Shown here: piece by piece, positions 1-64,000 of the stretch | Numbering within the stretch: position 1 is the first letter of the stretch | Layout: each line of letters begins with the position of its first letter | NCBI GenBank assembly: GCA_012735535.1 | Contig: JAAYHC010000068.1 | Location: 62,282-126,281, forward strand | Length of the DNA stretch: 64,000 bases | Direction of reading: 5' to 3' | Source: Bacillota bacterium | GTDB taxonomy: Bacteria; Bacillota; UBA5301 | Made by a program: the position numbers and the translations under genes | The notes under the pieces: model-generated | The model's input: only the letters and a program-made list of their open reading frames with translations | Database searches by the model: none | What the model was told of the DNA's origin: nothing

Positions 1-589
1 GAGTAGTTTTTAACGTGTTCACCCTCAGGGAAATGGGTGGAGTTTGGTTATTGGCTTGACAGATCTCGGCAGTCGTTTCCGGACCCCACAACTCAATCCA
101 GCGATCCACCAGCCACTGGGGATGGGACAATTTGGTGCCCAATAGTTCGTGGCTCTCGGTTGGCCAAAAATCATCCGCCGCAACCCGTTCCCTTTGTCGA
201 ACGACGGTGCGTAGCAGCCCATTCAAGAACTTTTGGGCCCCGAGGTGAACTACCCCCTTAGCTGCTTCCACTGTTTCAAATACCGCTACCGCATCGGGGA
301 TCTGATCTAATAAAAAGATTTGGTACAGGCCGAGCCGGAGCAAGTTGCGTAAATCAGGTTCAAGTTTGTCGATAGGGCGGCGCGAAAACTTGCTGATAAT
401 GTAATCCAAATACCGCAAATATTTTACGCAACCATAGACCAGTTCGGTAAGCAAAGCCCTGTCCAAAGCTGAAAAAGAATACTCATTTACAGCCTTAGAC
501 AGGGCGATATCCGCATAAGCTCCATCTTCCGTGATGCGCCGCAGAACCTTGACGGCAATTTTACGCGGGTTAGGTGATATCTTGGCCAT
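1..589 (-). CDS. rsmB: 16S rRNA m5C967 methyltransferase RsmB (Sun), N-terminal part only; the gene continues beyond the window start
   Basis: The minus-strand reading frame from the ATG at 589 gives MAKISPNPRKIAVKVL...QTPPISLRVNTLKTT, a NusB-like N-terminal domain with the classic RsmB PISLRVNTLK motif. Its ATG shares one base with the TGA of the upstream gene (ATGA). It is absent from the ORF track because it runs off the edge. Confidence 0.75.
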   Translation of the reverse strand, partial: MAKISPNPRKIAVKVLRRITEDGAYADIALSKAVNEYSFSALDRALLTELVYGCVKYLRYLDYIISKFSRRPIDKLEPDLRNLLRLGLYQIFLLDQIPDAVAVFETVEAAKGVVHLGAQKFLNGLLRTVVRQRERVAADDFWPTESHELLGTKLSHPQWLVDRWIELWGPETTAEICQANNQTPPISLRVNTLKTT

Positions 590-1281
590 CATTCTTCCCG
601 ATATCCACGGAGCACCAATAGCCTAATCAACTGCAGTGCCGCCATGGCTACAGCAGCAACATAGGTCCAGGCTGCTGCCGATAAGACCTTTCGGGCCCCA
701 CTCTCTTCTTCCATGGAAATAATACCTTGACCGGTCAGCATAGCGATCGCCCGATTACTCGCATTGAGCTCAACGGGTAAGGTAACGAGCTGAAACAGCA
801 GTGCTGCCGAGAACAGGAGGATTCCTAGGTTCATTAAGGTCAAGCCGAACTGGCTTTGGAAGAAAAACCCGATAAAGAATAACGGGAAAGCCAAGTTGGA
901 GCCGAAGTTGGCCACCGGAACCAGAGAATTCCTGATCTGCAAGGGAAAATACTCCTGATGGTGTTGGAGCGCGTGCCCGGTTTCATGCGCGGCAACCCCG
1001 ATGGAAGCCAGCGAGGTGCCATCGTAAACCTGATCGGAGAGGCGAATGACCTTGGTCCGCGGATCATAATGATCAGTTAACATACCCCTGGTCCGCTCAA
1101 CCGTAACATCGGTAACCCCGTTGGCCCTTAACAAGGCCTGAGCCACTTGCGCACCGGTATATCCTTTCCTGCTCCGAACATGCAGATACTGTCGAAAAGT
1201 TGATTGAACTTTGGCTTGCGCCCAGAAAGCCAGTAATAATCCGGGTATCAATATCACAAAAGTTGGATCCCAAAAGAACAT
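589..1281 (-). CDS. membrane zinc metallopeptidase, YugP-like family
   Basis: 230 aa with TM segments and an HExxH motif (HETGH). Family recognition from memory (Zn_peptidase_2-like). Confidence 0.7.
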   Translation of the reverse strand: MFFWDPTFVILIPGLLLAFWAQAKVQSTFRQYLHVRSRKGYTGAQVAQALLRANGVTDVTVERTRGMLTDHYDPRTKVIRLSDQVYDGTSLASIGVAAHETGHALQHHQEYFPLQIRNSLVPVANFGSNLAFPLFFIGFFFQSQFGLTLMNLGILLFSAALLFQLVTLPVELNASNRAIAMLTGQGIISMEEESGARKVLSAAAWTYVAAVAMAALQLIRLLVLRGYREE

Positions 1282-1305
1282 ATTTCTACCTCCTTAGAAT
1301 TTACA

Positions 1306-2124
1306 CTATAAGCTTGTAGAAGCAACTTCTTCATAGTGGCGGCAGCGGTAAGCATCGTTCGCCGGTTCGCCACGCACGAAGAATTCAAGCGCCGACTTGA
1401 GTTTATCAACATCAACCGCAGTGTTCACGCAATAACCCTGCGGCCGCAAGTTCACTACGCCGAATACAGGTAGCGGAAAAGTTTCCTGTAAGCCGCTGGT
1501 CAAATCCCGCTCGCACGCAACGGCAACAACAGCTTTAGGCTTACGCTGTTGAATAATCCGGCGAGCCATCCCTCCTCCGGTAGCAACCGCCAAATCCACA
1601 CCATAATCGTTGGCTAGTTCTCTGATTTGACTGACCTGACACCTGCCACAACCCCTACAATTATTTATGTCTACGGTGATCTTGTGAGTACAGTCGGAAA
1701 GCTGGATACAGTGTGGTATCAAGATCAAGACTTCTTCTGGTGCGGCTTGTACCTTCGTTGTTTTAACCAACGCATTGCTTACTTCGACAAAAGAGTTTTG
1801 GATTTTCTCGCGCGACAACCCCAGAAAGGTTCCGGCCCGCAAAGCCATCGGGTAAAAAACATCAATGATCAGTCTTAACGGCAGTTTAACCTTAATGCCT
1901 TTGCCGGTTTCGATCATATAAATCATTGACAAGAGGCCAAAAACGGCGAGAACCAGCAATACGGTCAGAAAAATGAAGGCGATAATCGCCAGCGCATGTC
2001 CAAACTGCTCCCATAATGAGAAGGCCAGGATAAACCACAACCCGGCTAAAACGGGAAGCAGGCTAAGTATCACTAAACCGAAGAATAGGCGTTTCTTAAT
2101 GCGCACCGGCTTTTCTCCCATCAA
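1306..2124 (-). CDS. DUF116-type membrane protein with a CxxC...CxxC metal-binding motif
   Basis: 272 aa with an N-terminal TM region and a C-terminal NNCRGCGRC motif. Overlaps fmt by 4 nt. Confidence 0.5.
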   Translation of the reverse strand: MMGEKPVRIKKRLFFGLVILSLLPVLAGLWFILAFSLWEQFGHALAIIAFIFLTVLLVLAVFGLLSMIYMIETGKGIKVKLPLRLIIDVFYPMALRAGTFLGLSREKIQNSFVEVSNALVKTTKVQAAPEEVLILIPHCIQLSDCTHKITVDINNCRGCGRCQVSQIRELANDYGVDLAVATGGGMARRIIQQRKPKAVVAVACERDLTSGLQETFPLPVFGVVNLRPQGYCVNTAVDVDKLKSALEFFVRGEPANDAYRCRHYEEVASTSL

Positions 2125-3065
2125 TCAATTAACGCAGCAGAACCTAAGATTGTTCCCACCTGAATGGGATTACCGCGCACAAAAGAAGCAGCATCCATGC
2201 GCTTCCCACCGCTTTTTTGCAGCTCACGCAGTTTGACCTGTCCAGAACCGGTCTGGACGATGATGCCGTCCGCGGCAACGGCGATGACCGTCCCCGCGGT
2301 AGTGCCGGCATGATCCTCACCCATTTGCTCGGCCCGCCAGACTTTAAGAACTTCGCCATCCACCGTCGTCCAGGCCACCGGCCACGGATTATTGGCCCGA
2401 ACCAGATTGACAATGGTTTCGGCCGAAGCCGACCAGTCAATTTGCGCCGCTTCTTTAGACAACTTCGGCGCGTAGGTGGCAAGAGCATCATCTTGCGGGC
2501 GCGGCGAGATATCCCCCTTTTCCAGAGCCGTCAGAGTCTGTAAAACGAGTCGGGCTCCCAGCTCCCTGAGCCGGTCATGCAGCTCACCGGCGGTTTCACC
2601 AGGCAAGATGGGGACATCTTCTTGCAGCAAGATATCTCCTGTATCCCAACCTTCATCCATGAGCATGGTGGTAACCCCGGTGACCTGGTCGCCATTTAGC
2701 AACGCTGCTTGAATGGGAGCGGCTCCCCGATACTTAGGTAATAATGACGGATGAAGGTTAATGCATCCCCAGCGCGGCAATTCAAGCAGCCAGCCCGGAA
2801 TCTTCTGGCCAAAAGCAACCACCACAATCGCCTCCGGCTGAGCTTGAACCAACTCTGCTTTGATCTCGGCAAGTTTATCCGGTTGCAACACCGGCAGGCC
2901 TAACTGCAGTGCCGCCTCTTTAACCGGCGGTGCTATTACCCGGTAACCTCTGCCCTTGGGGCGGTCCGGTTGAGTGACCACATATGAAATCTCATGCTCC
3001 GAGGCGGCCAGTGCTAACAGAGTGGGCACAGCAAACTCGGGCGTCCCCAAAAATACCAATCTCAC
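2121..3065 (-). CDS. fmt: methionyl-tRNA formyltransferase
   Basis: 314 aa starting MRLVFLGTPEFAVPTL. 4-nt overlap with def, the typical def-fmt operon. Confidence 0.95.
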   Translation of the reverse strand: MRLVFLGTPEFAVPTLLALAASEHEISYVVTQPDRPKGRGYRVIAPPVKEAALQLGLPVLQPDKLAEIKAELVQAQPEAIVVVAFGQKIPGWLLELPRWGCINLHPSLLPKYRGAAPIQAALLNGDQVTGVTTMLMDEGWDTGDILLQEDVPILPGETAGELHDRLRELGARLVLQTLTALEKGDISPRPQDDALATYAPKLSKEAAQIDWSASAETIVNLVRANNPWPVAWTTVDGEVLKVWRAEQMGEDHAGTTAGTVIAVAADGIIVQTGSGQVKLRELQKSGGKRMDAASFVRGNPIQVGTILGSAALID

Positions 3066-3556
3066 TGTTGGTCCTCCGCCAACCCTAATTTAGCCTGCAA
3101 TTCGGCCAGCCCACTGATACCGGAAGCTTTGTCAATAAAGAGGATGCCATCCAAGTGGTCAATTTCATGTTGCAAAATCCGCGCCAGTAAACCTGAGGCC
3201 TCGATCCGCTGGGGCTTGCCTCTTTCGTCAAGGTATTCGACTATCAGATCACTAAAGCGCTCAACATAGCCGAGAACCCCGGGCAGACTCAGACAGCCCT
3301 CAACATCAACTTCGGAACCTTGGGCTTGGATAATTTCCGGGTTAATTAATGCCAGCGGACCGTCGCCGGGGTCAACGACGATCACCCGCAAATTTTCACC
3401 AATTTGCGGAGCGGCAAGACCGACGCCGTCCGTCGCATACATAGTTTCCAGCATATCCTTGGTCAGTTTAACGATCCGTTTGGTCACTTTAGGCACTTTT
3501 TGCGCCTTGGATCTCAGGACCTCAGAGCCAAGCTTCTTTACCTCCAGTATTGCCAT
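3062..3556 (-). CDS. def: peptide deformylase
   Basis: Motifs GLAAPQIG, EGCLSLPG and HEIDHL. Confidence 0.95.
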   Translation of the reverse strand: MAILEVKKLGSEVLRSKAQKVPKVTKRIVKLTKDMLETMYATDGVGLAAPQIGENLRVIVVDPGDGPLALINPEIIQAQGSEVDVEGCLSLPGVLGYVERFSDLIVEYLDERGKPQRIEASGLLARILQHEIDHLDGILFIDKASGISGLAELQAKLGLAEDQQ

Positions 3557-3587
3557 ATATCCAATCCTTTCTGAAAGCTCAAATAAA

Positions 3588-6029
3588 TTATAAGAAAGAA
3601 GCCGGGTCTACATCAATGCTGATCCGTAAATCAGCCTCATGTGTACCGGTTATTTTCTGGGAACAATGATAAACTCGCAGACGATCCTGATCACTGACTG
3701 CCGGAGCCGGCCACTTGATCACAATTTGATACCGGTAACGATTTCGTAATTTGGGCAGTGGAGCAGGACGGACAGACAGCACTTTAGCTGCGGGCGAAAG
3801 TTCGCCGCGGAGCTGTTGTTCCAACAAGGTAGCAGCTTCTAGCCCCGTATCTTCTTGTGGAGAGCTAATCGATATCAGTACCATAGCACAAAAAGGCGGG
3901 TAATTCAAGCGACGACGAAAGAGCAGCTCCTGCTGATAAAACTCGGCGTAGTCATGTCCAGCTGCAGCTACGATGCTGTAATGCTCGGGATTATAGGTCT
4001 GCACAACCACGTGCCCCGGTACGTCTCCTCTCCCAGCGCGACCGGCCACTTGACTTATCAATTGAAAGGTACGCTCGCTGCTGGCGAAATCAGGCATATT
4101 CAGGGTTAGGTCGGCGGCAATTACCCCGACGACGGTAACCCGTGGGAAATCGAGACCTTTGGCAACCATTTGGGTGCCGACCAAGATGTCCGTTTGACCG
4201 GCTGCAAATGCGCCCAAGATTTTTTGGATACTGCCCTTACGTAGGGAAGTTTCGCCATCAAGGCGGGCAACGCGGGCGCTAGGGAAATACTTGTATATTT
4301 CTCTTTCCACCCGCTCGGTACCAACGCCAAAATCACGAATATATGGGCTCTTGCAAATCGGACAGGATTTTGCCAAGGGAGCTTCATGTAAACAATAATG
4401 ACAAGCCAAACGTGGCAGAGCTCGGTGCACCGTTAAGGAGACTTCACAATTGGGGCAGCGGATCACATGGCCGCAGGAGCGGCACAAGACAAATGAAGCA
4501 TAGCCCCGCCGGTTAAGAAATAAGATCACCTGTTGCCGGGCTTGTAGCGCTTCCTCCACCCGGTTCAACAAGGATCTGCTAAAGATGGAGCGATTGCCCG
4601 CTTTAAGCTCCTCGCGCATATCACAGATTTCAACGGTGGGCAAAAGGCTGCGGCCAATCCGCTTGGGCAAAGTATGCAAGTGATATGTGCCGGTGGTAGC
4701 TCGATAATAACTGGTTATTGAAGGGGTGGCGCTGCCGAGAACGAGGACTGCCCCGGACTGGCGAGCCAATTCTTCGGCAACCGTCGGAGCGTGGTAAAAC
4801 GGCGCTTCCCCTTGTTTATAGCTGTTTTCATGCTCCTCATCTACAATAATCAAGCCTGGATTAACGAGAGGCGCAAAAACGGCCGAGCGAGCGCCGAGTA
4901 TCACCCGGGCTTGCCCAAGCCGGATTCTGTTCCATTCATCAAAACGCTCTCCGGTGCTGAGGCGACTGTGGAGAACCGCAACGAGGTTCGGAAAAGCAGC
5001 ATTGAACTCCGCTGCGATCTGCGGAGTCAACGCGATCTCCGGAACCAAGATCAGCACAGACTTATTCGTGGCAAGCACCGCTTTGGTCAAGCGCTTGTAA
5101 ATCTCCGTCTTACCACTGCCGGTGACGCCATGGATCAAGTGGACGCTAAATCCTTGCCCTAACTGAGCGGAGATCCGGTTAAAAATCTTGGCCTGATCCG
5201 GGGTGAGTTGTAATTCTTTGGCCTGCGGCTGGTGGGATAACTCAAGCGGCCGTCGGTTTTGCGTCAACGTTGTTTCGGTGACCAAGCCCTTTTTGACTAA
5301 ACCTTTAACTACTTCACGGCTGACCCCGGTCGCTTGCAAAATGTCATTGTAGGTAGCCGGGCTATGCTCACCTAAATAGGTAACAACTTTTTGCTGCAGT
5401 TCGGTAAGCTTTTCGCAGTCGTCCGAGGTTAGCAGGTATCCTTTGAGCGTCTTAGCCCGCACGGTTTCAGCGGAAAGCTGATGCCGTTTCAAGACTACAC
5501 CGGCCGCAACTAATTCCCTAAGCGCATAATCCGCCGCACTGCCAAAAGCTGTACAAATCTCACGCCGGGAGACCGGTTTGCTCTTATTCACCAAATAACT
5601 ATAAATCGATCTGGCCTGAGGTGATAATTCGCCTGCCTCAAATTCTAGCCCGCCCTCAAGCGAAGCTGCTTGATAATAGAGCTGGTATTTCCCCTGAAAG
5701 CCCCCGGGAACCATTGTTTCCAGCACGGTTGCCAGCGGACTGAGGTAATAATCTGAGATCCACCGGGCCAAATTAATTTGTCCCGGCGTTAACCATAATT
5801 CCTCCGGTTCAAGATCGCTAATCGGTTTTAAAGGGCTGGTAGTTTCCGGCTCCGCTGAAAGCTCAAACACATACCCGTGAACAGGACGGTTGCCAAAAGG
5901 AACCGTAACCTTAGCACCCTCATGGATGACCTTAACATACTCCGGTGGAATAACGTAGTCATACAGCTGACTACGTTGACCGGTATTAACTAACACGGCA
6001 ATCCTGGCAATCAAGTAATTTCCTCTCAT
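3588..6029 (-). CDS. priA: primosomal protein N' (replication restart helicase PriA)
   Basis: 813 aa with Walker A GVTGSGKTE and a Cys4 zinc-binding insert CRSCGHVIRCPNCEVSL. Confidence 0.95.
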   Translation of the reverse strand: MRGNYLIARIAVLVNTGQRSQLYDYVIPPEYVKVIHEGAKVTVPFGNRPVHGYVFELSAEPETTSPLKPISDLEPEELWLTPGQINLARWISDYYLSPLATVLETMVPGGFQGKYQLYYQAASLEGGLEFEAGELSPQARSIYSYLVNKSKPVSRREICTAFGSAADYALRELVAAGVVLKRHQLSAETVRAKTLKGYLLTSDDCEKLTELQQKVVTYLGEHSPATYNDILQATGVSREVVKGLVKKGLVTETTLTQNRRPLELSHQPQAKELQLTPDQAKIFNRISAQLGQGFSVHLIHGVTGSGKTEIYKRLTKAVLATNKSVLILVPEIALTPQIAAEFNAAFPNLVAVLHSRLSTGERFDEWNRIRLGQARVILGARSAVFAPLVNPGLIIVDEEHENSYKQGEAPFYHAPTVAEELARQSGAVLVLGSATPSITSYYRATTGTYHLHTLPKRIGRSLLPTVEICDMREELKAGNRSIFSRSLLNRVEEALQARQQVILFLNRRGYASFVLCRSCGHVIRCPNCEVSLTVHRALPRLACHYCLHEAPLAKSCPICKSPYIRDFGVGTERVEREIYKYFPSARVARLDGETSLRKGSIQKILGAFAAGQTDILVGTQMVAKGLDFPRVTVVGVIAADLTLNMPDFASSERTFQLISQVAGRAGRGDVPGHVVVQTYNPEHYSIVAAAGHDYAEFYQQELLFRRRLNYPPFCAMVLISISSPQEDTGLEAATLLEQQLRGELSPAAKVLSVRPAPLPKLRNRYRYQIVIKWPAPAVSDQDRLRVYHCSQKITGTHEADLRISIDVDPASFL

Positions 6030-7225
6030 AGCTGGTTTGCTGTTGCTATTAAATCACACAGAGAGTGCGCAAGTTCTTCCTTGTTAATCTCTTGATAATG
6101 ACGGTACGAGCCATCCTTGCCTAAAATGACCACCTCGGACTGGACCGAGGAGCTAAAACCTTTATCAGTTTTATGAACACGATTAGCCACGATATAATCC
6201 AAACCTTTGGCTGTCAGCTTCTTTTTCGCCAGTTCGACAAGGTCTGCAGCGGTTTCGGCGGCAAACCCGACGATGATCTGCTCCGGCCGGCGAACAGCTT
6301 TCACCTGCAACAAAATGTCCGGATTGCGCGTCAATTCAAGTGTAGATAAGTCTGACTGAGTCTTCTTAATTTTCTCTGCTGCTTCACATTTCGGCCGGTA
6401 ATCAGCAACTGCTGCAGTCATAAACAAAAGATCAGTGTTCGCCAAGTGAGATAGGACCGCTTCCAGCATCTCTTCGGCCGAAACAACCGGGACATGGTTA
6501 ATATAATCAGGGACCTTGGTCTCACATGGCCCCAGAATCAGGGTAACTTCGGCCCCTCTTTGCCAGGCAGCTTTGGCAATAGCCAGCCCCATTTTTCCGG
6601 TCGAGGGATTGGATAGAAATCTAACCGGGTCCAGGTACTCCCGGGTCGGGCCGGCGGTGACCAGAACTCTTTTGCCTTGGTAGGATTGAACGGTCACGGC
6701 TTTGGCCATTTCGGCCATTATGCGGTCAAGTTCCGGGAATCTGCCCCTGCCACTGGTGCCGCAGGCCAGGTTGCCCACGTCAGGGTTAACCACGCGAACA
6801 CCTCTGTCGGCGAGGATTTTCAGATTGGCTTGTACCGCCGGATGCTCCCACATCACCGCATTCATGGACGGAACAACCACGACCGGGGCGGTAGCCGCCA
6901 GCAACATAGTTGAAACCAAATCATCGGCAATCCCGTGCGCCATTTTGGCCAAAATGTTAGCCGTCGCCGGAGCGACAACCACCAAATCACATTCTTGCCC
7001 TAAGCTAATATGTGGAATCTCCTCCGCAGACCCCCAAAGGTCAACATATACTTTGGTTCGGGCCAAGGCCTCAAAGCACTCAGGAGAAATAAAAGAGGTA
7101 GCATTCTTGGTCATCGCTACCTTTACCTCAGCACCTTCTTGCCGCAATTTGCTTACGAGAGAGCAGGTTTTATAAGCCGCAATACCTCCCGTAACGGCCA
7201 CAACCACTCTTTTCTGAGTCCACAT
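6026..7225 (-). CDS. coaBC: bifunctional phosphopantothenoylcysteine decarboxylase / phosphopantothenate-cysteine ligase
   Basis: 399 aa with an N-terminal flavoprotein domain and a C-terminal DFP domain. 4-nt overlap with priA. Confidence 0.9.
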   Translation of the reverse strand: MWTQKRVVVAVTGGIAAYKTCSLVSKLRQEGAEVKVAMTKNATSFISPECFEALARTKVYVDLWGSAEEIPHISLGQECDLVVVAPATANILAKMAHGIADDLVSTMLLAATAPVVVVPSMNAVMWEHPAVQANLKILADRGVRVVNPDVGNLACGTSGRGRFPELDRIMAEMAKAVTVQSYQGKRVLVTAGPTREYLDPVRFLSNPSTGKMGLAIAKAAWQRGAEVTLILGPCETKVPDYINHVPVVSAEEMLEAVLSHLANTDLLFMTAAVADYRPKCEAAEKIKKTQSDLSTLELTRNPDILLQVKAVRRPEQIIVGFAAETAADLVELAKKKLTAKGLDYIVANRVHKTDKGFSSSVQSEVVILGKDGSYRHYQEINKEELAHSLCDLIATANQL

Positions 7226-7239
7226 CTCAACCTCTCCCG

Positions 7240-7437
7240 TTATTTAATGCCTTCACGAGTTGGCTGATAGGTGATCTTACCCTCGGCGATCTCCCGTAAA
7301 GCAATTGTGACCGGTTTTTCGCCTTGATCACCCCGTTCTTCAAGTATTTGTCGGGCGCGTTTAGCGGCTGTGACGACTAAAGCGTACTTGTTATCAATCT
7401 GCTTGGTCAGCTCATCGATTGTTACCGGTTTAGACAT
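7240..7437 (-). CDS. rpoZ: DNA-directed RNA polymerase subunit omega
   Basis: 65 aa. Conserved position between gmk and coaBC. Confidence 0.85.
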   Translation of the reverse strand: MSKPVTIDELTKQIDNKYALVVTAAKRARQILEERGDQGEKPVTIALREIAEGKITYQPTREGIK

Positions 7438-7440
7438 GGA

Positions 7441-8082
7441 CTATCCCTCCGATCCTTCAAAGAAATTAGCAGGATCATTGCTGCTTAGCCAGCGAAAAAC
7501 TCGTGATTTTTCGGCAGTGATGATGGCAGCTATCTGGCGTACAGCCTCATCTACATTATCATTACATACTACATAATCATAGTCAACAATCCGCTGTATT
7601 TCTTGACGCGCTGCGCAGAGCCGCCGTTCGATCTCCTGTTCGGTTTCGGCGCCCCTCGCAATAATCCGCTCGCGTAAAGCTTCTAACGATGGGGGTAACA
7701 AGAAAATCTTCACCGCTTGAGGCATGCTCTTGGCGATCTGCGCAGCACCTTGAATATCAACGTCAAGAATGACATCATTTCCGGAACTTAGTTTCTCTTC
7801 GACAAAATCACGAGGCGTTCCGTACTTGTTCCCACAAAATTCCGCCCATTCAAGAAGTCGCCCTTGCTTGATCAGATCGGCAAAATGCTCTTGATCGCAA
7901 AAAAAATAGTGAACGCCATCCACTTCTCCCGGTCGTGGCTTGCGCGTGGTGGCGGATATAGAATAGGACAAACCGGGAATCTGGCGCAAAACCTGATTTA
8001 GCACCGTATTCTTTCCTACCCCGGACGGGCCGGAAAGCACGATTAATAGACCTGTTGGAGGTTTGCGTCTCAGATCTCTCAT
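7441..8082 (-). CDS. gmk: guanylate kinase
   Basis: P-loop GPSGVGKNT, 213 aa. Confidence 0.95.
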   Translation of the reverse strand: MRDLRRKPPTGLLIVLSGPSGVGKNTVLNQVLRQIPGLSYSISATTRKPRPGEVDGVHYFFCDQEHFADLIKQGRLLEWAEFCGNKYGTPRDFVEEKLSSGNDVILDVDIQGAAQIAKSMPQAVKIFLLPPSLEALRERIIARGAETEQEIERRLCAARQEIQRIVDYDYVVCNDNVDEAVRQIAAIITAEKSRVFRWLSSNDPANFFEGSEG

Positions 8083-8349
8083 TTACTCTACCGATTCCAC
8101 TCCCGGTTCTTTGGTCACCAGTCGATGGGCGACGGTTTCAGGTTGAACAGCAGATAAAATAACATGATCACTATCTGCGATAATTACCGCCCTGGTCCTC
8201 CGACCATAGGTCGCATCGATCAGCATCCCGCGATCACGTGCTTCTTGAATGATCCGTTTGATGGGAGCGGATTCTGGGCTGACAATGGCTACAATTCGAT
8301 TCGCAGCAACTATATTTCCAAATCCGATATTAATTAATTTGATATCCAT
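8083..8349 (-). CDS. remA: RemA/YlzA family (DUF370) biofilm regulator
   Basis: 88 aa starting [32 protein letters not shown]. Abuts gmk. Confidence 0.85.
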
Positions 8350-8373
8350 TTCTATAGATCCTCCTCGTCGCCC

Positions 8374-8682
8374 TTAACCCAACTTCTCCATCAACGCAGT
8401 GCGTTGACGCTCTCCGAGCCCTTGGACTCGGCGACTCTCATTAATACCAATATCCTCCATGATCTTTCTAGATGATACCTTCCCGATCTTCGGCAGCGAC
8501 TCTAGTAGATAAGAAACCCGCATGCGTGAAATGGCCTCATCATCGGTATTGGCCAAAACCTCTGCTAAGGTTAGCTGTCCCGACTTGAGCTGCTTACGAA
8601 TCTGCGAGCGTCTCGAACGCATCTCCTGAGCTTTTTTGAGCGCTCGTTGTTTTTCTTCCGGAGTAAGCTTTGGTAATACCAT
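8374..8682 (-). CDS. integration host factor-like DNA-binding protein, actinobacterial mIHF/sIHF type
   Basis: 102 aa. LPKLTPEE...LLESLPKIGKV...INESRRVQGLGERQ resembles the sIHF/mIHF family as I remember it. Confidence 0.6.
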   Translation of the reverse strand: MVLPKLTPEEKQRALKKAQEMRSRRSQIRKQLKSGQLTLAEVLANTDDEAISRMRVSYLLESLPKIGKVSSRKIMEDIGINESRRVQGLGERQRTALMEKLG

Positions 8683-8707
8683 TAGTTTTCACCTCCTTGT
8701 ACCAAGA

Positions 8708-9601
8708 TTACTCCAAGTTCTGAGCTTGTTCTCGAATCTTTTCAAGCTCGGCCTTAACAAGGATAACTTCTGAGGCAATCAATTCATCGTTAGCCTTCGA
8801 ACCAATTGTGTTAATCTCACGATTAAGTTCTTGAACTATAAAATCTAGCTTTCTCCCTATCTGACCGGACTCCTGCAGCAACCTTACGGCTTCTTGCAAA
8901 TGACTTGAGAGGCGAATGATCTCCTCGGTAATGTTGCTTTTATCTGCAAAAATAGCTGCCTCGGCAACAATGCGATCGTGATCAAACAGCCCGTCCTGGA
9001 TATACAAAGCCATCCGCTCCGCTAGTCGACGGCGGTAGTCTTCTACTACCATCGGACTGCGCTCGTCAATGCGTTGAACCATCTGTTCTATGAGACCAAA
9101 ACGATATAAGATGTCCTGGGCTAAGCGGTCCCCCTCATCCTTCCGCATCTGGAGAACCTGATCAAGCGCTTGCTGAAGAGCTTGCTCAACCACGCTCCAC
9201 ACCTCTGCCTGATCCAAGCTCTCCTCTTCGATGGCCAGTATATCCGGCAAACTTAACAAAAACTCGGCAGAAAGGGCCTCGGCTACGCCGAAACGTTCGG
9301 ACAACTGCTGAGCAGCTTTGACATATGACTCGGCTAGTCCCCAGTTAATGCGGTGCTGATACGGTCTCTCGCCGATCGGGGAAAGGGTAATATAAACATC
9401 GATCCGACCCCTGGCTAATCTCCCTGAAACAATCCGACGAATCTCAGCTTCAAAAACGAAAAGACTTTTTGGTGCCTTAATAGAAATGTCACTATAACGG
9501 TGATTAACGGTTTTGACTTCGACCCCTGCCAACCAATTGGCGTCAGCACACTCCGCGCGCCCGAAGCCAGTCATGCTATAAGGCAAGCTATCTCGCTCCA
9601 A
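8708..9601 (-). CDS. yicC: YicC/YloC family stress-induced protein
   Basis: MTGFG motif near the N-terminus. The true start is probably at 9574 (MTGFGRAE). Confidence 0.85.
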   Translation of the reverse strand: MERDSLPYSMTGFGRAECADANWLAGVEVKTVNHRYSDISIKAPKSLFVFEAEIRRIVSGRLARGRIDVYITLSPIGERPYQHRINWGLAESYVKAAQQLSERFGVAEALSAEFLLSLPDILAIEEESLDQAEVWSVVEQALQQALDQVLQMRKDEGDRLAQDILYRFGLIEQMVQRIDERSPMVVEDYRRRLAERMALYIQDGLFDHDRIVAEAAIFADKSNITEEIIRLSSHLQEAVRLLQESGQIGRKLDFIVQELNREINTIGSKANDELIASEVILVKAELEKIREQAQNLE

Positions 9602-9646
9602 ATTACAAAATCTAGTTCTTTATTCAACTTGTGGTATTAAAATCCT

Positions 9647-12376
9647 TCAAGCTATTCCCAAAACCTTCCTAATGTTTCTTTTTAAGGAGATAGCCATTTC
9701 CACCGTCAGGTCTTGGAGCCAACTAACGAAAAAGGCAACAGCGCAGACAATTCCCCATTCTCCCGGCGCCAAGGCTGTAACCTGAAAGATTGTTTGCAAT
9801 AAAGGTGTAGTGACCACCAAGACATGAATGGTCAGCGACATGAGCACAGCTGCCGTGAGGTAGGGATTTGCAACTAAATCGGCAAAAAAGCCCCGCGAAT
9901 CTCTGCCCCGACAACGGAAAACATATAACAATTGTGCGATGACCAGGGTTGAAAAGGCCATGGTGCGCGCGGTCGGCAAAGCGGCACCTGATAGCAGACT
10001 TTGGATAAATACGCCGATGGTCCCTAAAGCGATTAGAGTTCCCTGCAGCAAAATTGTTTTCAATAAACCCGCATTGACCACCCCTTCAGATATTGGCCTA
10101 GGCGGTCGCTGCATCACCCGCGGACTGACCGGATCAAGGGTTAAAGCAATAGCTGGCAACCCATCGGTCACCAAGTTCATCAACAAAATCTGTACCGCAA
10201 TTAACGGCAAGGGCAGGTTCAGAGCGGCGGCCAGCAACATCGTCAGAACTTCACCGGTATTGCAACCCAATAAATACCTGATAAACTTGCGGATATTCTC
10301 GAAGATTCCGCGTCCTTCTTCGATGGCTGCTACGATGGTGGCGTAGTTGTCATCAGATAAAATAATGGCAGAAGCCTCTTTGGCCACATCTGTCCCGCTT
10401 TCACCCATACTAATGCCGATATCGGCCTCCTTAATCGCCGGCGCGTCATTAACCCCGTCGCCGGTCATAGCCACAACCTCACCTTGCGCCTTGAGCAGTC
10501 GGACCAATCGGATCTTGTGTTCCGGCGCGACCCGGGCAAAAACGGTAAGATCTGCAAGGCGACGGCTGAGTTCATGGTCACTCAAGGCATCGAGCTCTTC
10601 CCCGGTAATCGCCCGGTCAGAAAGCCCAACTTGCCGAGCAACCGCAATCGCGGTCAGCTTATGATCACCGGTAATCATCAGGGTCCTGATCCGCGCTTGG
10701 CGAGCCGCCTGGATCGCCCCGGCGACCTCCGGGCGGGGTGGATCGACCATACCGACCAGGCCAACTAGGATTAAATTACTTTCTGTATCATCATCCGTCT
10801 CCAGTTCGGCCGCGATCCGATAAGCCGCAGCTAAAACCCGCAAACCTTGAGCGCTGAGCTCCTCGGTCCGACTGAGAAACTGGCGTCTGGTGGCCGGATC
10901 GAGTCGCCTCACTTCGGAACCGCACAGATAATAAGCTGCTCGATTAATCAGAACATCCGCGGCACCTTTGGAAAGTATCATCCGCTCTTCGTTCTCAGCG
11001 GTCAGAATAACGCTCATCCGTTTGCGTTCACTGTCAAAAGGAATCTCTTTGATTAATTTACGCGCCTTTCTTTCCGTCTCGTAATCATAACCTATTTTTT
11101 GGGCCAAAACCAATAAAGCTACCTCAGTCGGATCACCAACGATCCCCCATTGCCGCGAACGATTAAATAGGTTACGTCGCGATCCGGATTTCAGTTCCGC
11201 GTTGTTGCACAAAGCTACGATTTCGGCCAGCTTCACTAATGCCGGATCAGTACTCGGGTTGATCACTGTGCCGCCGGCGGAAATAATTTCACCACGTGGC
11301 GAATACCCTTCGCCGGAAACAAAAAAACGACGGTCATCAGCCAGCCAGATCTGGGTCACCGTCATCTCATTCTTTGTCAAGGTGCCGGTTTTGTCCGCGC
11401 AGATGACCGTAGTACAGCCCAGGGCCTCCACAGCCGAGAGCCTACGAATGATCGCCTTACGTTTGATCATGCGTTGGACACCTAAGGCCAAAGAAATGGT
11501 GACCACCGCCGGCAACCCTTCCGGAATAGCCGCTACCGCCAGACTCACACCGGTCAAGAACATTTCGTTCCAGGCCCGCCCTTGTGCCACCCCTAAGCAA
11601 AAGACTAGGAGACAGATTCCGAGACAAGCTTTGACGAGTAAGGCACCTAGGTGGACCAAGCGCCGCTGAAGGGGGGTGGGTTCTTCCTGGATTTCTCCGA
11701 TCAACCGGGCGATCTTACCAATTTCGCTCGCTGCCCCGGTTCCGACAACAACACCCAAGCCCCGCCCGCGGGTGACCACTGTGCCTAGATGCAACATATT
11801 CCGACGGTCTCCGACTAATACGCCGGCGGCCGGCAAGGCCGCATGGTCTTTGTTAACCGGTACCGATTCTCCGGTCAGGGCTGATTCATCGACTTCTAAG
11901 CCCACGCTATCAAGAAGTCGTAAATCCGCCGGCACCCGATCACCCTGAGCGAGTTTGACGATATCTCCCGGCACCAGAGTCTCAGCCGGGACAGTTAACG
12001 TCATTCCGGAACGGATGACAGTCGCCTGGGGAGCCGTTAGCTCCTTTAATCTTTCTAAAGAACGCTCCGCACGGTATTCTTGGTAAAGACCGAGGACCGC
12101 ATTGATGAGGACAATCGCAATGATGGTCAAGGCGTCAACGTATTCACCCAAGAGCATAGAAATCACGGTCGCCGCCAACAACACCAGCACCATCACATCT
12201 TTGAACTGGCCTAAAAACATCTGCCAGATGGTGGGCCCTTTTTGTGTCGGCAACTCATTCTTGCCCCATTTATAGAGGCGCTTGGCGGCTTCGGATGCGG
12301 TCAATCCTTTAACCGGATCAGTCCGCAACAAACGCAATACTTCGACTTTGCTCAGTGCGTGCCAAACCTGCGGCAA
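9647..12376 (-). CDS. P-type cation-transporting ATPase, Ca2+-ATPase YloB-like
   Basis: 909 aa with DKTGTLT and TGDGVNDAPA motifs. TTG start preceded by a GGAAGGTGA Shine-Dalgarno. Sits next to yicC as in Bacillus yloB-yloC. Confidence 0.9.
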   Translation of the reverse strand: MPQVWHALSKVEVLRLLRTDPVKGLTASEAAKRLYKWGKNELPTQKGPTIWQMFLGQFKDVMVLVLLAATVISMLLGEYVDALTIIAIVLINAVLGLYQEYRAERSLERLKELTAPQATVIRSGMTLTVPAETLVPGDIVKLAQGDRVPADLRLLDSVGLEVDESALTGESVPVNKDHAALPAAGVLVGDRRNMLHLGTVVTRGRGLGVVVGTGAASEIGKIARLIGEIQEEPTPLQRRLVHLGALLVKACLGICLLVFCLGVAQGRAWNEMFLTGVSLAVAAIPEGLPAVVTISLALGVQRMIKRKAIIRRLSAVEALGCTTVICADKTGTLTKNEMTVTQIWLADDRRFFVSGEGYSPRGEIISAGGTVINPSTDPALVKLAEIVALCNNAELKSGSRRNLFNRSRQWGIVGDPTEVALLVLAQKIGYDYETERKARKLIKEIPFDSERKRMSVILTAENEERMILSKGAADVLINRAAYYLCGSEVRRLDPATRRQFLSRTEELSAQGLRVLAAAYRIAAELETDDDTESNLILVGLVGMVDPPRPEVAGAIQAARQARIRTLMITGDHKLTAIAVARQVGLSDRAITGEELDALSDHELSRRLADLTVFARVAPEHKIRLVRLLKAQGEVVAMTGDGVNDAPAIKEADIGISMGESGTDVAKEASAIILSDDNYATIVAAIEEGRGIFENIRKFIRYLLGCNTGEVLTMLLAAALNLPLPLIAVQILLMNLVTDGLPAIALTLDPVSPRVMQRPPRPISEGVVNAGLLKTILLQGTLIALGTIGVFIQSLLSGAALPTARTMAFSTLVIAQLLYVFRCRGRDSRGFFADLVANPYLTAAVLMSLTIHVLVVTTPLLQTIFQVTALAPGEWGIVCAVAFFVSWLQDLTVEMAISLKRNIRKVLGIA

Positions 12377-12423
12377 GCGATATCACCTTCCCCAAAAGAT
12401 CAGCATATTCATATTCCCTGGGC

Positions 12424-12454
12424 GTAAAAAAAATGCACCCCCCTACAGGGGTGC
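12424..12454 (-). terminator. rho-independent terminator downstream of the AMP-binding ligase gene
   Basis: Hairpin gcacccc...ggggtgc followed, on the minus strand, by a run of 8 T (an A-run on plus at 12426-12433). Confidence 0.8.
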
Positions 12455-12473
12455 AATGAAGTGTTTCTCCAGT

Positions 12474-14150
12474 TTACGCCGTTTCGGACTGGCGATCCGT
12501 TGTCTCTTCAGCAACAAGTTGATTGGCTATTTCACGTAGTTTGTACTTCTGAATCTTCCCGGAGGTGGTCATCGGAAACTCGGTCACAAACCGGAGATAC
12601 CGCGGCACTTTGTGCCGGGAGATGCGTTTACGCAAATACTCGAGTATCTCCTCTTCAACCGCCTCTACATCAGGTTTCAGCTTCACAAAAGCGAAAACTT
12701 CTTCCCCGTAAACCTGGCTCTGCACGCCGACCACCTGTGCCTCCGAAACTTTCGGGTGCTTGTGCAGATATTCCTCAACCTCGCGCGGGTAAATGTTTTC
12801 GCCGCCACGGATAATCATATCTTTGATCCGTCCAACGATCTGGTAATACCCGTTTTCATCAACACAAGCCAGATCACCGGTATGCAGCCAACCCTCTTCA
12901 TCAATAGCCGCAGCCGTTGCCTGGGGGTCTTTATAATAACCTTTCATTACATGATAGCCACGTGTGCATAATTCGCCAGGCTGACCTGGTCCAAGCTCAC
13001 GACCGGTTTCGGGATCGATGATCTTAACTTCAACGTGAGGCATAGCTCTACCAACCGTGGATACTCGTAGTTCTACCGGGTCGGTGGTATCGGTCATCGT
13101 AATTGCCGGCGAGGCCTCTGTCTGACCATAGGTGATCGTAATCTCACGCGCTCCCATCCGTTCCATAACCTCACGCATTACCTCTTCAGGGCAAGGCGAT
13201 CCGGCCATAATACCGGTGCGAAGCGTGGATAACTTAGTCTTGGCAAAGTTGGGGTGTTCGAGCATGGTGATAAACATGGTCGGAACCCCGTGCACAGCGG
13301 TGCAACGTTCCTGTTCAATTACTTCTAACGTCCGCCGTGGGCTGAAATGATCGAGGGCTACGATCGTACTGCCATGCGTCACGCAAGCCATGATACCAAG
13401 TACGCAACCAAAACAATGGAAAAAGGGTACCGGAATACACAAACGATCCCAGGCGGTCAATTTCATCTTTTCGCCAATCTGAAATCCGTTATTAACGATA
13501 TTATGGTGAGTTAGCATCACGCCCTTGGGGAAACCGGTCGTTCCTGAAGTGTACTGGATGTTGACAACGTCATCCCAGCTCAGCTCCGCTTCGCGCGCGG
13601 CCAACTCGCGATCCGAGATCTTGCTGGCTAAGCTCAGAAAATCAGCCCATTTGAGCATACCGACAGCTGGCTGGTCGCCGATTTTAATCACGCGTTTCAG
13701 CTTAGGCAGAGCAGCACTCTGCAAATTGCCCGGTTGGCAAGAGAGCAGTTCCGGACAGAGTTCAGTCACCGTTTGCACATAATTAACGTCTTTGAAGCCA
13801 TCAATGACAAATAATGTGGTCACATCGGCCTGTCTGAGCAAATACTCCAGCTCAAACAATTTGTAGTTGGTGTTAATGGTAACCAAGACCGCGCCCATCA
13901 TTGCTGTCGCAAACTGGAGTTCCAGCCACTCCGGAACATTCGTCGACCAGACGGCAACATGATCCCCTTTTTCTACTCCCACGGCCATTAAAGCCTTGGC
14001 TACTACGCGACAGCGCTGTTCAAACTCGCGATAAGTCCACCGCACCCCCTGGTCCGGAAAAACGGCGGCCTCATTATCGGGAAACTCCGCGCAGATTCGG
14101 CTCAACATTCCGCCAATAGTACAGTCCATCAGCTCTACATCTCTACTCAC
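12474..14150 (-). CDS. AMP-dependent synthetase/ligase (acyl-CoA synthetase family)
   Basis: 558 aa with the IQYTSGTTGFPKGV AMP-binding motif. GTG start at 14150 with AGGAGG upstream; an alternative ATG lies at 14129. Confidence 0.85.
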   Translation of the reverse strand: MSRDVELMDCTIGGMLSRICAEFPDNEAAVFPDQGVRWTYREFEQRCRVVAKALMAVGVEKGDHVAVWSTNVPEWLELQFATAMMGAVLVTINTNYKLFELEYLLRQADVTTLFVIDGFKDVNYVQTVTELCPELLSCQPGNLQSAALPKLKRVIKIGDQPAVGMLKWADFLSLASKISDRELAAREAELSWDDVVNIQYTSGTTGFPKGVMLTHHNIVNNGFQIGEKMKLTAWDRLCIPVPFFHCFGCVLGIMACVTHGSTIVALDHFSPRRTLEVIEQERCTAVHGVPTMFITMLEHPNFAKTKLSTLRTGIMAGSPCPEEVMREVMERMGAREITITYGQTEASPAITMTDTTDPVELRVSTVGRAMPHVEVKIIDPETGRELGPGQPGELCTRGYHVMKGYYKDPQATAAAIDEEGWLHTGDLACVDENGYYQIVGRIKDMIIRGGENIYPREVEEYLHKHPKVSEAQVVGVQSQVYGEEVFAFVKLKPDVEAVEEEILEYLRKRISRHKVPRYLRFVTEFPMTTSGKIQKYKLREIANQLVAEETTDRQSETA

Positions 14151-14301
14151 TAGTATCCTCCTCGCTTCTTTCCTACTACGCGCATCAACGCGCCTACACT
14201 CTCCTCACTTCGAAGCAATCCTCTATTTGCTGCTAATACCTGTTCATTCACTCACAGCTTATACCGACCACCTCTTCCGCAACTTATTCAATTGTCAAAG
14301 T

Positions 14302-14339
14302 ATAAAAAACGGACCTTTCGCTAGAGACGAAAAGGTCCG
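14302..14339 (-). terminator. intrinsic terminator, expression platform of the putative T-box leader
   Basis: An 11-bp bulged stem (cggacctttcg / cgaaaaggtccg, minus-strand sense) followed by TTTTTTAT on the minus strand. Confidence 0.75.
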
Positions 14340-14540
14340 TGGTACCACTCTAATTAGCCATAACAATGGCTCACTCTTGCTCCAGATATCGGTGGAAACC
14401 GGTTAGCTCTACTTGCTGAGTTTCAAGCTACTGCTCCAGGGGGAGTTCACCTAGCAGCCGAGGCTGTCTCGCAGCAACCGACAGCTCTCTGTACTCGACA
14501 CCTCTAAGTTACTGATCCCTATCATCGCCTCGAACTTATA
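14340..14540 (-). promoter_or_regulatory. putative T-box riboswitch leader (tRNA-sensing antitermination element)
   Basis: Minus-strand sequence AATTAGAGTGGTACCACGG matches the T-box consensus AAUUAGGGUGGNACCGCGG and runs directly into the 5' arm of the terminator. Upstream are a GGCGATGA (GA/K-turn-like) element and a CAGAGAG element, as in Stem I. Confidence 0.6.
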
Positions 14541-14545
14541 CGGTT

Positions 14546-15082
14546 TTAAGATGTCTTCGATGTTACCGACCTTGGACGCCGTGCCAAGTTCTGACTAAAC
14601 TGCACTACCGGTTGGAGAACGGCGATACCAATGGCGTTTATTGCAATCGCCGGGATAACAACGGTAATATAAAGAGCGCTAAAGCTACCCGGCAAGCCAA
14701 CAATCAGAGCCGCAGAACCCAAAAAGACCAATCCGCTTAAAGCGGTGCCGACAATTGTAATAATCTCCGCCCGGACAATCGGCGACAAAGAAGCGGGCAA
14801 AGAACGTAAAATCAAATAAACAATGCTGGCGGTAACTGCTTTATCGATGATGTTCGGCAACTGGCCTCCCGGAAAAGTAGAGGTAATTGCAGCCAACACC
14901 CCACCCAACAAGCCGGTGACCAGTACCATTTTATAATCATCATGTTTGAGCAACAGAGCGATAAACATCATCAGCAGAAGTGTATCGGGTTTCATCCCAA
15001 ATAACAGCGGGGGGGTGATGAAATGTAAAATATACCCGATAGCCAATAACAACGCAACCTGAATACCATCACGAACTTGCAT
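14546..15082 (-). CDS. small polytopic membrane transporter, TrpP-like / ECF S-component-like
   Basis: 178 aa, 5-6 predicted TM helices, conserved ...FPGGQLPNIIDK... block. Confidence 0.5.
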   Translation of the reverse strand: MQVRDGIQVALLLAIGYILHFITPPLLFGMKPDTLLLMMFIALLLKHDDYKMVLVTGLLGGVLAAITSTFPGGQLPNIIDKAVTASIVYLILRSLPASLSPIVRAEIITIVGTALSGLVFLGSAALIVGLPGSFSALYITVVIPAIAINAIGIAVLQPVVQFSQNLARRPRSVTSKTS

Positions 15083-15149
15083 CTGTCTCCACTCCTCTTT
15101 TCTCTTCGTTCTCTTCTCAACTCACCTGTTCTCTCGGCAAGTTACTGGT

Positions 15150-15178
15150 AGTATATCACATCGGTTCCAATCTGACAA
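15150..15178 (-). promoter_or_regulatory. sigma-A-type promoter for the TrpP-like gene
   Basis: Minus-strand TTGTCA, 17 nt, TATACT. Overlaps the stop codon of the upstream gene. Followed by an RBS AGGAGTGG. Confidence 0.5.
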
Positions 15179-16607
15179 TAATTAATTGTTTAGCTTTTTC
15201 CTCCCTATCTTGGTTGATACTAAACTTTTGAGCAGGGTTGACATACTGGATCGCCGGAGCCTCGGCCGGAGTTAATACAGCTTGCCACAAGTCCGGGGCG
15301 ACAAGTTTCTCAGTCGCGGCGTTTTCGTAGTCACGTTTAGAGAAAAAATCTTCACGATGCGTAACTGCTTCCAGCTCGACCACCAAACGCTGGCGAGCAC
15401 TTAATTTATCAGCTAGTTCACGGGCAACTTCAGTGCCACGGCTCTCCTGACACAGGGTAAAGACCCTGTTGTTGGCCTCACCCAGCTGGGCTTGCAAACC
15501 TTGTGGCGACGCCTTCTGCCAAGCCTTCGTATAACGATCTAAACGATAGTCCAGCTCAGCGCGGATTCGATCAGCCTCTTGTTGGGCGTAATATTTCCTG
15601 AGCAGTTCGGCCTCATCAGTACCGGCCAAATGTTTTTTCAGTTCTTTCTTGGTCCGACGTAAGTCAGTTTTAGCGTCCAGCAGTTGATCTTGACAATCAA
15701 AGTACTGATCGGCTCCGGCTTTATTTTTCCGGTACCAGACTGCGGCAAAAGCCAAGAGACCGACGCCAACAATCGCTGAGCCAATCAACAGTTCGCCCAG
15801 ATGAAAACCTAGATACCAGCCGATTACTGTGAGAATGAGCAGACTCAGACCTAGCCAAAACATGGAAAGTGCACGGCGATAGCCGTCGTACTCGGGCATC
15901 AGTGCGGCAATTTTACTGTTCAAATCCGCTATTTGCTCCTCGAACCGGTTAATTCGTTCTTTTATTTCTTCAAGTTCCGCGATATATTCCGGCTTAACCG
16001 GGGAGCCAATTATACCTTGCACCGAAGCGGCAAATTTTTCCGTTTGTTCCTGGACTTGACAGACTTTGGCCCATAATAACCGGCGCATCCCGTTAATATG
16101 CGCGATTTCTCGCTGCAAGGCGCAAACGTTGTCCACCTCTTGCCGTAGGTTTTCAACAGCCTCACCGGTCAAGGCGGTGATCGCTTCTTCCATGGCAGCG
16201 AGTTTGCTCAAAAAACCAGTCGCGGTTTGGGTAGGCTCGCCTTGATTTAGCACCAACAGATTGTGCAACTGAGCCGGCGATGTGACACCCCACTTGCTGG
16301 CGATCAGATGGGCTAAATCGGTGATCGTCTCCGGAAGCCGTCCGTCCTGTGACAGGTGTTCCCCCTCAGCATCCAGGCGATACACCCAGGTTGTTTCATC
16401 AGATTCGACAAACTTCAAGGTGACAAAGTCTTCCGGTTGCAGGGTCAAACTCTCCGGTGCAAATACAACCTTGGTGAACAGAGCAAAGTCTTCTGTGCCG
16501 AGCTCCAGCGGTTTATCCGGCGAAAGTTCAAACCTCGCCCTGCTGTTTTCAAGCTGATATTGAAAACAAACCAACTTCAATTTACCCCACCACCCACAGT
16601 ACTTCAT
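15156..16607 (-). CDS. hypothetical coiled-coil membrane protein (two central TM helices), third gene of the SNF2 operon
   Basis: 483 aa with long heptad-like charged stretches (EELEEIKERINRFEEQIADLNSKIAAL; KTDLRRTKKELKKHL) flanking a hydrophobic hairpin (LSMFWLGLSLLILTVIGWYLGFHLGELLIGSAIVGVGLLAFAAVWY). Confidence 0.6.
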   Translation of the reverse strand: MKYCGWWGKLKLVCFQYQLENSRARFELSPDKPLELGTEDFALFTKVVFAPESLTLQPEDFVTLKFVESDETTWVYRLDAEGEHLSQDGRLPETITDLAHLIASKWGVTSPAQLHNLLVLNQGEPTQTATGFLSKLAAMEEAITALTGEAVENLRQEVDNVCALQREIAHINGMRRLLWAKVCQVQEQTEKFAASVQGIIGSPVKPEYIAELEEIKERINRFEEQIADLNSKIAALMPEYDGYRRALSMFWLGLSLLILTVIGWYLGFHLGELLIGSAIVGVGLLAFAAVWYRKNKAGADQYFDCQDQLLDAKTDLRRTKKELKKHLAGTDEAELLRKYYAQQEADRIRAELDYRLDRYTKAWQKASPQGLQAQLGEANNRVFTLCQESRGTEVARELADKLSARQRLVVELEAVTHREDFFSKRDYENAATEKLVAPDLWQAVLTPAEAPAIQYVNPAQKFSINQDREEKAKQLIIVRLEPM

Positions 16608-16624
16608 CCATTTCTATTTATCGT

Positions 16625-18010
16625 TCAATCGAGAATTTCCTCTCCTGACAGAAGGTTCACACAACAGGGACAGACTGCAGGGCCACAACGGCAGCACAAA
16701 AGGCAATCCGTACTGCTCGTCGCAGACGGCAACAGACAGGAATACCGGCAGTACTGGCAAATTTTCTGCCCACATCCGGGACAAACGGCGGCTGGAAACA
16801 TGGTAGGCTGCCCGCACACTTCACAGACCTCAGCGCATCTGGAACATAACAGCCCTGCCTCAGAAGTTATCATCAGGTCATAAGTTGGGCGCTCACACCT
16901 CTGACACTGTAGGTCCAGCCAAGCATCAGCACAAAAATCGTACACCAGTCTAATCCTTTCGCACTCGTTCAACCGGCTTTCTACGGTGAACACAGCTCGC
17001 GGTAGGTACACGCGGGCTGCAGAAACAAGAGTGACCAGTGCCTGCGGAGTGTATTTCCTCCTTAGCTCATGCAGACGCTTACTTTTTTCCCTGGCTAACA
17101 TTTGCCCGTACCGACTGCAGCGATCTTTTTCGTACTGGATTTGTTGTCGATAATCCTCTAGTCGACTATTGAAAAGCTCCCTGGTTTGCGCCGTTTTGGC
17201 CAGGGCGACCCGGACTTCGAGTACGGCTGCTTTGTGCAATAACTCGTATAAACGTTTCATTTCTTCGCGTAACAAAGTATCGTAATACTCGTCCAAGACT
17301 TGCTCTTCGCATTTAAGCCGAGCCAATTGTTCTTTTTCAAAGGCAGAAAAAGACTCTAAAATCCAGCGGTGGAGGAAAAGGCAGGCTTGCCGATAAAGCT
17401 GGAAAGTCCGGTAATCTGTCTCACGGAACCAGCTCAAGTTGGCTAAATGCGTGTCGAGTAAACTTCCTTTCTCTTTATAGAGTCGAGGGTATCTCCTCCG
17501 GTCCGGCAAGGGACGAAAGCCCTCCGGTAAACTGCACAGCCCCTTCGGCAGCTCCCAGATTTCCACTTGATCAGTTTCCGGATCGGCCGCCAGACTGATG
17601 AGCAAATCTTTACGCAGATCGGCAAGCAAAGACAGGCGAAAGAGAAAAACCAGCTTGGCATGGTAGATTATCGTCGGTTGCCGGGCTATAAGATGGACAC
17701 CTTTCACCGGTATGCGCGCCAGCTTCTCTCGAAAAACTGCGTAGTCTTTCGCCGATAAAGGATAAATTAGATTGGCGGCCCAACCTTGGCTCCGGGCGGA
17801 ACTGATCAAACGGTCCAGTACCGGGTGGCCGTAGGTGATAAACTCGGCCGAATCAGCGCCGATCAGGTCAGGCTGATGAGTATACGTCACCGGCTCACCG
17901 TCGAACCAAAAGCGGAAGACATTTTCGCCAATCCTCTCGCGTTCGATGCCCTGATAGTGACAGAATAATTCGATGAACCGGGCAACATCCGAACAACCTG
18001 TACCACTCAT
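16625..18010 (-). CDS. hypothetical protein with a C-terminal cluster of CxxC zinc-ribbon motifs
   Basis: 461 aa. The C-terminus carries CQRC, CSRC, CEVC, CPGC, CQYC, CLLCCRC and CPCC. 4-nt ATGA overlap with the helicase gene. Confidence 0.6.
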   Translation of the reverse strand: MSGTGCSDVARFIELFCHYQGIERERIGENVFRFWFDGEPVTYTHQPDLIGADSAEFITYGHPVLDRLISSARSQGWAANLIYPLSAKDYAVFREKLARIPVKGVHLIARQPTIIYHAKLVFLFRLSLLADLRKDLLISLAADPETDQVEIWELPKGLCSLPEGFRPLPDRRRYPRLYKEKGSLLDTHLANLSWFRETDYRTFQLYRQACLFLHRWILESFSAFEKEQLARLKCEEQVLDEYYDTLLREEMKRLYELLHKAAVLEVRVALAKTAQTRELFNSRLEDYRQQIQYEKDRCSRYGQMLAREKSKRLHELRRKYTPQALVTLVSAARVYLPRAVFTVESRLNECERIRLVYDFCADAWLDLQCQRCERPTYDLMITSEAGLLCSRCAEVCEVCGQPTMFPAAVCPGCGQKICQYCRYSCLLPSATSSTDCLLCCRCGPAVCPCCVNLLSGEEILD

Positions 18011-19761
18011 GAACCTACCCCCAACAAACCATCGGTAAATGACTGCAACTCCCGATACTCTGAGATGCGGCGGACTATCTGGTCGACGATATCATCACCT
18101 TCTTTGGCCCCACTGTCGGCCACCCCGAAAAACCGGTCGGCAATCTGCTTCTCCAGACTCAAGCCGCCGGCCGCAATAATGGCCTCAACGTCCCCAACCA
18201 CATCCGAAAAAAGGCGCAGCTTTTCGTCTAATAATTGTAAGACATATTCCTCAATGGTATTGGCTGCAATGAGGTTAATTATCTGCACATCATGCTGTTG
18301 CCCGAGGCGGTGCAGGCGTCCGATTCTTTGCTCAACGCGCATCGGATTCCAGGGCAAGTCATAGTTAACCAGGACATGGCAGAACTGCAAGTTGCGCCCC
18401 TCCCCACCAGACTCGGTGCTAATCATGATCTGGCTCCGTTGACGAAAATTGGCCACGGCAGCATCTTTTTCCGCCAAAGATAAACCGCCGTGAAAAATCG
18501 TAGTGTTAAAACCTTCCGCCTCCAGCCTTTGGGCCAGATAGTCTTGGGTTCGCCGAAACTCGGTAAAGACCAGTATTTTCGTTCCCATCTTGCGCGCAAT
18601 TTTAAGGAGCTGCGTAAGCTTAGCAAAGTCGTTTAGTTCGCTGCCAATGCTAATCGCCCGTTGGATGGCGGCTCGTTCGGCAGCTGGTAAGTCCCTTTCT
18701 CTGACGAGCAACTGTTCTAACGAGGCCACCGCAGCTTGCGGGGAACTACATACTTCCCGCGCCATGACAATTAAGGGCAGAATCGTCTGGCGCTTCTGGT
18801 TGCGCTGTCGGTAAACTGCGCGCAAACCACTCACCGCAGCCGCCATAAATTCTCGCTCCCCGACGGTTGGCTGGACGACTTGCGTACTCACCACGCGCTT
18901 GGGCAGCTTGAGCAGCGTTTCGCGTCGATTTGACCGCACCATCACCTGGCCAAGTAAGTTTTTTAGCTTTTCTACGTTTTTCGGCGTCCGCTTATCCAGG
19001 ACAAACTCTTGTTTGAATTCACGGAAGGTTTTGAGTTGTCCCGGTTTGAGCAAAGTGATGAGGTTATACAATTCCCGTAGATCGTTCTGGACCGGCGTCG
19101 CAGTGAGCAGCAATAAAAATGTCTTTTGTAGCCCGTTAACAAACTGCCAGTTCACCGTCGATTTATTCTTTAACTTATGGGCCTCATCAACCACGACGAG
19201 GTCATACCGGTTTTGCAACAACTTGCTGCGCTGAGGTTCTCTTTTGGCATAGTCAATTGAGACCAGTAACAGGTCTTCCTGCCAGGAAACAGAGCCATCT
19301 TGAACTTTAAACGGAATTTTCAACCTATTGACCAGTTCTTCGTACCACTGGGTAACCAATGAGGCCGGCACGAGGAGCAAGATCCGTTTGACCAAGGAGC
19401 GCAGTAAATACTCTTTCATAATTATTCCGGCCTCAATCGTTTTACCCAAACCGACCTCATCGGCCAAGACCGCGCGTCCCCGCAGCTCTCTGAGCACCTT
19501 TAGGACGGTCGCTTGCTGATGTGGGTAGAGGACTATTTCCGGTAATGCTTCCAAAGCCAAAAGCCGGTCAAAACCGGTTTGCAGTGAAAGTTTGTTTGCG
19601 GCTTGATTGAGTAAATAATGCCCGATTGAGGAGTATTCCTGCCAGACCAATTTGGCCAAGACCCGATTATTAACTTCGTTGAAATATATCTCCATTGCTG
19701 ACTTCCTCCAGGGGTAGTTTCCCCTGTTTAGCTGGGAAGATTCGGTTCGCGAAGATTCCAA
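18007..19761 (-). CDS. SNF2-family ATPase/helicase, minimal core (SNF2_N plus Helicase_C)
   Basis: Motifs LADEVGLGKT, VVVDEAHKLKN, LLLTATPVQN, STESGGEGRNLQ, QRIGRLHRLGQ. The track ORF starts with TTG at 19761. The ATG at 19695 (MEIYFNE), with a GGAGG 9 nt upstream, is the likelier start. Confidence 0.9.
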   Translation of the reverse strand: MESSRTESSQLNRGNYPWRKSAMEIYFNEVNNRVLAKLVWQEYSSIGHYLLNQAANKLSLQTGFDRLLALEALPEIVLYPHQQATVLKVLRELRGRAVLADEVGLGKTIEAGIIMKEYLLRSLVKRILLLVPASLVTQWYEELVNRLKIPFKVQDGSVSWQEDLLLVSIDYAKREPQRSKLLQNRYDLVVVDEAHKLKNKSTVNWQFVNGLQKTFLLLLTATPVQNDLRELYNLITLLKPGQLKTFREFKQEFVLDKRTPKNVEKLKNLLGQVMVRSNRRETLLKLPKRVVSTQVVQPTVGEREFMAAAVSGLRAVYRQRNQKRQTILPLIVMAREVCSSPQAAVASLEQLLVRERDLPAAERAAIQRAISIGSELNDFAKLTQLLKIARKMGTKILVFTEFRRTQDYLAQRLEAEGFNTTIFHGGLSLAEKDAAVANFRQRSQIMISTESGGEGRNLQFCHVLVNYDLPWNPMRVEQRIGRLHRLGQQHDVQIINLIAANTIEEYVLQLLDEKLRLFSDVVGDVEAIIAAGGLSLEKQIADRFFGVADSGAKEGDDIVDQIVRRISEYRELQSFTDGLLGVGS

Positions 19762-19830
19762 ATACTTGGCTGTAAAAATAAGGAGGACTGCCTTGCTAAG
19801 AAAGAGAAAGATACCAAGTCAAATCTTTTA

Positions 19831-20760
19831 GTGGAGGTTGTGTTGATGAGCAAAACCCTTAAGATGTGTCTGTTGGTTGCGCTATTTACCATTGTTTCCA
19901 TTGTTCCAGCATTCGCCGGCACATTCACCGATGAGTCAGGTCGCACTGTAACCGTTCCTGACAAGCCTGAGCGCATTGTCGCTCTTTCCCCGTGGGTAGT
20001 TGAGATTCTGTTTGCTTTAGATTATCCGCCGGTTGGCCGTCCATCTTCAGCCGTCTATCCGGAGGCGGCTCTGCAGGTAGAGGCTCATGGTACCTCTTAT
20101 CGATTGAATTACGAGCGTATCATGGCCCTCCGGCCGGATTTGATTATCGGCAACAACAATTTACATCGTGCTTTCTTGGATCAATTGGCTTCGATCAATG
20201 CCCCGGTCTTGCTATACGATATTGATAGCTATCAAGACGTACTCGAGAAGGTTACTATCCTTGGCCAAATCACCGGCCGAACCGAAGAAGCTGCCAAAAT
20301 CAATGCCGATCTTGAAGCTCGCTTAGCGAAGCTCACCAGCAAGCTTCCCAAGAAGAAGCTGACGGCGGTTGTCTTGGTGGGTAGCGCCGAGGCCTTTTCC
20401 GTAGCCAAAGGCAATAGCTATATCGGCAACCAGTTAAAAATTCTCGGTGTCGAAAATATCGGTGATCGCGGCCCCGAGCACCGACCTGGCTACACCAGGC
20501 TGAGCTTGGAGTATATCGCCCAGGCCAACCCGGATGTGATCTTCGCCGTTAAACCGGAAGTAGATCCAAATAATCCGACCTCCGCCCTTGACGGGTATGA
20601 CAAGAACCCGCTGTGGGGCAGTCTCGCTGCGGTGCAAAACGGTAGAGTTTATGAGCTCGACCCGGTCATCTCCTTTATGAATCCCGGTCCTAGAATAATC
20701 GACTCCTTAGAATTCATGGCACAGTGCCTCTATCCGGAGGTATTCACAGGTGAGAAATAA
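19831..20760 (+). CDS. ABC transporter substrate-binding lipoprotein, iron-siderophore/cobalamin (FecB/BtuF) family
   Basis: 309 aa with a signal peptide/lipobox-like N-terminus and a periplasmic-binding-protein class 8 pattern. Confidence 0.8.
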   Translation: MEVVLMSKTLKMCLLVALFTIVSIVPAFAGTFTDESGRTVTVPDKPERIVALSPWVVEILFALDYPPVGRPSSAVYPEAALQVEAHGTSYRLNYERIMALRPDLIIGNNNLHRAFLDQLASINAPVLLYDIDSYQDVLEKVTILGQITGRTEEAAKINADLEARLAKLTSKLPKKKLTAVVLVGSAEAFSVAKGNSYIGNQLKILGVENIGDRGPEHRPGYTRLSLEYIAQANPDVIFAVKPEVDPNNPTSALDGYDKNPLWGSLAAVQNGRVYELDPVISFMNPGPRIIDSLEFMAQCLYPEVFTGEK

Positions 20761-21775
20761 CAGCGTTTCCACTTTCGTCGGCCCGAAACGACGGCGGCAG
20801 TGGATAACCTTAATGGCGCTGGCGGCGATGGCCATTTTGGCTATCACCGCCAGCATAAGCATTGGTCCGGTTAGCATACCGTTTCTCAAAGTGTGGGAAT
20901 TATTGGCCAAACCCCCGGTACAATCTGATATCGCGTCGCAGATTGTCTGGAACATTAGGCTTCCGCGCACGCTAGTCGGATGCTTGGTCGGGGCTGGGTT
21001 GGCGTTATCGGGTGCCCTCTTACAAGGCGTGATGCGCAACCCATTGGCCGACCCGCATATTATTGGGGTTTCCTCCGGCGCCGGATTTGCCGCAGTAACT
21101 GCCATGATCGTCATTCCTAATTTTCCGCCTTCTTTGGTGCCCGCGGCTGCATTCGTCGGCGCAATGGCCAGCGGTGTTTTAGTCTATGCTCTGGCGTGGC
21201 GGGCCGGGGTTTCGCCGATGCGGATGATTCTGTCCGGTGTGGCCGTTTCTGCACTCATGAATGCCGGTACATCGGCCGTCTTAAACATCTTCAGCGAAAA
21301 CGTACAGTCCGTGATGAGTTGGTTGGCCGGCGGCTTGGCCGGACGCGGTTGGCATCACTGGCACCAGCTCTGGCCGTACATACTAGTAGCTGGTACAATT
21401 GCCCTCTTGACCGGCAGACAAGTAAACGTCCTGCTATTGGGAGACGAGATGGCAACCGGTTTGGGGATGCGCGTGGAACGGGTGCGAATGTTGCTGATCG
21501 GGTTGGCCTGCATTCTAGCTGCGGCCGCGGTCAGTGTATCCGGCCTCATTGGCTTTGTCGGCTTGATTGTGCCCCACATCATCCGCTTGATAGCCGGTTC
21601 CGATTACCGCTTTCTTTTGCCGGCTTCAGCGTTGGGCGGCGCTACTTTGTTGGTATTGGCCGATATTGCCGCCCGGATGGTGCTCGACCCAATTGAGTTG
21701 CCGGTCGGTATTTTGACCGCCTGCTTGGGCGCTCCATTCTTCCTCTACCTACTCAGAAGGAGGACGACACATTGA
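20750..21775 (+). CDS. ABC transporter permease, FecCD/BtuC family
   Basis: 341 aa, polytopic. Overlaps the flanking genes. Confidence 0.85.
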   Translation: MRNNSVSTFVGPKRRRQWITLMALAAMAILAITASISIGPVSIPFLKVWELLAKPPVQSDIASQIVWNIRLPRTLVGCLVGAGLALSGALLQGVMRNPLADPHIIGVSSGAGFAAVTAMIVIPNFPPSLVPAAAFVGAMASGVLVYALAWRAGVSPMRMILSGVAVSALMNAGTSAVLNIFSENVQSVMSWLAGGLAGRGWHHWHQLWPYILVAGTIALLTGRQVNVLLLGDEMATGLGMRVERVRMLLIGLACILAAAAVSVSGLIGFVGLIVPHIIRLIAGSDYRFLLPASALGGATLLVLADIAARMVLDPIELPVGILTACLGAPFFLYLLRRRTTH

Positions 21776-22554
21776 TTCTCGCAGCAAAGAACATTTCATT
21801 ATCTTACGAATCGACAATCATTGTGCCGGAACTGAGCATATTCATCGAATCCGGCGAGATTGTGACCTTCATCGGTCCTAATGGTTCCGGTAAGTCCACT
21901 ATTTTAAAAGCTTTAGCTCGCTATCTCAAAGCGCGCAGCGGGGTAGTCTACCTCAACGGCCAGGATATTCAAAGCATGTCGACGAAGAAAGTGGCTCAGC
22001 AGTTGGCGATTCTCCCGCAGACTCCCCAGGCCCCGGCCGATCTAACAGTTGTTGAGCTGGTTAGCCGCGGCCGCACACCGCACTTGAACTGGTGGCAACG
22101 CAGCGGGGCCAATGATTACGAAGTCGTCCGCTGGGCCTTAGAGCAAACCAAGACCACTCATCTGGCCGACCGCCTGGTTGGTACTCTCTCCGGTGGTGAA
22201 CGGCAACGTGCCTGGATTGCGATGGCCTTAGCCCAATCACCACAGGTTCTTTTGTTGGACGAACCAACAACTTATCTTGATATCTGCCATCAACTGGAGG
22301 TCATGGAGCTAATCAGCAGACTTAACCGTGAGCTAGGCCTCACTGTAGTCATGGTCTTGCATGATATTAACCAGGCCGCGCGGTATAGTCATCGCCTGAT
22401 CGCTCTGAAAAACGGGACCATCATCAAACAAGGCCCGCCGCAGGAGATCTTAACCGAAGAGTTATTGACTGAGGTATTCAAAGTCAAAGCGCAGGTGAAA
22501 ACCGACAGCGCCTCTGGCTGCCCGGTCTGTCTACCCTACGGCATTGTTGAGTAG
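21772..22554 (+). CDS. ABC transporter ATP-binding protein (FecE/BtuD-like)
   Basis: Walker A GPNGSGKST, signature LSGGERQR, Walker B LLLDEPT. Confidence 0.9.
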   Translation: MILAAKNISLSYESTIIVPELSIFIESGEIVTFIGPNGSGKSTILKALARYLKARSGVVYLNGQDIQSMSTKKVAQQLAILPQTPQAPADLTVVELVSRGRTPHLNWWQRSGANDYEVVRWALEQTKTTHLADRLVGTLSGGERQRAWIAMALAQSPQVLLLDEPTTYLDICHQLEVMELISRLNRELGLTVVMVLHDINQAARYSHRLIALKNGTIIKQGPPQEILTEELLTEVFKVKAQVKTDSASGCPVCLPYGIVE

Positions 22555-23925
22555 TTTTTTCAGCGAGTTGGCTAGACCCTCAGCTACCTGCCAGATGTCT
22601 CCGGCTCCCATAGTAATTACCATATCTCCAGGCTTGATCCGTTCGAGCAGATACTCGATGATCGCAGCTTTATCATCAATCTGCACCACCCGGCGCCCGG
22701 TATGCTCTGCTATTTCCGCGGCTAATTTGGCGGCGGTTACTCCGGGAATCGGGTGGTCCGGCGGCGGCGAATAAATATTGGCAATAATGGTTTCATCAGC
22801 CAAATCGAAAGCCTGGGTGAATTCTTTAAACAAATAATGTGTGCGCGAATAACGATGGGGCTGAAAAACGGCAAAGAGCTTCCGGTTCCAGCCTTCCTTA
22901 GCAGCCCGCAGAGTGGCCATGATTTCGGTCGGATGGTGGGCATAATCATCAACGATCAGAATATCGTTAACCTCCCCGATAAACTGAAAACGTCGTTTAG
23001 CCCCGTGAAACTCTCTGAGCGCACTCCGGATCGCGGGCCAGTCAACCCCAACTTGACGGGCTACCGCAATTGCCGCCAGGGCATTGGCGACATTGTGCCG
23101 TCCTGGGACACGCAGTTCAATCGACCCGACCGCTGCGCCCTTTTCGAAAACCGTAAAAGTATTCCCGCCTAACTTGTTAACCTGAACTTGGTCGGCCTGA
23201 TAGTCAGCCGCTCCAAAGCCGTAAGTGAAAACCGGGACCTCGCTGTGCGGCGTAATCTCTCGGAGTACCGGATCATCAATACAGACGATCACCAGCCCAT
23301 CCTCTTTCACGTTACGCATAAACTGAACAAAACCTTCGACTACCTGGGAAAACTGACCATTATAATTTTCGAGGTGATCGGCTTCGATATTGGATATCAC
23401 CGCAATATACGGCCGATATCTGAGAAAAGAACGGTCACTCTCATCGGCCTCGGCGACCAGATACTGACCTTCCCCCGATCGGGCTCCCCCGCCAATCTCC
23501 GCCAACTCCCCGCCGATAACCACGGTGGGGTCTAATCCGGCACGATCCAAAATTAACGCGACCATGGAGGTAATAGTTGTTTTACCGTGGGCGCCGCTAA
23601 TCGCGATCCCCTTACAGCTGTTCAACATCCTGGCCAGTAGTTCTGAGCGATGGATTACCGGAATGCCGCGTTCCTCCGCAGCAACTACTTCCGGGTTATC
23701 AGGACCGATGGCTGAAGAAATGACAACTAAATCAGGGTCAGTAAGGTTGGCTTGGTGATGGCCGATTTTCACCGATACGCCAAGCGAACTGAGATGGCGG
23801 GTGGTTGGTGTGTCGCGCAGATCCGATCCGGATACCTGCCACCCCTTCTCCACCAAGATTTTGGCCAGAGGACTCATGCCTGAACCGCCAATCCCAACTA
23901 GATGCACCCTTTGTTTCTCAGTCAC
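22531..23925 (-). CDS. murC: UDP-N-acetylmuramate--L-alanine ligase
   Basis: VHLVGIGGSGMS, GAHGKTT, EADESDRSF. GTG start at 23925. Confidence 0.9.
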   Translation of the reverse strand: MTEKQRVHLVGIGGSGMSPLAKILVEKGWQVSGSDLRDTPTTRHLSSLGVSVKIGHHQANLTDPDLVVISSAIGPDNPEVVAAEERGIPVIHRSELLARMLNSCKGIAISGAHGKTTITSMVALILDRAGLDPTVVIGGELAEIGGGARSGEGQYLVAEADESDRSFLRYRPYIAVISNIEADHLENYNGQFSQVVEGFVQFMRNVKEDGLVIVCIDDPVLREITPHSEVPVFTYGFGAADYQADQVQVNKLGGNTFTVFEKGAAVGSIELRVPGRHNVANALAAIAVARQVGVDWPAIRSALREFHGAKRRFQFIGEVNDILIVDDYAHHPTEIMATLRAAKEGWNRKLFAVFQPHRYSRTHYLFKEFTQAFDLADETIIANIYSPPPDHPIPGVTAAKLAAEIAEHTGRRVVQIDDKAAIIEYLLERIKPGDMVITMGAGDIWQVAEGLANSLKKLLNNAVG

Positions 23926-24069
23926 GGGGTACCACTCCTACTAAATAGAACTTCGCAACAATTCATTGTATTATGTCATACATGAAAGAGTTTGTGGATA
24001 ATATTGGCTGCCCCTCTATTATTCACCCTCGTAGCTTGTATCATTCTGGAGGCGGAGGTAAAAACCTGC

Positions 24070-24105
24070 CAAAAAAAATAACTTGCCCCAGCGATCAGGG
24101 CAAGT
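24070..24105 (-). terminator. rho-independent terminator downstream of spoIIP
   Basis: Hairpin acttgccc / gggcaagt followed, on the minus strand, by a run of 8 T. Confidence 0.8.
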
Positions 24106-24137
24106 AAATACATCTTGAGGGAGTTGTCGCTAAATCT

Positions 24138-24920
24138 TTAGAATGGTTCTTGAACCATGGTGGCAACCACGTTGGCCAGCAACTTAGCACTCCGTTCGGC
24201 TTGCGCCATAGTTGTTTGCGGATGACTGCCGATATAAACAGCGACGGATTGCGCATGCTTCTCCTGGTTATAGGTACCTTCTTTGAGCATTACTCCTCTG
24301 CATAAACCGGGATACATCTCCTCCATCCGGGCCTGAAGCTCATTGGCGAAAGCCAAATTTTGCGCATAATTAGGGTTATCTTTGCCGACCACCAACAGGA
24401 TTCTGGCTACATCTTGCCCATGTAAGGTGGTCGTTACTCTGCTGGCCGGAGCTGAAGCGGGCACTCCATCACGATGGAGATCGAAAATCATCTGCAGATT
24501 GCTATTAGCGCTCACGGTCGCCGCTACCGTCTCTGCAGCGTTTTCGTAGGCCACTCTGAAGACAGGATAGTCATGAACAGCCTGGGAATGGATCGTCTTA
24601 ATCCCGCGTAAACTTAACTCCTGGGCAAATATTTTACCGATCTCTACGATATCGCCGTGATCACCTTTGGCAAAGCTCTCCTTTGGCGCGTAATTTTGGC
24701 TGGTGTGAGTATGGTAGATCGCCACTAGCGGCTCGGAAACCCTAGTCACTTGGTTAACAACCGGAGGCTCCGTTTGCGTAATGACAAAATCACCACCACT
24801 ATCGCCCGGGTAAAACCCTAAATACCGAGCTCCCAATACTGCTACCACAACCAGGGCTATCAGTACAAAGAATAATCCCGATCCGTTTTTCTCGGCCTCC
24901 CAATCTTTGAACCGTGCCAT
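24138..24920 (-). CDS. spoIIP: stage II sporulation protein P (SpoIIP family)
   Basis: 260 aa with an N-terminal TM helix and a signature-like AIYHTHTSQNY. Confidence 0.7.
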   Translation of the reverse strand: MARFKDWEAEKNGSGLFFVLIALVVVAVLGARYLGFYPGDSGGDFVITQTEPPVVNQVTRVSEPLVAIYHTHTSQNYAPKESFAKGDHGDIVEIGKIFAQELSLRGIKTIHSQAVHDYPVFRVAYENAAETVAATVSANSNLQMIFDLHRDGVPASAPASRVTTTLHGQDVARILLVVGKDNPNYAQNLAFANELQARMEEMYPGLCRGVMLKEGTYNQEKHAQSVAVYIGSHPQTTMAQAERSAKLLANVVATMVQEPF

Positions 24921-24948
24921 CTGTTAGACCTCCCCCCTATTCGCCACA

Positions 24949-24977
24949 AATATATGCCGTGTCCACGGTCAATATGA
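24949..24977 (-). promoter_or_regulatory. putative sigma-E-type sporulation promoter of spoIIP
   Basis: Minus-strand TCATATT, 14 nt, CATATATT, matching the mother-cell sigma-E consensus (kmATATT ... CATACAmT). Followed by an RBS GGGGGAGG. Confidence 0.5.
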
Positions 24978-24990
24978 CGATTTTCGGGGG

Positions 24991-25018
24991 CAAAAAAAAG
25001 CCGCTCAAAGAGCGGCTT
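24991..25018 (-). terminator. rho-independent terminator downstream of the sat-like gene
   Basis: Hairpin aagccgctc / gagcggctt followed, on the minus strand, by a run of 8 T. Confidence 0.85.
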
Positions 25019-25038
25019 TAGTGCGATTAATTGCTAAA

Positions 25039-26778
25039 CTATAGTGCGGCTTCAGCCGGTTCGTCCGCCTCGGTTTCCGGCTCCTCGACATCTTTGTCGG
25101 CCCCGCGATAGCGGTAGTACGGAAGCGGGTTCCAGGTCCGGTACTGGATCTGTTTGGCATGCAGCGGCCGCGGAATATCGTTGAGCAATTCCTGGGCGAC
25201 CTCAAGTTCACGTTTAGCCTCCGCTTTGTCTTGGTACATGAACTCATCAGAGGCTTTTTCCGGAGCTCCTTCGACCTTCTCGATTAGGTCTTGAATTACC
25301 ATATGCTGCTGGCCGGCCATCAGCTCACGGGCATCGGTTACCCACTGCGGCTGGAGATCGCGATTGGAATCGGAAACATAGCAGAATTCCGCATAGGTTT
25401 CCGCGTAGATGCGATCGGCGTTCTGGCGCGCATCAAGCATCGCGGCCTCCAAATCGCGGTTGGTCAATTCAGCCGGATCGAGCGGCTTGTAGCGATAACG
25501 GCCACCTAACCGGGTAGCTGTGAGATAGAAGGGGAAAATTCCTTTAATCGTCTTGCCGACCGGATAGATGGAGTTGCCATCGGCATCCACACCTTTGGGC
25601 TGAATACCTTGCATCGCAATACGGCTGGACTCAGGACGGCAGATCTCCTTCGGTGGCATCATGCCGCGCCGCAACAGCTCTCTAATGCCGGTACCGGAAA
25701 TGGAAATTCTGAACCGCTCATCATGCGGGCAGGTCTTGACAGTAGCGAGCGAATCGCAGCGAGTGCAGTAGAAAACCTCGTGATACAAGCGAACTTGGAT
25801 ACCTAACTCTTCAGGGGTGAACTCATCAAAAATCGTATGGCAGGCGTACTTGTCGTAATAATCGCCTACACCGGCATGGTCACGGCCGATGAGAGCGTGG
25901 GTACAACCGTAATTCTTCATAATCAAGACGTGCAGTACGGCTTCGCGCGGCCCGGCGAAAATATAGGTTACCCGGAGCGGCGCCAGGGTCACTTGGCCCT
26001 TGGGATAATAGGTATCCAAGATGGCGCGATAAGCGAGAATACGGAACTCGTTACGAGTATACTCTCTCTTCGCCATCTCGACCAAAGGTTGGATGAGCAA
26101 GCCGTCAATGGTTTCGAGGGCATTCTTGTGGATGTACTCATGCCCGCGGTGTACAGGGTTGGCCCCGGTGATAAAACCGCCGACCGATTTATATTTCTTT
26201 TCCTCATAGAACAGATGCCAGGTATCTTTGGGCTCTAAGCGGAGCTTTTCAAAAGGACCCCAGTTGACCCGGCGCAACAGACGAATCGGACCGCCTAAAG
26301 AGATGTCGCCCATCCGTCTGAAGATCGCGTCAACACCCGGATGGTTTCGGTCGGTAGTACCGAACAAGCACTTGGCCCGTTCCTCCTTGTTGTACTTAAA
26401 GATGTCCTGAACCTCTAAGATGGCGATAGGCTCTTTATCCTCGTTGATGATCGCGACTTCCGAACCAACCGACAGTGACTTGATCACTTCGCTATTGCGC
26501 TGCCCTGCCGGCGCGAAGCTGAGCGGGGTCGGCCAGATCAGGCCGTTCTGCAGCCTACCGGAATACAAAACAGATTTATAATCTGCTTCATTCATAAACC
26601 CTTCGTTTGGAGAGAGAACACCGGTGGCGATCATCTCGATAGTAATCGCCGCTTCCTGATCAACCATAATTTTGGGCAATGATTGGGCCTTCTCCAATTC
26701 CCCGGCTAATTGATCTTCAGGGACAACCCGGTTTACTAATTTGCCACCATGTGGCTGTTGCGGATATTTAGAAAACAT
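25039..26778 (-). CDS. ATP sulfurylase (sulfate adenylyltransferase) family protein, divergent, with a long acidic C-terminal extension
   Basis: 579 aa with an N-terminal HGGKLVNRVV and GRDHAGVGDYY motif. The expected QTRN motif reads ITGAN (FITGANPVHRGHE). About 180 extra C-terminal residues end in EEPETEADEPAEAAL, with no P-loop. Confidence 0.7.
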   Translation of the reverse strand: MFSKYPQQPHGGKLVNRVVPEDQLAGELEKAQSLPKIMVDQEAAITIEMIATGVLSPNEGFMNEADYKSVLYSGRLQNGLIWPTPLSFAPAGQRNSEVIKSLSVGSEVAIINEDKEPIAILEVQDIFKYNKEERAKCLFGTTDRNHPGVDAIFRRMGDISLGGPIRLLRRVNWGPFEKLRLEPKDTWHLFYEEKKYKSVGGFITGANPVHRGHEYIHKNALETIDGLLIQPLVEMAKREYTRNEFRILAYRAILDTYYPKGQVTLAPLRVTYIFAGPREAVLHVLIMKNYGCTHALIGRDHAGVGDYYDKYACHTIFDEFTPEELGIQVRLYHEVFYCTRCDSLATVKTCPHDERFRISISGTGIRELLRRGMMPPKEICRPESSRIAMQGIQPKGVDADGNSIYPVGKTIKGIFPFYLTATRLGGRYRYKPLDPAELTNRDLEAAMLDARQNADRIYAETYAEFCYVSDSNRDLQPQWVTDARELMAGQQHMVIQDLIEKVEGAPEKASDEFMYQDKAEAKRELEVAQELLNDIPRPLHAKQIQYRTWNPLPYYRYRGADKDVEEPETEADEPAEAAL

Positions 26779-26896
26779 TAGATTACTCCCTCCTCAAAAA
26801 TCCTTACAAGTGTCCTAATTTAAGTCTAGAAAATACAGGCAAATCAGGCAAAGAAAAACGTTTGAACGGTCAAAAACAAGCGCTTAACTGTTGAAT

Positions 26897-28111
26897 TTAC
26901 GACTTGAACTGCTTGCCGGCTGCCAACCGCATCGTTTGAAACGGTCGGAAGCTCAGCCAGGCGACCAAAGATGCCAGACCATAGAACCAGAGTGCCGCCA
27001 TATAGCTGCCCGTGTGCGTAAAGACCATAGAGATCAGCATCGGACCCAGTACGCCGGCTACGCCATAGGCGGAAAAGACCAGAGCGTAATTACGACCTAA
27101 ACGAGCATCACCAAAATACTTGCTGGTCAAGGCAGGCATCAGCGCCAAAATGCCGCCAAAGCAGAAAGCTGCTGTCAATAGACCTATGCTTAGCAACCAG
27201 CGGTTTGCTGCCAACTGTAGTACGACTAACAAATCTAAGGTAAACAAGGCGAAGATTAAAGCGAGCGTTCTGTCGTATCCATATTTATCGGCAACATAGC
27301 CCCACAGCAAGCGGCCTAAACCGTTGGTCAGCGCCAGCAAACCAACAATACTGGCGGCTTCGACGACAGAGAGACCTGCCAATTCTTGGGCCAGGGGAGC
27401 AGCTTGGGAAATAACCATCAATCCGGCACCAGCCCCGACCAAAAAGTACAGCCATAAGCGCCAGAACCTTCCTGTTTGCCAGATCGGCTGCTCGGCTTCA
27501 CCTCCGGCAACCTTTTGGGCTGAAATTGGCCGTGGTAGCGACAAGAGCTGAGCCGATCCCGAAACTACTAATAAGAAAATTGCTCCAACCAAGGTTAAGG
27601 TTCGATTAACCCCATAGAGCCCGATCAAATAAGTAGCCGTAGGCGCAAGGACCAATGGACCGGCTCCAAAGCCGAAGACGCCCAATCCGCTCATCAAGGC
27701 TTTGCGTTCCGGAAACCACTGCACCAAGGTACTGATCGGAGCGACGTAACCAAAACCGATGCCGGCTCCGGCCATGACTCCATAGGCCAAGTAAAAGCCT
27801 AGTAAGCTCCGGGTCAGTCCGGCCCAGATCAAGCCGCAGCCTAACAATAATCCGCCGATAGTGGCTGTTAAGCGCGGGCCTTTCCGGTCTTGCAATCGGC
27901 CGGCTACATTCATGAAGATGGTGAATGAAGCCAGGCAGATGGTAAAGGCCAAAGAAACCTGGTTTAAAGACCAGCCCATGGTTTCGCGCAAGGGATTAAC
28001 AAAAACGCTAAAAGCATAGACGGTACCCAGACAAACCTGGATTAATACGGCTGCAACTACAAGCAACTTCTTTTTCAGTTTGTTCTCGTGCTTCTCCATG
28101 CTTTCACACAT
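26897..28111 (-). CDS. MFS transporter, oxalate/formate antiporter (OFA) family
   Basis: 404 aa, 12 TM. The N-terminus (VVAAVLIQVCLGTVYAFSVF) is typical of OFA members. Confidence 0.7.
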   Translation of the reverse strand: MCESMEKHENKLKKKLLVVAAVLIQVCLGTVYAFSVFVNPLRETMGWSLNQVSLAFTICLASFTIFMNVAGRLQDRKGPRLTATIGGLLLGCGLIWAGLTRSLLGFYLAYGVMAGAGIGFGYVAPISTLVQWFPERKALMSGLGVFGFGAGPLVLAPTATYLIGLYGVNRTLTLVGAIFLLVVSGSAQLLSLPRPISAQKVAGGEAEQPIWQTGRFWRLWLYFLVGAGAGLMVISQAAPLAQELAGLSVVEAASIVGLLALTNGLGRLLWGYVADKYGYDRTLALIFALFTLDLLVVLQLAANRWLLSIGLLTAAFCFGGILALMPALTSKYFGDARLGRNYALVFSAYGVAGVLGPMLISMVFTHTGSYMAALWFYGLASLVAWLSFRPFQTMRLAAGKQFKS

Positions 28112-28296
28112 CCTTTCGACAGGTGTTTACCAGAAATTATAGCTAAGTTCACGCACAAGTGGTCTCAATTTTCAATCAATTGCCGAATTTTGGGGTTCAT
28201 TGGTCTAAATACCGGTTTGAGCTGCCTAGCCGAGGGCAGGAATCTGCTCACGCGTAGCGGAATATACATTTTACTTCAGCAAGGGGGTTTCGAGAA

Positions 28297-29652
28297 TTGC
28301 TCCGACGAAACTTATTAATCTTACTCGCGCTATCAATCGGACAATTGAGCAGCTTACTGCTCTTTGGCATAGAGTTGATCACGGCCATCAAAATCTTGGC
28401 GGTCCTGGTCGGTTTAAACGCGTTAGCCATATACGCGGTAAATAAACCCCGGACTCGAGTAAAGAGTGATGCCGTTAGCCTGACACGCCAGGCGGCTTCC
28501 GGCGAGAGTTCGTTGGAAGCCGGCAAAACACTGCAGATAGCCTGCGCTACCTTGCCGTTTCTACGCCAAGGTCTCAATCGGCTGACCGCCCAAAAAATTG
28601 CCGAAATTATCAAGCAAATTAGCGATGTGGCTGCCGTTGCCATTACCGACCGAGAGCACGTGCTCTCGTTTATTGGCGCCGGCTGTGAGATGCATCGTCC
28701 GGGCGACAAAATCCTCACGGAAGCAACGAAAAAATGTATCTCTACCGGAACGACCCAGATTATTAGTAGTCAACGCGAGCTAAACTGCCCTCGCGCAGAC
28801 CACTGTGACTGCCCGCTCGACGGGGCGGTTATTGTGCCGCTGAAATGTCGCTCCGAAGTAGTAGGTGCCTTGAAATTATATGAGAATAAAGCCGGCGGCC
28901 CCCCGGAATATACAGTCCGGTTAGCCGAAGGTTTGGGCCAACTACTGAACATGCAGATTGAACTAGCCGAACTCGATCGGCAGACCCAGCTGACCACTAA
29001 AGCCGAACTTGATGCCTTGAGAGCCCAAATTAACCCTCATTTTCTCTTTAACACCCTGAATACGATCATTATGTTTAGTCGGGTTGAGCCGGCCAAGGCC
29101 CGCGAAATGCTTATCAAGTTATCTGATTTCTTTCGCCTGGCCCTCAAAAAGCCGGGGCATTTCCATACCTTCGCCGATGAGCTGGCGTTTGTCCAGAGTT
29201 ATTTGTACCTTGAAGAACATCGTTTCAAAGATCGCCTCAAGATTACCTATGACATCAGTCCGGAGGTTAAGGATCTCCCATTTCCCGAACTGACCCTCCA
29301 GCCCCTGGTTGAAAATGCAATCAGGCATGGTCTTTCGCCAAAAGTTGGTTCGGGCCATCTGCGGATTAGTGCAAGGGTCAAAGAGAATCTGCTGGAAGTA
29401 GAAGTAGCTGATGACGGTGTTGGAATGGATGAAAAAACCAAGGCTGAAGCACTAATCTCCGGGCAAGGCTCCGGCTTCGGAGTAGGGCTCAGCAATGTCT
29501 ATGAACGCCTCAAACGGTTATACGGTCAGGAGCTAACCTTTGTGATCGACTCGGCTCCGAAAGCAGGTACGCGCATTAAAATCAGTTTTCCTTGGAATAA
29601 AGCACGGATCGGAGGTATGATCAGTGAAATTACGGGCCCTAATTCTCGATGA
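28297..29652 (+). CDS. sensor histidine kinase, LytS/YpdA-like catalytic core (GAF plus His_kinase plus HATPase) with two N-terminal TM helices
   Basis: QINPHFLFNTL H-box, a GAF-like middle region, and a C-terminal ATPase with a G-box. Confidence 0.8.
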   Translation: MLRRNLLILLALSIGQLSSLLLFGIELITAIKILAVLVGLNALAIYAVNKPRTRVKSDAVSLTRQAASGESSLEAGKTLQIACATLPFLRQGLNRLTAQKIAEIIKQISDVAAVAITDREHVLSFIGAGCEMHRPGDKILTEATKKCISTGTTQIISSQRELNCPRADHCDCPLDGAVIVPLKCRSEVVGALKLYENKAGGPPEYTVRLAEGLGQLLNMQIELAELDRQTQLTTKAELDALRAQINPHFLFNTLNTIIMFSRVEPAKAREMLIKLSDFFRLALKKPGHFHTFADELAFVQSYLYLEEHRFKDRLKITYDISPEVKDLPFPELTLQPLVENAIRHGLSPKVGSGHLRISARVKENLLEVEVADDGVGMDEKTKAEALISGQGSGFGVGLSNVYERLKRLYGQELTFVIDSAPKAGTRIKISFPWNKARIGGMISEITGPNSR

Positions 29653-30364
29653 CGAATATCCGGCCCGCGCTGAATTGCGGTATCTATTATCGAAGACCAA
29701 GACGAAAGTGGAAGTCGTTGGTGAAGCTACCCATGCTGAGGAAGCCCTGCAGCTCTTGCGGGCAATCCCCTATGATTTGGTCTTTCTTGATATTGAACTG
29801 CCAGGTTTAGATGGGATCGCACTGGCTGAAGAGATCAGGCAGCTGAAAAAACCGCCGGTGATCATCTTTGTCACGGCCTATGAACAGTACGCACTCAAGG
29901 CATTTGACGTCAACGCGGTTGATTACTTGCTCAAACCGGTCAGCGAAGAACGCTTGGAAAAGGCCTTGAGTAAAATCACCAAGCAGCTAGCAGAAAGTGA
30001 GCCTCCCGCTGCGGAATACGCCACACTGCCTAAGCTGGTGGCCGAGCGCAAAGGGAAAACAGTGCTGATCAACCCGAATGAGGTATATTTCGCGGTTGTG
30101 AAAGACAATACCGTGCTGCTTAAATTATACAATGAGCTCTTGATTACCAGATATACGCTTAAAGAGCTGGAAGATAAGCTGCAGGCGCTCGGAACCAACT
30201 TCTTTCGAGCCCACCGCGGCCACCTGGTCAACCTGGAGCACGTCAAAGAAATTATCTCGTATATAAACGGGGCCTACTCTCTGATTATGGCGGATGAAGC
30301 CCAAACGGAAATCCCGGTCAGTCGTGGACAGTCCAAACGACTACGCGAGCTGTTAAAACTCTAG
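29624..30364 (+). CDS. LytR/AlgR-family response regulator (REC plus LytTR DNA-binding domain)
   Basis: ILDDE ... FLDIELPGLDG receiver domain and a C-terminal LytTR domain (FFRAHRGHLVNL). Confidence 0.85.
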   Translation: MKLRALILDDEYPARAELRYLLSKTKTKVEVVGEATHAEEALQLLRAIPYDLVFLDIELPGLDGIALAEEIRQLKKPPVIIFVTAYEQYALKAFDVNAVDYLLKPVSEERLEKALSKITKQLAESEPPAAEYATLPKLVAERKGKTVLINPNEVYFAVVKDNTVLLKLYNELLITRYTLKELEDKLQALGTNFFRAHRGHLVNLEHVKEIISYINGAYSLIMADEAQTEIPVSRGQSKRLRELLKL

Positions 30365-30775
30365 CTTGGCCAATTCCAGAGCCTTAGCCAAAATCGCGCG
30401 ATCCAACTCAAACGTTAAGCGGTCCATGGCCTCTTGCGGGGTAAACCATTCAGCTCTGACAATACCTTCGCTCTCTTGCGGCATTACGTTGCTCGTCTGC
30501 GGGGTTGCCAGAAACCAGGTTACTTGTTTCTGCACCGTAGTATTATCCCGGCGGAAAGCATAACGTGTTACGCCGATCTCCGCCTGTAAAGTGCAATCCA
30601 AACCGGTTTCTTCGCGGATTTCACGAATGGCTGCTTCGGCCGGGGTCTCATCCCCCTCCAAATGTCCTTTCGGCATGATCCATTCTCCACGCAGATGTTC
30701 GATCAGCAAAACCTGCCCCGCCTGGTTGATCACAACTCCACCGGCCGAATGCTCTGCAACAACTTTATCTTCCAT
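30353..30775 (-). CDS. NUDIX hydrolase
   Basis: Nudix box GHLEGDETPAEAAIREIREETG. Confidence 0.85.
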   Translation of the reverse strand: MEDKVVAEHSAGGVVINQAGQVLLIEHLRGEWIMPKGHLEGDETPAEAAIREIREETGLDCTLQAEIGVTRYAFRRDNTTVQKQVTWFLATPQTSNVMPQESEGIVRAEWFTPQEAMDRLTFELDRAILAKALELAKLEF

Positions 30776-30779
30776 GGAT

Positions 30780-33533
30780 CTACTCCTTGTGCTGACTCAG
30801 CTCATCAATCACTGCCTGCAGGCGAGACATTGTTCGGCCGTAGGCAGTCCAATCACCGGCGGCCAAATCTTGCTGCGCCTGGTTAAAGAGGCGGACAACT
30901 TCGTTGATCAGTTCGGGCAGGTTTTCCTCCGCATCTTCCCGCGGCAGCTGGTCAGGCAGAGCAGGCACGGCCTGCACTACATCTGCGCCTTCACCGGCAA
31001 TTTCCCGGAGCGCTTCATCCAGGCTGGACGCCATCACCACCTGATTGCCATAGGCGACAATCACCCTGGCCAGCTCCGGTAGTTCGCTCTGCGCCGAGCG
31101 CAAGTAAAGCGGTTCAACATAAAGGATGGTTCCTTTAATCGGGATAACCAACAGGTTGCCCCTGATCACCGAAGAACCGCGCGAATTCCAGAGGGTCAAC
31201 TGCCGGCTGATCTCGGAATCCTGGTCAATGCGGGCCTCAATCTGCATCGGCCCAAAGGTAAGCGCCTGTTTGGGAAACTTGTACAATAGTAATTGGCCAT
31301 AACCCTCAGTGTAACCGGGACGAGCAGCCAACCAGGCAATCATGTTGTTTTTCCGGCTCGGGGTAAATGGCCTGATAAGAATGAACTCTTCCCCTTCCCC
31401 ATCTCCGAGGTCGGAAACGAGGTAGAACGGCTCCATTTCGATTTCCCTGTCCTGATAGATCTCATTGGGAATATTCCACATATCTTCATTGTTGTAAAAA
31501 ACCGTCGGATCAGTCATATGGTAACGGGCGAGAATCCTTGATTGCAGATCGAACAAATCCTCCGGATAACGCAAATGACTGACCAGCCCGCTCGGCATCT
31601 CGGTAATCGGCTTAAACAGCGTAGGAAAGATCTTTGCGTAAACCTGCGCAATTGGCTCCTTTGGATCAACCAAGTAATAAGTGACCTGACCGGAGTAGGC
31701 ATCAATGACGACCTTGACCGAGTTACGCACATAATTGCCCCATCCGGCAACAGGTTGGGAATACGGGTACAGGTTGCTGGTGACATACGCATCTTGGATC
31801 CAGTACAGTTTTCCCTCATTGATTACCAGGTAGGGATCGCGGTCATATCTGAGAAATGGCGCAATCCGCCGTACCCGCTCATGAATATTGCGGTAAAACA
31901 TCACGCGGCTCTCCGAGGTAATCTCATTAGACAACATGATCTTGAGGGTCTTAAACCGAAAAGCCGCAGCTGCTTTAACAAACGGATTGGAGAGTTGCAC
32001 TCCGCCGCTGCCGGCATACTTGACATAGGCATTCTGATCTCCGACAGGATAATCAAATTCCCCCGCCTTCGTATTGACGATGACATAACCATCCTGTGAC
32101 TCACCATAATAAATGGCCGGTTGGGTGATCTCCAATTCAGGATAGGTGCTGACCGGGGGAATATTCTTTACCCAAAAATTAGGCATACCTTCGGCATTAA
32201 CCTCATTAACCGGGCTAACTACCGCGCCGTAACCGTGGGTATAGATTAGTCGCTGATTAATCCAGGTTCTAGCCTGTTCAGCCAGGCTGCGGTTGTTCAT
32301 TTCGCGGGCCGAAATGGCCACCTGACGCAGCGAACCATCGATCCAGTACCGATCGATATCCACCTCCAGGAAATCATAATAGAGTCGCATCTCTTGCAAT
32401 TGACCATAACTGGCCAAGAGCGGGCGATAATCCCAGAGGCGGATATTGTCAATCAAGCCCTTTTCCTGTTTCAATGCTTGATAGCTAAGCTCCGGCCCTA
32501 ACTCGAATTCACGTTCTTCGATCTGATCAAGCCCATAAGCTTTGAGAGTGGACTCAATATTGAATTTGATATATGGTGATTCTTTGGCTAATTCATTCGG
32601 CTCCACAACAAAATTCTGAATGAGATTTGGATAGATACCACCGATCAGGAGTGATCCTGCAACCAACAGAACAACACTGGCAACCATATAGCGGGCTTTT
32701 CTGATGATTGCGGCCACGATCATCAAGATAGCGGTTAAAATCGCCAGCCAGAATAAAATCTTATAACCGGGGACAAGCACTGTTACATCGGTATAGCTGG
32801 CTCCGGAAACCACTCCGCGGGTAGAATAAACCAAATTATACATCGCGACCCGGTAGCCCAATCCTTGTACGATGAACAAGAGGGCGCTAAGGACGGCCAG
32901 GTGGTAACGGGCCCGGCCCTTAATAATCACTTTGAACTTGGCAAAGCCAAAAGATCCGAAAACAAAGTAAATGAAGCCTACCGGAATAATGGTCATTACC
33001 AGTAAGCTCATCACAAGCTCATAAGCATACTTGTAGAACGGCAATTTAAAAAGATAAAACCCGATATCTCGACTAAAAAGCGGATCAGTCTCCCCGGTGC
33101 TCACTGCATGGATAAAGCTTTGCAACAGTTCCCAGTTGCCGCCGGCGGCTGCACTACCCATGACCGCCAGCACCAGCGCGACTACCACAAAAACCGTGGA
33201 AACACGTTTTGAGGTTAGAACCTGAGCTATCTGCGGAAAAGCCTGAATATTGCTGATTGTTTCACCGATCACCGGCTTGGTCAGTTGTAAGTTGACAAAA
33301 ATAAAAGCAAAAAAGACAATCCCGACAAGTAGGTATAACAACCACTTTGAGATTACGACTGTCCAAAAGACCGAAGCATACCCCAAGTTGTCAAACCAGA
33401 GCAAATCGGTATAAAACTCGGCACCCAGGGATAAAAAGCCGATAATCAGTACTATGGCGGCGATGATAATTCTGCGTAACCGCTTGATAGCTAGGTCCCC
33501 CCTCTGGAAAACTATTTCACAACAGGACGCCAC
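30780..33533 (-). CDS. UPF0182 family large membrane protein
   Basis: 917 aa with an N-terminal polytopic region (YTDLLWFDNLGY) and a large extracytoplasmic domain. Confidence 0.7.
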   Translation of the reverse strand: MASCCEIVFQRGDLAIKRLRRIIIAAIVLIIGFLSLGAEFYTDLLWFDNLGYASVFWTVVISKWLLYLLVGIVFFAFIFVNLQLTKPVIGETISNIQAFPQIAQVLTSKRVSTVFVVVALVLAVMGSAAAGGNWELLQSFIHAVSTGETDPLFSRDIGFYLFKLPFYKYAYELVMSLLVMTIIPVGFIYFVFGSFGFAKFKVIIKGRARYHLAVLSALLFIVQGLGYRVAMYNLVYSTRGVVSGASYTDVTVLVPGYKILFWLAILTAILMIVAAIIRKARYMVASVVLLVAGSLLIGGIYPNLIQNFVVEPNELAKESPYIKFNIESTLKAYGLDQIEEREFELGPELSYQALKQEKGLIDNIRLWDYRPLLASYGQLQEMRLYYDFLEVDIDRYWIDGSLRQVAISAREMNNRSLAEQARTWINQRLIYTHGYGAVVSPVNEVNAEGMPNFWVKNIPPVSTYPELEITQPAIYYGESQDGYVIVNTKAGEFDYPVGDQNAYVKYAGSGGVQLSNPFVKAAAAFRFKTLKIMLSNEITSESRVMFYRNIHERVRRIAPFLRYDRDPYLVINEGKLYWIQDAYVTSNLYPYSQPVAGWGNYVRNSVKVVIDAYSGQVTYYLVDPKEPIAQVYAKIFPTLFKPITEMPSGLVSHLRYPEDLFDLQSRILARYHMTDPTVFYNNEDMWNIPNEIYQDREIEMEPFYLVSDLGDGEGEEFILIRPFTPSRKNNMIAWLAARPGYTEGYGQLLLYKFPKQALTFGPMQIEARIDQDSEISRQLTLWNSRGSSVIRGNLLVIPIKGTILYVEPLYLRSAQSELPELARVIVAYGNQVVMASSLDEALREIAGEGADVVQAVPALPDQLPREDAEENLPELINEVVRLFNQAQQDLAAGDWTAYGRTMSRLQAVIDELSQHKE

Positions 33534-34828
33534 TGCAATTTATCATGTAGGTAGGCTTTGAGCCCTTCAGTGGAAATCCGCACCTGAGCCATTGTGTCGC
33601 GATCCCGCACCGTCACCTGGCCATCCTCTAAGGACTCGAAGTCAACGGTGATGCAATACGGGGTCCCGATCTCGTCTTGACGACGATACCGTTTGCCGAT
33701 GCTGCCGGTATCATCGGTTATGACCGGAAAATCGTACTTGAGGTCTTCCTTGATCTTTTCGACCATTGCTTGTAGCTCAGGTTTCTTTTGTAACGGGAAA
33801 ATCGCCGCTTTGTAAGGAGCTAACTTTGGATGCAGCTTAAGCACAACCCGTTCGGGTTCTTCGACGAAGGCATCAACCAAGAAGGTGAGCAGCGCACGGT
33901 CGACCCCGGCGGAAGCTTCAACCACAATCGGCACATAGCGCTCGTTAGTACGATCGTCAAAATAACTCAAATCTTTGCCGCTATGCTTAATATGCTGCGA
34001 AAGATCAAAATTGCCCCGATGAGCGATCCCCTCAATCTCTTGCCAGCCAAAGGGAAACTCATACTCCAGATCGAAACAGGCTTTGGCATAATGAGCCAGT
34101 TCATCCGGGCCATGCGCCCGCTTACGAAGCTTGTTAGGGTTCAACCCCAAGCTGAGATACCAGTTCCAACGAGCCTCGACCCAGCGCTCGAACCACTCAT
34201 CAGCATCTCGCTCGGAGACAAAAAACTCTAATTCCATCTGTTCAAATTCGCGGCTACGAAAGATAAAGTTGCCCGGGGAGACTTCGTTCCGGAAACTCTT
34301 GCCAATTTGGGCGATCCCAAACGGTATGCGTAAGCGCGAAGCAGCTTGGGTTAACTTAAAGTCAACAAAGATTCCTTGGGCGGTCTCCGGGCGAAGATAT
34401 ACTACCGCCGCATCTTCTTCAACCGGACCTAAAAAGGTTTTAAACATCAGGTTAAACTGTCTGGGCTCGGTCAATTCGCCACCGCACTCCGGACAGACCT
34501 CAGTGCTCAAATGGTCGGCCCGGTAGCGCCGCTTACACTGTTTACAGTCCACCAACGGATCGGTGAAGTTAGCTAGATGTCCGCTAGCCCGCCAAACATC
34601 CGGGTGCATCAGAATGCTGGTATCAGCCCCCACCACATCATCGCGTAGATGGACATTCGCATACCACCAAGCATCCTTGATGTTGCGCTTCAGCTCAGCC
34701 CCTAATGGACCATAGTCCCAGCAGCTGTTGAGACCTCCATATATTTCGCTGCTCTGATAAATGAAGCCGCGTTGTTTGCACATCGAGATCAAGCGATCCA
34801 CAATCGAAAACCCCTTCCTAGAACTCAA
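33512..34828 (-). CDS. glyQS: glycine--tRNA ligase, dimeric class II type
   Basis: 438 aa starting MSSRKGFSIVDRLISMCKQRGFIYQSSEIYGG. Confidence 0.9.
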   Translation of the reverse strand: MSSRKGFSIVDRLISMCKQRGFIYQSSEIYGGLNSCWDYGPLGAELKRNIKDAWWYANVHLRDDVVGADTSILMHPDVWRASGHLANFTDPLVDCKQCKRRYRADHLSTEVCPECGGELTEPRQFNLMFKTFLGPVEEDAAVVYLRPETAQGIFVDFKLTQAASRLRIPFGIAQIGKSFRNEVSPGNFIFRSREFEQMELEFFVSERDADEWFERWVEARWNWYLSLGLNPNKLRKRAHGPDELAHYAKACFDLEYEFPFGWQEIEGIAHRGNFDLSQHIKHSGKDLSYFDDRTNERYVPIVVEASAGVDRALLTFLVDAFVEEPERVVLKLHPKLAPYKAAIFPLQKKPELQAMVEKIKEDLKYDFPVITDDTGSIGKRYRRQDEIGTPYCITVDFESLEDGQVTVRDRDTMAQVRISTEGLKAYLHDKLQWRPVVK

Positions 34829-34851
34829 AATTAACTCTGAACAATCCTGGA

Positions 34852-35892
34852 TTAATTCTCATCTAGTTCTGAAAATCCTGCTAACTCCGGCTGACTATCT
34901 ACCGATTCGTTACTGACCGGTTCCTTATCGACCGGTTCGTTACGGGCCGGCTCGGGTTCTTGAACCCGCGGCCGTTCCTCACGGCGAACATCCGCAATAA
35001 TGTAATGCGTATCGGGGGTAAATACACGGGTGTGCACCTGTCTGCCAATATTCCCGACCGCCTTACCGTTGTGTACCACCGTAACACCGCCCGGATTGCC
35101 AAAGCGGACCTGAACCTTTTGCTCACCCTGGGCCTCATAGCGAGAGCCAGGCGTAATGATTCCAGTATATATTAGCTTCCCATCAGCGTAAACTTCCAGC
35201 CAACAATCTTCATGTGCGGAAATTAGAACATGCACAGGTGGTAAAGCTACAGTCGGCGCAGTCGCCAGATCAACAGATGAATCGTGAGCAGCAGCTGTAG
35301 ACGTATCGGTAGTGTCCGGTTCAACAGCCTCCGCGGAAGCAGAGCTCTCTGCCGCTTCAGGCAGCTCACTTGGAAGAATCGTTTCCGTAATAGTTTGTTC
35401 AGTACCGGGGGCCTCCACTCCATTTGGCACCAGAACAACATATAAGACAACGAGCACTAACACCAAAGCGATGACGCCGATTAGCCGCCGGTCTTGCTTA
35501 GATTTGTTCCGCAGATATTTTTGCTTGGCCGGCAACATAATCGGATTTTGCATTACGCGACCGCCGGCTTGTTGCTTCGAAACGGCCGCGGCGCTATCCA
35601 AGCCGGCGGAAGTCGTCCCGGCTTCCTGGTCGGCTTTGTCTTCGGCCTTCGCCCCGATTAAGTGGTTATACTCCGCTACAAAGTCCCAGCCATTCAACCC
35701 TAATGCCTCGGCATAGCTCCGCAAAAACCCTTTGACATAAACTTCCCCCGGTAGATCGGAATGATCACCGGACTCAATAGCCTCCAGATACTTCTTTCGA
35801 ATGTACGTTTTCTGCGCTATGTCCTCAATAGTTAGGCCTTGCCTTTCCCGCTCCTGGCGCAGACGGTCACCTAAACTCTTAATCGTGTCCAC
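34852..35892 (-). CDS. rodZ: RodZ-like cytoskeletal protein (HTH-XRE, TM, C-terminal DUF4115-like)
   Basis: N-terminal HTH LGDRLRQERERQGLTIEDIAQKT, a central TM helix, and a C-terminal beta-rich domain. Confidence 0.7.
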   Translation of the reverse strand: MDTIKSLGDRLRQERERQGLTIEDIAQKTYIRKKYLEAIESGDHSDLPGEVYVKGFLRSYAEALGLNGWDFVAEYNHLIGAKAEDKADQEAGTTSAGLDSAAAVSKQQAGGRVMQNPIMLPAKQKYLRNKSKQDRRLIGVIALVLVLVVLYVVLVPNGVEAPGTEQTITETILPSELPEAAESSASAEAVEPDTTDTSTAAAHDSSVDLATAPTVALPPVHVLISAHEDCWLEVYADGKLIYTGIITPGSRYEAQGEQKVQVRFGNPGGVTVVHNGKAVGNIGRQVHTRVFTPDTHYIIADVRREERPRVQEPEPARNEPVDKEPVSNESVDSQPELAGFSELDEN

Positions 35893-35895
35893 CTC

Positions 35896-36672
35896 CTAGC
35901 TACAATCAAAAGAGTTTACCGACATGGGAATCCGATCATAACAAATATCATCTTCCGGTTTCGCTCTAACCTCTATAATCACATCCAGATCTTCCGGGCG
36001 CAGCAGTCCTTCGCGCAAAAAGATATCCGGATGTTCGATGACCTTATTAACCGGACGCGCCAACACCTGCCCAATTAAACGACGATGCTCAGGAACAGGG
36101 CGGTGGGCGGAGGTAATAGCGTCGATTAATAATACCGTGTCAGCTGAATAATCCCGTTCATCCAAATCGGTACGCAAGACCTGGCGAAAGATTGTTCCGC
36201 TCACGACTACCCACCGCTTATTGGCATAAACACAGGCTGCTACCGTAGCTTCGGTCTTACCGACGTTAGGTGAACCACGCAATCCGATGGTAACCGGGGC
36301 TCGATCAGCCAAGTAGGAGGCCATTAGATCGATCACAACATCCAGATCGGAACGCAAAAAGCGAAAAACTGGCGGTCTACCCGGCTCTGCGGAAACGGCT
36401 TTGCCGTGACGCAAGCAAATGTAATCGACCAGGGATGGTTGGCGCAAAGAAGTAACCTCAATTGATTCGAAATTTGCCAAGGCCATCAACAGTTGTCTGG
36501 TCTGTTGTTCATCCGCTTGGAGCAAAAAACCGCGAATCTCTCTGCCCAGGCTGTTAACGGTTTGAATGTTAATTCCCAGCATTCCAAAGAGGGTCGCCAC
36601 ATCGCCTAATAATCCGATGCGGTCACGGACAATTTTGTACTCGAAGTACCATGTCTGCTGACCACTCATCAA
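35896..36672 (-). CDS. hypothetical protein with an N-terminal ACT-like domain and a P-loop motif (DUF3388-like)
   Basis: 258 aa with GLRGSPNVGKTE Walker-A-like motif. Overlaps ftsK by 4 nt. Confidence 0.5.
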   Translation of the reverse strand: MMSGQQTWYFEYKIVRDRIGLLGDVATLFGMLGINIQTVNSLGREIRGFLLQADEQQTRQLLMALANFESIEVTSLRQPSLVDYICLRHGKAVSAEPGRPPVFRFLRSDLDVVIDLMASYLADRAPVTIGLRGSPNVGKTEATVAACVYANKRWVVVSGTIFRQVLRTDLDERDYSADTVLLIDAITSAHRPVPEHRRLIGQVLARPVNKVIEHPDIFLREGLLRPEDLDVIIEVRAKPEDDICYDRIPMSVNSFDCS

Positions 36673-39044
36673 TACTCATCCTCGGAGTCCGGCCGCACAA
36701 GCACCTCACGCGGCTTACTGCCCTGATAAGGTCCGACAATCCCCTTGAGCTCCATCATATCCATTAGGCGGGCGGCTCGGGAATGCCCGATGCGAAAACG
36801 TCGCTGTAGTAAAGATATGGAGGCTTGTCCGCTGTTGACCACCAAGCGGACAGCATCTTCAAATAATTCGTCGTCAATCTCTTCGCTCGCCTCAACTTTA
36901 AGCGTTCGTTCCCCAATGGCCGTCTCATACTCCGGGGTCCCTTGGCTTTTGAGGAACTGAACAACCGCCTCAATCTCTTTGTCGGTAATATACGCTCCTT
37001 GAATGCGGATGGTCTTGGCAGCAGACGGAGACTGATACAACATGTCTCCCCGGCCAATGAGCCGCTCTGCCCCGTTCGAATCCAGGATCGTACGCGAGTC
37101 GACTTGACTGGAAACCGCAAACGCGATCCGCGCCGGAATATTCGCCTTAATCAACCCGGTAATAACATCAACACTCGGGCGCTGCGTCGCCACAACCAAA
37201 TGGATGCCGGCGGCTCGCGCCATTTGGGCGATCCGGCAGATCGCATCTTCGACATCGGATGTGGCAACCATCATCAAATCCGCGAGCTCATCAATGATTA
37301 CCACCATATATGGAAGCGGCTCCAATGGTTCTTTTTCCGCCTCGGTTTCTGCAATATGCTCATCGGTTTTCTGCAGGTTCTTTTGTTGTTCCGCCACCCA
37401 GGCATTGTACTTTTCCAGGCTACGAACCCCGGCTTGGGCAAAGAGCTCATAGCGATTCTCCATCTCCTCAACGACCCATTTGAGAGCCGCTGCTGCTTTC
37501 TTGGGATCGGTGATGACCGGCGCCAAAAGATGGGGGATCCCATCGTAAACGGCCAGCTCAACTCGCTTAGGATCGATCAATAAAAGGCGCAGCTGGTCAG
37601 GGCGTAACCGGTAGAGTAGGCTGATAATAAAAGTATTAATGCAGACGCTTTTGCCGGACCCGGTAGCACCCGCAATCAACAAATGCGGCATGGCGGCCAA
37701 ATCGACGATTTGAATATCTCCGGCTACCCCTTTACCGAGCACTAGCGGCAGTTTATACTTGGCTTGGTGGTATTCGGCGGTGCCAATCACTTCGCAGATG
37801 CGCACCATCTCTTGCCGCTTATTAGGCACCTCGATACCTACCGCTGCTTTGCCGGGTATCGGCGCTTCAATCCGGACATCCTCCGCAGCCAGGGATAGGG
37901 CGATGTCATCCGCTAAACTGACGATCCGGCTGACTTTAATGCCGGGTGCGGGCTGGATTTCATAGCGCGTAATCACCGGCCCACAGTCGATCTGAACCAC
38001 CTTGGCCTCAATCCCGAAGTTGGCCAAGGTCTCCTCCAATAAGCGCCCCATTTGAACTAATTCGGCTCGGGCGGCCTGGCCGCCGCTTTTATCCGGAGGT
38101 AACAACAAATCCAACGGAGGCAAGACATAAGCACCGTCTTTGGATTTCCGTAGCTTTTCCGGGTTAAACTTGGCTAAGTTGTCAGGCTCTTGATAGGTGT
38201 TTATGGCAATGGCAACCTCACTGCTAGCGGCTACCTCAGGCTGGGTACTACGTTTTGCCGGGCGGGCCTCGTCGTTGTTCAGATTAAAGCGATGAGGCTT
38301 GCCCGCCGGCACAGCTTTGGCCGGCAGATCAGCCGAATCATCAATATCAGCTTTGGTAAACACCGGCGATGTACCGAAAACGGAATTGCGGATGCCCCGC
38401 AAGCACAAACCAAGCAAGTAGCCGACTCCAAAAATTAAGCTGCGCACAGCCCGAAAAACGAACTGAACAACTCGGCCGATAAACTGGCGCATGGTTTTAT
38501 CCAAAATCATAATGATTCCGATTAACGTACCCGCACCGAGAACTACGTAAGTCCCGATTACATCAAAAAAACGCAACCCGGCAAAAAGTAAAACGGCCCC
38601 CACGATGCCTCCGCCCTGAGCGGTGCCTACCGGCCGACTGATCTCCGCAAAGGTGAGCGGGATAGTTTCTAATGGTTCCAAGACTAAGAGGCGCATGTGG
38701 GAGTAAGTCAAAAATATTAAAGCTAATAAAAATAGGCCCAGCCTTTTTGGAGTGACCTGCAGCTTGCGGCCGGTAAAGATGGTAAACGCATCAATAAAAC
38801 CAAGCGCGGTGATCAATTTGGCGCCGGAACCTAACAAATAGGTAACTCCGCTCGCAATCCACAGGCCAACCTCGCCGGTATTGAAGCCGGACAAGCTTAG
38901 CAGAATATAAACCAAAGCCGCGGCCAGTAAAACCCCTTTGATTTCCCGGCCCAGCTTAGATGTTTTCTTAACCTCTGTCTGCGGCAGATTGCGTTTTGCA
39001 CGCCTCCTCGTTTTCTCAACCTGATTATTCTTCACCCGTGCCAT
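36669..39044 (-). CDS. ftsK: DNA translocase FtsK/SpoIIIE
   Basis: N-terminal 4 TM, a linker, the motor domain (AGATGSGKS) and a C-terminal gamma winged-helix. The track ORF extends to 39185 and overlaps pgeF. The ATG at 39044 (MARVKNN) is the likely start. Confidence 0.9.
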   Translation of the reverse strand: MARVKNNQVEKTRRRAKRNLPQTEVKKTSKLGREIKGVLLAAALVYILLSLSGFNTGEVGLWIASGVTYLLGSGAKLITALGFIDAFTIFTGRKLQVTPKRLGLFLLALIFLTYSHMRLLVLEPLETIPLTFAEISRPVGTAQGGGIVGAVLLFAGLRFFDVIGTYVVLGAGTLIGIIMILDKTMRQFIGRVVQFVFRAVRSLIFGVGYLLGLCLRGIRNSVFGTSPVFTKADIDDSADLPAKAVPAGKPHRFNLNNDEARPAKRSTQPEVAASSEVAIAINTYQEPDNLAKFNPEKLRKSKDGAYVLPPLDLLLPPDKSGGQAARAELVQMGRLLEETLANFGIEAKVVQIDCGPVITRYEIQPAPGIKVSRIVSLADDIALSLAAEDVRIEAPIPGKAAVGIEVPNKRQEMVRICEVIGTAEYHQAKYKLPLVLGKGVAGDIQIVDLAAMPHLLIAGATGSGKSVCINTFIISLLYRLRPDQLRLLLIDPKRVELAVYDGIPHLLAPVITDPKKAAAALKWVVEEMENRYELFAQAGVRSLEKYNAWVAEQQKNLQKTDEHIAETEAEKEPLEPLPYMVVIIDELADLMMVATSDVEDAICRIAQMARAAGIHLVVATQRPSVDVITGLIKANIPARIAFAVSSQVDSRTILDSNGAERLIGRGDMLYQSPSAAKTIRIQGAYITDKEIEAVVQFLKSQGTPEYETAIGERTLKVEASEEIDDELFEDAVRLVVNSGQASISLLQRRFRIGHSRAARLMDMMELKGIVGPYQGSKPREVLVRPDSEDEY

Positions 39045-39054
39045 CTGACTATAA

Positions 39055-39867
39055 TCACTCCACCAGCCCGATAACTGCTGCCATTCTACCCGTGCGTCCT
39101 TGGTCTCTACGGTATGAAAAATACTGTTGCGACCGGCAACAAGTGCAGTGTGAGCCACCAAAGATATTCTTGTCAGAGATTCCAATTCCCTGCAATATCA
39201 GGGAATTCGCTCGGGCCAGGTCGACGTACCATCCCTGCGCGGAGCGACTAATAAAAGTTAAGTCATCCCCGGCCCAATGCTTGGCAAATTTCTCAACCAC
39301 TTCCGGACCGACTTGAAAACAACACGGGCCAATGGCCGGCCCGATCACAACCTGGCAATCACTCGGCTGGGTGCCATAAACCTCTTGCAAAGTCCAAATG
39401 GCTTTGACAGCCAGTTTGGCCAGAGTTCCCCGCCAACCGGCATGAACGGCACCGATAGCTCCGCGGACCGGATCAAAGATCAGGATCGGCACACAATCGG
39501 CGGTCATAATGGCCAGTGCAGTGCCGGGTATATTTGTGACCAGCGCATCGGTTGCCGGCACAACGCTATCAGCCGATAACGCCCCACGCCCGACCTCAGC
39601 CCGGTCAATTACGGCAACTCGGGCGCCGTGCACCTGCTCAGCCCAGGTCGATCGGGCTAAATCCAGCCCTAAGGCGGCAAAAAATAGTTGCCGATTCTTG
39701 AGCACCGCTTGGGGGTCATCACCAACATGATAGGCTAAGTTGAGTGAAGAAAAAGGAGGCTTGCTCGTGCCGCCTCCTCGTGTACTGAAGCCGTGGACGA
39801 TCCGGCGATCCCCAAAGCCTTCAACGCTGACGATCGTCAATCCGTTTACAACGTGAGCACGCATCAA
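39055..39867 (-). CDS. pgeF: peptidoglycan editing factor PgeF (YfiH/DUF152 laccase-domain protein)
   Basis: 270 aa with a conserved His/Cys pattern. Overlaps nrdR by 4 nt. Confidence 0.8.
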
Positions 39868-40319
39868 GAGTCACCATCTAACAAACTTTGTAGTTCTTGC
39901 ATAAACCGATTAATATCTTTAAACTGGCGATAAACTGAGGCAAAGCGAACATAAGCGACTTGATCCAGCTCGCGCAGCTTGTCCATCACAACATCCCCGA
40001 TGACCGCGGAACTGACCTCCCGGTATTCGTTGAGCAGCTCTTGTTCAACCTCGTCTACCAGTTTTTCCAACCGAGCCAAGGGAATAGCTCTTTTTTCACA
40101 GGCCTTGACCAAACCGAGCAAGATCTTGTTCCGGTCAAACGCTTCCCGGCGATTATCTTTTTTAATCACAATCAAAGGGAGTTTGTCCAATCGCTCGTAA
40201 GTCGTGAACCTGCGACTGCACTCGATACACTCTCTGCGACGCCGAACAGATGCCCCTTCATCGGTGGTACGTGAGTCTAAAACCTTAGTCTCCTCATGAC
40301 CACAGTACGGACACTTCAT
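39864..40319 (-). CDS. nrdR: transcriptional repressor NrdR
   Basis: [22 protein letters not shown] ... [13 protein letters not shown] zinc ribbon plus ATP-cone. The start at 40319 has GGAGG upstream; the track ORF is longer. Confidence 0.9.
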
Positions 40320-40354
40320 ATTGCCTCCAAAAGTAGCCGAACTAATACTTATAC

Positions 40355-40657
40355 TTACTGGCCGGGCAAATAAATATGGGTTCCGCCACCGGTTGAAAGC
40401 GAAGGCATTTCGACCAAGATCACATCGGTTCCGAATCGCTTGATCTGCTCCCACGGAATAACAATGTTTTCGGACCTCAAGAGCCAAAAACTACTTTTGC
40501 CTGGAACAATAATTGATCTGATTCGGCCGCTCTCCAGGTCCAATTCAACGTCCTCGACAAAACCCAAGCGCCGACCATCCTGTAGATTGATGACTTCACG
40601 TAGTTTTAAGTCTGATATTCTGGAAAACAAAGCGGACACCTCCCGCCCCACTCTCAT
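40355..40657 (-). CDS. YlmC/YmxH family sporulation protein (PRC-barrel)
   Basis: [33 protein letters not shown] pattern. The true start may lie downstream of the track start. Confidence 0.75.
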
Positions 40658-40703
40658 TATTTTATGTCACCGAGGCCGGAGGGTGTTCCAGATTACCGGT
40701 AGC

Positions 40704-41351
40704 TTAATTGTTCGTTACCATCGGCGCTACCACCACGGGTACCGGTGAGAACGGTATTGAAAAGGGATTGGCGAACTCGATGGTGACTTGCGGCTTTTCG
40801 GAGGGCTCTTGTTCTTGCTGGATACGCACCGGAGTCAACGGGCCGGACATATTGAGAAAACACAACGGCGGAAAGAGCACACACCACCAATTATGCCCCT
40901 TGGCAGCTCCGATCTCCACCCGCAACGCCGGATAAATCCCGCCGGCCAATACAAAGTTACCATAGGCTTTTGTGGGGAACTCATACTCACCAAGCTCTAC
41001 GGAGATCGGATGGGTGTTGCCGGAAGCCAATACGCTCTCTTCGGCGCGTTTGCGCAGATACTCCAGGTTTTCCCGCAAAATATGCCACGCCTGCTCTGTG
41101 GTGATCACATCGGTGAGCAGCTGGCCGGCTGCCTCCAGAACCGCATCCCGCACACTGTATTTGAGTGCCTGGTCAACTGCGGAGTCACTATGTGCGACCA
41201 CGTGCAACCTGATTAAATTATTCTTATTATAAGCCCAATCGGCCGTATCTTGTGTAGAAAAACGCTGTCCTGTTCCGATGAGCAGGCCAACGATGAGCGT
41301 AAGCACCGTACTAATACAGATGGTCATTTTTTTGTTCCTCCTGACCTGCAT
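40704..41351 (-). CDS. spoIIR: stage II sporulation protein R
   Basis: RLHVVAHSDS signature, N-terminal TM, RBS AGGAGG. Confidence 0.85.
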   Translation of the reverse strand: MQVRRNKKMTICISTVLTLIVGLLIGTGQRFSTQDTADWAYNKNNLIRLHVVAHSDSAVDQALKYSVRDAVLEAAGQLLTDVITTEQAWHILRENLEYLRKRAEESVLASGNTHPISVELGEYEFPTKAYGNFVLAGGIYPALRVEIGAAKGHNWWCVLFPPLCFLNMSGPLTPVRIQQEQEPSEKPQVTIEFANPFSIPFSPVPVVVAPMVTNN

Positions 41352-41363
41352 CCGGTTAACCTC

Positions 41364-42140
41364 CTAGTTCGGCGAAATGTATCTTCTCATATGCTTCAGT
41401 GCCGCTTTTTCCAAACGAGAAACCTGGGCCTGGGAAATACCGATTTCTTCCGCAACCTCCATCTGGGTTCTACCCTCAAAAAACCGGAGAGTTAAAATCA
41501 ATTTTTCGCGCTCCGAAAGGTGCTGCAGGGATTCGCGGATCGAAATTCCTTCCAACCATTCACTATCTAGCGTTCGCTCATCGCCGATTTGGTCCAAAAC
41601 ATAGATGGGGTCGCCGCCATCATGGTAAATCGGCTCAAACAGTGAGATCGGCTCCTGAATGGCATCAAGGGCGTAAACAATTTCCTCTTGTGGGATGTGT
41701 AGCTCTGCGGCAATTTCACCAATCGTCGGTTCTTTCCCATACTTTTGCACCAAAGAGTCGCGTACTTGCAAGGCTTTATAGGCCACATCCCGCAGAGACC
41801 TACTAACCCGAATCGGGTTATTATCCCGCAAATAACGCCTAATTTCACCGATAATCATCGGTACAGCGTACGTAGAAAACTTGACATTTTGCGAGAGATC
41901 AAAATTATCAATGGCCTTCATTAGGCCGATACATCCCACTTGGAAAAGGTCATCAACATACTCGCCGCGGTTATTGAAGCGTTGAATAACGCTGAGGACC
42001 AACCGCAAATTGCCCTGAACCAATTCTTCGCGAGCGGCTTTATCACCCTCGCGCATTTTGCGCAAAAGCTCCCGCATCTTTTTATTCGACAGGACAGGGA
42101 GCTTGGAAGTATTAACCCCACAGATTTCAACCTTGTTCAT
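41364..42140 (-). CDS. sigG: sporulation sigma factor SigG
   Basis: MNKVEICGVNTSKLPVLSNKKMRELL...LVLSVIQRFNNRGEYVDDLFQVGCIGLMKAIDNFDL matches B. subtilis SigG almost residue for residue, from memory. The track ORF is 16 codons longer. Confidence 0.9.
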   Translation of the reverse strand: MNKVEICGVNTSKLPVLSNKKMRELLRKMREGDKAAREELVQGNLRLVLSVIQRFNNRGEYVDDLFQVGCIGLMKAIDNFDLSQNVKFSTYAVPMIIGEIRRYLRDNNPIRVSRSLRDVAYKALQVRDSLVQKYGKEPTIGEIAAELHIPQEEIVYALDAIQEPISLFEPIYHDGGDPIYVLDQIGDERTLDSEWLEGISIRESLQHLSEREKLILTLRFFEGRTQMEVAEEIGISQAQVSRLEKAALKHMRRYISPN

Positions 42141-42176
42141 TGTATCCCCCCGCTCATGGCCGCTGCATTTCATTAA

Positions 42177-42206
42177 CAGTATGGCCATGATTTTTCGGAG
42201 GTATAC
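42177..42206 (-). promoter_or_regulatory. putative forespore sigma (SigF/SigG)-type promoter upstream of sigG
   Basis: Minus-strand GTATA, 18 nt, CATACTG, resembling the sigma-G consensus (GnATA ... CATnnTA / CATACTA). Confidence 0.45.
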
Positions 42207-42223
42207 CTAGGCTGTCCGGGTTA

Positions 42224-43249
42224 TTATTCGCAGTAAAATAGGCCCAGCGCATCATAGGTTCGTTTATCAACTTCCCCGGTTACCGGGAGGTTATGATCCT
42301 GTTGAAAGCGTTTTACCGCCGCCTCGGTGGCCGGTCCGAAGATCCCGTCGGCACTTTGCAGATAACCCAAATGGACAAGCTCTCGCTGAACGGCTAATAC
42401 GGCGCTGCCACGAATCCCACCCCGTCGCAGTAACGGGCGATCGCCAATTTCGCTCCATGGGCCGGCGGTAATTAAAACTCTGGTTCCGATTTTGACCCAA
42501 TTGTAGAGCTCTTCAACATGCCGATTATGCATGCGGATACACCCTGCCGACTCGAATCTGCCGATCGACCAAGGCTTATTAGTTCCATGAATCCCATATT
42601 TCCCAAAGGGGGTGCTCAGCTGCATCCATCTGGTTCCGAATCCCCCTCCCCATCTCTCCTTGGAAACGATGGTAAAATAGCCGAGCGGCGATGGGGTTTC
42701 CTCCTTGCCGACCGCAACCGGATAAGTTTTATATGGGACATCATCCGAGTAAACAGTAAGAGTACGGGCGACCACATCGATTTTGAGACGCACTTCGCCC
42801 GGCGGTGGCGGGGTCTTTTCGCCGGCTGCCGGCAAAACAGAGTCCGCCAAGGCCTGCCAGGTCGCCAAATCGACTTCACTATTCGCCGGCAAACCGCGTT
42901 TAGCTTTAAAACTGGCTACCGCCTGTGCGGTCTTGGGACCAAAAGTACTGTCGATCCCGCCGGTATACTCGCCGAGGGCCTGCAATATTTTCTGCAGTTC
43001 GCCAACTACCGGCTCCCGCAACCAGGGTTCGGTTAACGATAGTAAGCGGTCACCATCGCAATCACAGGGATAACTGGTTAGATACCTCGCCTCTTCAATT
43101 TGTTCGCTGCTCTGAGGCACGCCTATGGCCGGCGTTTCTGCGACCGGTTTGCTGGGCAGCGGTTCGGCAGGCTTTGGCAAAAAGCTGTAGGTACCAAGCA
43201 GACCAACTAGTAAGAAAAAAAAGAAAATCGTCAAATTCCGGCGATGCAT
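42224..43249 (-). CDS. L,D-transpeptidase (YkuD domain) with two peptidoglycan-binding domains
   Basis: C-terminal catalytic HGT ... SAGCIRM, two PG_binding_1-like repeats, and a signal peptide. Confidence 0.85.
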   Translation of the reverse strand: MHRRNLTIFFFFLLVGLLGTYSFLPKPAEPLPSKPVAETPAIGVPQSSEQIEEARYLTSYPCDCDGDRLLSLTEPWLREPVVGELQKILQALGEYTGGIDSTFGPKTAQAVASFKAKRGLPANSEVDLATWQALADSVLPAAGEKTPPPPGEVRLKIDVVARTLTVYSDDVPYKTYPVAVGKEETPSPLGYFTIVSKERWGGGFGTRWMQLSTPFGKYGIHGTNKPWSIGRFESAGCIRMHNRHVEELYNWVKIGTRVLITAGPWSEIGDRPLLRRGGIRGSAVLAVQRELVHLGYLQSADGIFGPATEAAVKRFQQDHNLPVTGEVDKRTYDALGLFYCE

Positions 43250-43274
43250 GCTAAGTTCCTCCTCAAACGGAGAA

Positions 43275-43311
43275 CTAAAAAAGGTAGGTGTTTAAGCCTA
43301 CCTTATTTTTT
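43275..43311. terminator. bidirectional rho-independent terminator after sigE
   Basis: Hairpin aaggtagg / cctacctt with an 8-nt loop, flanked by an A-run and a T-run. Confidence 0.8.
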
Positions 43312-43334
43312 ACCAGGTATATTTTTGCTATTCT

Positions 43335-44057
43335 CTATTCCATCCGCCGGATTTCTTTACGCAACTTCTTGATAATGCGCTTCTCCAACCGGGAGATATA
43401 TGACTGGGAAATGCCCAAACAGTCTGCCACCTCTTTCTGTGTTTGCTCCCGGCCGTTCTTCAGGCCGAATCTCAGCTCAACGATTGTTTTCTCCCGAGCG
43501 GTAAGCTTATGCATGGCAGAGTTTAATAGATTACGATTTACACTCTCCTCAATCCCGCGATAAACGATATCACCATCAGTACCCAAGACATCGGAAAGGA
43601 GCAATTCGTTGCCGTCCCAATCCACGTTAAGCGGTTCATCAAAGGAGATTTCCGTCCTGGTTTTGTTATTACGTCTTAGGTACATCAAGATTTCGTTCTC
43701 GATACAACGCGAAGCATAAGTGGCCAGCTTGATCTTTTTCAGGGGGTCAAAGTTGTTCACTGCTTTAATCAGTCCGATGGTTCCAATGGAGACGAGATCT
43801 TCAATTAGAATGCCGGTATTCTCAAATTTTCGGGCGATGTAAACCACTAGGCGCAGGTTCCGCTCGATTAATACCGTTTTCACAGTGCTGTCGCCGTCGG
43901 CAAGGCGCTCTAGAAGTTCCTTCTCCTCATCCTGAGTCAACGGCGGGGGTAGAACCTCACTACTGCCGACATAAAAGATCTTACCTTTGGGTAATAAGTC
44001 AAAACGGAGCAGAAAGCGTAATAAATTAATCCGCAGCCTGAGCCAAATCTTCTTCAC
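43335..44057 (-). CDS. sigE: sporulation sigma factor SigE (pro-sigma-E)
   Basis: N-terminal pro-sequence, then region 2 ([35 protein letters not shown]) and region 4. Confidence 0.9.
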
Positions 44058-44076
44058 CCTAAGTTCCCCTTTGTCG

Positions 44077-44985
44077 TTAATCTTCAGAAAGCCTGATCGC
44101 CTCGTGCACCAACTCCGGATGGATTAAGGCGGAATATGAACCATCTTCTGATAACGGCTGTCCATGCAGGCCAATGATTGCTCCGGTAACCTCTATTTTT
44201 TTTTCACCATATCCTACCGTTAAGGAGTCCGGGCGTATTCCTAGTAATAACCCGCTTTTCGTCCCCACCGAGCTATAGGGGATCAACCGCACCCTTGTCG
44301 CCAAAGCCGGGGCATCAACCATCGCGGTTATCTGACTTAAATCCCCGGAGCAGGCCGATTGAACAAGATTGCGCACCGCCTCGTCATTGGCTTCGGCAAA
44401 TAACTGGGCCTCGATGATGACCACCGGATCACGGCTGAGCGGATCGCGCAAACTGTTACCGGTATCCAGGAGCGCGGTAGTAGTTACCCGCACGGCGCCA
44501 AGAACAACCTCGAGCGGCACCAGTAGTGTCTTCTGCCAGAGCCATTGCTGTACAATGCCCCAACCGACTTCCCCAACGCCTAAGATCGTCAGAATTGCCA
44601 CCACCGGACCGGCCCACGCCATCCCTGACAGGCTTTGTGCCGCCATTCCGGCACCGGCTGAGAAAAAGGCCAACGCGTAAAAGTATCCGGCAATTTTGAT
44701 ACCGCCACGCAATGTCGGCGGTTGATAGACCAGTACAATTAATACCAGCGAAACACCGAGTACAATTGCCGGGTTATCTAAGATGGCCAGTGCGGACAGA
44801 AGGCCTACTCTGGCCAGATCAACAAGAATATCGTAGGCGGCCATGACAACCGAACCTAGTAGTAAGCGGCGGGGATTAACCGCTCGCCGGGCAATCATCA
44901 TCGTTGCCCAAAACAGCACAAACGCCTGGACGGTTAGCAACGAAAACAAAAAGATATAGGCCCACAGGTTAATCCGGTATGTCAT
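44077..44985 (-). CDS. spoIIGA: sigma-E processing aspartic protease SpoIIGA
   Basis: 302 aa polytopic membrane protein with a C-terminal protease domain. Immediately upstream of sigE. Confidence 0.85.
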
Positions 44986-45030
44986 TGGTACTCCCTATGA
45001 AACGATACCTCGGTGCTCAGGTCTTTCCTT

Positions 45031-45060
45031 CCAAAATACAAAAGAAAGGGGTCCCCTTTG
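45031..45060 (-). terminator. possible weak terminator or palindromic site between ftsZ and spoIIGA
   Basis: Perfect palindrome AAAGGGG-T-CCCCTTT followed, on the minus strand, by a T-rich run (tttcttttgtatttt). Confidence 0.35.
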
Positions 45061-45085
45061 GCTGGACCCATTAAGTCTGAAATAA

Positions 45086-46138
45086 TTATCTACGACGCAA
45101 AAATGCCGGAATATCGAGATCATCGCTGGCAAAAGATTTGATTTCCAAGCCATCCGATTTGCTGAGCTGTTCTTGTGCCTGCGCCGTTACTTCAAAGCCG
45201 GCAGCGATGACCGTAACTCTTACTTCATCTTTCATCGACTCGTCAATCACCGCACCAAAGATAATATTCGCTTCCGGATCAGCAGCCTGGGCAATGATTC
45301 CGGCCGCTTCGTTAACCTCAAATAACCCGAGATCCAAACCACCGGTTATATTGAGCAGCACCCCTTTGGCGCCTTGAATCGATGCTTCGAGCAACGGACT
45401 GCTGATGGCCGCATTCGCTGCTTCGGCAGCGCGGTGCTCACCGCTGCGGACCCCAATACCCATGATTGCTGAGCCGGCATTCGACATAATTGTTTTGACA
45501 TCGGCAAAATCGAGGTTGATCAAACCGGGTATGGTAATCAAATCGGAAATGCCCTGCACACCCTGGCGCAAGACATCATCAGCGACCTTAAATGCTTCCA
45601 GTACGGAGGTTTTCTTCTCGACTACCTGCAGCAAACGGTCATTCGGAATGGTGATCAAGGTGTCGACACGGGATTTCAACTCCGCGACGCCTCTTTCGGC
45701 CTGGATCATTCTACGCCGGCCTTCAAAACTAAACGGCTTGGTCACAACTCCGACCGTAAGCGCTCCAATCTCCCGTGCTACTTCCGCAACAACCGGAGCA
45801 GCACCGGTTCCGGTGCCTCCACCCATACCGGCGGTAATAAAGACCATATCAGCATCGGCCAGTAGTTCCCTAATCTCGTCACGTGACTCTTCAGCGGCTT
45901 CCCGCCCGATATCAGGGTTGGAACCCGCACCCAGTCCCTTCGTTAACCGTTCACCGATTTTTAACTGGTAATGTGCATTCGATAAATTGAGAGCTTGAGC
46001 ATCGGTGTTTAACGCGATAAACTCAACCCCCTTGAGATTGGCAGCAATCATTCTGTTAACCGCGTTAGAGCCTCCGCCGCCAACGCCGACAACTTTAATC
46101 TTCGCAAACTGTTGGGTCAGTAGATCAGAATCAATCAT
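45086..46138 (-). CDS. ftsZ: cell division GTPase FtsZ
   Basis: [13 protein letters not shown] tubulin signature. Confidence 0.95.
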
Positions 46139-46165
46139 CTTTGATAAGCCTCCCTAAAAATAATC

Positions 46166-47431
46166 CTAATCAAGGGGGATAAAGTCTTTGAACCACCTTT
46201 TGACTCTCAGCAAAAGGTCGGCCCAGAAACCTGATCCGGCGGAAACCGGACGCAAGTTTTGCTGACTGTTTTGGCAGGCATATTGCACCAAGCCGATTGC
46301 GGTGGCATAGATTGGGCTTTTTACATAATCCGCCATACCGCCGGCTGATTCAGGATTGCCGATGCGGACCGGCAAACCAAGAATCTCTTGGGCAAGGGCC
46401 TCCATTTCAGGTAGCTGTGAAGCACCGCCGGTTAAAACACATTGGATCGGTGCAATCCCCAACTCGACTAAATTTGCTAACTCTTTCTTAACTAAAAGGA
46501 AAACCTCTTCGGCCCGGGGCTTGACAATAGATGCAATCTTATCGCGCTCAACTTCGGGCAGGTTAGAAAAGAACTGGCCGGAATAATCATACTCACCGGG
46601 AATAGCCGTAGCCGCGGTCTGCTCCAAGGTGTACGTCTTAACCCTCGGCTGACTGTACCGCAGCTTGAGACGCTCAGCCTCTGCAAAGGGAATTCGCAGG
46701 CCAAAGGCCAAGTCCTGGGTAAAGTGGTCTCCTCCGACCGGGATAACTGCCGTATGGATAATAGATCCCTCATGAGTTACCGCCAGGTCGGTTGTCCCTC
46801 CGCCGATATCAATTAAAACGGTTGCGCAGTCCTGTTCCTCGGGCGTCAGCACGCTGGTACAAGAAGCAATCGGTTGGAGGATCAAATCTTCGACCACCAA
46901 TCCCGCTCGCTCGACGCATTTAACCATATTTTGAATGGCGGCAACCGCTCCGGTGACAATATGCACAACCACCTCCAGCCGCTTACCGGCCATACCCTCC
47001 GGGTCTTTGATCCCGCGGCAAGTATCAACGGTAAAGTCACGCGGAATGACATGAATAATCTGCCGATCATTCGGAATTGCCACTACCTTAGCTGCATCGA
47101 TGACTCGTTTAACATCTCGCTCCGTTATTTCGTTTTCATTGATCACCGCTACCACACCATGGCTGTTGAAAGAGGAAATGTGGCCGCCGGCAATCCCGAC
47201 ATAGACGGACTCGATGGGTACTCCCGCCATGCGCTGAGCACTATCCACGGCTGCGGAGATGGCCTGTACGGTTTTGTCTAAATTAACAACCATGCCTTTC
47301 TTTAGGCCGTGAGAAGGGCTTGTCCCAACTCCAATAATACTAACCTCACCGAACTGTCCTCGTTCGGCTATGATCGCACAGACCTTGGAGGTGCCTATAT
47401 CTAAACCAGCGATAATATCCCGTTCCGGCAA
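46166..47431 (-). CDS. ftsA: cell division protein FtsA
   Basis: Actin-fold GLDIGTSKV, 421 aa. Confidence 0.95.
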   Translation of the reverse strand: MPERDIIAGLDIGTSKVCAIIAERGQFGEVSIIGVGTSPSHGLKKGMVVNLDKTVQAISAAVDSAQRMAGVPIESVYVGIAGGHISSFNSHGVVAVINENEITERDVKRVIDAAKVVAIPNDRQIIHVIPRDFTVDTCRGIKDPEGMAGKRLEVVVHIVTGAVAAIQNMVKCVERAGLVVEDLILQPIASCTSVLTPEEQDCATVLIDIGGGTTDLAVTHEGSIIHTAVIPVGGDHFTQDLAFGLRIPFAEAERLKLRYSQPRVKTYTLEQTAATAIPGEYDYSGQFFSNLPEVERDKIASIVKPRAEEVFLLVKKELANLVELGIAPIQCVLTGGASQLPEMEALAQEILGLPVRIGNPESAGGMADYVKSPIYATAIGLVQYACQNSQQNLRPVSAGSGFWADLLLRVKRWFKDFIPLD

Positions 47432-47490
47432 AAGAGACCCTCCTCCACTCCCTATTCATTTCGTCGAGGGCGTTTCATTTCCTTTTTCAG

Positions 47491-48285
47491 TTAATTGAGT
47501 TTATACATCACAACCGGTGCTTTTTCTTCGGCCAAAGAAATGCTGTCAATGTGGTCGAATTCGCCGCCTTCTTCGCTGAAGATCACCAGTAACAGTCTGA
47601 GCTTGGCAGGTAGATCAACCATCTCGCCAAAGGACACTTTGAGGCCGCCTTTAAAAAAACAGGTGAGCTGTCCATCAGCGCTCAAATGCGCCTGACTTAA
47701 CTCGACCGGCAGCTCACTGTACCGAATGGTAGCAATTGCCCGAGCAGCTTCGGTAATAAAAGGCAGGTCAATCCGTTTTCCTTCATGAAGCGGAACCAGA
47801 TGTGAGGTGGTAAAAACGGGAACCCCATACTTAGATAGCTGTTCAACAGTTTGAATCGGCACAGCCTCTTCAGAAATCAGGCAAAAACCATCCCCGGTAG
47901 CCAGAGCCGCCACGGGCACTGCTTCATTAATCACAACTTCCAGAGTGTTCGGCAGTTTCCGCTTGATCTTCACGGAATCGATCCACGGATTTTGGAGTAA
48001 CCGCTGCTTGACCTTGCGCGTGGACAAGGTAAAAATATTACCTAACCGATTGGGATCCAAAACCTCATCAATTAAGCTCAGCGGACAGAAATACTGTCCT
48101 TTCACTACAACCTCGGTGATGCGAAAATAAGGTGACAGAGCAATGCTCCACACGCTAACGATCACCAGAATACTGATTGCAATCGTTAAGATGGTTTTGG
48201 ACGGTATTTTAATGACTTGTCCCTTCTGCACAGGCGGAAAACCCCCAGACAAATAAGTAGCACGCTGCTTAACCGGGGAAAACAT
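47491..48285 (-). CDS. ftsQ: cell division protein FtsQ/DivIB
   Basis: 264 aa, single TM, POTRA-like domain. Confidence 0.8.
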   Translation of the reverse strand: MFSPVKQRATYLSGGFPPVQKGQVIKIPSKTILTIAISILVIVSVWSIALSPYFRITEVVVKGQYFCPLSLIDEVLDPNRLGNIFTLSTRKVKQRLLQNPWIDSVKIKRKLPNTLEVVINEAVPVAALATGDGFCLISEEAVPIQTVEQLSKYGVPVFTTSHLVPLHEGKRIDLPFITEAARAIATIRYSELPVELSQAHLSADGQLTCFFKGGLKVSFGEMVDLPAKLRLLLVIFSEEGGEFDHIDSISLAEEKAPVVMYKLN

Positions 48286-49550
48286 TACAGATCGCGCGCC
48301 ACAATCTCCGCACCGACGCTCTGTAGTTTTCCGACTATATCTTCGTAACCGCGATCAATGTGTTCGGCATTTTCCACGATGGTTTGGCCGTTGGCCGCCA
48401 AACCGGCTAGAATAAGAGCCGCACCGGCCCGGAGATCGGTGGCTCTAACCGTAGTTCCATGTAAAGCCGGCACACCGGTAATCATTGCTAGGCGGCCTTC
48501 TGTCTTGATCCGCGCACCCATGCGCACCAAATCGTCAACGTGTTTGAGCCTGCTGGCAAAGACCGTTTCATAAACCATGCTAATCCCATCGGCCAGGCAT
48601 AACAAAGGAATCATCTCGGGTAGCATATCGGTAGGGAATCCGGGATAGGGCATGGAGCGCAGGGCGATCGCCTTACCCCTGCCGGTCGCTTGAATCCGGA
48701 CCGAGTTGGCCTCTTTCGTAATCGCAAATCCCATTTCAAGCAGCTTGGCCAGAATAGCCTCGAGGTGGTCGATGATTACCGGCTCTACGGTAACGTCTCC
48801 GCTGGTAATCGCACCGGCCACTAGATACGTGCCGGCTTCGATGCGGTCAGGAATCACAGAATAGTCGGTACCACCTAGCGAATCTACCCCCACAATGGTG
48901 ATCCGATCCGTGCCGGCTCCTTTGACGCGTGCCCCCAAAAGATTCAGGAAGTTTTGTAGTTCGATAATCTCCGGTTCTTTGGCGGCATTGTGGATCACCG
49001 TTTTGCCCGAGCCGACAGCAGCAGCGCACATGATGTTCTCGGTCGCTCCAACACTCGGATAATCCAGCATGATCTCAGCGCCTTTTAACTGCTCCGCTTC
49101 GAAGATAATCATCCCGGAATCTTCACGAATGTTGGCTCCCAGTGCTTCCATCCCTTTGATGTGGTAGTCAATTGGCCGTGGTCCGATATTACAACCCCCC
49201 GGCTGAGTAACGATGACCTTTCCTTCTTTGGCCAATACAGGACCGACCACTAAAATGGAGGCCCTCATCTCCCGCAGCAGCTTCTCCGGTGCTTTGGTAT
49301 TGAGTTGTTTTGGCGGCACCAGCTTGAGCGTATGATCATCCAACCAGCTGCAGCTCATCCCCAACGCTGTGAGCATTGCCAGCATAATCTCAACATCACT
49401 AATCTGCGGAATATTACGGAGAATCACAGGCTGGGTTGCCATTAACGAGGCAGCTAAAATCGGCAGGCTGGCGTTCTTCGCACCGGAAATGCGAACCTTT
49501 CCCTCGAGCCTCCGGCCACCATCAACCACATACGTTTTAATTATCCTCAC
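48285..49550 (-). CDS. murA: UDP-N-acetylglucosamine 1-carboxyvinyltransferase
   Basis: 421 aa starting MRIIKTYVVDGGRRLEGKVRISGAKNASLPI. Confidence 0.9.
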   Translation of the reverse strand: MRIIKTYVVDGGRRLEGKVRISGAKNASLPILAASLMATQPVILRNIPQISDVEIMLAMLTALGMSCSWLDDHTLKLVPPKQLNTKAPEKLLREMRASILVVGPVLAKEGKVIVTQPGGCNIGPRPIDYHIKGMEALGANIREDSGMIIFEAEQLKGAEIMLDYPSVGATENIMCAAAVGSGKTVIHNAAKEPEIIELQNFLNLLGARVKGAGTDRITIVGVDSLGGTDYSVIPDRIEAGTYLVAGAITSGDVTVEPVIIDHLEAILAKLLEMGFAITKEANSVRIQATGRGKAIALRSMPYPGFPTDMLPEMIPLLCLADGISMVYETVFASRLKHVDDLVRMGARIKTEGRLAMITGVPALHGTTVRATDLRAGAALILAGLAANGQTIVENAEHIDRGYEDIVGKLQSVGAEIVARDL

Positions 49551-49555
49551 CCCAC

Positions 49556-50488
49556 TTAGGGAGTGGAGAAACCGATGAGCTCAATCTCCGGTTGCAACAG
49601 TATTCCGGTCTCCCGCTCCACAATAGCCTGGACTTCGGTGATTAGGCGATAAATGTCACTGGCAGTTGCATAACCCAAATTAACGATAAAATTGGCATGG
49701 ATCGGCGATACCTGAGCACCACCGATGCTCAACCCCTTCAGGCCGGCCTCATCAATTAATTTAGCAGATTTATAACCCTCCGGATTACGAAAAACACTCC
49801 CGGCGCTGGGCAACCCCAGTGGCTGCGTATCCTGGCGGCGTTTCAAATACTCCTGCATTCGCTCCTGGATCTCCGCCGATGAGGCTTCGGCCAAGACAAA
49901 TTCGGCGGCCACGATCACTTTATCGCCCAAATTGCTCTGGCGATAACCAAAAGAAAGCATCTCTTTTTCTAATTTTTCTACACCTTGATCCCCAAGAACC
50001 CAGATCCGACTGACTTTTTCACCGATGGTCGAACCCCAGGCGCCGGCATTCATGTGAATGGCTCCACCAAGTGTACCAGGAATCCCGGAGACAAACTCCA
50101 AACCGGATAAACCTTCGTTAGCCGCCCTCTTTGCCAGTACCGGCAGGGGGATACCTGCTTCAGCCCAAATTTGGTTGGTCGACTCCCGCGACCACTTGGC
50201 AAAACGGGGGCCAAGACGCACAATAGCCCCTCTATATCCCTCATCGGCAACGAGTAAGTTCGTGCCATTACCAATAACGCGATAAGGCACACCCTCTGCG
50301 GAAATCAGGGCCAGAGCCCCTTGCAGCTCGGCCACGGTTGTTGGTTCGAGGTAAATATCTGCCGGACCACCCACTCGAAAAGAGGTGTGCAGATTCATCG
50401 GCTCGCCGACCTTCACCGTTAGGCCCAACGCATCCTCGAGTTTGTCTGCAACCGCCAATTTATCAAATTGGGAGTGATGGTTAACCAC
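49556..50488 (-). CDS. murB: UDP-N-acetylenolpyruvoylglucosamine reductase
   Basis: 310 aa with an FAD-binding domain. Confidence 0.85.
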   Translation of the reverse strand: MVNHHSQFDKLAVADKLEDALGLTVKVGEPMNLHTSFRVGGPADIYLEPTTVAELQGALALISAEGVPYRVIGNGTNLLVADEGYRGAIVRLGPRFAKWSRESTNQIWAEAGIPLPVLAKRAANEGLSGLEFVSGIPGTLGGAIHMNAGAWGSTIGEKVSRIWVLGDQGVEKLEKEMLSFGYRQSNLGDKVIVAAEFVLAEASSAEIQERMQEYLKRRQDTQPLGLPSAGSVFRNPEGYKSAKLIDEAGLKGLSIGGAQVSPIHANFIVNLGYATASDIYRLITEVQAIVERETGILLQPEIELIGFSTP

Positions 50489-50527
50489 GAAACACTACCC
50501 CTTCACCAAAATATTATTCAGAGAAAT

Positions 50528-51682
50528 TCAATGTGTGCCAGACCGACCCTTCACTGCCAGCCGCATGATCTCTTGGGCAATTTCAGTGGCCGCCAGAGGC
50601 TTACCGACTGCGCGACTAGCCTCAGCCATTGCTTGGCGTTGCTGTTCATCGTTGATTAAATTGATCAGCTGGCTCCATAGTGATTCCGCATGAAGATCTT
50701 TTTCCAATATGACCTTCGCCGCTCCTATTCTCTCCAAAGCCCTAGCATTATGCTCTTGATGATTTTCGGCCGCTGTGGGCAACGGAATCAAGATGCTCGG
50801 AATCCCCTTTGCGGTAATCTCGGCGAGCGAAATCGCTCCAGCCCTGGCAATCACCAGATCGCTCACGGCCAGAGCAGCCGACATCTGATGAATATACGAG
50901 CGCACTTGCAAATTCCTGTATTGGATCACCTGTGGTTCAACTTCCGTAAACTCCGGTGGAAGCTCGGCCCGGATCAAATCATACTGGTTTTCTCCGGTCT
51001 GCCAGAGCACCTGCCAATCGGTTAGCCCCACCAGTCGCGGCCACAGCGCCAACATGGTCTTATTGATCGCTCGCGACCCCTGGCTGGCACCGAAAACCAA
51101 GATCGTAAATTTGCCGGGATCCAGCCTAAGTATCCGGTAACCTTCATCCCGGGTCGTCTGCATAATATTCAACCGGATTGGGTTACCCAAGTCTTTGACC
51201 TTGTCCGGGCGGCGCACCTGGGCAGCGAGTCTTTCCTTAGCTACAGCGTACCCTACGCAGACCAGATCAGCTCGCTTTGCCAGTATCCGTGTGGTGGCCC
51301 CAGGCAAAGCATTTTGCTCTTGAAGAACGGTGGGAATTTTACGCAATTGAGCTGCAAACACCGGTGGACCGCTAACGTAACCGCCGGTACCAATAACAAC
51401 GTCCGGCCGAAACTCGGTTATAATTTTATTTGCACTTAATACGGCCATACTGGCCTTATATAGGGTTATTAAGGTGTCAAGACTTAATTTACGCTGAAAC
51501 GCTTGGATATCGAGGCACTTGAGCTCGAAACCATGCCGGGGAACAATTCTTTTTTCCAGCCCGCGCTTGGAGCCGACAAAAACAATCTCTGCCGACGGGT
51601 CCATTTCTAGCAAAGCTTGCGCGATAGACAAAGCCGGATAAATGTGCCCTCCGGTGCCGCCACCGGCAAACAAGTAGCGCAT
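50528..51682 (-). CDS. murG: undecaprenyldiphospho-muramoylpentapeptide beta-N-acetylglucosaminyltransferase
   Basis: MRYLFAGGGTGGHIYPAL from the ATG at 51682. The track ORF extends 82 codons upstream, overlapping ftsW. Confidence 0.9.
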   Translation of the reverse strand: MRYLFAGGGTGGHIYPALSIAQALLEMDPSAEIVFVGSKRGLEKRIVPRHGFELKCLDIQAFQRKLSLDTLITLYKASMAVLSANKIITEFRPDVVIGTGGYVSGPPVFAAQLRKIPTVLQEQNALPGATTRILAKRADLVCVGYAVAKERLAAQVRRPDKVKDLGNPIRLNIMQTTRDEGYRILRLDPGKFTILVFGASQGSRAINKTMLALWPRLVGLTDWQVLWQTGENQYDLIRAELPPEFTEVEPQVIQYRNLQVRSYIHQMSAALAVSDLVIARAGAISLAEITAKGIPSILIPLPTAAENHQEHNARALERIGAAKVILEKDLHAESLWSQLINLINDEQQRQAMAEASRAVGKPLAATEIAQEIMRLAVKGRSGTH

Positions 51683-51693
51683 GCGATTCCCCC

Positions 51694-52809
51694 CTACCGG
51701 GCTGAATTTGCTGAAATATTCAGTAGTACGCCAATTGAACCTAGAGTGATGGCCAGCGACGAACCTCCGTACGATATTAGCGGCAGAGTAATTCCGGTGA
51801 TGGGCATCGCACCGGAAATGACACCGATATTGATAATCGCCTGGAAGACTATCATTGAAGTGATACCGGTGGCCAATAAAGCGCCTAACCGGTCTGAAGC
51901 CTTCAGGGCAACCCGATAACCGCGCCACGCAAAGAGGATGAATAAAGCCAAAACGGTCAAGGTACCCAAAAGACCAAGTTCTTCACCGAGAATGGCAAAG
52001 ATAAAGTCGGTGTGATTAGCCGGCAAATAGGCAAATTTCTGTCGGCTCTGCCCGAGCCCCAAGCCAAAAAAGCCCCCGGAACCTAGAGCCAGCAGCGACT
52101 GAATCGTCTGATAGCCGCTATCGGCTGGATCGGCCCACGGATTGAGAAAAGCCGTAATCCGGCGCATCCGGTAGGGTTCGATCCAAGCCAACACAAAAGC
52201 GGCTGGAACTCCCAAAGCCAGCAAACCGGCCAGATATTCGCCACGCACCCCTGCCACAAATAACATAATCAGCCAAATACCGGAAATGACAATAAACGAA
52301 CCAAAATCAGGTTGCAACATAATCAACAGATCGATTATCCCGATCCAAAACACAGGTATTAAGAACCCTTTATTGAAGGTAAGGACGTTATCCTTGGGCA
52401 AGCGGGAAAAATAGACCGCAAAGAAAAGAATGAGCGCAAACTTCGCCAGTTCTGTCGGCTGATAATTGAAAAAACCGAACTCGATCCACCTTTTCGAACC
52501 GCTAACCACGTCACCGATAGCTATGACAACTATGAGCGAACCGACGGCAAAAAGCATGAGCGGCCAGGCCAAGGCGGTCCAACGATGATAATTGATTTTA
52601 TAAGTACAGTACAAAGCCGATAAGCCGATGATAATCCACATCACTTGGCGTTTAAGATAGTAGGCTGCATCACCGATTTGGATATATGCTCGCACCGAAC
52701 TGGCACTATAGACCATCACCACACCGATGCACAGCAGGGCAATCGTAATAGCAAACAAGCCATAATCCGGTGCTGAACGCTGGTTCGGGTTACTAACCAT
52801 CAGCATCAC
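51694..52809 (-). CDS. ftsW: SEDS-family peptidoglycan glycosyltransferase FtsW/SpoVE
   Basis: 371 aa, 10 TM, in the cell-division/cell-wall cluster. Confidence 0.9.
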   Translation of the reverse strand: MMLMVSNPNQRSAPDYGLFAITIALLCIGVVMVYSASSVRAYIQIGDAAYYLKRQVMWIIIGLSALYCTYKINYHRWTALAWPLMLFAVGSLIVVIAIGDVVSGSKRWIEFGFFNYQPTELAKFALILFFAVYFSRLPKDNVLTFNKGFLIPVFWIGIIDLLIMLQPDFGSFIVISGIWLIMLFVAGVRGEYLAGLLALGVPAAFVLAWIEPYRMRRITAFLNPWADPADSGYQTIQSLLALGSGGFFGLGLGQSRQKFAYLPANHTDFIFAILGEELGLLGTLTVLALFILFAWRGYRVALKASDRLGALLATGITSMIVFQAIINIGVISGAMPITGITLPLISYGGSSLAITLGSIGVLLNISANSAR

Positions 52810-52821
52810 ACCCCTTCTTAG

Positions 52822-53778
52822 TTAAACCCGATAAAATAAGTATAATCCCAAGAAGGCAAAGAGTAGACTAACTAGCCAAAATCTGGCGACAACTTTGGTC
52901 TCCGCTAACCCGTTAAGTTCGTAATGGTGGTGCAGCGGTGCCATCCGAAAAACCCGTTTTCCTCTCAGCCGGAATGAAGCCACTTGAATGATATCGCTCA
53001 GGGTTTCCACGACGAAAATACCACCGATAATCAAGTAATAAAACTCTGTCCCGGTAAAAACCGCAATTGTGCCGAAAAAGGCCCCGAGAGCTAGTGCGCC
53101 GGTGTCGCCCATAAAAACCTGCGCAGGTGGAGCGTTGAACCAGACAAACCCCAAACAGGCCCCGGCTACCGCAGAGCACAAAGTTGCTAAGCCGGGAAAA
53201 CCGGTGGAAACGGTCAGCGCCGTCAGAGCTAACGCTGAAATTGTACTCACACCGGCAGCCAACGCGTCAAGACCATCGGTCAAGTTAACGGCGTTGGAGA
53301 ATCCTACGATAAAGAAAACGGTCCAAGGTAAGTACAACCATAGCGGCATCTGCCAGACACCGATGAGCGGCAAAGAAACTGCAGTGCCTTTGATTGTGGC
53401 GGCGGCCATACCGATCAAAAGCGCCAGCAAGGCCTGGAAGAGCAGTTTGTAGCGAGCTTTTAAACCTAAAGATCGCTTGTAAACAATGATTAAGAAATCA
53501 TCCAGCAGCCCAACTGCGCCAAACCCGAGCGTTGCGAACAGCGCCCACATGGAAGCTTGGTCCTCTTTGACCATAGCCAGTCCAACAACTGTGATGGCGA
53601 ATAAAATCATGATTCCGCCCATAGTCGGAGTGCCGGCTTTTTTCAAGTGGGCCTGGGGACCATCCGATCTGATGCTTTGACCAAACTTAAGACGCCGCAA
53701 AAGCCCAATCACCGGCTTGCCGATCACGATGACCAATGAAAAGGCAAAAATCCCAGGCAGCATTAGATCAATGTTCAT
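52822..53778 (-). CDS. mraY: phospho-N-acetylmuramoyl-pentapeptide transferase
   Basis: 318 aa, polytopic, in conserved position. Confidence 0.9.
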   Translation of the reverse strand: MNIDLMLPGIFAFSLVIVIGKPVIGLLRRLKFGQSIRSDGPQAHLKKAGTPTMGGIMILFAITVVGLAMVKEDQASMWALFATLGFGAVGLLDDFLIIVYKRSLGLKARYKLLFQALLALLIGMAAATIKGTAVSLPLIGVWQMPLWLYLPWTVFFIVGFSNAVNLTDGLDALAAGVSTISALALTALTVSTGFPGLATLCSAVAGACLGFVWFNAPPAQVFMGDTGALALGAFFGTIAVFTGTEFYYLIIGGIFVVETLSDIIQVASFRLRGKRVFRMAPLHHHYELNGLAETKVVARFWLVSLLFAFLGLYLFYRV

Positions 53779-55172
53779 TGCTTCTTCTCTCCTGTCAAGA
53801 CCTGGACAACCTGCTCCATCTTCATGCCGCGCGAACCCTTGACAAGTATTACATCATTTGGGCGGGGAATGGACCGTACGACCGCAACCGCGTCTTCCGT
53901 CGACGGCAGCTTGACAATCTGCTCTGCGGTCATTCCGCCGGCGAGAGCTCCGGCGGCAAGGTCTTCGGAGCGTGCGCCCACTGCTAAAAGTAAATCTATA
54001 CCCAGCTCGGCTACGACCATGCCGACTCGTTCATGAGTTGCTTTGCTGCTGGCACCGAGTTCAAACATATCCCCCAAGATGGCAATTGTCCGCCCACCTT
54101 CCTTGCGCAAACTCGCGAGCAACTCCAAGCCGGCCCGCATCGAATCAAAGCAAGCATTGTAGGCATCATTGATGACTTGATATCCTTCCGGCACGGACAA
54201 GATTTCACACCGCATGCCGGTCAGCTCGGCCTGGCGTAGCCCGGTAGCAATTTCCGGCAGGGTTAAACCTAGGAGATGACCCACCGCCGCAGCCGCCAAA
54301 CTATTATAGACGTTGTGTCGACCAGGTACGCCCAGATTGATCGGGGCCTCTTCCTCTCCCACGCGCAGAACAAAACTGACCCGCCCATCAGCCTGTTGTG
54401 TCAAGTCGGTGGCGGTAACCAGATAGCGATCGGAGTCGGCGTCATTAAGGCCGTAGAACACTACCCGACCTGGACATCTAGCCGCTTGTACGACGGCCAA
54501 AGGATCGTCGCCGTTGACTACCCCAGAGCCATGCGGATCGATGGCCTCCAGCAGTTCTCCTTTGGCTTGCGCGATCGCTTCTCTACTTCCGAGCAATTCG
54601 ATATGACTTTCTCCGACATTGGTAAGTACGCCAATATATGGAGGTGCAATCTGGGCGAGGCGAGCAATTTGACCTGGACCGCGCATACCCATTTCCAACA
54701 CAGCATAATCAGTCTCCGGAGTAAGTTCAAATAACATCAACGGCAAGCCGATCTCAGTATTATAGTTACCTCTGGTGGCCACCACTGAATACTTCGAGCG
54801 CAGGACAGCTGCGATCAAATCTTTGGTGGAAGTCTTCCCCACGCTGCCGGTAACCGCTACTACTTTTGCTCTGGTCTGTCTCAGGTACCAAGCGGCTAGG
54901 TCCTGCAATGCGCGCTCAGCGGATGCTACCTGGATGACCGCAGCTTCTGTTATCTGCGGCAACTCGGGCCTCGCCCATAGAAGCGCGCTTGCCCCGTTGG
55001 CAACGGCCATCGCCGCAAAGTCATGCCCATCTACCTTCTCGCCTTTCAGCGGGACGAATAGATCACCCGTCCGAACCTGACGGCTATCGATGGCAACTCC
55101 GCTGACATACCCGCGACCCTGAATCAGAACACCTTTACAAACCTCGACAATCTTATCAACAGCTAAATTCAT
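53775..55172 (-). CDS. murF: UDP-MurNAc-tripeptide--D-alanyl-D-alanine ligase
   Basis: GSVGKTSTK, NYNTEIGLPL. Confidence 0.9.
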   Translation of the reverse strand: MNLAVDKIVEVCKGVLIQGRGYVSGVAIDSRQVRTGDLFVPLKGEKVDGHDFAAMAVANGASALLWARPELPQITEAAVIQVASAERALQDLAAWYLRQTRAKVVAVTGSVGKTSTKDLIAAVLRSKYSVVATRGNYNTEIGLPLMLFELTPETDYAVLEMGMRGPGQIARLAQIAPPYIGVLTNVGESHIELLGSREAIAQAKGELLEAIDPHGSGVVNGDDPLAVVQAARCPGRVVFYGLNDADSDRYLVTATDLTQQADGRVSFVLRVGEEEAPINLGVPGRHNVYNSLAAAAVGHLLGLTLPEIATGLRQAELTGMRCEILSVPEGYQVINDAYNACFDSMRAGLELLASLRKEGGRTIAILGDMFELGASSKATHERVGMVVAELGIDLLLAVGARSEDLAAGALAGGMTAEQIVKLPSTEDAVAVVRSIPRPNDVILVKGSRGMKMEQVVQVLTGEKKQ

Positions 55173-55174
55173 GA

Positions 55175-56671
55175 TTATTTCCCTTTTCCCAAGCTCTCTT
55201 GCAAAATACGGACAGCTTCTTCACGATCATCAAAGTGAATGATTTTATCCCGAAAAATCTGATAATCCTCATGCCCTTTGCCGGCAATCACCACAACATC
55301 GCCCGGCTCGGCCCACCTGATCGCCGCCGCAATCGCCTCACGCCGATCAACAATTACCTCGTAAGAATTCGGAGCAGCACTCAGTTCAAGGCCGGCCACG
55401 ATATCTTGGCAAATACTCAACGGATCCTCACTGCGCGGATTGTCGGAAGTAACAAAGACTCGATCGGCCAGTTCACCGGCGATCCGGCCCATTTCGGGGC
55501 GTTTGGTTCTGTCACGATCACCACCACATCCAAAGACGACTGCTAAACGATTGGCAGTAATAGCCCGGGCCGTGCTCAAAATATTGGCCAGTCCATCGGG
55601 AGTATGGGCATAGTCCACGACTACGGCAAAATCTTGCCCCAGATCAACGAGTTCTGCTCTGCCGCGCACCCCGGTAACATCCGTTAACGCCGATACGATT
55701 AGATCTAAGTCTAAACCTTCCAACAAAGCCGTAGCGATAGCCGCCAGGCAATTATAGACATTAAACTGCCCCAATAACCGGGTCTGTAGTTTGCGAACCC
55801 CGGCCGGCGTCTCTACGGTAAATCTGGTACCTTTAGCATCAAGCTCAAGATCAACAGCGCGAACCTGAGCCGTTGGCCCTAGGCCATATAATAGAACCGG
55901 AACTTTGGCCACCCTGCTAATCTCCTCGGCATTAGGATCATCACAGTTAAGCGCAATCCCCTTAGGGCCAAGCTTGACGGAATCCACACCAATCCGCTCG
56001 AAAAAGCTTATCTTGGCTTGGAGGTAGTTTTCAAAGGTTTGGTGGAAATCTAGGTGGTCCTGAGTGATATTGGTGAAAGCACCTAGATCAAATTCGGAGC
56101 CTAAAATTCTATCCAGAACGATCGCATGTGAAGAAACTTCCATAACTACATGGGACACACCTTCCGCCTGCATTTGGGCAAAAAGCTGCTGCAAATCGGA
56201 GGCTTCCGGAGTAGTGTGCTCCGCCTTGAGTTCTCGGTCCCCGATGAGATTTTTAATCGTTCCAACCAATCCCGTCTTGTGCCCGGCAGCCTCAAGAATT
56301 CGTTTGAGCAAATAAGTAGTGGTGGTTTTGCCGTTGGTTCCGGTAACCCCGAACAAGCGCAAGTTACGCGTTGGATGCCCCCAATAAGCGGCTGCGGCTA
56401 AAGCAAGAGCTTTGCGGGAATCAGGTACAATAATCTGGGGAACGGTTAACCCGGGAATCGACCGCTCGCAGATAACCGCCACCGCTCCGGCCCCGACGGC
56501 CTCCTCGGCGTAAGCATGACCATCGAAGCGATAGCCGGTAATGCAGACAAAAATGTTCCCGGGCACCACCTTGCGCGAATCGTATGCAATACCTGTAAAA
56601 CGAACTTGGGCGTAATCAGGTGCCAAATAAGCTCCGGGTATTTGACCGGTTATGTATTCCAGAGTTGCCAA
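55175..56671 (-). CDS. murE: UDP-MurNAc-L-Ala-D-Glu--2,6-diaminopimelate ligase
   Basis: GTNGKTTT, DYAHTPDGL and a DNPR motif. Confidence 0.9.
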   Translation of the reverse strand: MATLEYITGQIPGAYLAPDYAQVRFTGIAYDSRKVVPGNIFVCITGYRFDGHAYAEEAVGAGAVAVICERSIPGLTVPQIIVPDSRKALALAAAAYWGHPTRNLRLFGVTGTNGKTTTTYLLKRILEAAGHKTGLVGTIKNLIGDRELKAEHTTPEASDLQQLFAQMQAEGVSHVVMEVSSHAIVLDRILGSEFDLGAFTNITQDHLDFHQTFENYLQAKISFFERIGVDSVKLGPKGIALNCDDPNAEEISRVAKVPVLLYGLGPTAQVRAVDLELDAKGTRFTVETPAGVRKLQTRLLGQFNVYNCLAAIATALLEGLDLDLIVSALTDVTGVRGRAELVDLGQDFAVVVDYAHTPDGLANILSTARAITANRLAVVFGCGGDRDRTKRPEMGRIAGELADRVFVTSDNPRSEDPLSICQDIVAGLELSAAPNSYEVIVDRREAIAAAIRWAEPGDVVVIAGKGHEDYQIFRDKIIHFDDREEAVRILQESLGKGK

Positions 56672-56724
56672 CTATACTCACTCCTACTGATAAAGTAACC
56701 GCTGATTGCTCCAACAAATGCATC

Positions 56725-58842
56725 TTATTTGTCCTTAAAGGTCACAAAAACCTTTGTTCCCGCCGCAACCGCTTCTCCCGGAGCCGGTTTTTGCTCGACC
56801 GCGATGCCGGAACCGCTCGGAACAAGCGAGTATCCCGCACTTTCCAATACCGCTGCCGCCTCGGCCATCGTCAATCCAAGCACCCTCGGAACTTTCAGAA
56901 CGACATCCGCTTCATTCTCGCCAAGCGGAAGAGAATCTTTCGGATCCAACGGCGAGGTTTCGAGAATCACCGTGGTACCGGAAGCCACCGCCGCTGTTGG
57001 CTTTGGGATCTGGTCAATAACGATTGATCCTTCACCGGCGATCCGTACGGAGAGTCCGGCCTTTGTCAAAATTTTCGACGCTTCCTCTACGCTAAAGTTA
57101 CGTACATTTGGAACCCGGATTAGGTTGTTGGGAACTCCGACCGTCTCACGCTCCAACTTGGGCGGAACACCTAGGTACTCTAGAACATCGCGAACGATAG
57201 CTTGAAAGACCGGAGCAGCCAGGACACCGCCGTAAGTAATTGGTGTATCCGGTTCATACAAGGCGACTAAACCAACTATTTCCGGTTTGTCGAAAGGTGC
57301 AAAGCCGACAAATGAAGCTACTACTTTGGTACGGCTATATCCTCCTCCGACCGCGATCTGCGCCGTCCCGGTCTTGCCGGCAACACGGTAGCCGGGGATA
57401 TCCGCTTGACGCCCAGAACCATTGAGCACGACAGAGCGCAAAATTCGCCGCATCTGCGCAGCGGTTTCCTCGGAAATGACCCTTCTACCAGGCTCCGGAG
57501 TCAAATCTTGGACACCATCCGGACCAATCACTTTGCTCGCCAGATGTGGTTGAACCAAAATACCCCCATTGGCGATGGCCGAAACAGCGGTGACCAATTG
57601 CAGCGGAGTGACGCTAATGCCTTGACCAAAACCGATATTGGCCCACCCGACTTGCGCAATGGTACCGGGTTTATGCACCTGACCGGCGGCTTCACCGGGA
57701 AAATCCACCCCTGTCTTAGATCCAAAGCCAAAACCGGTAATATATTTGTAAAACCGTTCCTCGCCAATTTCCATTCCTAAAGTGGCGAAAACAGGGTTAC
57801 ACGAGTTTTCAACAGCCTCAACAAAGGTCTGGCTTCCATGGCCGCCGGCTTTCCAACAACGTAACCGGTGTTTGCCGACCACCAGATACCCAGGATCAAA
57901 AAAGCGCCGTTCGGGGGTTGTCACTCCCTCTTCCAGGGCGACTGCGGAAGTAATAATTTTAAAGGTAGATCCGGGCTCGTAAAGATCAGCAATGGCGGTA
58001 TTTCTCCGATTTGCTGCGGGATATTTTTGGTACTCATTCGGATCAAAGGTGGGATAGTTCGCCAAAGCCAGTATTTCCCCGGTTGTCGGCCGCATGATAA
58101 TGGCTACCCCTTTGGCCGAATTGGTTTCTTTAACCGCCCGCGCCAATTCACGCTCCGTGATATACTGAATCACTTGATCGATGGTCAGAACCAGATCCAT
58201 TCCGTCAACAGGCGGGATGTATTTTTTGATCCCACCGGGGATTTCGCGCCCGGCTGCATCGCGTTCAGCTTCCACCCTACCGGGCAGACCCCGTAAATAG
58301 CGATCATAGTAAAACTCCAGCCCTTCCAGCCCTTGATTATCGATCCCAGCTATACCAAGCACATGAGCCGCCAGCTCATGGTTGGGATAAAAGCGCTGCG
58401 GGTTTTCGACAATACCAATACCCGGCAGGTTTGCTTGCAAGATAGCCTGGGATTCTTCCGGACTAATACGTTTTTTGAGCCATTCACTGGCAGACTGCTT
58501 CGTCAACCGTTTATATACAAACTCATAGTCCAACCCGAGAATCTGGGCGACCTGCTTAGCCGTGGCTTCCGGATCCTCTATATCCGCCGGCACCGCATAG
58601 GCAGCATCTGCACTAACACTGACAGCTAACTCTTGCAGGTTACGATCGTAGATGGCGCCCCGCTTGGCATCGACCGGCAACGGACGCATACGCTGATTGA
58701 AGGCATACTCTTTTAGCCTTGGATTCTGGAAAACCTGGACTTGCACCATTCTGAAGCTCAAGAAAAATAAGAAAGCGACGGCCAGGAGTAAAACAATGGC
58801 GATCCGTCGCTTGATGACTAACTGGGTTACTCTGGGCATCAA
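56725..58842 (-). CDS. class B penicillin-binding protein (SpoVD/PBP2B type) with two C-terminal PASTA domains
   Basis: 705 aa with a dimerisation domain, a transpeptidase domain (STFK context) and two PASTA repeats. Confidence 0.9.
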   Translation of the reverse strand: MMPRVTQLVIKRRIAIVLLLAVAFLFFLSFRMVQVQVFQNPRLKEYAFNQRMRPLPVDAKRGAIYDRNLQELAVSVSADAAYAVPADIEDPEATAKQVAQILGLDYEFVYKRLTKQSASEWLKKRISPEESQAILQANLPGIGIVENPQRFYPNHELAAHVLGIAGIDNQGLEGLEFYYDRYLRGLPGRVEAERDAAGREIPGGIKKYIPPVDGMDLVLTIDQVIQYITERELARAVKETNSAKGVAIIMRPTTGEILALANYPTFDPNEYQKYPAANRRNTAIADLYEPGSTFKIITSAVALEEGVTTPERRFFDPGYLVVGKHRLRCWKAGGHGSQTFVEAVENSCNPVFATLGMEIGEERFYKYITGFGFGSKTGVDFPGEAAGQVHKPGTIAQVGWANIGFGQGISVTPLQLVTAVSAIANGGILVQPHLASKVIGPDGVQDLTPEPGRRVISEETAAQMRRILRSVVLNGSGRQADIPGYRVAGKTGTAQIAVGGGYSRTKVVASFVGFAPFDKPEIVGLVALYEPDTPITYGGVLAAPVFQAIVRDVLEYLGVPPKLERETVGVPNNLIRVPNVRNFSVEEASKILTKAGLSVRIAGEGSIVIDQIPKPTAAVASGTTVILETSPLDPKDSLPLGENEADVVLKVPRVLGLTMAEAAAVLESAGYSLVPSGSGIAVEQKPAPGEAVAAGTKVFVTFKDK

Positions 58843-59325
58843 CTATCTCCCCTCATATAGCCCCGCCGCCTTGACTACAGAAGTAAGCAAACCGCTAATA
58901 TATTCGGCAACCTGAGTGACAACCCTTTCAGCACCTGAGGCTGGAACGGCTAATTCCGGTGATGGGGCCACGGCCACATATTTGATTGTCGCCGGTTCGA
59001 CCATCCCAAGCTGAGCTCTGGCCACAGCCTCGATTCGCTCGAGCGATTTCAAACCCAGTATCTCCAGACTCAGACGGTCGCGTTGGATCATCGCTTTTTC
59101 GAGTTGCTTCTGAAGCTCGGCATATTGGTACGTATATGTCATGACCTGGTTTTTGACCGTAACATAGGCGAGTAACAGTAAAGCTAAGACCAACCCGGTG
59201 AAAAATATTTTCGTCATTGGACTAAATGTTCGTCTCCGACGACTTCTCGGTTTTTGGGCACCTTTAATTGTGACCCGCAGCGGAGCTGAAAACTGATGGT
59301 TCCTTATCGGTTGTGCTACAATCAT
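58843..59325 (-). CDS. ftsL: cell division protein FtsL
   Basis: Basic N-terminus, single TM, coiled coil. Position between rsmH and the PBP gene. Confidence 0.75.
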   Translation of the reverse strand: MIVAQPIRNHQFSAPLRVTIKGAQKPRSRRRRTFSPMTKIFFTGLVLALLLLAYVTVKNQVMTYTYQYAELQKQLEKAMIQRDRLSLEILGLKSLERIEAVARAQLGMVEPATIKYVAVAPSPELAVPASGAERVVTQVAEYISGLLTSVVKAAGLYEGR

Positions 59326-59336
59326 ATTCAGCCCTC

Positions 59337-60293
59337 CTATTCCACATGACCGGGAGTCTGACGAACTCTTTCCGCGACTCTGAGCTTTGCGCTACGCGCT
59401 CGCGGATTGACTGCCACTTCAGCGTGGCTAGGTATAATCGGTTTTTTAGTTACGATCTTTAACCTCACCTGGTGATCGCATTGGCACACCGGAAGCTCCG
59501 GCGGGCAAATACACGCGCTGGCTTCGCGTTTAAAATAGTTTTTGACGATTCGATCTTCCAGCGAATGAAAGCTGATAACGGCCACTCGCCCACCAGGTGC
59601 CAATATATCGACAGCTTGCTTTAATGCTTCGGACAACCGTTCGAGCTCACGATTGACCGCGATGCGCAGCGCCTGAAAAGTGCGCCGGGCAGGATGGGTG
59701 CCATCCTGGTTTTTAACCGGATAAGCACTCATGATTATCTCCACGAGATCGCCGGTTGTTAAGATCGGACGCACTTCGCGCTGCTCACAGATTTTCCGGG
59801 CAATTCGCCCTGCCCAACGCTCTTCGCCATAATCTCGCAATATCTGATAGAGCTCTGTCTCCGGCAGGGTATTGACCAAATCGGCAGCTGTTGTCGGTTG
59901 ACTCTCATCCATGCGCATATCCAGTGGAGCATCATGGCGGAAAGAAAAACCGCGCTCCGGATCATCCACTTGAAAAGAGGAAAAGCCTAAATCAAAGAGC
60001 ACCCCATCCACCTGCTGAAAGCCAAACCCGGCAACAATTGCCGCAAGTCGCTCGAAATTTGCATGAGCCAACAATAACCTGCCTTCAGTACGGTAGCGCT
60101 CCAATTTGGCAGCGGTCTGCTGCAATGTCGAACTGTCCTGATCAATCCCGATGACTTTGCCTGAAGGTGAACTATTCTCCAGTATTAACTGCGTATGGCC
60201 GCCACCACCGAGTGTACAGTCAACATACACCCCACCGTCGCGGGGCTTGAGTAATTCAACAGCTTCGTATAGCAGAACGGTTTGATGAACCAT
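59337..60293 (-). CDS. rsmH: 16S rRNA m4C1402 methyltransferase RsmH (MraW)
   Basis: 318 aa with an SAM-binding fold. Confidence 0.9.
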   Translation of the reverse strand: MVHQTVLLYEAVELLKPRDGGVYVDCTLGGGGHTQLILENSSPSGKVIGIDQDSSTLQQTAAKLERYRTEGRLLLAHANFERLAAIVAGFGFQQVDGVLFDLGFSSFQVDDPERGFSFRHDAPLDMRMDESQPTTAADLVNTLPETELYQILRDYGEERWAGRIARKICEQREVRPILTTGDLVEIIMSAYPVKNQDGTHPARRTFQALRIAVNRELERLSEALKQAVDILAPGGRVAVISFHSLEDRIVKNYFKREASACICPPELPVCQCDHQVRLKIVTKKPIIPSHAEVAVNPRARSAKLRVAERVRQTPGHVE

Positions 60294-60303
60294 CTACTGT
60301 CCC

Positions 60304-60735
60304 TCAAATGCCCAAATCCACAATCTGTTCGGCAATTTCATCGAAAGAATCGGCAGCTTCCGCTGAGTAGCTTTCCCATTCACTAGCGCTCCAAATCTCT
60401 ACCCGAGTAGAGACCCCGATGATCACGACATCCTTTTCGATCTTCGCATACTCCAACAGATTATTTGGTAAATTGATTCGTCCTTGCTTATCGACCTCAC
60501 ATTCGGTAGCACCGGAAAATAAAGTACGCACAAAAGCACGAACATCTTTTTTGGTCATGGGTAAGGTTTTGATCTTCTCTTCAAGAACCGACCACTCAGT
60601 GCGTGGGTAAACAAATAGGCAGCGGTCCAAGCCTCGCGTCACGACAAACTGCTCCCCAAGGTTCTCGCGAAACTTAGCCGGCATGATTAACCTGCCTTTG
60701 CTATCGATACTGTGGCGGAACTCACCCATGAACAT
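60304..60735 (-). CDS. mraZ: transcriptional regulator MraZ
   Basis: [16 protein letters not shown] from the ATG at 60735, with GGAGG 9 nt upstream. The track ORF is 12 codons longer. Confidence 0.9.
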
Positions 60736-60831
60736 GTTTGGAATCCTCCACTTTCCACCACTTTCACCCACTTTATACTACCTTATTCTCCCTTCCACCC
60801 CACTCTCCTCCTAGTCTGGCAAAAAATTGTA

Positions 60832-60863
60832 CAAAAAAAATCGAGCCAGCGCATGGCTCGATT
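60832..60863 (-). terminator. rho-independent terminator after the liv-like operon (potentially bidirectional)
   Basis: Hairpin aatcgagcc / ggctcgatt followed, on the minus strand, by a run of 8 T. Confidence 0.85.
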
Positions 60864-60895
60864 CGGGTTTTCCTGATTTGCAGTTGTAGTCTTAA

Positions 60896-61609
60896 CTAAC
60901 TTGAAACACCTAAATAAGCTTGACGGACTTGCGGATTGACCAATAGTTCTTCGCCGGTACCTTCCAGCACAATACGTCCGGTTTCCAGAACATAAGCTTG
61001 CTTGGCCAGCTTAAGCGCTGCATAAGCATTCTGTTCGACCAGCAAAATCGTCGTTCCGTCACGCTCGTTGATTTCTTTAAGAACCTCGAAGACCTCTTTG
61101 ACCAGTAACGGGGCCAAACCTAATGACGGTTCGTCCAGGGCCAAAAGTTTTGGGCGCCCCATCAAGGCACGACCGATCGCTAACATCTGCTGCTCGCCGC
61201 CTGAGAGGGTGCCACCTTTTTGGTTTTGGCGTTCCTTTAGTCTTGGGAAGAGGTCATAGACCTTCTCCAGGTCAGCCGCGATATCGGCCTTATCCTTACG
61301 AATATAGGCTCCAAGCATCAAATTTTCTCGGACAGTCAAGTTCGGGAAGATTCGCCGGCCTTCCGGGGTAAGCAGCACTCCTCTAGAAACAATCTCGTGG
61401 GTCGGCTTATTGGTGATGTCCTCACCCTCAAACTCAACCCGGCCCTCTTTAGCCTTAACCAATCCGACGATTGTTCTCAGCGTGGTGCTCTTGCCGGCCC
61501 CGTTAGCACCAACTAAACTGACGAAATCTCCTCTATCGACTTTGAGCGAGATGCCCTTTAGGGCATGGATACCGCCATAATAAACATGAAGGTTGTCAAC
61601 TTTAAGCAT
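60896..61609 (-). CDS. branched-chain amino acid ABC transporter ATP-binding protein (LivF-like)
   Basis: Walker A GANGAGKST, LSGGEQQ. The likely start is MLKVDNL at 61609; the track ORF extends to 61639. Confidence 0.85.
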   Translation of the reverse strand: MLKVDNLHVYYGGIHALKGISLKVDRGDFVSLVGANGAGKSTTLRTIVGLVKAKEGRVEFEGEDITNKPTHEIVSRGVLLTPEGRRIFPNLTVRENLMLGAYIRKDKADIAADLEKVYDLFPRLKERQNQKGGTLSGGEQQMLAIGRALMGRPKLLALDEPSLGLAPLLVKEVFEVLKEINERDGTTILLVEQNAYAALKLAKQAYVLETGRIVLEGTGEELLVNPQVRQAYLGVSS

Positions 61610-62393
61610 AATCCTCAGCCTCCCCCAAATACGCCTCAATCACTCTCGGGTTCTGCTGAATCTCAGCAGGAGTGCCATGGGCGATGGTTTGGCCATAGTC
61701 AAGAACGCGAATCTCTTCGCAAACCTTCATAACCAAGCTCATATCATGTTCGATTAAGAAGATCGTGAGGTTAAACCGATCCCTAATCTCGCGGATAAAA
61801 CTGGTGAGTTTGGCGGTCTCTTCAGGATTCATACCGGCAGCCGGCTCATCGAGCAAGAGCAAACGCGGTCCGGTAGCTAACGCCCGAGCAATCTCCAGGC
61901 GGCGTTGCTGTCCGTACGGCAATGCACCTGCTTTTTCATTGGCCAAATGGGCCAAATCAACCTGTTCTAATAACTCCATGCCCTTTGCCCGCAACAACGA
62001 ATCCTCTTTCCAATAACTAGGTAACCCCAAGAAAGCCGACCAAACACTAGACTTTAATCTGCAGTGGTAAGCCACTAGCACGTTTTCCAGAACGGTCATC
62101 GAGGTAAATAAACGGATGTTTTGGAAAGTACGTGCAATCCCGGCTTTGGTAACCGCGCTAGGATTCATCCCGGTAATATCGCGGCCGGCAAAGATGACAC
62201 TACCTTTTGTCGGCCGGTACTGTCCGGTAATGATGTTAAAGACAGTTGTTTTCCCAGCACCATTCGGACCAATCAGGCCCATCAACTGATTTTGCCGGAT
62301 CTGCAGAGAAAAGTCTTTTACCGCAACTAAGCCGCCAAAGGCCATGGTGACGTTTTGGACATCTAAGATTATTTGTTTGTCTGCTGCTGACAT
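61602..62393 (-). CDS. branched-chain amino acid ABC transporter ATP-binding protein (LivG-like)
   Basis: GPNGAGKTT, LPYGQQRRLEIARAL. Confidence 0.85.
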   Translation of the reverse strand: MSAADKQIILDVQNVTMAFGGLVAVKDFSLQIRQNQLMGLIGPNGAGKTTVFNIITGQYRPTKGSVIFAGRDITGMNPSAVTKAGIARTFQNIRLFTSMTVLENVLVAYHCRLKSSVWSAFLGLPSYWKEDSLLRAKGMELLEQVDLAHLANEKAGALPYGQQRRLEIARALATGPRLLLLDEPAAGMNPEETAKLTSFIREIRDRFNLTIFLIEHDMSLVMKVCEEIRVLDYGQTIAHGTPAEIQQNPRVIEAYLGEAEDYA

Positions 62394-63442
62394 TGGGGCA
62401 CCTCTTTTCTACGCAACTTAGACAAGAGCCATTCCCAAGAAAACTCCCAGGAACCGAAGAGACCTCTGCGGTAAAACAGCATCATTAAGATTAACAGTAT
62501 TGAAAAGACGACCATCCGCATCCCCGGAATCCCTGGCCACTGAATAAACCCGAGATTCAGCGGAGATTCCACGGTCCGCAAGACTTCTTGCAAAACCGAG
62601 AAGAGCACTGCGGTAACTGCTGCACCGGTGATGCTGCCTAATCCGCCTAATACCACGATGATCAGCAGGTTAAAGGTCATGGTAAACATAAACAAAGTCG
62701 GCGAAATCGTACTAATCAACATAACCATAAGAGCACCGGAAATACCGCCAAAGAAGCCGCTAGTTACAAAGGCGAGCATCTTAATCCGGGTAACGTTAAT
62801 ACCCATGGCCTCGGCCGCGACTTCATTATCACGCACCGCCCGCATCGCCCGGCCGTAACTCGAGTTCACAATGTTCTTGATGAGGAAAATCGTCGCAGCT
62901 GCCATGCCCCAGCTCCACCAGAGATTAGTCAGCTCGGGCAATCCTTTAATCCCCAAGGCCCCATTGGTTAGGAACAACATATTGTTGGCCAAAACGAAGA
63001 TAATCTCGCCAAAACCAAAGGTAGCAATGGCTAAGTAGTCACCTTTGAGGCGGAGGCAAGGCCAGCCAATGAGGAAGGCGCCGATCGCGGCGACAATACC
63101 GGAGATGATCAGGCCAACCAAATATAAGCTGGGCGGTAATGAAAACTCGCTGAAAGGCCAGATCAACGGCTCTAAGAAAAACACCATTTGTTTCTGCATT
63201 ACCGGCAGCATCAACAGAGCAATCGTATAGCCGCCGAGCGCCATAAAGCCGTTAGGACCTAAAGAAAGCGCACCGACAGTTCCGTTGATCAAGTTATAAC
63301 TGACTGCAGCAACTATATATATAGCCGCCGTATTAGCAATACGAGTATAGTAGGCATTGAGATTGCCGTCAGCCCACCAGATGATGGCCACTAGCAAAAC
63401 TATACTGGCAATACTTAGCAGCAAATGTGTTCTCTGTTTCAT
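62369..63442 (-). CDS. branched-chain amino acid ABC transporter permease (LivM-like)
   Basis: 357 aa, polytopic. Confidence 0.8.
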   Translation of the reverse strand: MKQRTHLLLSIASIVLLVAIIWWADGNLNAYYTRIANTAAIYIVAAVSYNLINGTVGALSLGPNGFMALGGYTIALLMLPVMQKQMVFFLEPLIWPFSEFSLPPSLYLVGLIISGIVAAIGAFLIGWPCLRLKGDYLAIATFGFGEIIFVLANNMLFLTNGALGIKGLPELTNLWWSWGMAAATIFLIKNIVNSSYGRAMRAVRDNEVAAEAMGINVTRIKMLAFVTSGFFGGISGALMVMLISTISPTLFMFTMTFNLLIIVVLGGLGSITGAAVTAVLFSVLQEVLRTVESPLNLGFIQWPGIPGMRMVVFSILLILMMLFYRRGLFGSWEFSWEWLLSKLRRKEVPQCQQQTNK

Positions 63443-63444
63443 CT

Positions 63445-64000
63445 TTACACCTTCTCCTTTAACGGTTCTCCCATCAATCCAGTGGGTTTAACCAGCAAGA
63501 AGATGATGAGAATTGCAAATACGAATGCATCACGAAAACCGGATAATGTCGGGAAGAAGGCAACTGTCATAATTTCAACCACACCAATAATCAGACCGCC
63601 GATCATCGCTCCGGTGATATTGCCGATTCCACCGACCACCGCTGCGGTAAAGGCCTTCCACCCCGGGTACATTCCCATCAAAGGTTGAATCTGCGGGTAC
63701 TTCGAAGCCCACATCATTCCACCGGCTGCGGCCAGGCCGGAACCAATAGCAAACGTATACATAATTACCCTGTCAACATTAACCCCCATCAGCCTTGTAG
63801 CCTCAATGTCCTTGGCCACAGCCCGCATTGCCATGCCAATCTTCGTGCGATAAATGATGTACAACAGACCGGCCAATAAGCAAATGGTCAGGATGGGAAC
63901 CCAGATACTCACACCAGAAATCCGGAACCCATAAATATCGAAGTTAGTTGCCATCATGGCCGGGACGGGGAACCCTTTCGGTCTTGCTCCCAAAGTAACA
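63445..64000 (-). CDS. branched-chain amino acid ABC transporter permease (LivH-like), truncated at the window end
   Basis: Polytopic. The frame stays open through position 64000. Confidence 0.75.
   Translation of the reverse strand, partial: VTLGARPKGFPVPAMMATNFDIYGFRISGVSIWVPILTICLLAGLLYIIYRTKIGMAMRAVAKDIEATRLMGVNVDRVIMYTFAIGSGLAAAGGMMWASKYPQIQPLMGMYPGWKAFTAAVVGGIGNITGAMIGGLIIGVVEIMTVAFFPTLSGFRDAFVFAILIIFLLVKPTGLMGEPLKEKV

Follow-up and report, generated by a model that had tools for sequence, protein, structure and literature searches.

Which amino acid is sensed by the RNA leader that precedes a solitary acyl-CoA ligase gene in this bacterium, and why should a gene of this kind be placed under such control? 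We addressed these questions in a 64,000-nucleotide stretch of DNA (hereafter the window), in which an earlier reading made from the letters alone (the sequence-only reading) had pointed out a T-box-like leader with a strong terminator on the minus strand, between a TrpP-like gene and a gene for an AMP-binding ligase, and had called the ligase an atypical target. The two flanking genes are as it described them: the product of the upstream gene matches PF17099 (176 bits), and that of the downstream gene matches both PF00501 (351.9 bits) and PF13193 (71.3 bits).

Comparison of the whole 64-kb window with all 4227 Rfam families using cmscan gave a single match, to the T-box family RF00230, at 14534..14320 on the minus strand. 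This match scores 140.8 bits (E = 2.4e-31) against a gathering score of 93 bits and spans model positions 1-219/219 without truncation, and the covariance scan that the sequence-only reading had suggested is therefore significant and bears out its T-box assignment; a permissive scan of 14100-15200 returned the same match and none other even at E <= 10. The individual elements that had been picked out by eye are likewise present on the minus strand. The T-box sequence AATTAGAGTGGTACCACGG (14355..14337) agrees with the consensus at 17/19 positions, the exceptions being positions 7 and 16, where A replaces G; GGCGATGA (14529..14522) and CAGAGAG (14491..14485) lie upstream of it; the strong terminator consists of the arms GGACCTTTTCG (14338..14328) and CGAAAGGTCC (14320..14311) followed by T6 (14309..14304); and AGGAGG (14162..14157) precedes the GTG start at 14150.

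Stem I can be folded together with its specifier loop, and Stems II and III are also present in the leader. Across 12 orthologous leaders the Stem I/specifier architecture is 87.8% paired, compared to 40-48% for slid controls, and compensatory changes occur in 14 of the 18 Stem I pairs, a level that was reached by 0/500 shuffles. Taken by itself, the antiterminator folds weakly (MFE -5.1 kcal/mol), and the terminator is strong (MFE -17.3 kcal/mol); the 5' arm and loop of the latter overlap the 3' half of the former over a common stretch (14340..14322), so that the two folds are mutually exclusive. The leader is a complete transcription-attenuating T-box riboswitch, and as such belongs to a known class of RNA. 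Its parts, together with the other features of the locus, are given in the table.

Table. Positions of the leader elements, candidate promoters and regulated gene in the window.
Feature	Position	Strand	Basis or remark
Candidate leader promoter TTGGCA-16-TAACAT, inside the 3' end of trpP	14560..14587	-	Promoter scan, 9/12 matches; weak
Alternative -10 TATAAG for the leader	14540..14535	-	Weak assignment
Complete T-box leader, Stem I to terminator U-tract	14304..14534	-	RF00230 match extended to the end of the terminator T-run
Stem I with K-turn, S-turn element, AG bay and distal loop	14432..14529	-	cmscan alignment and covariation
K-turn/GA motif GAUGA	14526..14522	-	Stem I base
S-turn elements of the specifier loop, AGUA and GAA	14513..14510 and 14448..14446	-	cmscan alignment
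AG bay CAGAGAG	14491..14485	-	cmscan alignment
Specifier codon CUC (predicted, leucine)	14443..14445	-	Register from the 4-bp helix closing the loop
Conserved T-box sequence AAUUAGAGUGGUACCACGG	14337..14355	-	cmscan alignment
UGGU bulge, predicted pairing with tRNA 3' end ACCA	14347..14344	-	T-box sequence
Antiterminator, helix AGAG/CUCU and ACGGA/UUCGU with 7-nt bulge	14322..14352	-	Matches the Rfam consensus structure
Intrinsic terminator ACGGACCUUUUCG..CGAAAGGUCCGU and U-run	14304..14340	-	Terminator scan
Spacer, terminator to RBS, ~140 nt	14163..14303	-	No function assigned
AMP-forming acyl-CoA ligase, 558 aa, ANL superfamily, PRK12583-like	12474..14150	-	GTG start; RBS AGGAGG 14162..14157
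Intrinsic terminator after the ligase gene, 9-bp stem with 6 GC pairs, then T8	12434..12455	-	Terminator scan

Comparison with orthologous ligase genes, which had also been suggested, revealed a T-box directly upstream of the gene in a number of relatives, bringing the ligase-linked leaders to ~14 including that of the window. The others are found in three syntenic relatives (L085, L086 and L087), in five GTDB genomes (L047, L065, L070, L075 and L081) and on four metagenome contigs (L093, L098, L100 and L102), all with T-box scores of 103-129 bits, and in the metagenome locus L122, whose leader fits the pattern when read by hand; the leader of L091, which would be a sixth metagenome contig, is truncated. 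With its 140.8 bits, the window leader is the highest-scoring of the 13 leaders that reach the Rfam threshold. The carriers of this pairing are Clostridia-type bacteria, all of them uncultured. A T-box occurs in only ~14 of the ~164 orthologous ligase loci sampled, and the link between the two is therefore specific to certain lineages. No conserved partner genes were found beside the T-box-linked ligases; the neighbouring genes differ in every lineage, so that nothing but the T-box and the ligase stays associated.

The amino acid to which these leaders respond can be predicted from the specifier loop. The 4-bp helix that closes this loop is 100% paired, and three of its four pairs covary, which fixes the register and places CUC at the canonical site, 2-4 nt from the 3' end of the specifier bulge. 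Read in this frame, the specifier is a leucine codon in all 14 ligase-linked leaders (CUC in 13 and CUG in L102), and the UGGU of the T-box is invariant in the same 14. The discriminator of bacterial tRNA-Leu is A73, and the earlier prediction of a tRNA with A73, made from the UGGU, is consistent with CUC as a leucine specifier. TBDB assigns specifiers by the same distance of 2-4 nt from the 3' end of the bulge and reports CUC in 74-77% of Leu T-boxes. Additional pairs placed by RNAalifold within the specifier loop, AGU (cols 22-24) with ACU (cols 93-95), were rejected as an artefact that would bury the specifier.

Neither of the other two frames gives a comparable reading. The +1 frame would specify Ser in 13 leaders, through UCC (the commonest Ser specifier in TBDB), UCA or UCG depending on the lineage, but reads UGG (Trp) in L102, while frame 0 always gives Leu; furthermore, covariation of the helix allows for just a single unpaired base after CUC, and UGGU suits A73 (Leu) better than G73 (Ser). 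The -1 frame is inconsistent, since the ACU (Thr) of the window is replaced by UCU and GCU in L093 and L098. Serine and threonine were rejected on these grounds. In most T-boxes a purine directly follows the specifier, a feature that is typical of the family and not strictly defining. The window has an unpaired C (14442) in place of this unpaired purine, as do L085, L086, L087 and L122; in the remaining nine leaders this position is A or G. Because the model score is full-length, we do not take the C as grounds for exclusion and treat it as a clade-specific deviation. The leader is thus predicted to be specific for leucine, with CUC read by tRNA-Leu(GAG); no tRNA genes were found in the 64-kb window.

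In its architecture the leader closely follows the Leu T-boxes of leuS, of B. subtilis ilv-leu and of Geobacter leuA, with which it shares the Rfam family and the preferred CUC specifier, a Stem I with K-turn, specifier loop and AG bay, Stems II, IIA/B and III, an antiterminator with a UGGN bulge, and a competing terminator. In Geobacter leuA, CUC is read by tRNA-Leu(GAG) (PMC2700814). Unlike these known leaders, that of the window abuts the preceding gene, lies ~140 nt (terminator to RBS) from the gene it precedes, and belongs to a clade with C rather than a purine after the specifier. The target differs as well, being an AMP-forming acyl-CoA ligase and not a synthetase, a canonical biosynthetic enzyme or a transporter. 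As far as checked, the description of this target as atypical is upheld: acyl-CoA ligases are absent as a target class from the available parts of the T-box surveys of Wels 2008, Sun 2013 and TBDB 2020, and neither these nor full-text literature searches yielded any acyl-CoA or AMP-binding target.

The unusually long spacer between terminator and RBS raises the alternative that the leader is a decaying or bystander element, its hairpin mainly terminating the trpP transcript and the ligase being expressed from a promoter of its own in the spacer. The T-box of the window begins just 12 nt past the trpP stop codon, and the clean TTGACA-17-TATAAT that L085-L087 have between trpP and the T-box is missing there. 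Only in the window and L086 does the spacer contain an extra ~110 nt, which L085 and L087 lack. The TTGACA box that the sequence-only reading had placed just below the terminator does exist as a hexamer (14298..14293, minus strand); it has, however, no -10 partner at 16-18 nt, is missing from the output of the promoter scan and is not conserved in relatives. More generally, the promoter scan detected no sigma-70-like promoter in the spacer, which is not conserved among relatives, has no Rfam match at E <= 10 and folds with a z-score of only -0.71, and we therefore rejected both a promoter and a second regulatory RNA in these 140 nt. In L085 and L087 the ~35-80 nt between terminator and start leave no room for a promoter at all. 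A full-length match with the top score of the 13 leaders is unlike a decaying element, and the T-box-ligase unit recurs in other lineages behind unrelated upstream genes, without trpP, which makes it unlikely that the hairpin is a mere trpP terminator. We give the bystander alternative hardly any credence and consider it highly probable, as judged from sequence and its conservation, that a functional Leu T-box governs the ligase gene.

The best family for the ligase is by far NF009233/PRK12583 (792.6 bits, positions 12-555/558). As this score falls just under the curated NF009233 cutoff of 832 bits, the protein is PRK12583-like rather than a certified member. The core motifs of the ANL superfamily, namely the P-loop Y200-TSGTTGFPKG-210, Y341-GQTE-345, T424-GD-426 and, with the catalytic C-terminal Lys, S530-GK-532, do not vary among 8 T-box-linked orthologues. 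We retrieved more than 8000 close homologues, and the database names of the family are generic ('fatty-acyl-CoA synthase', 'long-chain-fatty-acid--CoA ligase'). A search for structures found none solved for a close relative, the best PDB match being a feruloyl/fatty-acyl-CoA synthetase (270 bits) that covers the C-terminal two-thirds only. Because the terminator at 12455..12434 ends the ligase gene, the T-box unit is monocistronic, and co-transcription of a Ca-ATPase gene was rejected given this strong terminator.

Genomic context provides an indication of the substrate. In ~33 of 80 reference genomes, ligase orthologues that are 58-64% identical along at least 95% of the length lie inside a liu/yng cluster for leucine/isovaleryl-CoA catabolism, between an acyl-CoA dehydrogenase gene and the genes for biotin carboxylase, HMG-CoA lyase, enoyl-CoA hydratase and carboxyltransferase, and a tree places the T-box-linked and liu-linked ligases in one family. 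The Bacillaceae order (ACAD, ligase, biotin carboxylase, HMG-CoA lyase, hydratase, carboxyltransferase) is one we take to be that of B. subtilis yngJ-I-H-G-F-E. About half of the orthologues do not adjoin liu genes, and the leucine/isovaleryl-CoA pathway is the sole recurrent genomic partner of the family. Some liu loci also encode 3-oxoacid CoA-transferase A/B, an enzyme that would already handle acetoacetate, and isovalerate is therefore the likelier substrate of the ligase. On this basis the substrate probably has the C5 skeleton of leucine, that is, isovalerate.

The same observations bear on the possibility that the enzyme has no substrate with the leucine skeleton and activates medium- or long-chain fatty acids (or acetoacetate) in general. 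The Leu T-box would then merely take leucine starvation as a sign of nutrient limitation and so trigger fatty-acid scavenging or catabolism. Such a role would fit the generic database names and the half of the orthologues that stand away from liu genes, as well as the grouping of YngI with fatty acyl-CoA ligases that affect surfactin yield, in a study that ties YngI only loosely to surfactin lipid supply (PMC10988940). It fits less well with the leucine specifier found in 14 of 14 independent leaders, including one that switched to CUG, which points to selection on leucine identity specifically, and with a recurrent genomic partner that is confined to the leucine/isovaleryl-CoA pathway; moreover, an acetoacetate role would be redundant where loci encode the CoA-transferase. 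We regard a general ligase as improbable. Compared to the YngI-type ligases of the yng/liu cluster in Bacillaceae and Geobacter, which are 58-64% identical to it over their full length and share its family and ANL motifs, the window ligase differs in its setting: those form part of a catabolic operon, in many cases preceded by a TetR-type regulator, whereas it stands alone behind a starvation-induced T-box and would therefore work in the opposite direction to the liu cluster, supplying rather than consuming leucine.

In the mechanism that we propose, the CUC specifier and the distal platform would allow Stem I to dock tRNA-Leu(GAG). An uncharged tRNA, with its ACCA end free, would pair with the UGGU bulge and stabilise the weak antiterminator, allowing read-through into the ligase gene; with a charged tRNA, the much stronger terminator would form and transcription would stop at 14304. 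Leucine shortage would then lead to synthesis of the ligase, which may activate free isovalerate (3-methylbutanoate) to isovaleryl-CoA. A 2-oxoacid:ferredoxin oxidoreductase could convert the latter, with CO2 and reduced ferredoxin, to 2-oxoisocaproate, from which transamination would yield leucine, and the ligase would be a leucine-salvage enzyme directly controlled by tRNA-Leu charging. Anaerobes have been shown to make leucine by carboxylation of isovalerate (Allison et al. 1962, 1966, cited in PMC7356843), a route that is known from labelling physiology in rumen bacteria and that needs exactly the proposed activation of isovalerate before reductive carboxylation and amination. The literature searched contained neither a case of isovalerate carboxylation regulated by tRNA charging nor an assignment of this ligase family to the route. 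Among the ~36 window ORFs scanned (~20 small or distal ORFs having been left out), none encodes a 2-oxoacid:ferredoxin oxidoreductase (VOR), an aminotransferase or a leu gene product.

The product of the ligase could also be put to another use. With the same switch and the same reaction, isovaleryl-CoA may be taken up by FabH to prime iso-odd branched-chain fatty acids, so that external isovalerate replaces leucine breakdown and leucine is spared. A monocistronic ligase without nearby anabolic partner genes is compatible with this, as is the host, a spore-forming Firmicute judging from window genes for SpoIIP, SpoIIGA and sporulation sigma factors. Branched-chain lipids occur in many spore-forming Firmicutes. 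A precedent exists in S. aureus MbcS, a dedicated short-chain acyl-CoA synthetase that makes primers from external branched acids, within a scheme in which Leu-derived isovaleryl-CoA primes iso-odd fatty acids (PMC10026030). Like the window ligase in its proposed role, MbcS is an ATP-dependent synthetase that stands alone and converts short branched-chain acids from outside the cell to their CoA esters; however, MbcS belongs to a different, acetyl-CoA-synthetase-like family, serves lipid priming, and prefers 2-methylbutyrate and isobutyrate while using isovalerate poorly, so that the parallel is one of analogy only, and T-box regulation of MbcS is not mentioned in the part consulted (PMC10026030). 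Sparing is also the less direct logic for a T-box, since the members of T-box regulons nearly always serve to provide more of the cognate aminoacyl-tRNA, be it by way of synthetases, biosynthesis or uptake (Sun 2013). We consider leucine sparing rather unlikely.

Taken together, these results suggest that isovaleryl-CoA either undergoes reductive carboxylation to leucine or serves as a leucine-sparing fatty-acid primer. That its destination is leucine and not lipid primers is a nearly even call, slightly on the doubtful side. The reading as a whole, in which a tRNA-Leu T-box and a single-gene operon for a YngI/liu-type ligase feed isovalerate carboxylation to leucine, is one that we somewhat favour.

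The specificity of a T-box can be read from the sequence and indicates reliably which amino acid a downstream gene serves; it has been used in this way to annotate transporters (Wels et al. 2008). Here, a Leu T-box gives a leucine-related role to a very widespread and generically named family of acyl-CoA ligases, and the liu-cluster neighbourhood points the same way, to isovalerate as the substrate. We tentatively propose that this family may provide the enzyme, long missing, by which the isovalerate-carboxylation route is entered, and may catalyse the first step of that route known to be regulated; some anaerobic Clostridia may thus respond to uncharged tRNA-Leu by salvaging isovalerate, a fermentation end-product, in place of making leucine de novo. 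If such salvage occurs, it would provide a genetic and regulatory handle on the synthesis of amino acids from volatile fatty acids by reductive carboxylation, a process that matters in rumen, gut and digester ecology and whose genes are poorly defined, and it would extend the accepted range of T-box regulons to a function other than synthetases, canonical biosynthesis and transport. T-boxes before other acyl-CoA ligases (Ile/2-methylbutyrate, Val/isobutyrate, Phe/phenylacetate) may then reveal a wider, unrecognised class of regulon by which volatile fatty acids are run back into amino acids.

The intergenic interval 14151-14545, read on the minus strand, separates a TrpP-family gene from a gene for an AMP-binding enzyme (hereafter the ligase). 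A scan of the 64-kb window against all 4227 Rfam families returned a single match, to the T-box family RF00230 at 14534..14320 on this strand (140.8 bits against a gathering score of 93, E = 2.4e-31, model positions 1-219 of 219). The T-box-like leader that the sequence-only reading had proposed upstream of the ligase is therefore borne out and a chance match is excluded, and the motifs named there (T-box sequence, Stem I motifs, terminator, TTGACA, AGGAGG and GTG) are all in place. A permissive Rfam scan of 14100-15200 at E <= 10 gave no match besides the T-box. As an RNA the leader is unremarkable: it scores high within a well-known family, and standard annotation pipelines would pick it up.

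Features of the leader and its flanking genes, in window coordinates
Feature	Coordinates	Strand	Basis
trpP promoter, sigma-70-like TTGTCA-17-TATACT with extended TG, 10/12	15178..15150	minus	promoter scan
TrpP-family gene	15082..14546	minus	PF17099, 176 bits
Best alternative promoter, TTGGCA-16-TAACAT, 9/12 matches, inside trpP 3′ end	14587..14560	minus	promoter scan
TATAAG, all that the window keeps of the relatives' promoter	14540..14535	minus	alignment with L085-L087
Stem I: K-turn GAUGA, AGUA and GAA S-turn elements of specifier loop, AG bay, distal loop	14529..14432	minus	covariance-model alignment
GGCGATGA	14529..14522	minus	motif position check
CAGAGAG (AG bay)	14491..14485	minus	motif position check
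Specifier CUC (leucine)	14445..14443	minus	canonical position fixed by closing helix
T-box sequence AATTAGAGTGGTACCACGG	14355..14337	minus	motif position check
Antiterminator, MFE -5.1 kcal/mol folded alone	14352..14322	minus	folding
UGGU in 7-nt antiterminator bulge	14347..14344	minus	covariance-model alignment
Terminator, MFE -17.3 kcal/mol, overlaps antiterminator	14340..14304	minus	folding and terminator scan
Terminator arms	14338..14328 and 14320..14311	minus	motif position check
T6 run of terminator	14309..14304	minus	motif position check
TTGACA	14298..14293	minus	motif position check
RBS AGGAGG	14162..14157	minus	motif position check
GTG start of ligase	14150	minus	motif position check
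Ligase, 558-aa AMP-binding enzyme	14150..12474	minus	PF00501 at 352 bits and PF13193
Strong terminator, 9-bp stem with 6 GC pairs, then T8	12455..12434	minus	terminator scan

Aligned to the covariance model, the leader runs from Stem I through Stem II, the IIA/B region and Stem III to the antiterminator, which comes last. To judge from the sequence, the antiterminator and terminator are arranged in the standard default-off manner: the antiterminator would hold only with the extra stacking and pairing supplied by the 3′ end of an uncharged tRNA. When the whole leader was folded as a single sequence, the MFE structure did not recover the T-box architecture, as is usual for T-box RNAs, and comparative evidence was therefore needed.

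The closing helix of the specifier loop in the window has 4 bp (AGGG/CCCU) and leaves GAA-CUC-C unpaired on its 3′ side, so that the triplet at the canonical position, read by the rule used in TBDB (positions 2-4 from the 3′ end of the bulge), is CUC. We checked this register by aligning the Stem I sequences of 12 orthologous leaders, where the closing helix is 100% paired and three of its four pairs change on both sides (for example, AGGG/CCCU in the window versus GGAG/CUCC in L085, a syntenic relative). Across the whole of Stem I, 87.8% of cells are paired, compared with 40-48% when partners are slid by 1-3 columns; compensatory changes occur in 14 of the 18 pairs, and the observed covariation score was reached in 0 of 500 shuffles. 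The specifier, which the sequence-only reading had left to a fold of Stem I, can thus be read as CUC (Leu), with the covariation in 12 leaders in support. The frame-0 triplet is a leucine codon in all 14 readable ligase-linked leaders (CUC in 13, CUG in the metagenome contig L102), each of which also carries the UGGU bulge. The +1 frame, which reads as Trp in L102 and as Ser in the 13 others, and the -1 frame, which is inconsistent across the 14, were both rejected, and leucine is the sole assignment that the 14 leader sequences consistently predict. The UGGU had been taken to call for an A73 discriminator, which fits a Leu specifier, since bacterial tRNA-Leu has A73; no tRNA gene, cognate tRNA-Leu included, was found in the 64-kb window. 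Most T-boxes have a purine directly after the specifier; this base (window 14442) is C in the window, its three syntenic relatives and the metagenome contig L122, and A or G in the other nine leaders. According to the TBDB paper (PMC7778990), the specifier is CUC in 74-77% of Leu T-boxes and CUG in about 7%. The L102 leader (228-460), the sole ligase-linked leader with CUG in place of CUC, would call for a different tRNA-Leu isoacceptor, with a CAG anticodon.

When leaders of related ligase genes were compared, as the sequence-only reading had suggested, the T-box was found to recur upstream of orthologues in syntenic relatives, GTDB genomes and metagenomes. Three relatives (L085, which is the NCBI MAG GCA_017656135.1, L086 and L087) share the window's gene order of SNF2 helicase, two unknown genes, trpP, ligase and Ca-ATPase; their ligases are 67-73% identical to that of the window in full-length alignment, their T-boxes, of 109-129 bits, lie at the same place, and the four leaders align with a conserved specifier loop, (G/C)AACUCC. 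We screened 80 GTDB loci first for the motif and then with Rfam; in the genomes of five uncultured Clostridia/Bacillota (L047, L065, L070, L075 and L081), a T-box scoring 103-128 bits directly precedes the ligase. Six more loci among 80 metagenome loci have the T-box core: L093, L098, L100 and L102 score 110-122 bits, L122 contains Ns and shows the full layout by eye, and the L091 T-box is cut by the contig end. Flanking genes are unrelated in these GTDB and metagenome lineages, and thus the leader and ligase alone travel together. The leader is present in roughly 14 of 164 sampled ligase loci, and the link appears to be specific to certain lineages.

The leader starts 12 nt past the trpP stop codon in the window, where little is left of the clean TTGACA-17-TATAAT promoter that lies between trpP and Stem I in L085-L087. 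Because trpP has its own 10/12 promoter, transcription of the leader by read-through from trpP is possible; no terminator was found between trpP and the Leu T-box, and the region upstream of trpP holds no T-box or other Rfam element. About 110 extra nt separate the terminator from the RBS in the window and L086 and are absent from L085 and L087; this stretch has no Rfam match, significant structure, conservation or credible promoter. The TTGACA box noted below the terminator is present, but it has no -10 partner. The insert (window 14163-14303, minus; L086 about 4880-5000) is preceded by an RBS and start-like remnant, GAGGTGGTCGG..GTGAGTGAATGA, that resembles the real GAGGAGGATACTAGTGAGTAG, and it may be a small duplication or insertion. 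The ligase RBS lies 6 nt before the GTG start, and the strong terminator past the gene separates it from the downstream P-type Ca-ATPase gene, making the T-box unit monocistronic. Our comparisons show that a complete transcriptional T-box, predicted to be Leu-specific, precedes a monocistronic ligase gene, and that several lineages have kept this arrangement.

Elsewhere in the window, 15156-19761 (minus) encodes an SNF2-family helicase (584 aa), then proteins of 461 and 483 aa without a Pfam or PADLOC family; the order of these three genes upstream of trpP is shared by the window and L085-L087. The helicase scores 257 bits with the BrxH and 239 bits with the DrmD defence-helicase model, without the usual BrxH/DrmD partners and below NCBIfam DISARM cutoffs, and a faint match to IS110-like sequences (E 2.6e-4) was seen for the 483-aa protein. 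A class II aminoacyl-tRNA synthetase (tRNA-synt_2b and HGTP_anticodon, 438 aa, 33512-34828, minus) is without a T-box leader, that of the ligase being the only one in 64 kb. Markers at 24138-26778 and 41364-46138 (SpoIIP, SpoIIGA, two sporulation-type sigma factors, FtsZ, FtsK and ATP sulfurylase) identify the host, known from metagenome assemblies only (Logan SRR31337343 and others), as an endospore-forming Firmicute.

Among protein families, the ligase fits NCBIfam NF009233/PRK12583 ('fatty acid CoA ligase family') best, its 792.6 bits falling just short of the cutoff of 832; no close solved structure was found. The family is very large and well conserved (E <= 1e-50 for all 8000 candidates scored), with members 58-64% identical in Geobacter, Desulfuromonas, Desulfotomaculum-type Firmicutes, Clostridia and Bacillaceae. 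The T-box-linked ligases have intact catalytic motifs in sequence comparison, and in a distance tree they form basal, Clostridia-type branches of the family that holds the liu-cluster enzymes. To survey gene neighbourhoods, we clustered and annotated the neighbouring ORFs of 80 reference-genome loci. About 33 of these have a conserved cluster of TetR-like regulator, acyl-CoA dehydrogenase, ligase, biotin carboxylase, HMG-CoA lyase (NF004283, 470 bits), methylglutaconyl-type enoyl-CoA hydratase and carboxyltransferase, which is the leucine/isovaleryl-CoA catabolic (liu) set, in an order we take to be that of B. subtilis yngJ-I-H-G-F-E. Several cluster loci (Ureibacillus, Geobacter) also encode a 3-oxoacid CoA-transferase A/B, which would handle the acetoacetate released by the lyase; the most economical role left to the ligase would then be to activate free isovalerate. 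At L020, L058 and L079 (Desulfovirgula, a Bacillota MAG and Desulfoscipio), two tandem ligase copies stand beside a putative regulator with GAFTGA and Walker A motifs, as in sigma-54 enhancer-binding proteins, an arrangement by which the same ligase family would be regulated in another way.

A T-box turns its gene on when the cognate tRNA is uncharged, and the ligase should therefore help to replenish leucyl-tRNA; in a cell starved of leucine, a catabolic role would run counter to need. Anaerobes are described as making leucine by carboxylating isovalerate (Allison et al. 1962, 1966, as cited in PMC7356843). Such a route must begin with isovalerate activation, and we therefore propose the ligase as its first step: it would convert isovalerate to isovaleryl-CoA, which a 2-oxoacid:ferredoxin oxidoreductase would reductively carboxylate to 2-oxoisocaproate, and transamination would then yield leucine. 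The main rival to leucine synthesis begins with the same ligase reaction, its isovaleryl-CoA going instead to the priming of iso-odd fatty acids and so sparing leucine. S. aureus MbcS, as described in PMC10026030, offers an analogue for such a priming role, although it comes from another enzyme family and its substrate preference differs. Among the roughly 36 window ORFs scanned, we found no oxidoreductase, aminotransferase or leu genes of the kind that would decide between leucine synthesis and sparing.

T-box targets, as ranked in Sun 2013, are synthetases, then biosynthesis genes, then transporters. No acyl-CoA, CoA-ligase or AMP-binding target is listed in Wels 2008 or Sun 2013 (main texts and available supplementary files) or in the TBDB main text, and a full-text literature search on T-boxes with acyl-CoA synthetase, isovalerate or ferredoxin oxidoreductase returned nothing relevant. 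The view of the ligase as an atypical target is thus upheld by the T-box literature, the regulon tables of Vitreschak 2008, Gutierrez-Preciado 2009, online TBDB and RegPrecise aside. As far as that literature extends, acyl-CoA ligases are an unreported target class of a well-known RNA family, and the Leu T-box linkage provides a useful functional annotation for the ligase.

Follow-up and report, generated by a model that had tools for sequence, protein, structure and literature searches.

The closest described relatives of the protein considered here are the Zn-binding, homodimeric ATP sulfurylases (Sat) of Thermus thermophilus (1V47) and Methanothermococcus thermolithotrophicus (8A8D), which are its best matches in both sequence and structure (E = 3.5e-77; TM-score 0.90 to 8a8d; ~35% identity). 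Enzymes of this type carry a Zn-binding domain III and have been demonstrated to activate sulfate (PMC10322725). They are 350–385 aa in length and are encoded with an APS kinase or other cys genes; unlike the present protein, they have no C-terminal extension and display a full QTRN motif and a PxxGxxKxxD loop. The Gln and Arg of the QXRN motif anchor sulfate or phosphosulfate (PMC6607087).

The fungal and Aquifex Sat (P. chrysogenum 1I2D, yeast 1G8F, A. aeolicus 2GKS) likewise consist of a Sat core followed by a C-terminal domain of ~170–200 aa, but this domain has a P-loop APS-kinase fold. In fungal Sat it serves oligomerisation and allosteric control. More distant is the HIGH-motif nucleotidylyltransferase superfamily, which has the same superfamily fold and includes PPAT, NMNAT and PanC among the weaker fold matches. 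Pantothenate synthetase PanC and class I aminoacyl-tRNA synthetases adenylate carboxylates on the HIGH-motif scaffold; they have no specific sequence kinship to the Sat-like protein, and the comparison would be one of analogy and not of membership.

The window, i.e. the whole 64-kb stretch of DNA that was analysed, contains a Sat-like gene with the following features:

25039–26778, minus strand: long-Sat clade A (Sat-like) gene, 579 aa plus stop codon (open reading frame list, Pfam, AF2)
26272–26757, minus strand: PUA-like N-terminal domain, aa 8–169 (PF14306, PUA_2; E = 4.8e-44)
26140–26175, minus strand: altered QXRN/HXXH region FITGANPVHRGH, aa 202–213, with Gln to Ile, a Gly inserted and Arg to Ala
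26059–26088, minus strand: remodelled active-site loop PLVEMAKREY, aa 231–240 (alignment)
25855–25887, minus strand: retained GRDHAG motif, GRDHAGVGDYY, aa 298–308
25615–26247, minus strand: ATP-sulfurylase catalytic domain, Zn-ribbon included, aa 178–388 (PF01747; E = 3.4e-68)
25723–25767, minus strand: Cys3His Zn-ribbon residues C338, C341, C350 and H352, invariant in the family
25108–25590, minus strand: family-specific C-terminal extension, aa 397–557 (AF2 models)
25042–25107, minus strand: acidic tail, disordered and variable, aa 558–579 (pLDDT below 50)

The protein shares with the 1V47 and 8A8D enzymes the layout of PUA-like, catalytic and Zn-ribbon III domains, and keeps HxxH and GRDHAG. 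Both the PUA-like N-terminal domain and the ATP-sulfurylase fold are found by Pfam and in the AF2 model (pLDDT 82.5; TM-score 0.90 normalised to 8a8d). C338, C341, C350 and H352 align with the Zn ligands of 8a8d and 1v47, and by this predicted Cys3His ribbon in domain III the protein falls in the Zn-binding (thermophile-type) subclass of Sat. It passes the broader NCBIfam subfamily model for sulfate adenylyltransferase, NF003166 (400 against a cutoff of 387), and scores below the cutoff of the Sat equivalog model TIGR00339 (302.8 against 322.95).

The sequences HGGKLVNRVV (aa 10–19), ITGANPVHRGH and GRDHAGVGDYY and the acidic tail, on which the initial annotation was built, are all present in the 579-aa reading frame. 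That annotation proposed an altered QTRN motif with loss of the Arg and insertion of one residue. HMMER alignments with 8a8d, 1v47 and 2gks, in a register confirmed by MAFFT, bear this out: canonical FQT-RN reads FITGAN, and ITGANPVHRGH at aa 203–213 stands where Sat has QTRNPxHRAH. The motif becomes I-T-(G)A-N, with both Gln and Arg replaced, but Thr, Asn and both His are kept (H210-R-G-H213), and FITGANP[LVM]HRGH occurs in 120/120 relatives compared. The loop also departs from canonical PxxGxxKxxD, having Gly replaced by Glu, Asp by Tyr, and K237 and R238 as new basic residues. IGRDHAG is found at aa 297–303 where Sat has VGRDHAG. No variation in the motifs is seen among 120 clade A and ~70 clade B proteins (the two clades are described below), and Thr, Asn, the HxxH His pair and GRDHAG are absolutely conserved across ~200 sequences of both clades; the degenerate HxxH and GRD of inactive Sat-like pseudo-domains are not seen. 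The PFR-motif region reads VRLYHE; PFR is also unconserved in the Zn-type canonical enzymes compared.

The gene is a member, in clade A, of a previously undescribed subfamily of homo-oligomeric ATP sulfurylases, here termed long Sat; a literature search found no relevant paper on the subfamily or on Sat–TusA fusions. It had been called an orphan, which does not hold, as at least 120 protein clusters are 70–82% identical to the window protein over the full length. Long Sat is present in 257 of ~185,600 species genomes, from Bacillota, Acidobacteriota, Bacteroidota, Pseudomonadota and archaea. Its members fall into two sister clades, A and B, which alike have the extension and lack the QXRN Arg. 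Each clade is monophyletic, as are the two together; the window protein falls in a monophyletic clade whose members have the same extension. In the core, clades A and B are 54% identical to each other and 38–40% identical to canonical Sat. Clade A (FITGAN) is mostly from Bacillota and is defined by FITGANPxHRGH, a PLVE[MLI]AK[RH]EY loop and a helical extension of ~160 aa ending in WNxLPYxRYRG, all of which the window protein has. Clade B (FQTAN) comes from archaea, Acidobacteriota and others (e.g. the Hydrothermarchaeota ‘sat’, P0227 and P0242). It shares the extension, the Arg loss, HRGH and the Gly to Glu and Asp to Tyr loop changes, but differs in that the Gln is kept, no Gly is inserted and the genes lie in sulfur operons. 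The Gln to Ile replacement, the Gly insertion and recruitment to monocarboxylate-uptake loci are peculiar to clade A. It should be pointed out that the rebuilt pocket of clade A differs from that of clade B only by Gln to Ile and the one inserted Gly, which counts against a change of acceptor. One sequence with canonical motifs plus the extension (P0238) was considered as a true intermediate and judged a probable assembly chimera, and a Phaeobacter plasmid copy, frameshifted and unannotated, was dropped as evidence.

The C-terminal region had been described as ~180 extra residues with an acidic tail and no P-loop, and this description stands. No Walker A motif occurs anywhere in the 579 aa, the match to the bifunctional Sat/APS-kinase model is confined to aa 6–395, and the fungal and Aquifex enzymes do not align with the protein past ~400 columns. 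In place of the P-loop APS-kinase fold, the AF2 model predicts an ordered linker, a long antiparallel helical hairpin (helices at ~440–469 and 478–504) and two shorter helices. Both clades share invariant residues here, among them R429, D442, R451, Y458, R473, K501, R547 and W549/N550. The extension has no Pfam or NCBIfam match at E ≤ 1 (aa 397–579 being unmatched in Pfam), a fold search with it gave no specific match, and an exhaustive HMMER search of 1.84e9 representative proteins returned only the same architecture or fragments of it. The last 22 residues include nine acidic and two basic ones, with EEPETEADEPAEAAL at aa 565–579, and the tail varies among relatives.

Clade B genes are found in operons with AprA-like, AprB-like, sulfite-reductase and FrhB genes, or in ThiS/ThiF/CysM-type clusters that also have JAB, PALP and TauE. 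Sulfate-assimilation partners are present in five of the six clade B contexts sampled, as against 0/82 clade A loci. The rebuilt clade B pocket can evidently handle a sulfur oxyanion. The archaeal long-Sat gene has been annotated as sat (PMC6775978). Loss of the Arg fits with sulfur chemistry and alone is therefore no evidence of non-sulfate chemistry, because clade B shares both this loss and the extension within sulfur operons. The initial annotation had allowed, as a point that would tell against it, that the extension might be a common feature of bona fide dissimilatory Sat in this lineage; in part this is so, since extension and Arg loss are common to the whole lineage, the sulfur-operon clade B included. 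Its suggestion of a neofunctionalised Sat keeps some force for clade A, where a changed role is plausible because the QXRN change is invariant and the genes are divorced from sulfur genes and sulfur regulation; the Arg loss, on which it had drawn, is not evidence by itself.

The surroundings of the gene in the window are as follows:

24997–25019, minus strand: intrinsic terminator after the Sat-like gene, with a 10-bp stem (six G-C pairs), a 3-nt loop and a T-run
26779–26896, minus strand: upstream gap of 118 nt, with a ribosome-binding site GAGGAGGGAG at 26786–26795
26897–28111, minus strand: SfMCT-type L-lactate/monocarboxylate MFS transporter gene (NF049980), directly upstream and co-directional
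28112–28296, no strand assigned: divergent promoter region, the MFS-proximal part of which is conserved with a relative bearing acs in place of the MFS gene
28297–29652, plus strand: LytS-family (His_kinase/GAF) sensor kinase gene (PF06580 and HATPase_c), divergent from the MFS/Sat-like pair
29624–30364, plus strand: LytTR-type response regulator gene, BtsR/LytR-like (PF00072 and PF04397)

The order is thus kinase and regulator, SfMCT-type MFS transporter, Sat-like gene and terminator. The terminator, a strong one already noted in the initial annotation, starts 20 nt past the stop codon. Two other readings in that annotation need revision. The gene is probably not monocistronic: the 118-nt gap has neither a convincing terminator nor a consensus promoter, and the MFS and Sat-like genes may thus plausibly share a transcript. 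The neighbouring transporter, taken for an oxalate/formate type, passes the SfMCT model (366.7 bits against a cutoff of 320) and fails the OxlT antiporter model (165 against 335). The elements shared with the acs-bearing relative, which is the closest relative and has Acs in the MFS slot behind the conserved promoter, are a CAATTGA..GAAAA..ACCA block, TATAAT and GAAAGGATG. LytTR-type direct repeats with 41-nt spacing in this region are too weak to claim. The response regulator has a homologue in locus L042 that matches BtsR/LytR models. As had been observed, apr, cys and APS-kinase genes are missing nearby: the 64-kb window has no CysH, CysP, CysC, AprB or sulfite-reductase homologue. An Rfam scan found no riboswitch or leader upstream of the Sat-like gene, the sole match in the window being an unrelated T-box.

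The same separation from sulfur genes is seen throughout clade A. CysH, CysP, CysC, AprB, NIR_SIR, FrhB, TauE, JAB, ThiS and ThiF are absent from all 82 clade A loci and from the window, a weak AprA-like match occurs in one locus only (L062), and a CysK-like gene lies 4–8 kb away in eight loci, mostly of Sporosarcina. No SAM/S-box leader was found in ten clade A loci, whereas the canonical Bacillus cysH-cysP-sat-cysC control has one. Sat genes are characteristically coupled to genes that assimilate or dissimilate sulfate and to sulfur-responsive regulation; this coupling is lacking in clade A but seen in clade B.

Clade A loci repeatedly show instead a gene neighbourhood logic that would match the acs-yjcH-actP operon of E. 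coli and the regulators LytS/LytTR (BtsSR, YpdAB-yhjX) and CrbSR. The E. coli operon functions in acetate scavenging, its accompanying enzyme being an ANL-family acetyl-CoA synthetase that does not have the Sat fold, and the regulators are carboxylate-sensing systems. The elements shared are DUF485 (YjcH-like), an ActP/MctC-like symporter or OFA-family MFS transporter, and a LytS/LytTR or CrbS-like regulator; by analogy, the Sat-like gene would hold the slot of the accompanying enzyme. A co-directional DUF485-SSS-HK-RR-DUF485-SSS-Sat-like block is present in 18 of 80 species loci, all from Bacillaceae, which may count as one evolutionary event. Gaps within this ActP-type block are 50–90 nt of non-coding sequence without terminators, and the genes of the block have co-evolved with one another; the LytS-family kinase of the window clusters with the kinase of these blocks. 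An SfMCT-type MFS gene adjoins the Sat-like gene in the window and in L008, L010 and L039. The order in Paenalcaligenes is DUF485-ActP, CrbS-like kinase, DUF294 and the Sat-like gene, and in another clade A lineage the gene follows a mevalonate (acetyl-CoA) cluster. The recurrent neighbours, of monocarboxylate uptake and the ‘acetate switch’, are LytS/LytTR-DUF485-ActP/MctC, SfMCT-type MFS, Acs and a CrbS-like kinase, and the link to monocarboxylate genes is seen in two phyla and takes at least four distinct arrangements, with about three-quarters of clade A loci having no carboxylate genes nearby. In Arenibacter and in the Sporosarcina and Lederbergia groups, the neighbouring genes are specific to each lineage and carry no information.

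On the basis of sequence and gene context, clade A may well consist of adenylyltransferases that serve acetate, pyruvate or lactate use and not sulfur assimilation, acting on a non-sulfate anion or interconverting adenylate and PPi. A working adenylyltransferase is inferred because the residues for ATP, the α-phosphate and PPi (Thr and Asn of QXRN, HxxH, GRDHAG) are intact. The enzyme would attack the ATP α-phosphate and release PPi, or run the reverse reaction. Its acceptor-anion pocket would have been rebuilt, with the QXRN Arg gone subfamily-wide, the loop changed and, in clade A, Gln replaced by Ile beside the inserted Gly. The C-terminal domain may serve oligomerisation, complete the active site with conserved Arg/Lys residues, or both. 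Clade B is still at work in operons of sulfate, APS or sulfite assimilation, and clade A has left sulfur operons and S-box control, its gene being co-located, and probably co-transcribed, with monocarboxylate uptake genes under a LytS/LytTR two-component system of the pyruvate/acetate type. The acceptor would then be an anion other than sulfate, with a carboxylate as the most plausible candidate, unless adenylate and PPi are interconverted. It is possible that clade A still uses sulfate, a carboxylate being the most interesting alternative. The bolder form of the proposal, a new class of carboxylate-activating enzymes (e.g. for acetate, pyruvate or lactate) on the ATP-sulfurylase scaffold, co-expressed with ActP/MctC or SfMCT in the ‘acetate switch’, is rather unlikely; were it true, members of the Sat family would have exchanged sulfate for an organic acid as their acceptor, and the protein might be a non-homologous partner of, or substitute for, Acs.

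These proposals have to be set against a more conventional one, that clade A enzymes are genuine sulfate adenylyltransferases of an unusual structural subtype and that the acetate-locus neighbourhood is incidental synteny. The sulfate-binding charge would have moved from QXRN to the loop (K237, R238, R242) or to the extension (R429, R451, R473). This is a tentative but serious reading, consistent with the sulfur operons and TusA fusions of clade B proteins, which share the Arg loss, the loop and the extension, with the sat annotation of the archaeal gene, with the NF003166 score, with retention of every ATP/PPi residue, and with the CysK-like gene near some Sporosarcina loci. In clade A, however, Gln195, the second side chain in contact with sulfate, is gone as well; the window protein fails the equivalog cutoff, and the clade lacks both sulfate-assimilation partners and the S-box leader of the canonical Bacillus operon, and its monocarboxylate link recurs in different architectures. 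Loss of both sulfate ligands can also be looked at as the mark of a pseudoenzyme, a non-catalytic nucleotide-binding regulator that senses ATP, AMP or APS and modulates the adjacent transporter or two-component system through its helical C-terminal domain. A precedent is the inactive Sat-like N-terminal domain of the T. denitrificans APS kinase (PDB 3cr8, among the fold matches); the helical hairpin could mediate contacts with other proteins, and the gene adjoins sensors and transporters. Such a role is improbable, as the conservation of Thr, Asn, HxxH and GRDHAG is the pattern needed for catalysis and not for mere binding, and clade B genes lie in enzymatic operons with overlapping genes.

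A further idea concerns conservation of PPi energy during acetate activation, acetyl-CoA synthetase being the PPi source and phosphate replacing sulfate (ADP + PPi ↔ ATP + Pi). Sat in reverse makes ATP from adenylate and PPi, phosphate is isosteric with sulfate, and Sat-like genes are co-located with Acs and acetate permease genes. Sat has indeed been termed ATP-producing (PMC10839748). A phosphate pocket would be expected to be more polar or cationic, but clade A has Ile, Gly and Ala for Gln and Arg; no precedent for such a reaction is known in the Sat fold and the idea is purely inferential, which makes it highly improbable.

Annotation and sulfur-cycle surveys count every PF01747 match as ‘sat’, and this subfamily, in hundreds of species, is without the sulfate-anchoring Arg and has an uncharacterised domain. 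If the adenylyltransferases of clade A have changed their acceptor, Bacillota ‘sat’ counts overstate the capacity for sulfate assimilation, and there would be a new enzyme of acetate/monocarboxylate use. Should clade B prove to be a true sulfurylase, the QXRN mechanism as now accepted would not hold for every Sat, and the TusA-fused Sat would point to direct coupling of sulfate activation to a sulfur carrier. The fusions are at the C-terminus, and in some archaeal clade B members the TusA domain fills the position of the acidic tail.

The Sat-like gene of the window (long-Sat) encodes a protein that belongs to the Sat structural family, yet one defining motif is not intact and its score falls below the equivalog cutoff.

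25039..26778, minus strand: long-Sat ORF, 579 aa

Pfam places a PUA-like domain at aa 8-169 and an ATP-sulfurylase domain at aa 178-388, with no match in aa 397-579. The protein narrowly passes the broad NCBIfam sulfate adenylyltransferase subfamily model (400 vs 387 bits), yet fails the Sat equivalog TIGR00339 (302.8 vs 322.95). Its closest solved structures are the Zn-binding Sat of M. thermolithotrophicus (8a8d) and that of T. thermophilus (1v47). The bifunctional Sat/APS-kinase model covers only aa 6-395, and a Walker A motif search of the protein was negative, in agreement with the initial annotation, which saw no APS-kinase P-loop; the protein is neither a Sat/APS-kinase fusion nor a degenerate Sat pseudo-domain. 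The sequence strings quoted in that annotation were all found in the window at the positions it gave, and the terminator it assigned to the gene is a strong intrinsic one (25019..24997, after the stop codon).

The motif register was set by aligning the protein with HMMER to three Sat enzymes of solved structure and by a MAFFT alignment that also took in the Sat of the canonical Bacillus cysH-cysP-sat-cysC operon. The canonical F-Q-T-R-N-P-x-H-R-A-H aligns with F-I-T-G-A-N-P-V-H-R-G-H, and the substitutions proposed earlier at QTRN are upheld against the solved enzymes. The four Sat motifs have been summarised (PMC6607087): Gln195 hydrogen-bonds to the sulfate of APS, Arg197 makes many contacts with the sulfate and alpha-phosphate, and Thr196, Asn198, His204 and Arg290 handle the phosphates and PPi. 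Both side chains that anchor sulfate are therefore missing from the window protein. The canonical-invariant loop PxxGxxKxxD reads PLVEMAKREY (Gly to Glu, Asp to Tyr), and two more canonical-invariant sites are altered (MRL to GRL, RYAGP to IFAGP). Thr, Asn, both His, the entire GRDHAG motif and the Cys3His zinc ribbon are kept. This strict retention of ATP/PPi residues suggests that the protein is catalytically competent.

The C-terminal extension (aa 397-579) is unique to these proteins and conserved among relatives as far as WNPLPYxRYRG(S/D)DE. As a HMMER query in an exhaustive search of 1.84 billion representatives it retrieved 55 proteins; the seven inspected in full (the single full-length hit and six mid-length ones) each proved to be a portion of this one Sat-like architecture. 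AF2 gave concordant models for the extension alone (pLDDT 81.9) and for the entire protein (pLDDT 82.5): the linker is ordered, two long helices (about aa 440-469 and 478-504) pair as an antiparallel hairpin, and there are two shorter helices and a tail without order. The acidic tail noted previously exists, though disordered in the model and differing from one relative to the next.

The gene had been called an orphan; it has at least 120 homologue clusters, 70-82% identical at full length. The first search drew its homologues from many genera of Bacillales and from MAGs, with lengths of 566-603 aa throughout. When one genome per species was scanned, 257 species had the family, mostly Bacillales; members at about 70% identity occur in Arenibacter (Bacteroidota), Paenalcaligenes (Betaproteobacteria) and a Halothiobacillaceae MAG. 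Against canonical Bacillus Sat, identity is only about 40% and the match spans no more than 67% of the query. FITGANP[LVM]HRGH is present in 120 of 120 relatives of this branch (clade A) among the matches listed. A 16.7-kb Phaeobacter inhibens plasmid (NZ_CP081281.1) carries a clade A copy of 68% identity (L086 6278-8158) split into four frames, which may be a pseudogene or may reflect sequencing errors.

A search with the divergent member P0131 uncovered a sister branch, clade B, in Acidobacteriota, Hydrothermarchaeales, Methanosarcinales and others. Its motifs are FQTANPxHRGH and, in the loop, PxVETTR[RK]AY; Gln is kept and there is no insertion. The Arg-to-Ala change, HRGH, loop changes and extension are common to both clades. 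Core sequences share 78% identity inside clade A and 66% inside clade B; the figure is 54% across the two and 38-40% against canonical Sat. An NJ tree recovers A, B and A+B each as a monophyletic group. In nine clade B proteins the extension is followed immediately by a C-terminal TusA domain with the LDxxGExCPxP cysteine motif. P0238, from a 2.2-kb JGI contig, was rejected as most likely a metagenome assembly chimera: its N-terminal two-thirds are canonical Sat of the Bacillus type (FQTRNPVHRAH, PLVGETKGDD), and at the GRDHAG region the sequence switches to a clade B C-terminus near-identical to P0131. In the limited searchable literature no publication was found on the subfamily of long Sat proteins or its division into two clades, nor on the TusA fusions or the link to acetate loci.

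The clades contrast in genomic context. Clade B genes of three archaeal genomes lie in tightly packed operons with an AprA-like flavoprotein, a small Fer4 protein, long-Sat (with or without TusA), one or two small NIR_SIR sulfite-reductase-like proteins and FrhB.

L088 7973-14674: archaeal clade B operon
L092 7971-14370: archaeal clade B operon
L094 6792-12762: archaeal clade B operon

These look like a compact F420-linked sulfate/sulfite pathway with an arginine-less Sat. A Hydrothermarchaeota reconstruction places sat next to APS reductase in MAG JdFR-18 (PMC6775978), and that sat is probably the clade B gene found here. A bacterial clade B gene (L097 8001-14460) is followed by TauE, JAB protease, ThiS, two PALP, ThiS and ThiF genes, and a second (L098 2445-6802) overlaps a PALP gene adjoining ThiF; both are CysO/CysM-type thiocarboxylate Cys/Met biosynthesis clusters. 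One Acidobacteriota context is uninformative.

Clade A lacks such linkage and sulfur-type regulation. By tblastn, no CysH, CysP, CysC, AprB, NIR_SIR, FrhB, TauE, JAB, ThiS or ThiF was found at 82 clade A loci (+/-10 kb each) or in the whole window, which bears out the reported absence of cys and APS-kinase genes nearby. The sole find was a CysK-like gene, 4-8 kb off in eight loci, mostly Sporosarcina. The canonical Bacillus operon has a SAM/S-box riboswitch; none of ten clade A loci has a sulfur-responsive leader.

Neighbour clustering instead reveals a co-directional block in about 18 species of roughly ten Bacillaceae genera, which co-evolves as one unit: DUF485, SSS, LytS-type kinase, LytTR regulator, DUF485, SSS, Sat-like gene. 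The symporter resembles MctC/ActP (635 bits, cutoff 670) and the regulator BtsR/LytR; the small protein is DUF485. Symporter-to-Sat-like gaps at seven loci are 50-90 nt, non-coding and without terminators, and on these short gaps the gene appears to be co-transcribed with the transporter. In the window, the same kinase/regulator pair lies divergently to an MFS gene of the SfMCT monocarboxylate type, which immediately precedes the Sat-like gene; such an MFS gene also adjoins it in L008, L010 and L039. The closest relative (82% identical, syntenic) has acetate-CoA ligase in place of the MFS gene, behind a conserved promoter. This divergent promoter, located between the LytS-like kinase gene and the operon downstream (window 28112-28296, L004 7505-7750), keeps CAATTGA..GAAAA..ACCA, TATAAT and GAAAGGATG even though the operon opens with an MFS transporter gene in the window and with acs in the relative; the window copy has 10-nt repeats ATTTAGACCA and ATTGAGACCA at 41 nt spacing.

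L083 1549-11689: Paenalcaligenes sp. locus

Here the order is DUF485-ActP, a 232-aa gene, a CrbS-like hybrid kinase (1,144 aa, SLC5-domain PAS/HisKA/REC), a cNMP/CBS/DUF294 nucleotidyltransferase and long-Sat, a proteobacterial acetate-switch-type neighbourhood with an acquired clade A gene. In a clade A sub-lineage with the loop PLVEMAKHEY the gene closes mevalonate-pathway clusters (L100 512-9695, L096 749-9695), that of L100 with the archaeal-type AcnX/UbiD/UbiX/IPK route; downstream there is a convergent HD-domain gene. At many of the remaining clade A loci all neighbours are unrelated and specific to the lineage. Association in at least four architectures and two phyla points to a role in monocarboxylate utilisation.

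The presence of clade B in sulfur operons makes the arginine loss, loop and extension compatible with sulfur-oxyanion chemistry. This takes away part of the case for a neofunctionalised paralog made in the initial annotation, as arginine loss and extension are common to both clades. Because clade B shares the arginine loss, sulfate stays a live option as the clade A acceptor, with perhaps one chance in three. The additional Gln-to-Ile change, Gly insertion and loss of all sulfur linkage make a changed acceptor or role somewhat likelier, at about even chances. Carboxylate adenylation is precedented in the superfamily of Sat, by PanC and class I aaRS. By this analogy clade A might adenylate a carboxylate on the Sat scaffold, although that is rather unlikely. 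A non-catalytic regulator is the least likely reading, and the retained ATP/PPi residues point to catalysis.

Two other features of the window deserve mention.

14320-14534, minus strand: T-box leader, 140.8 bits
14546-15082, minus strand: TrpP tryptophan-transporter gene
12474-14150, minus strand: 558-aa AMP-binding (ANL-family) enzyme gene
15156-16607, 16625-18010 and 18007-19761, all minus strand: two large ORFs and an SNF2/ResIII helicase gene

The T-box lies between the TrpP and ANL enzyme genes, the latter an unusual target. The two ORFs (483 and 461 aa), directly downstream of the helicase gene, have no Pfam match. The trio is also present in the syntenic MAG locus L004, and this conservation suggests a possible defence-like module.
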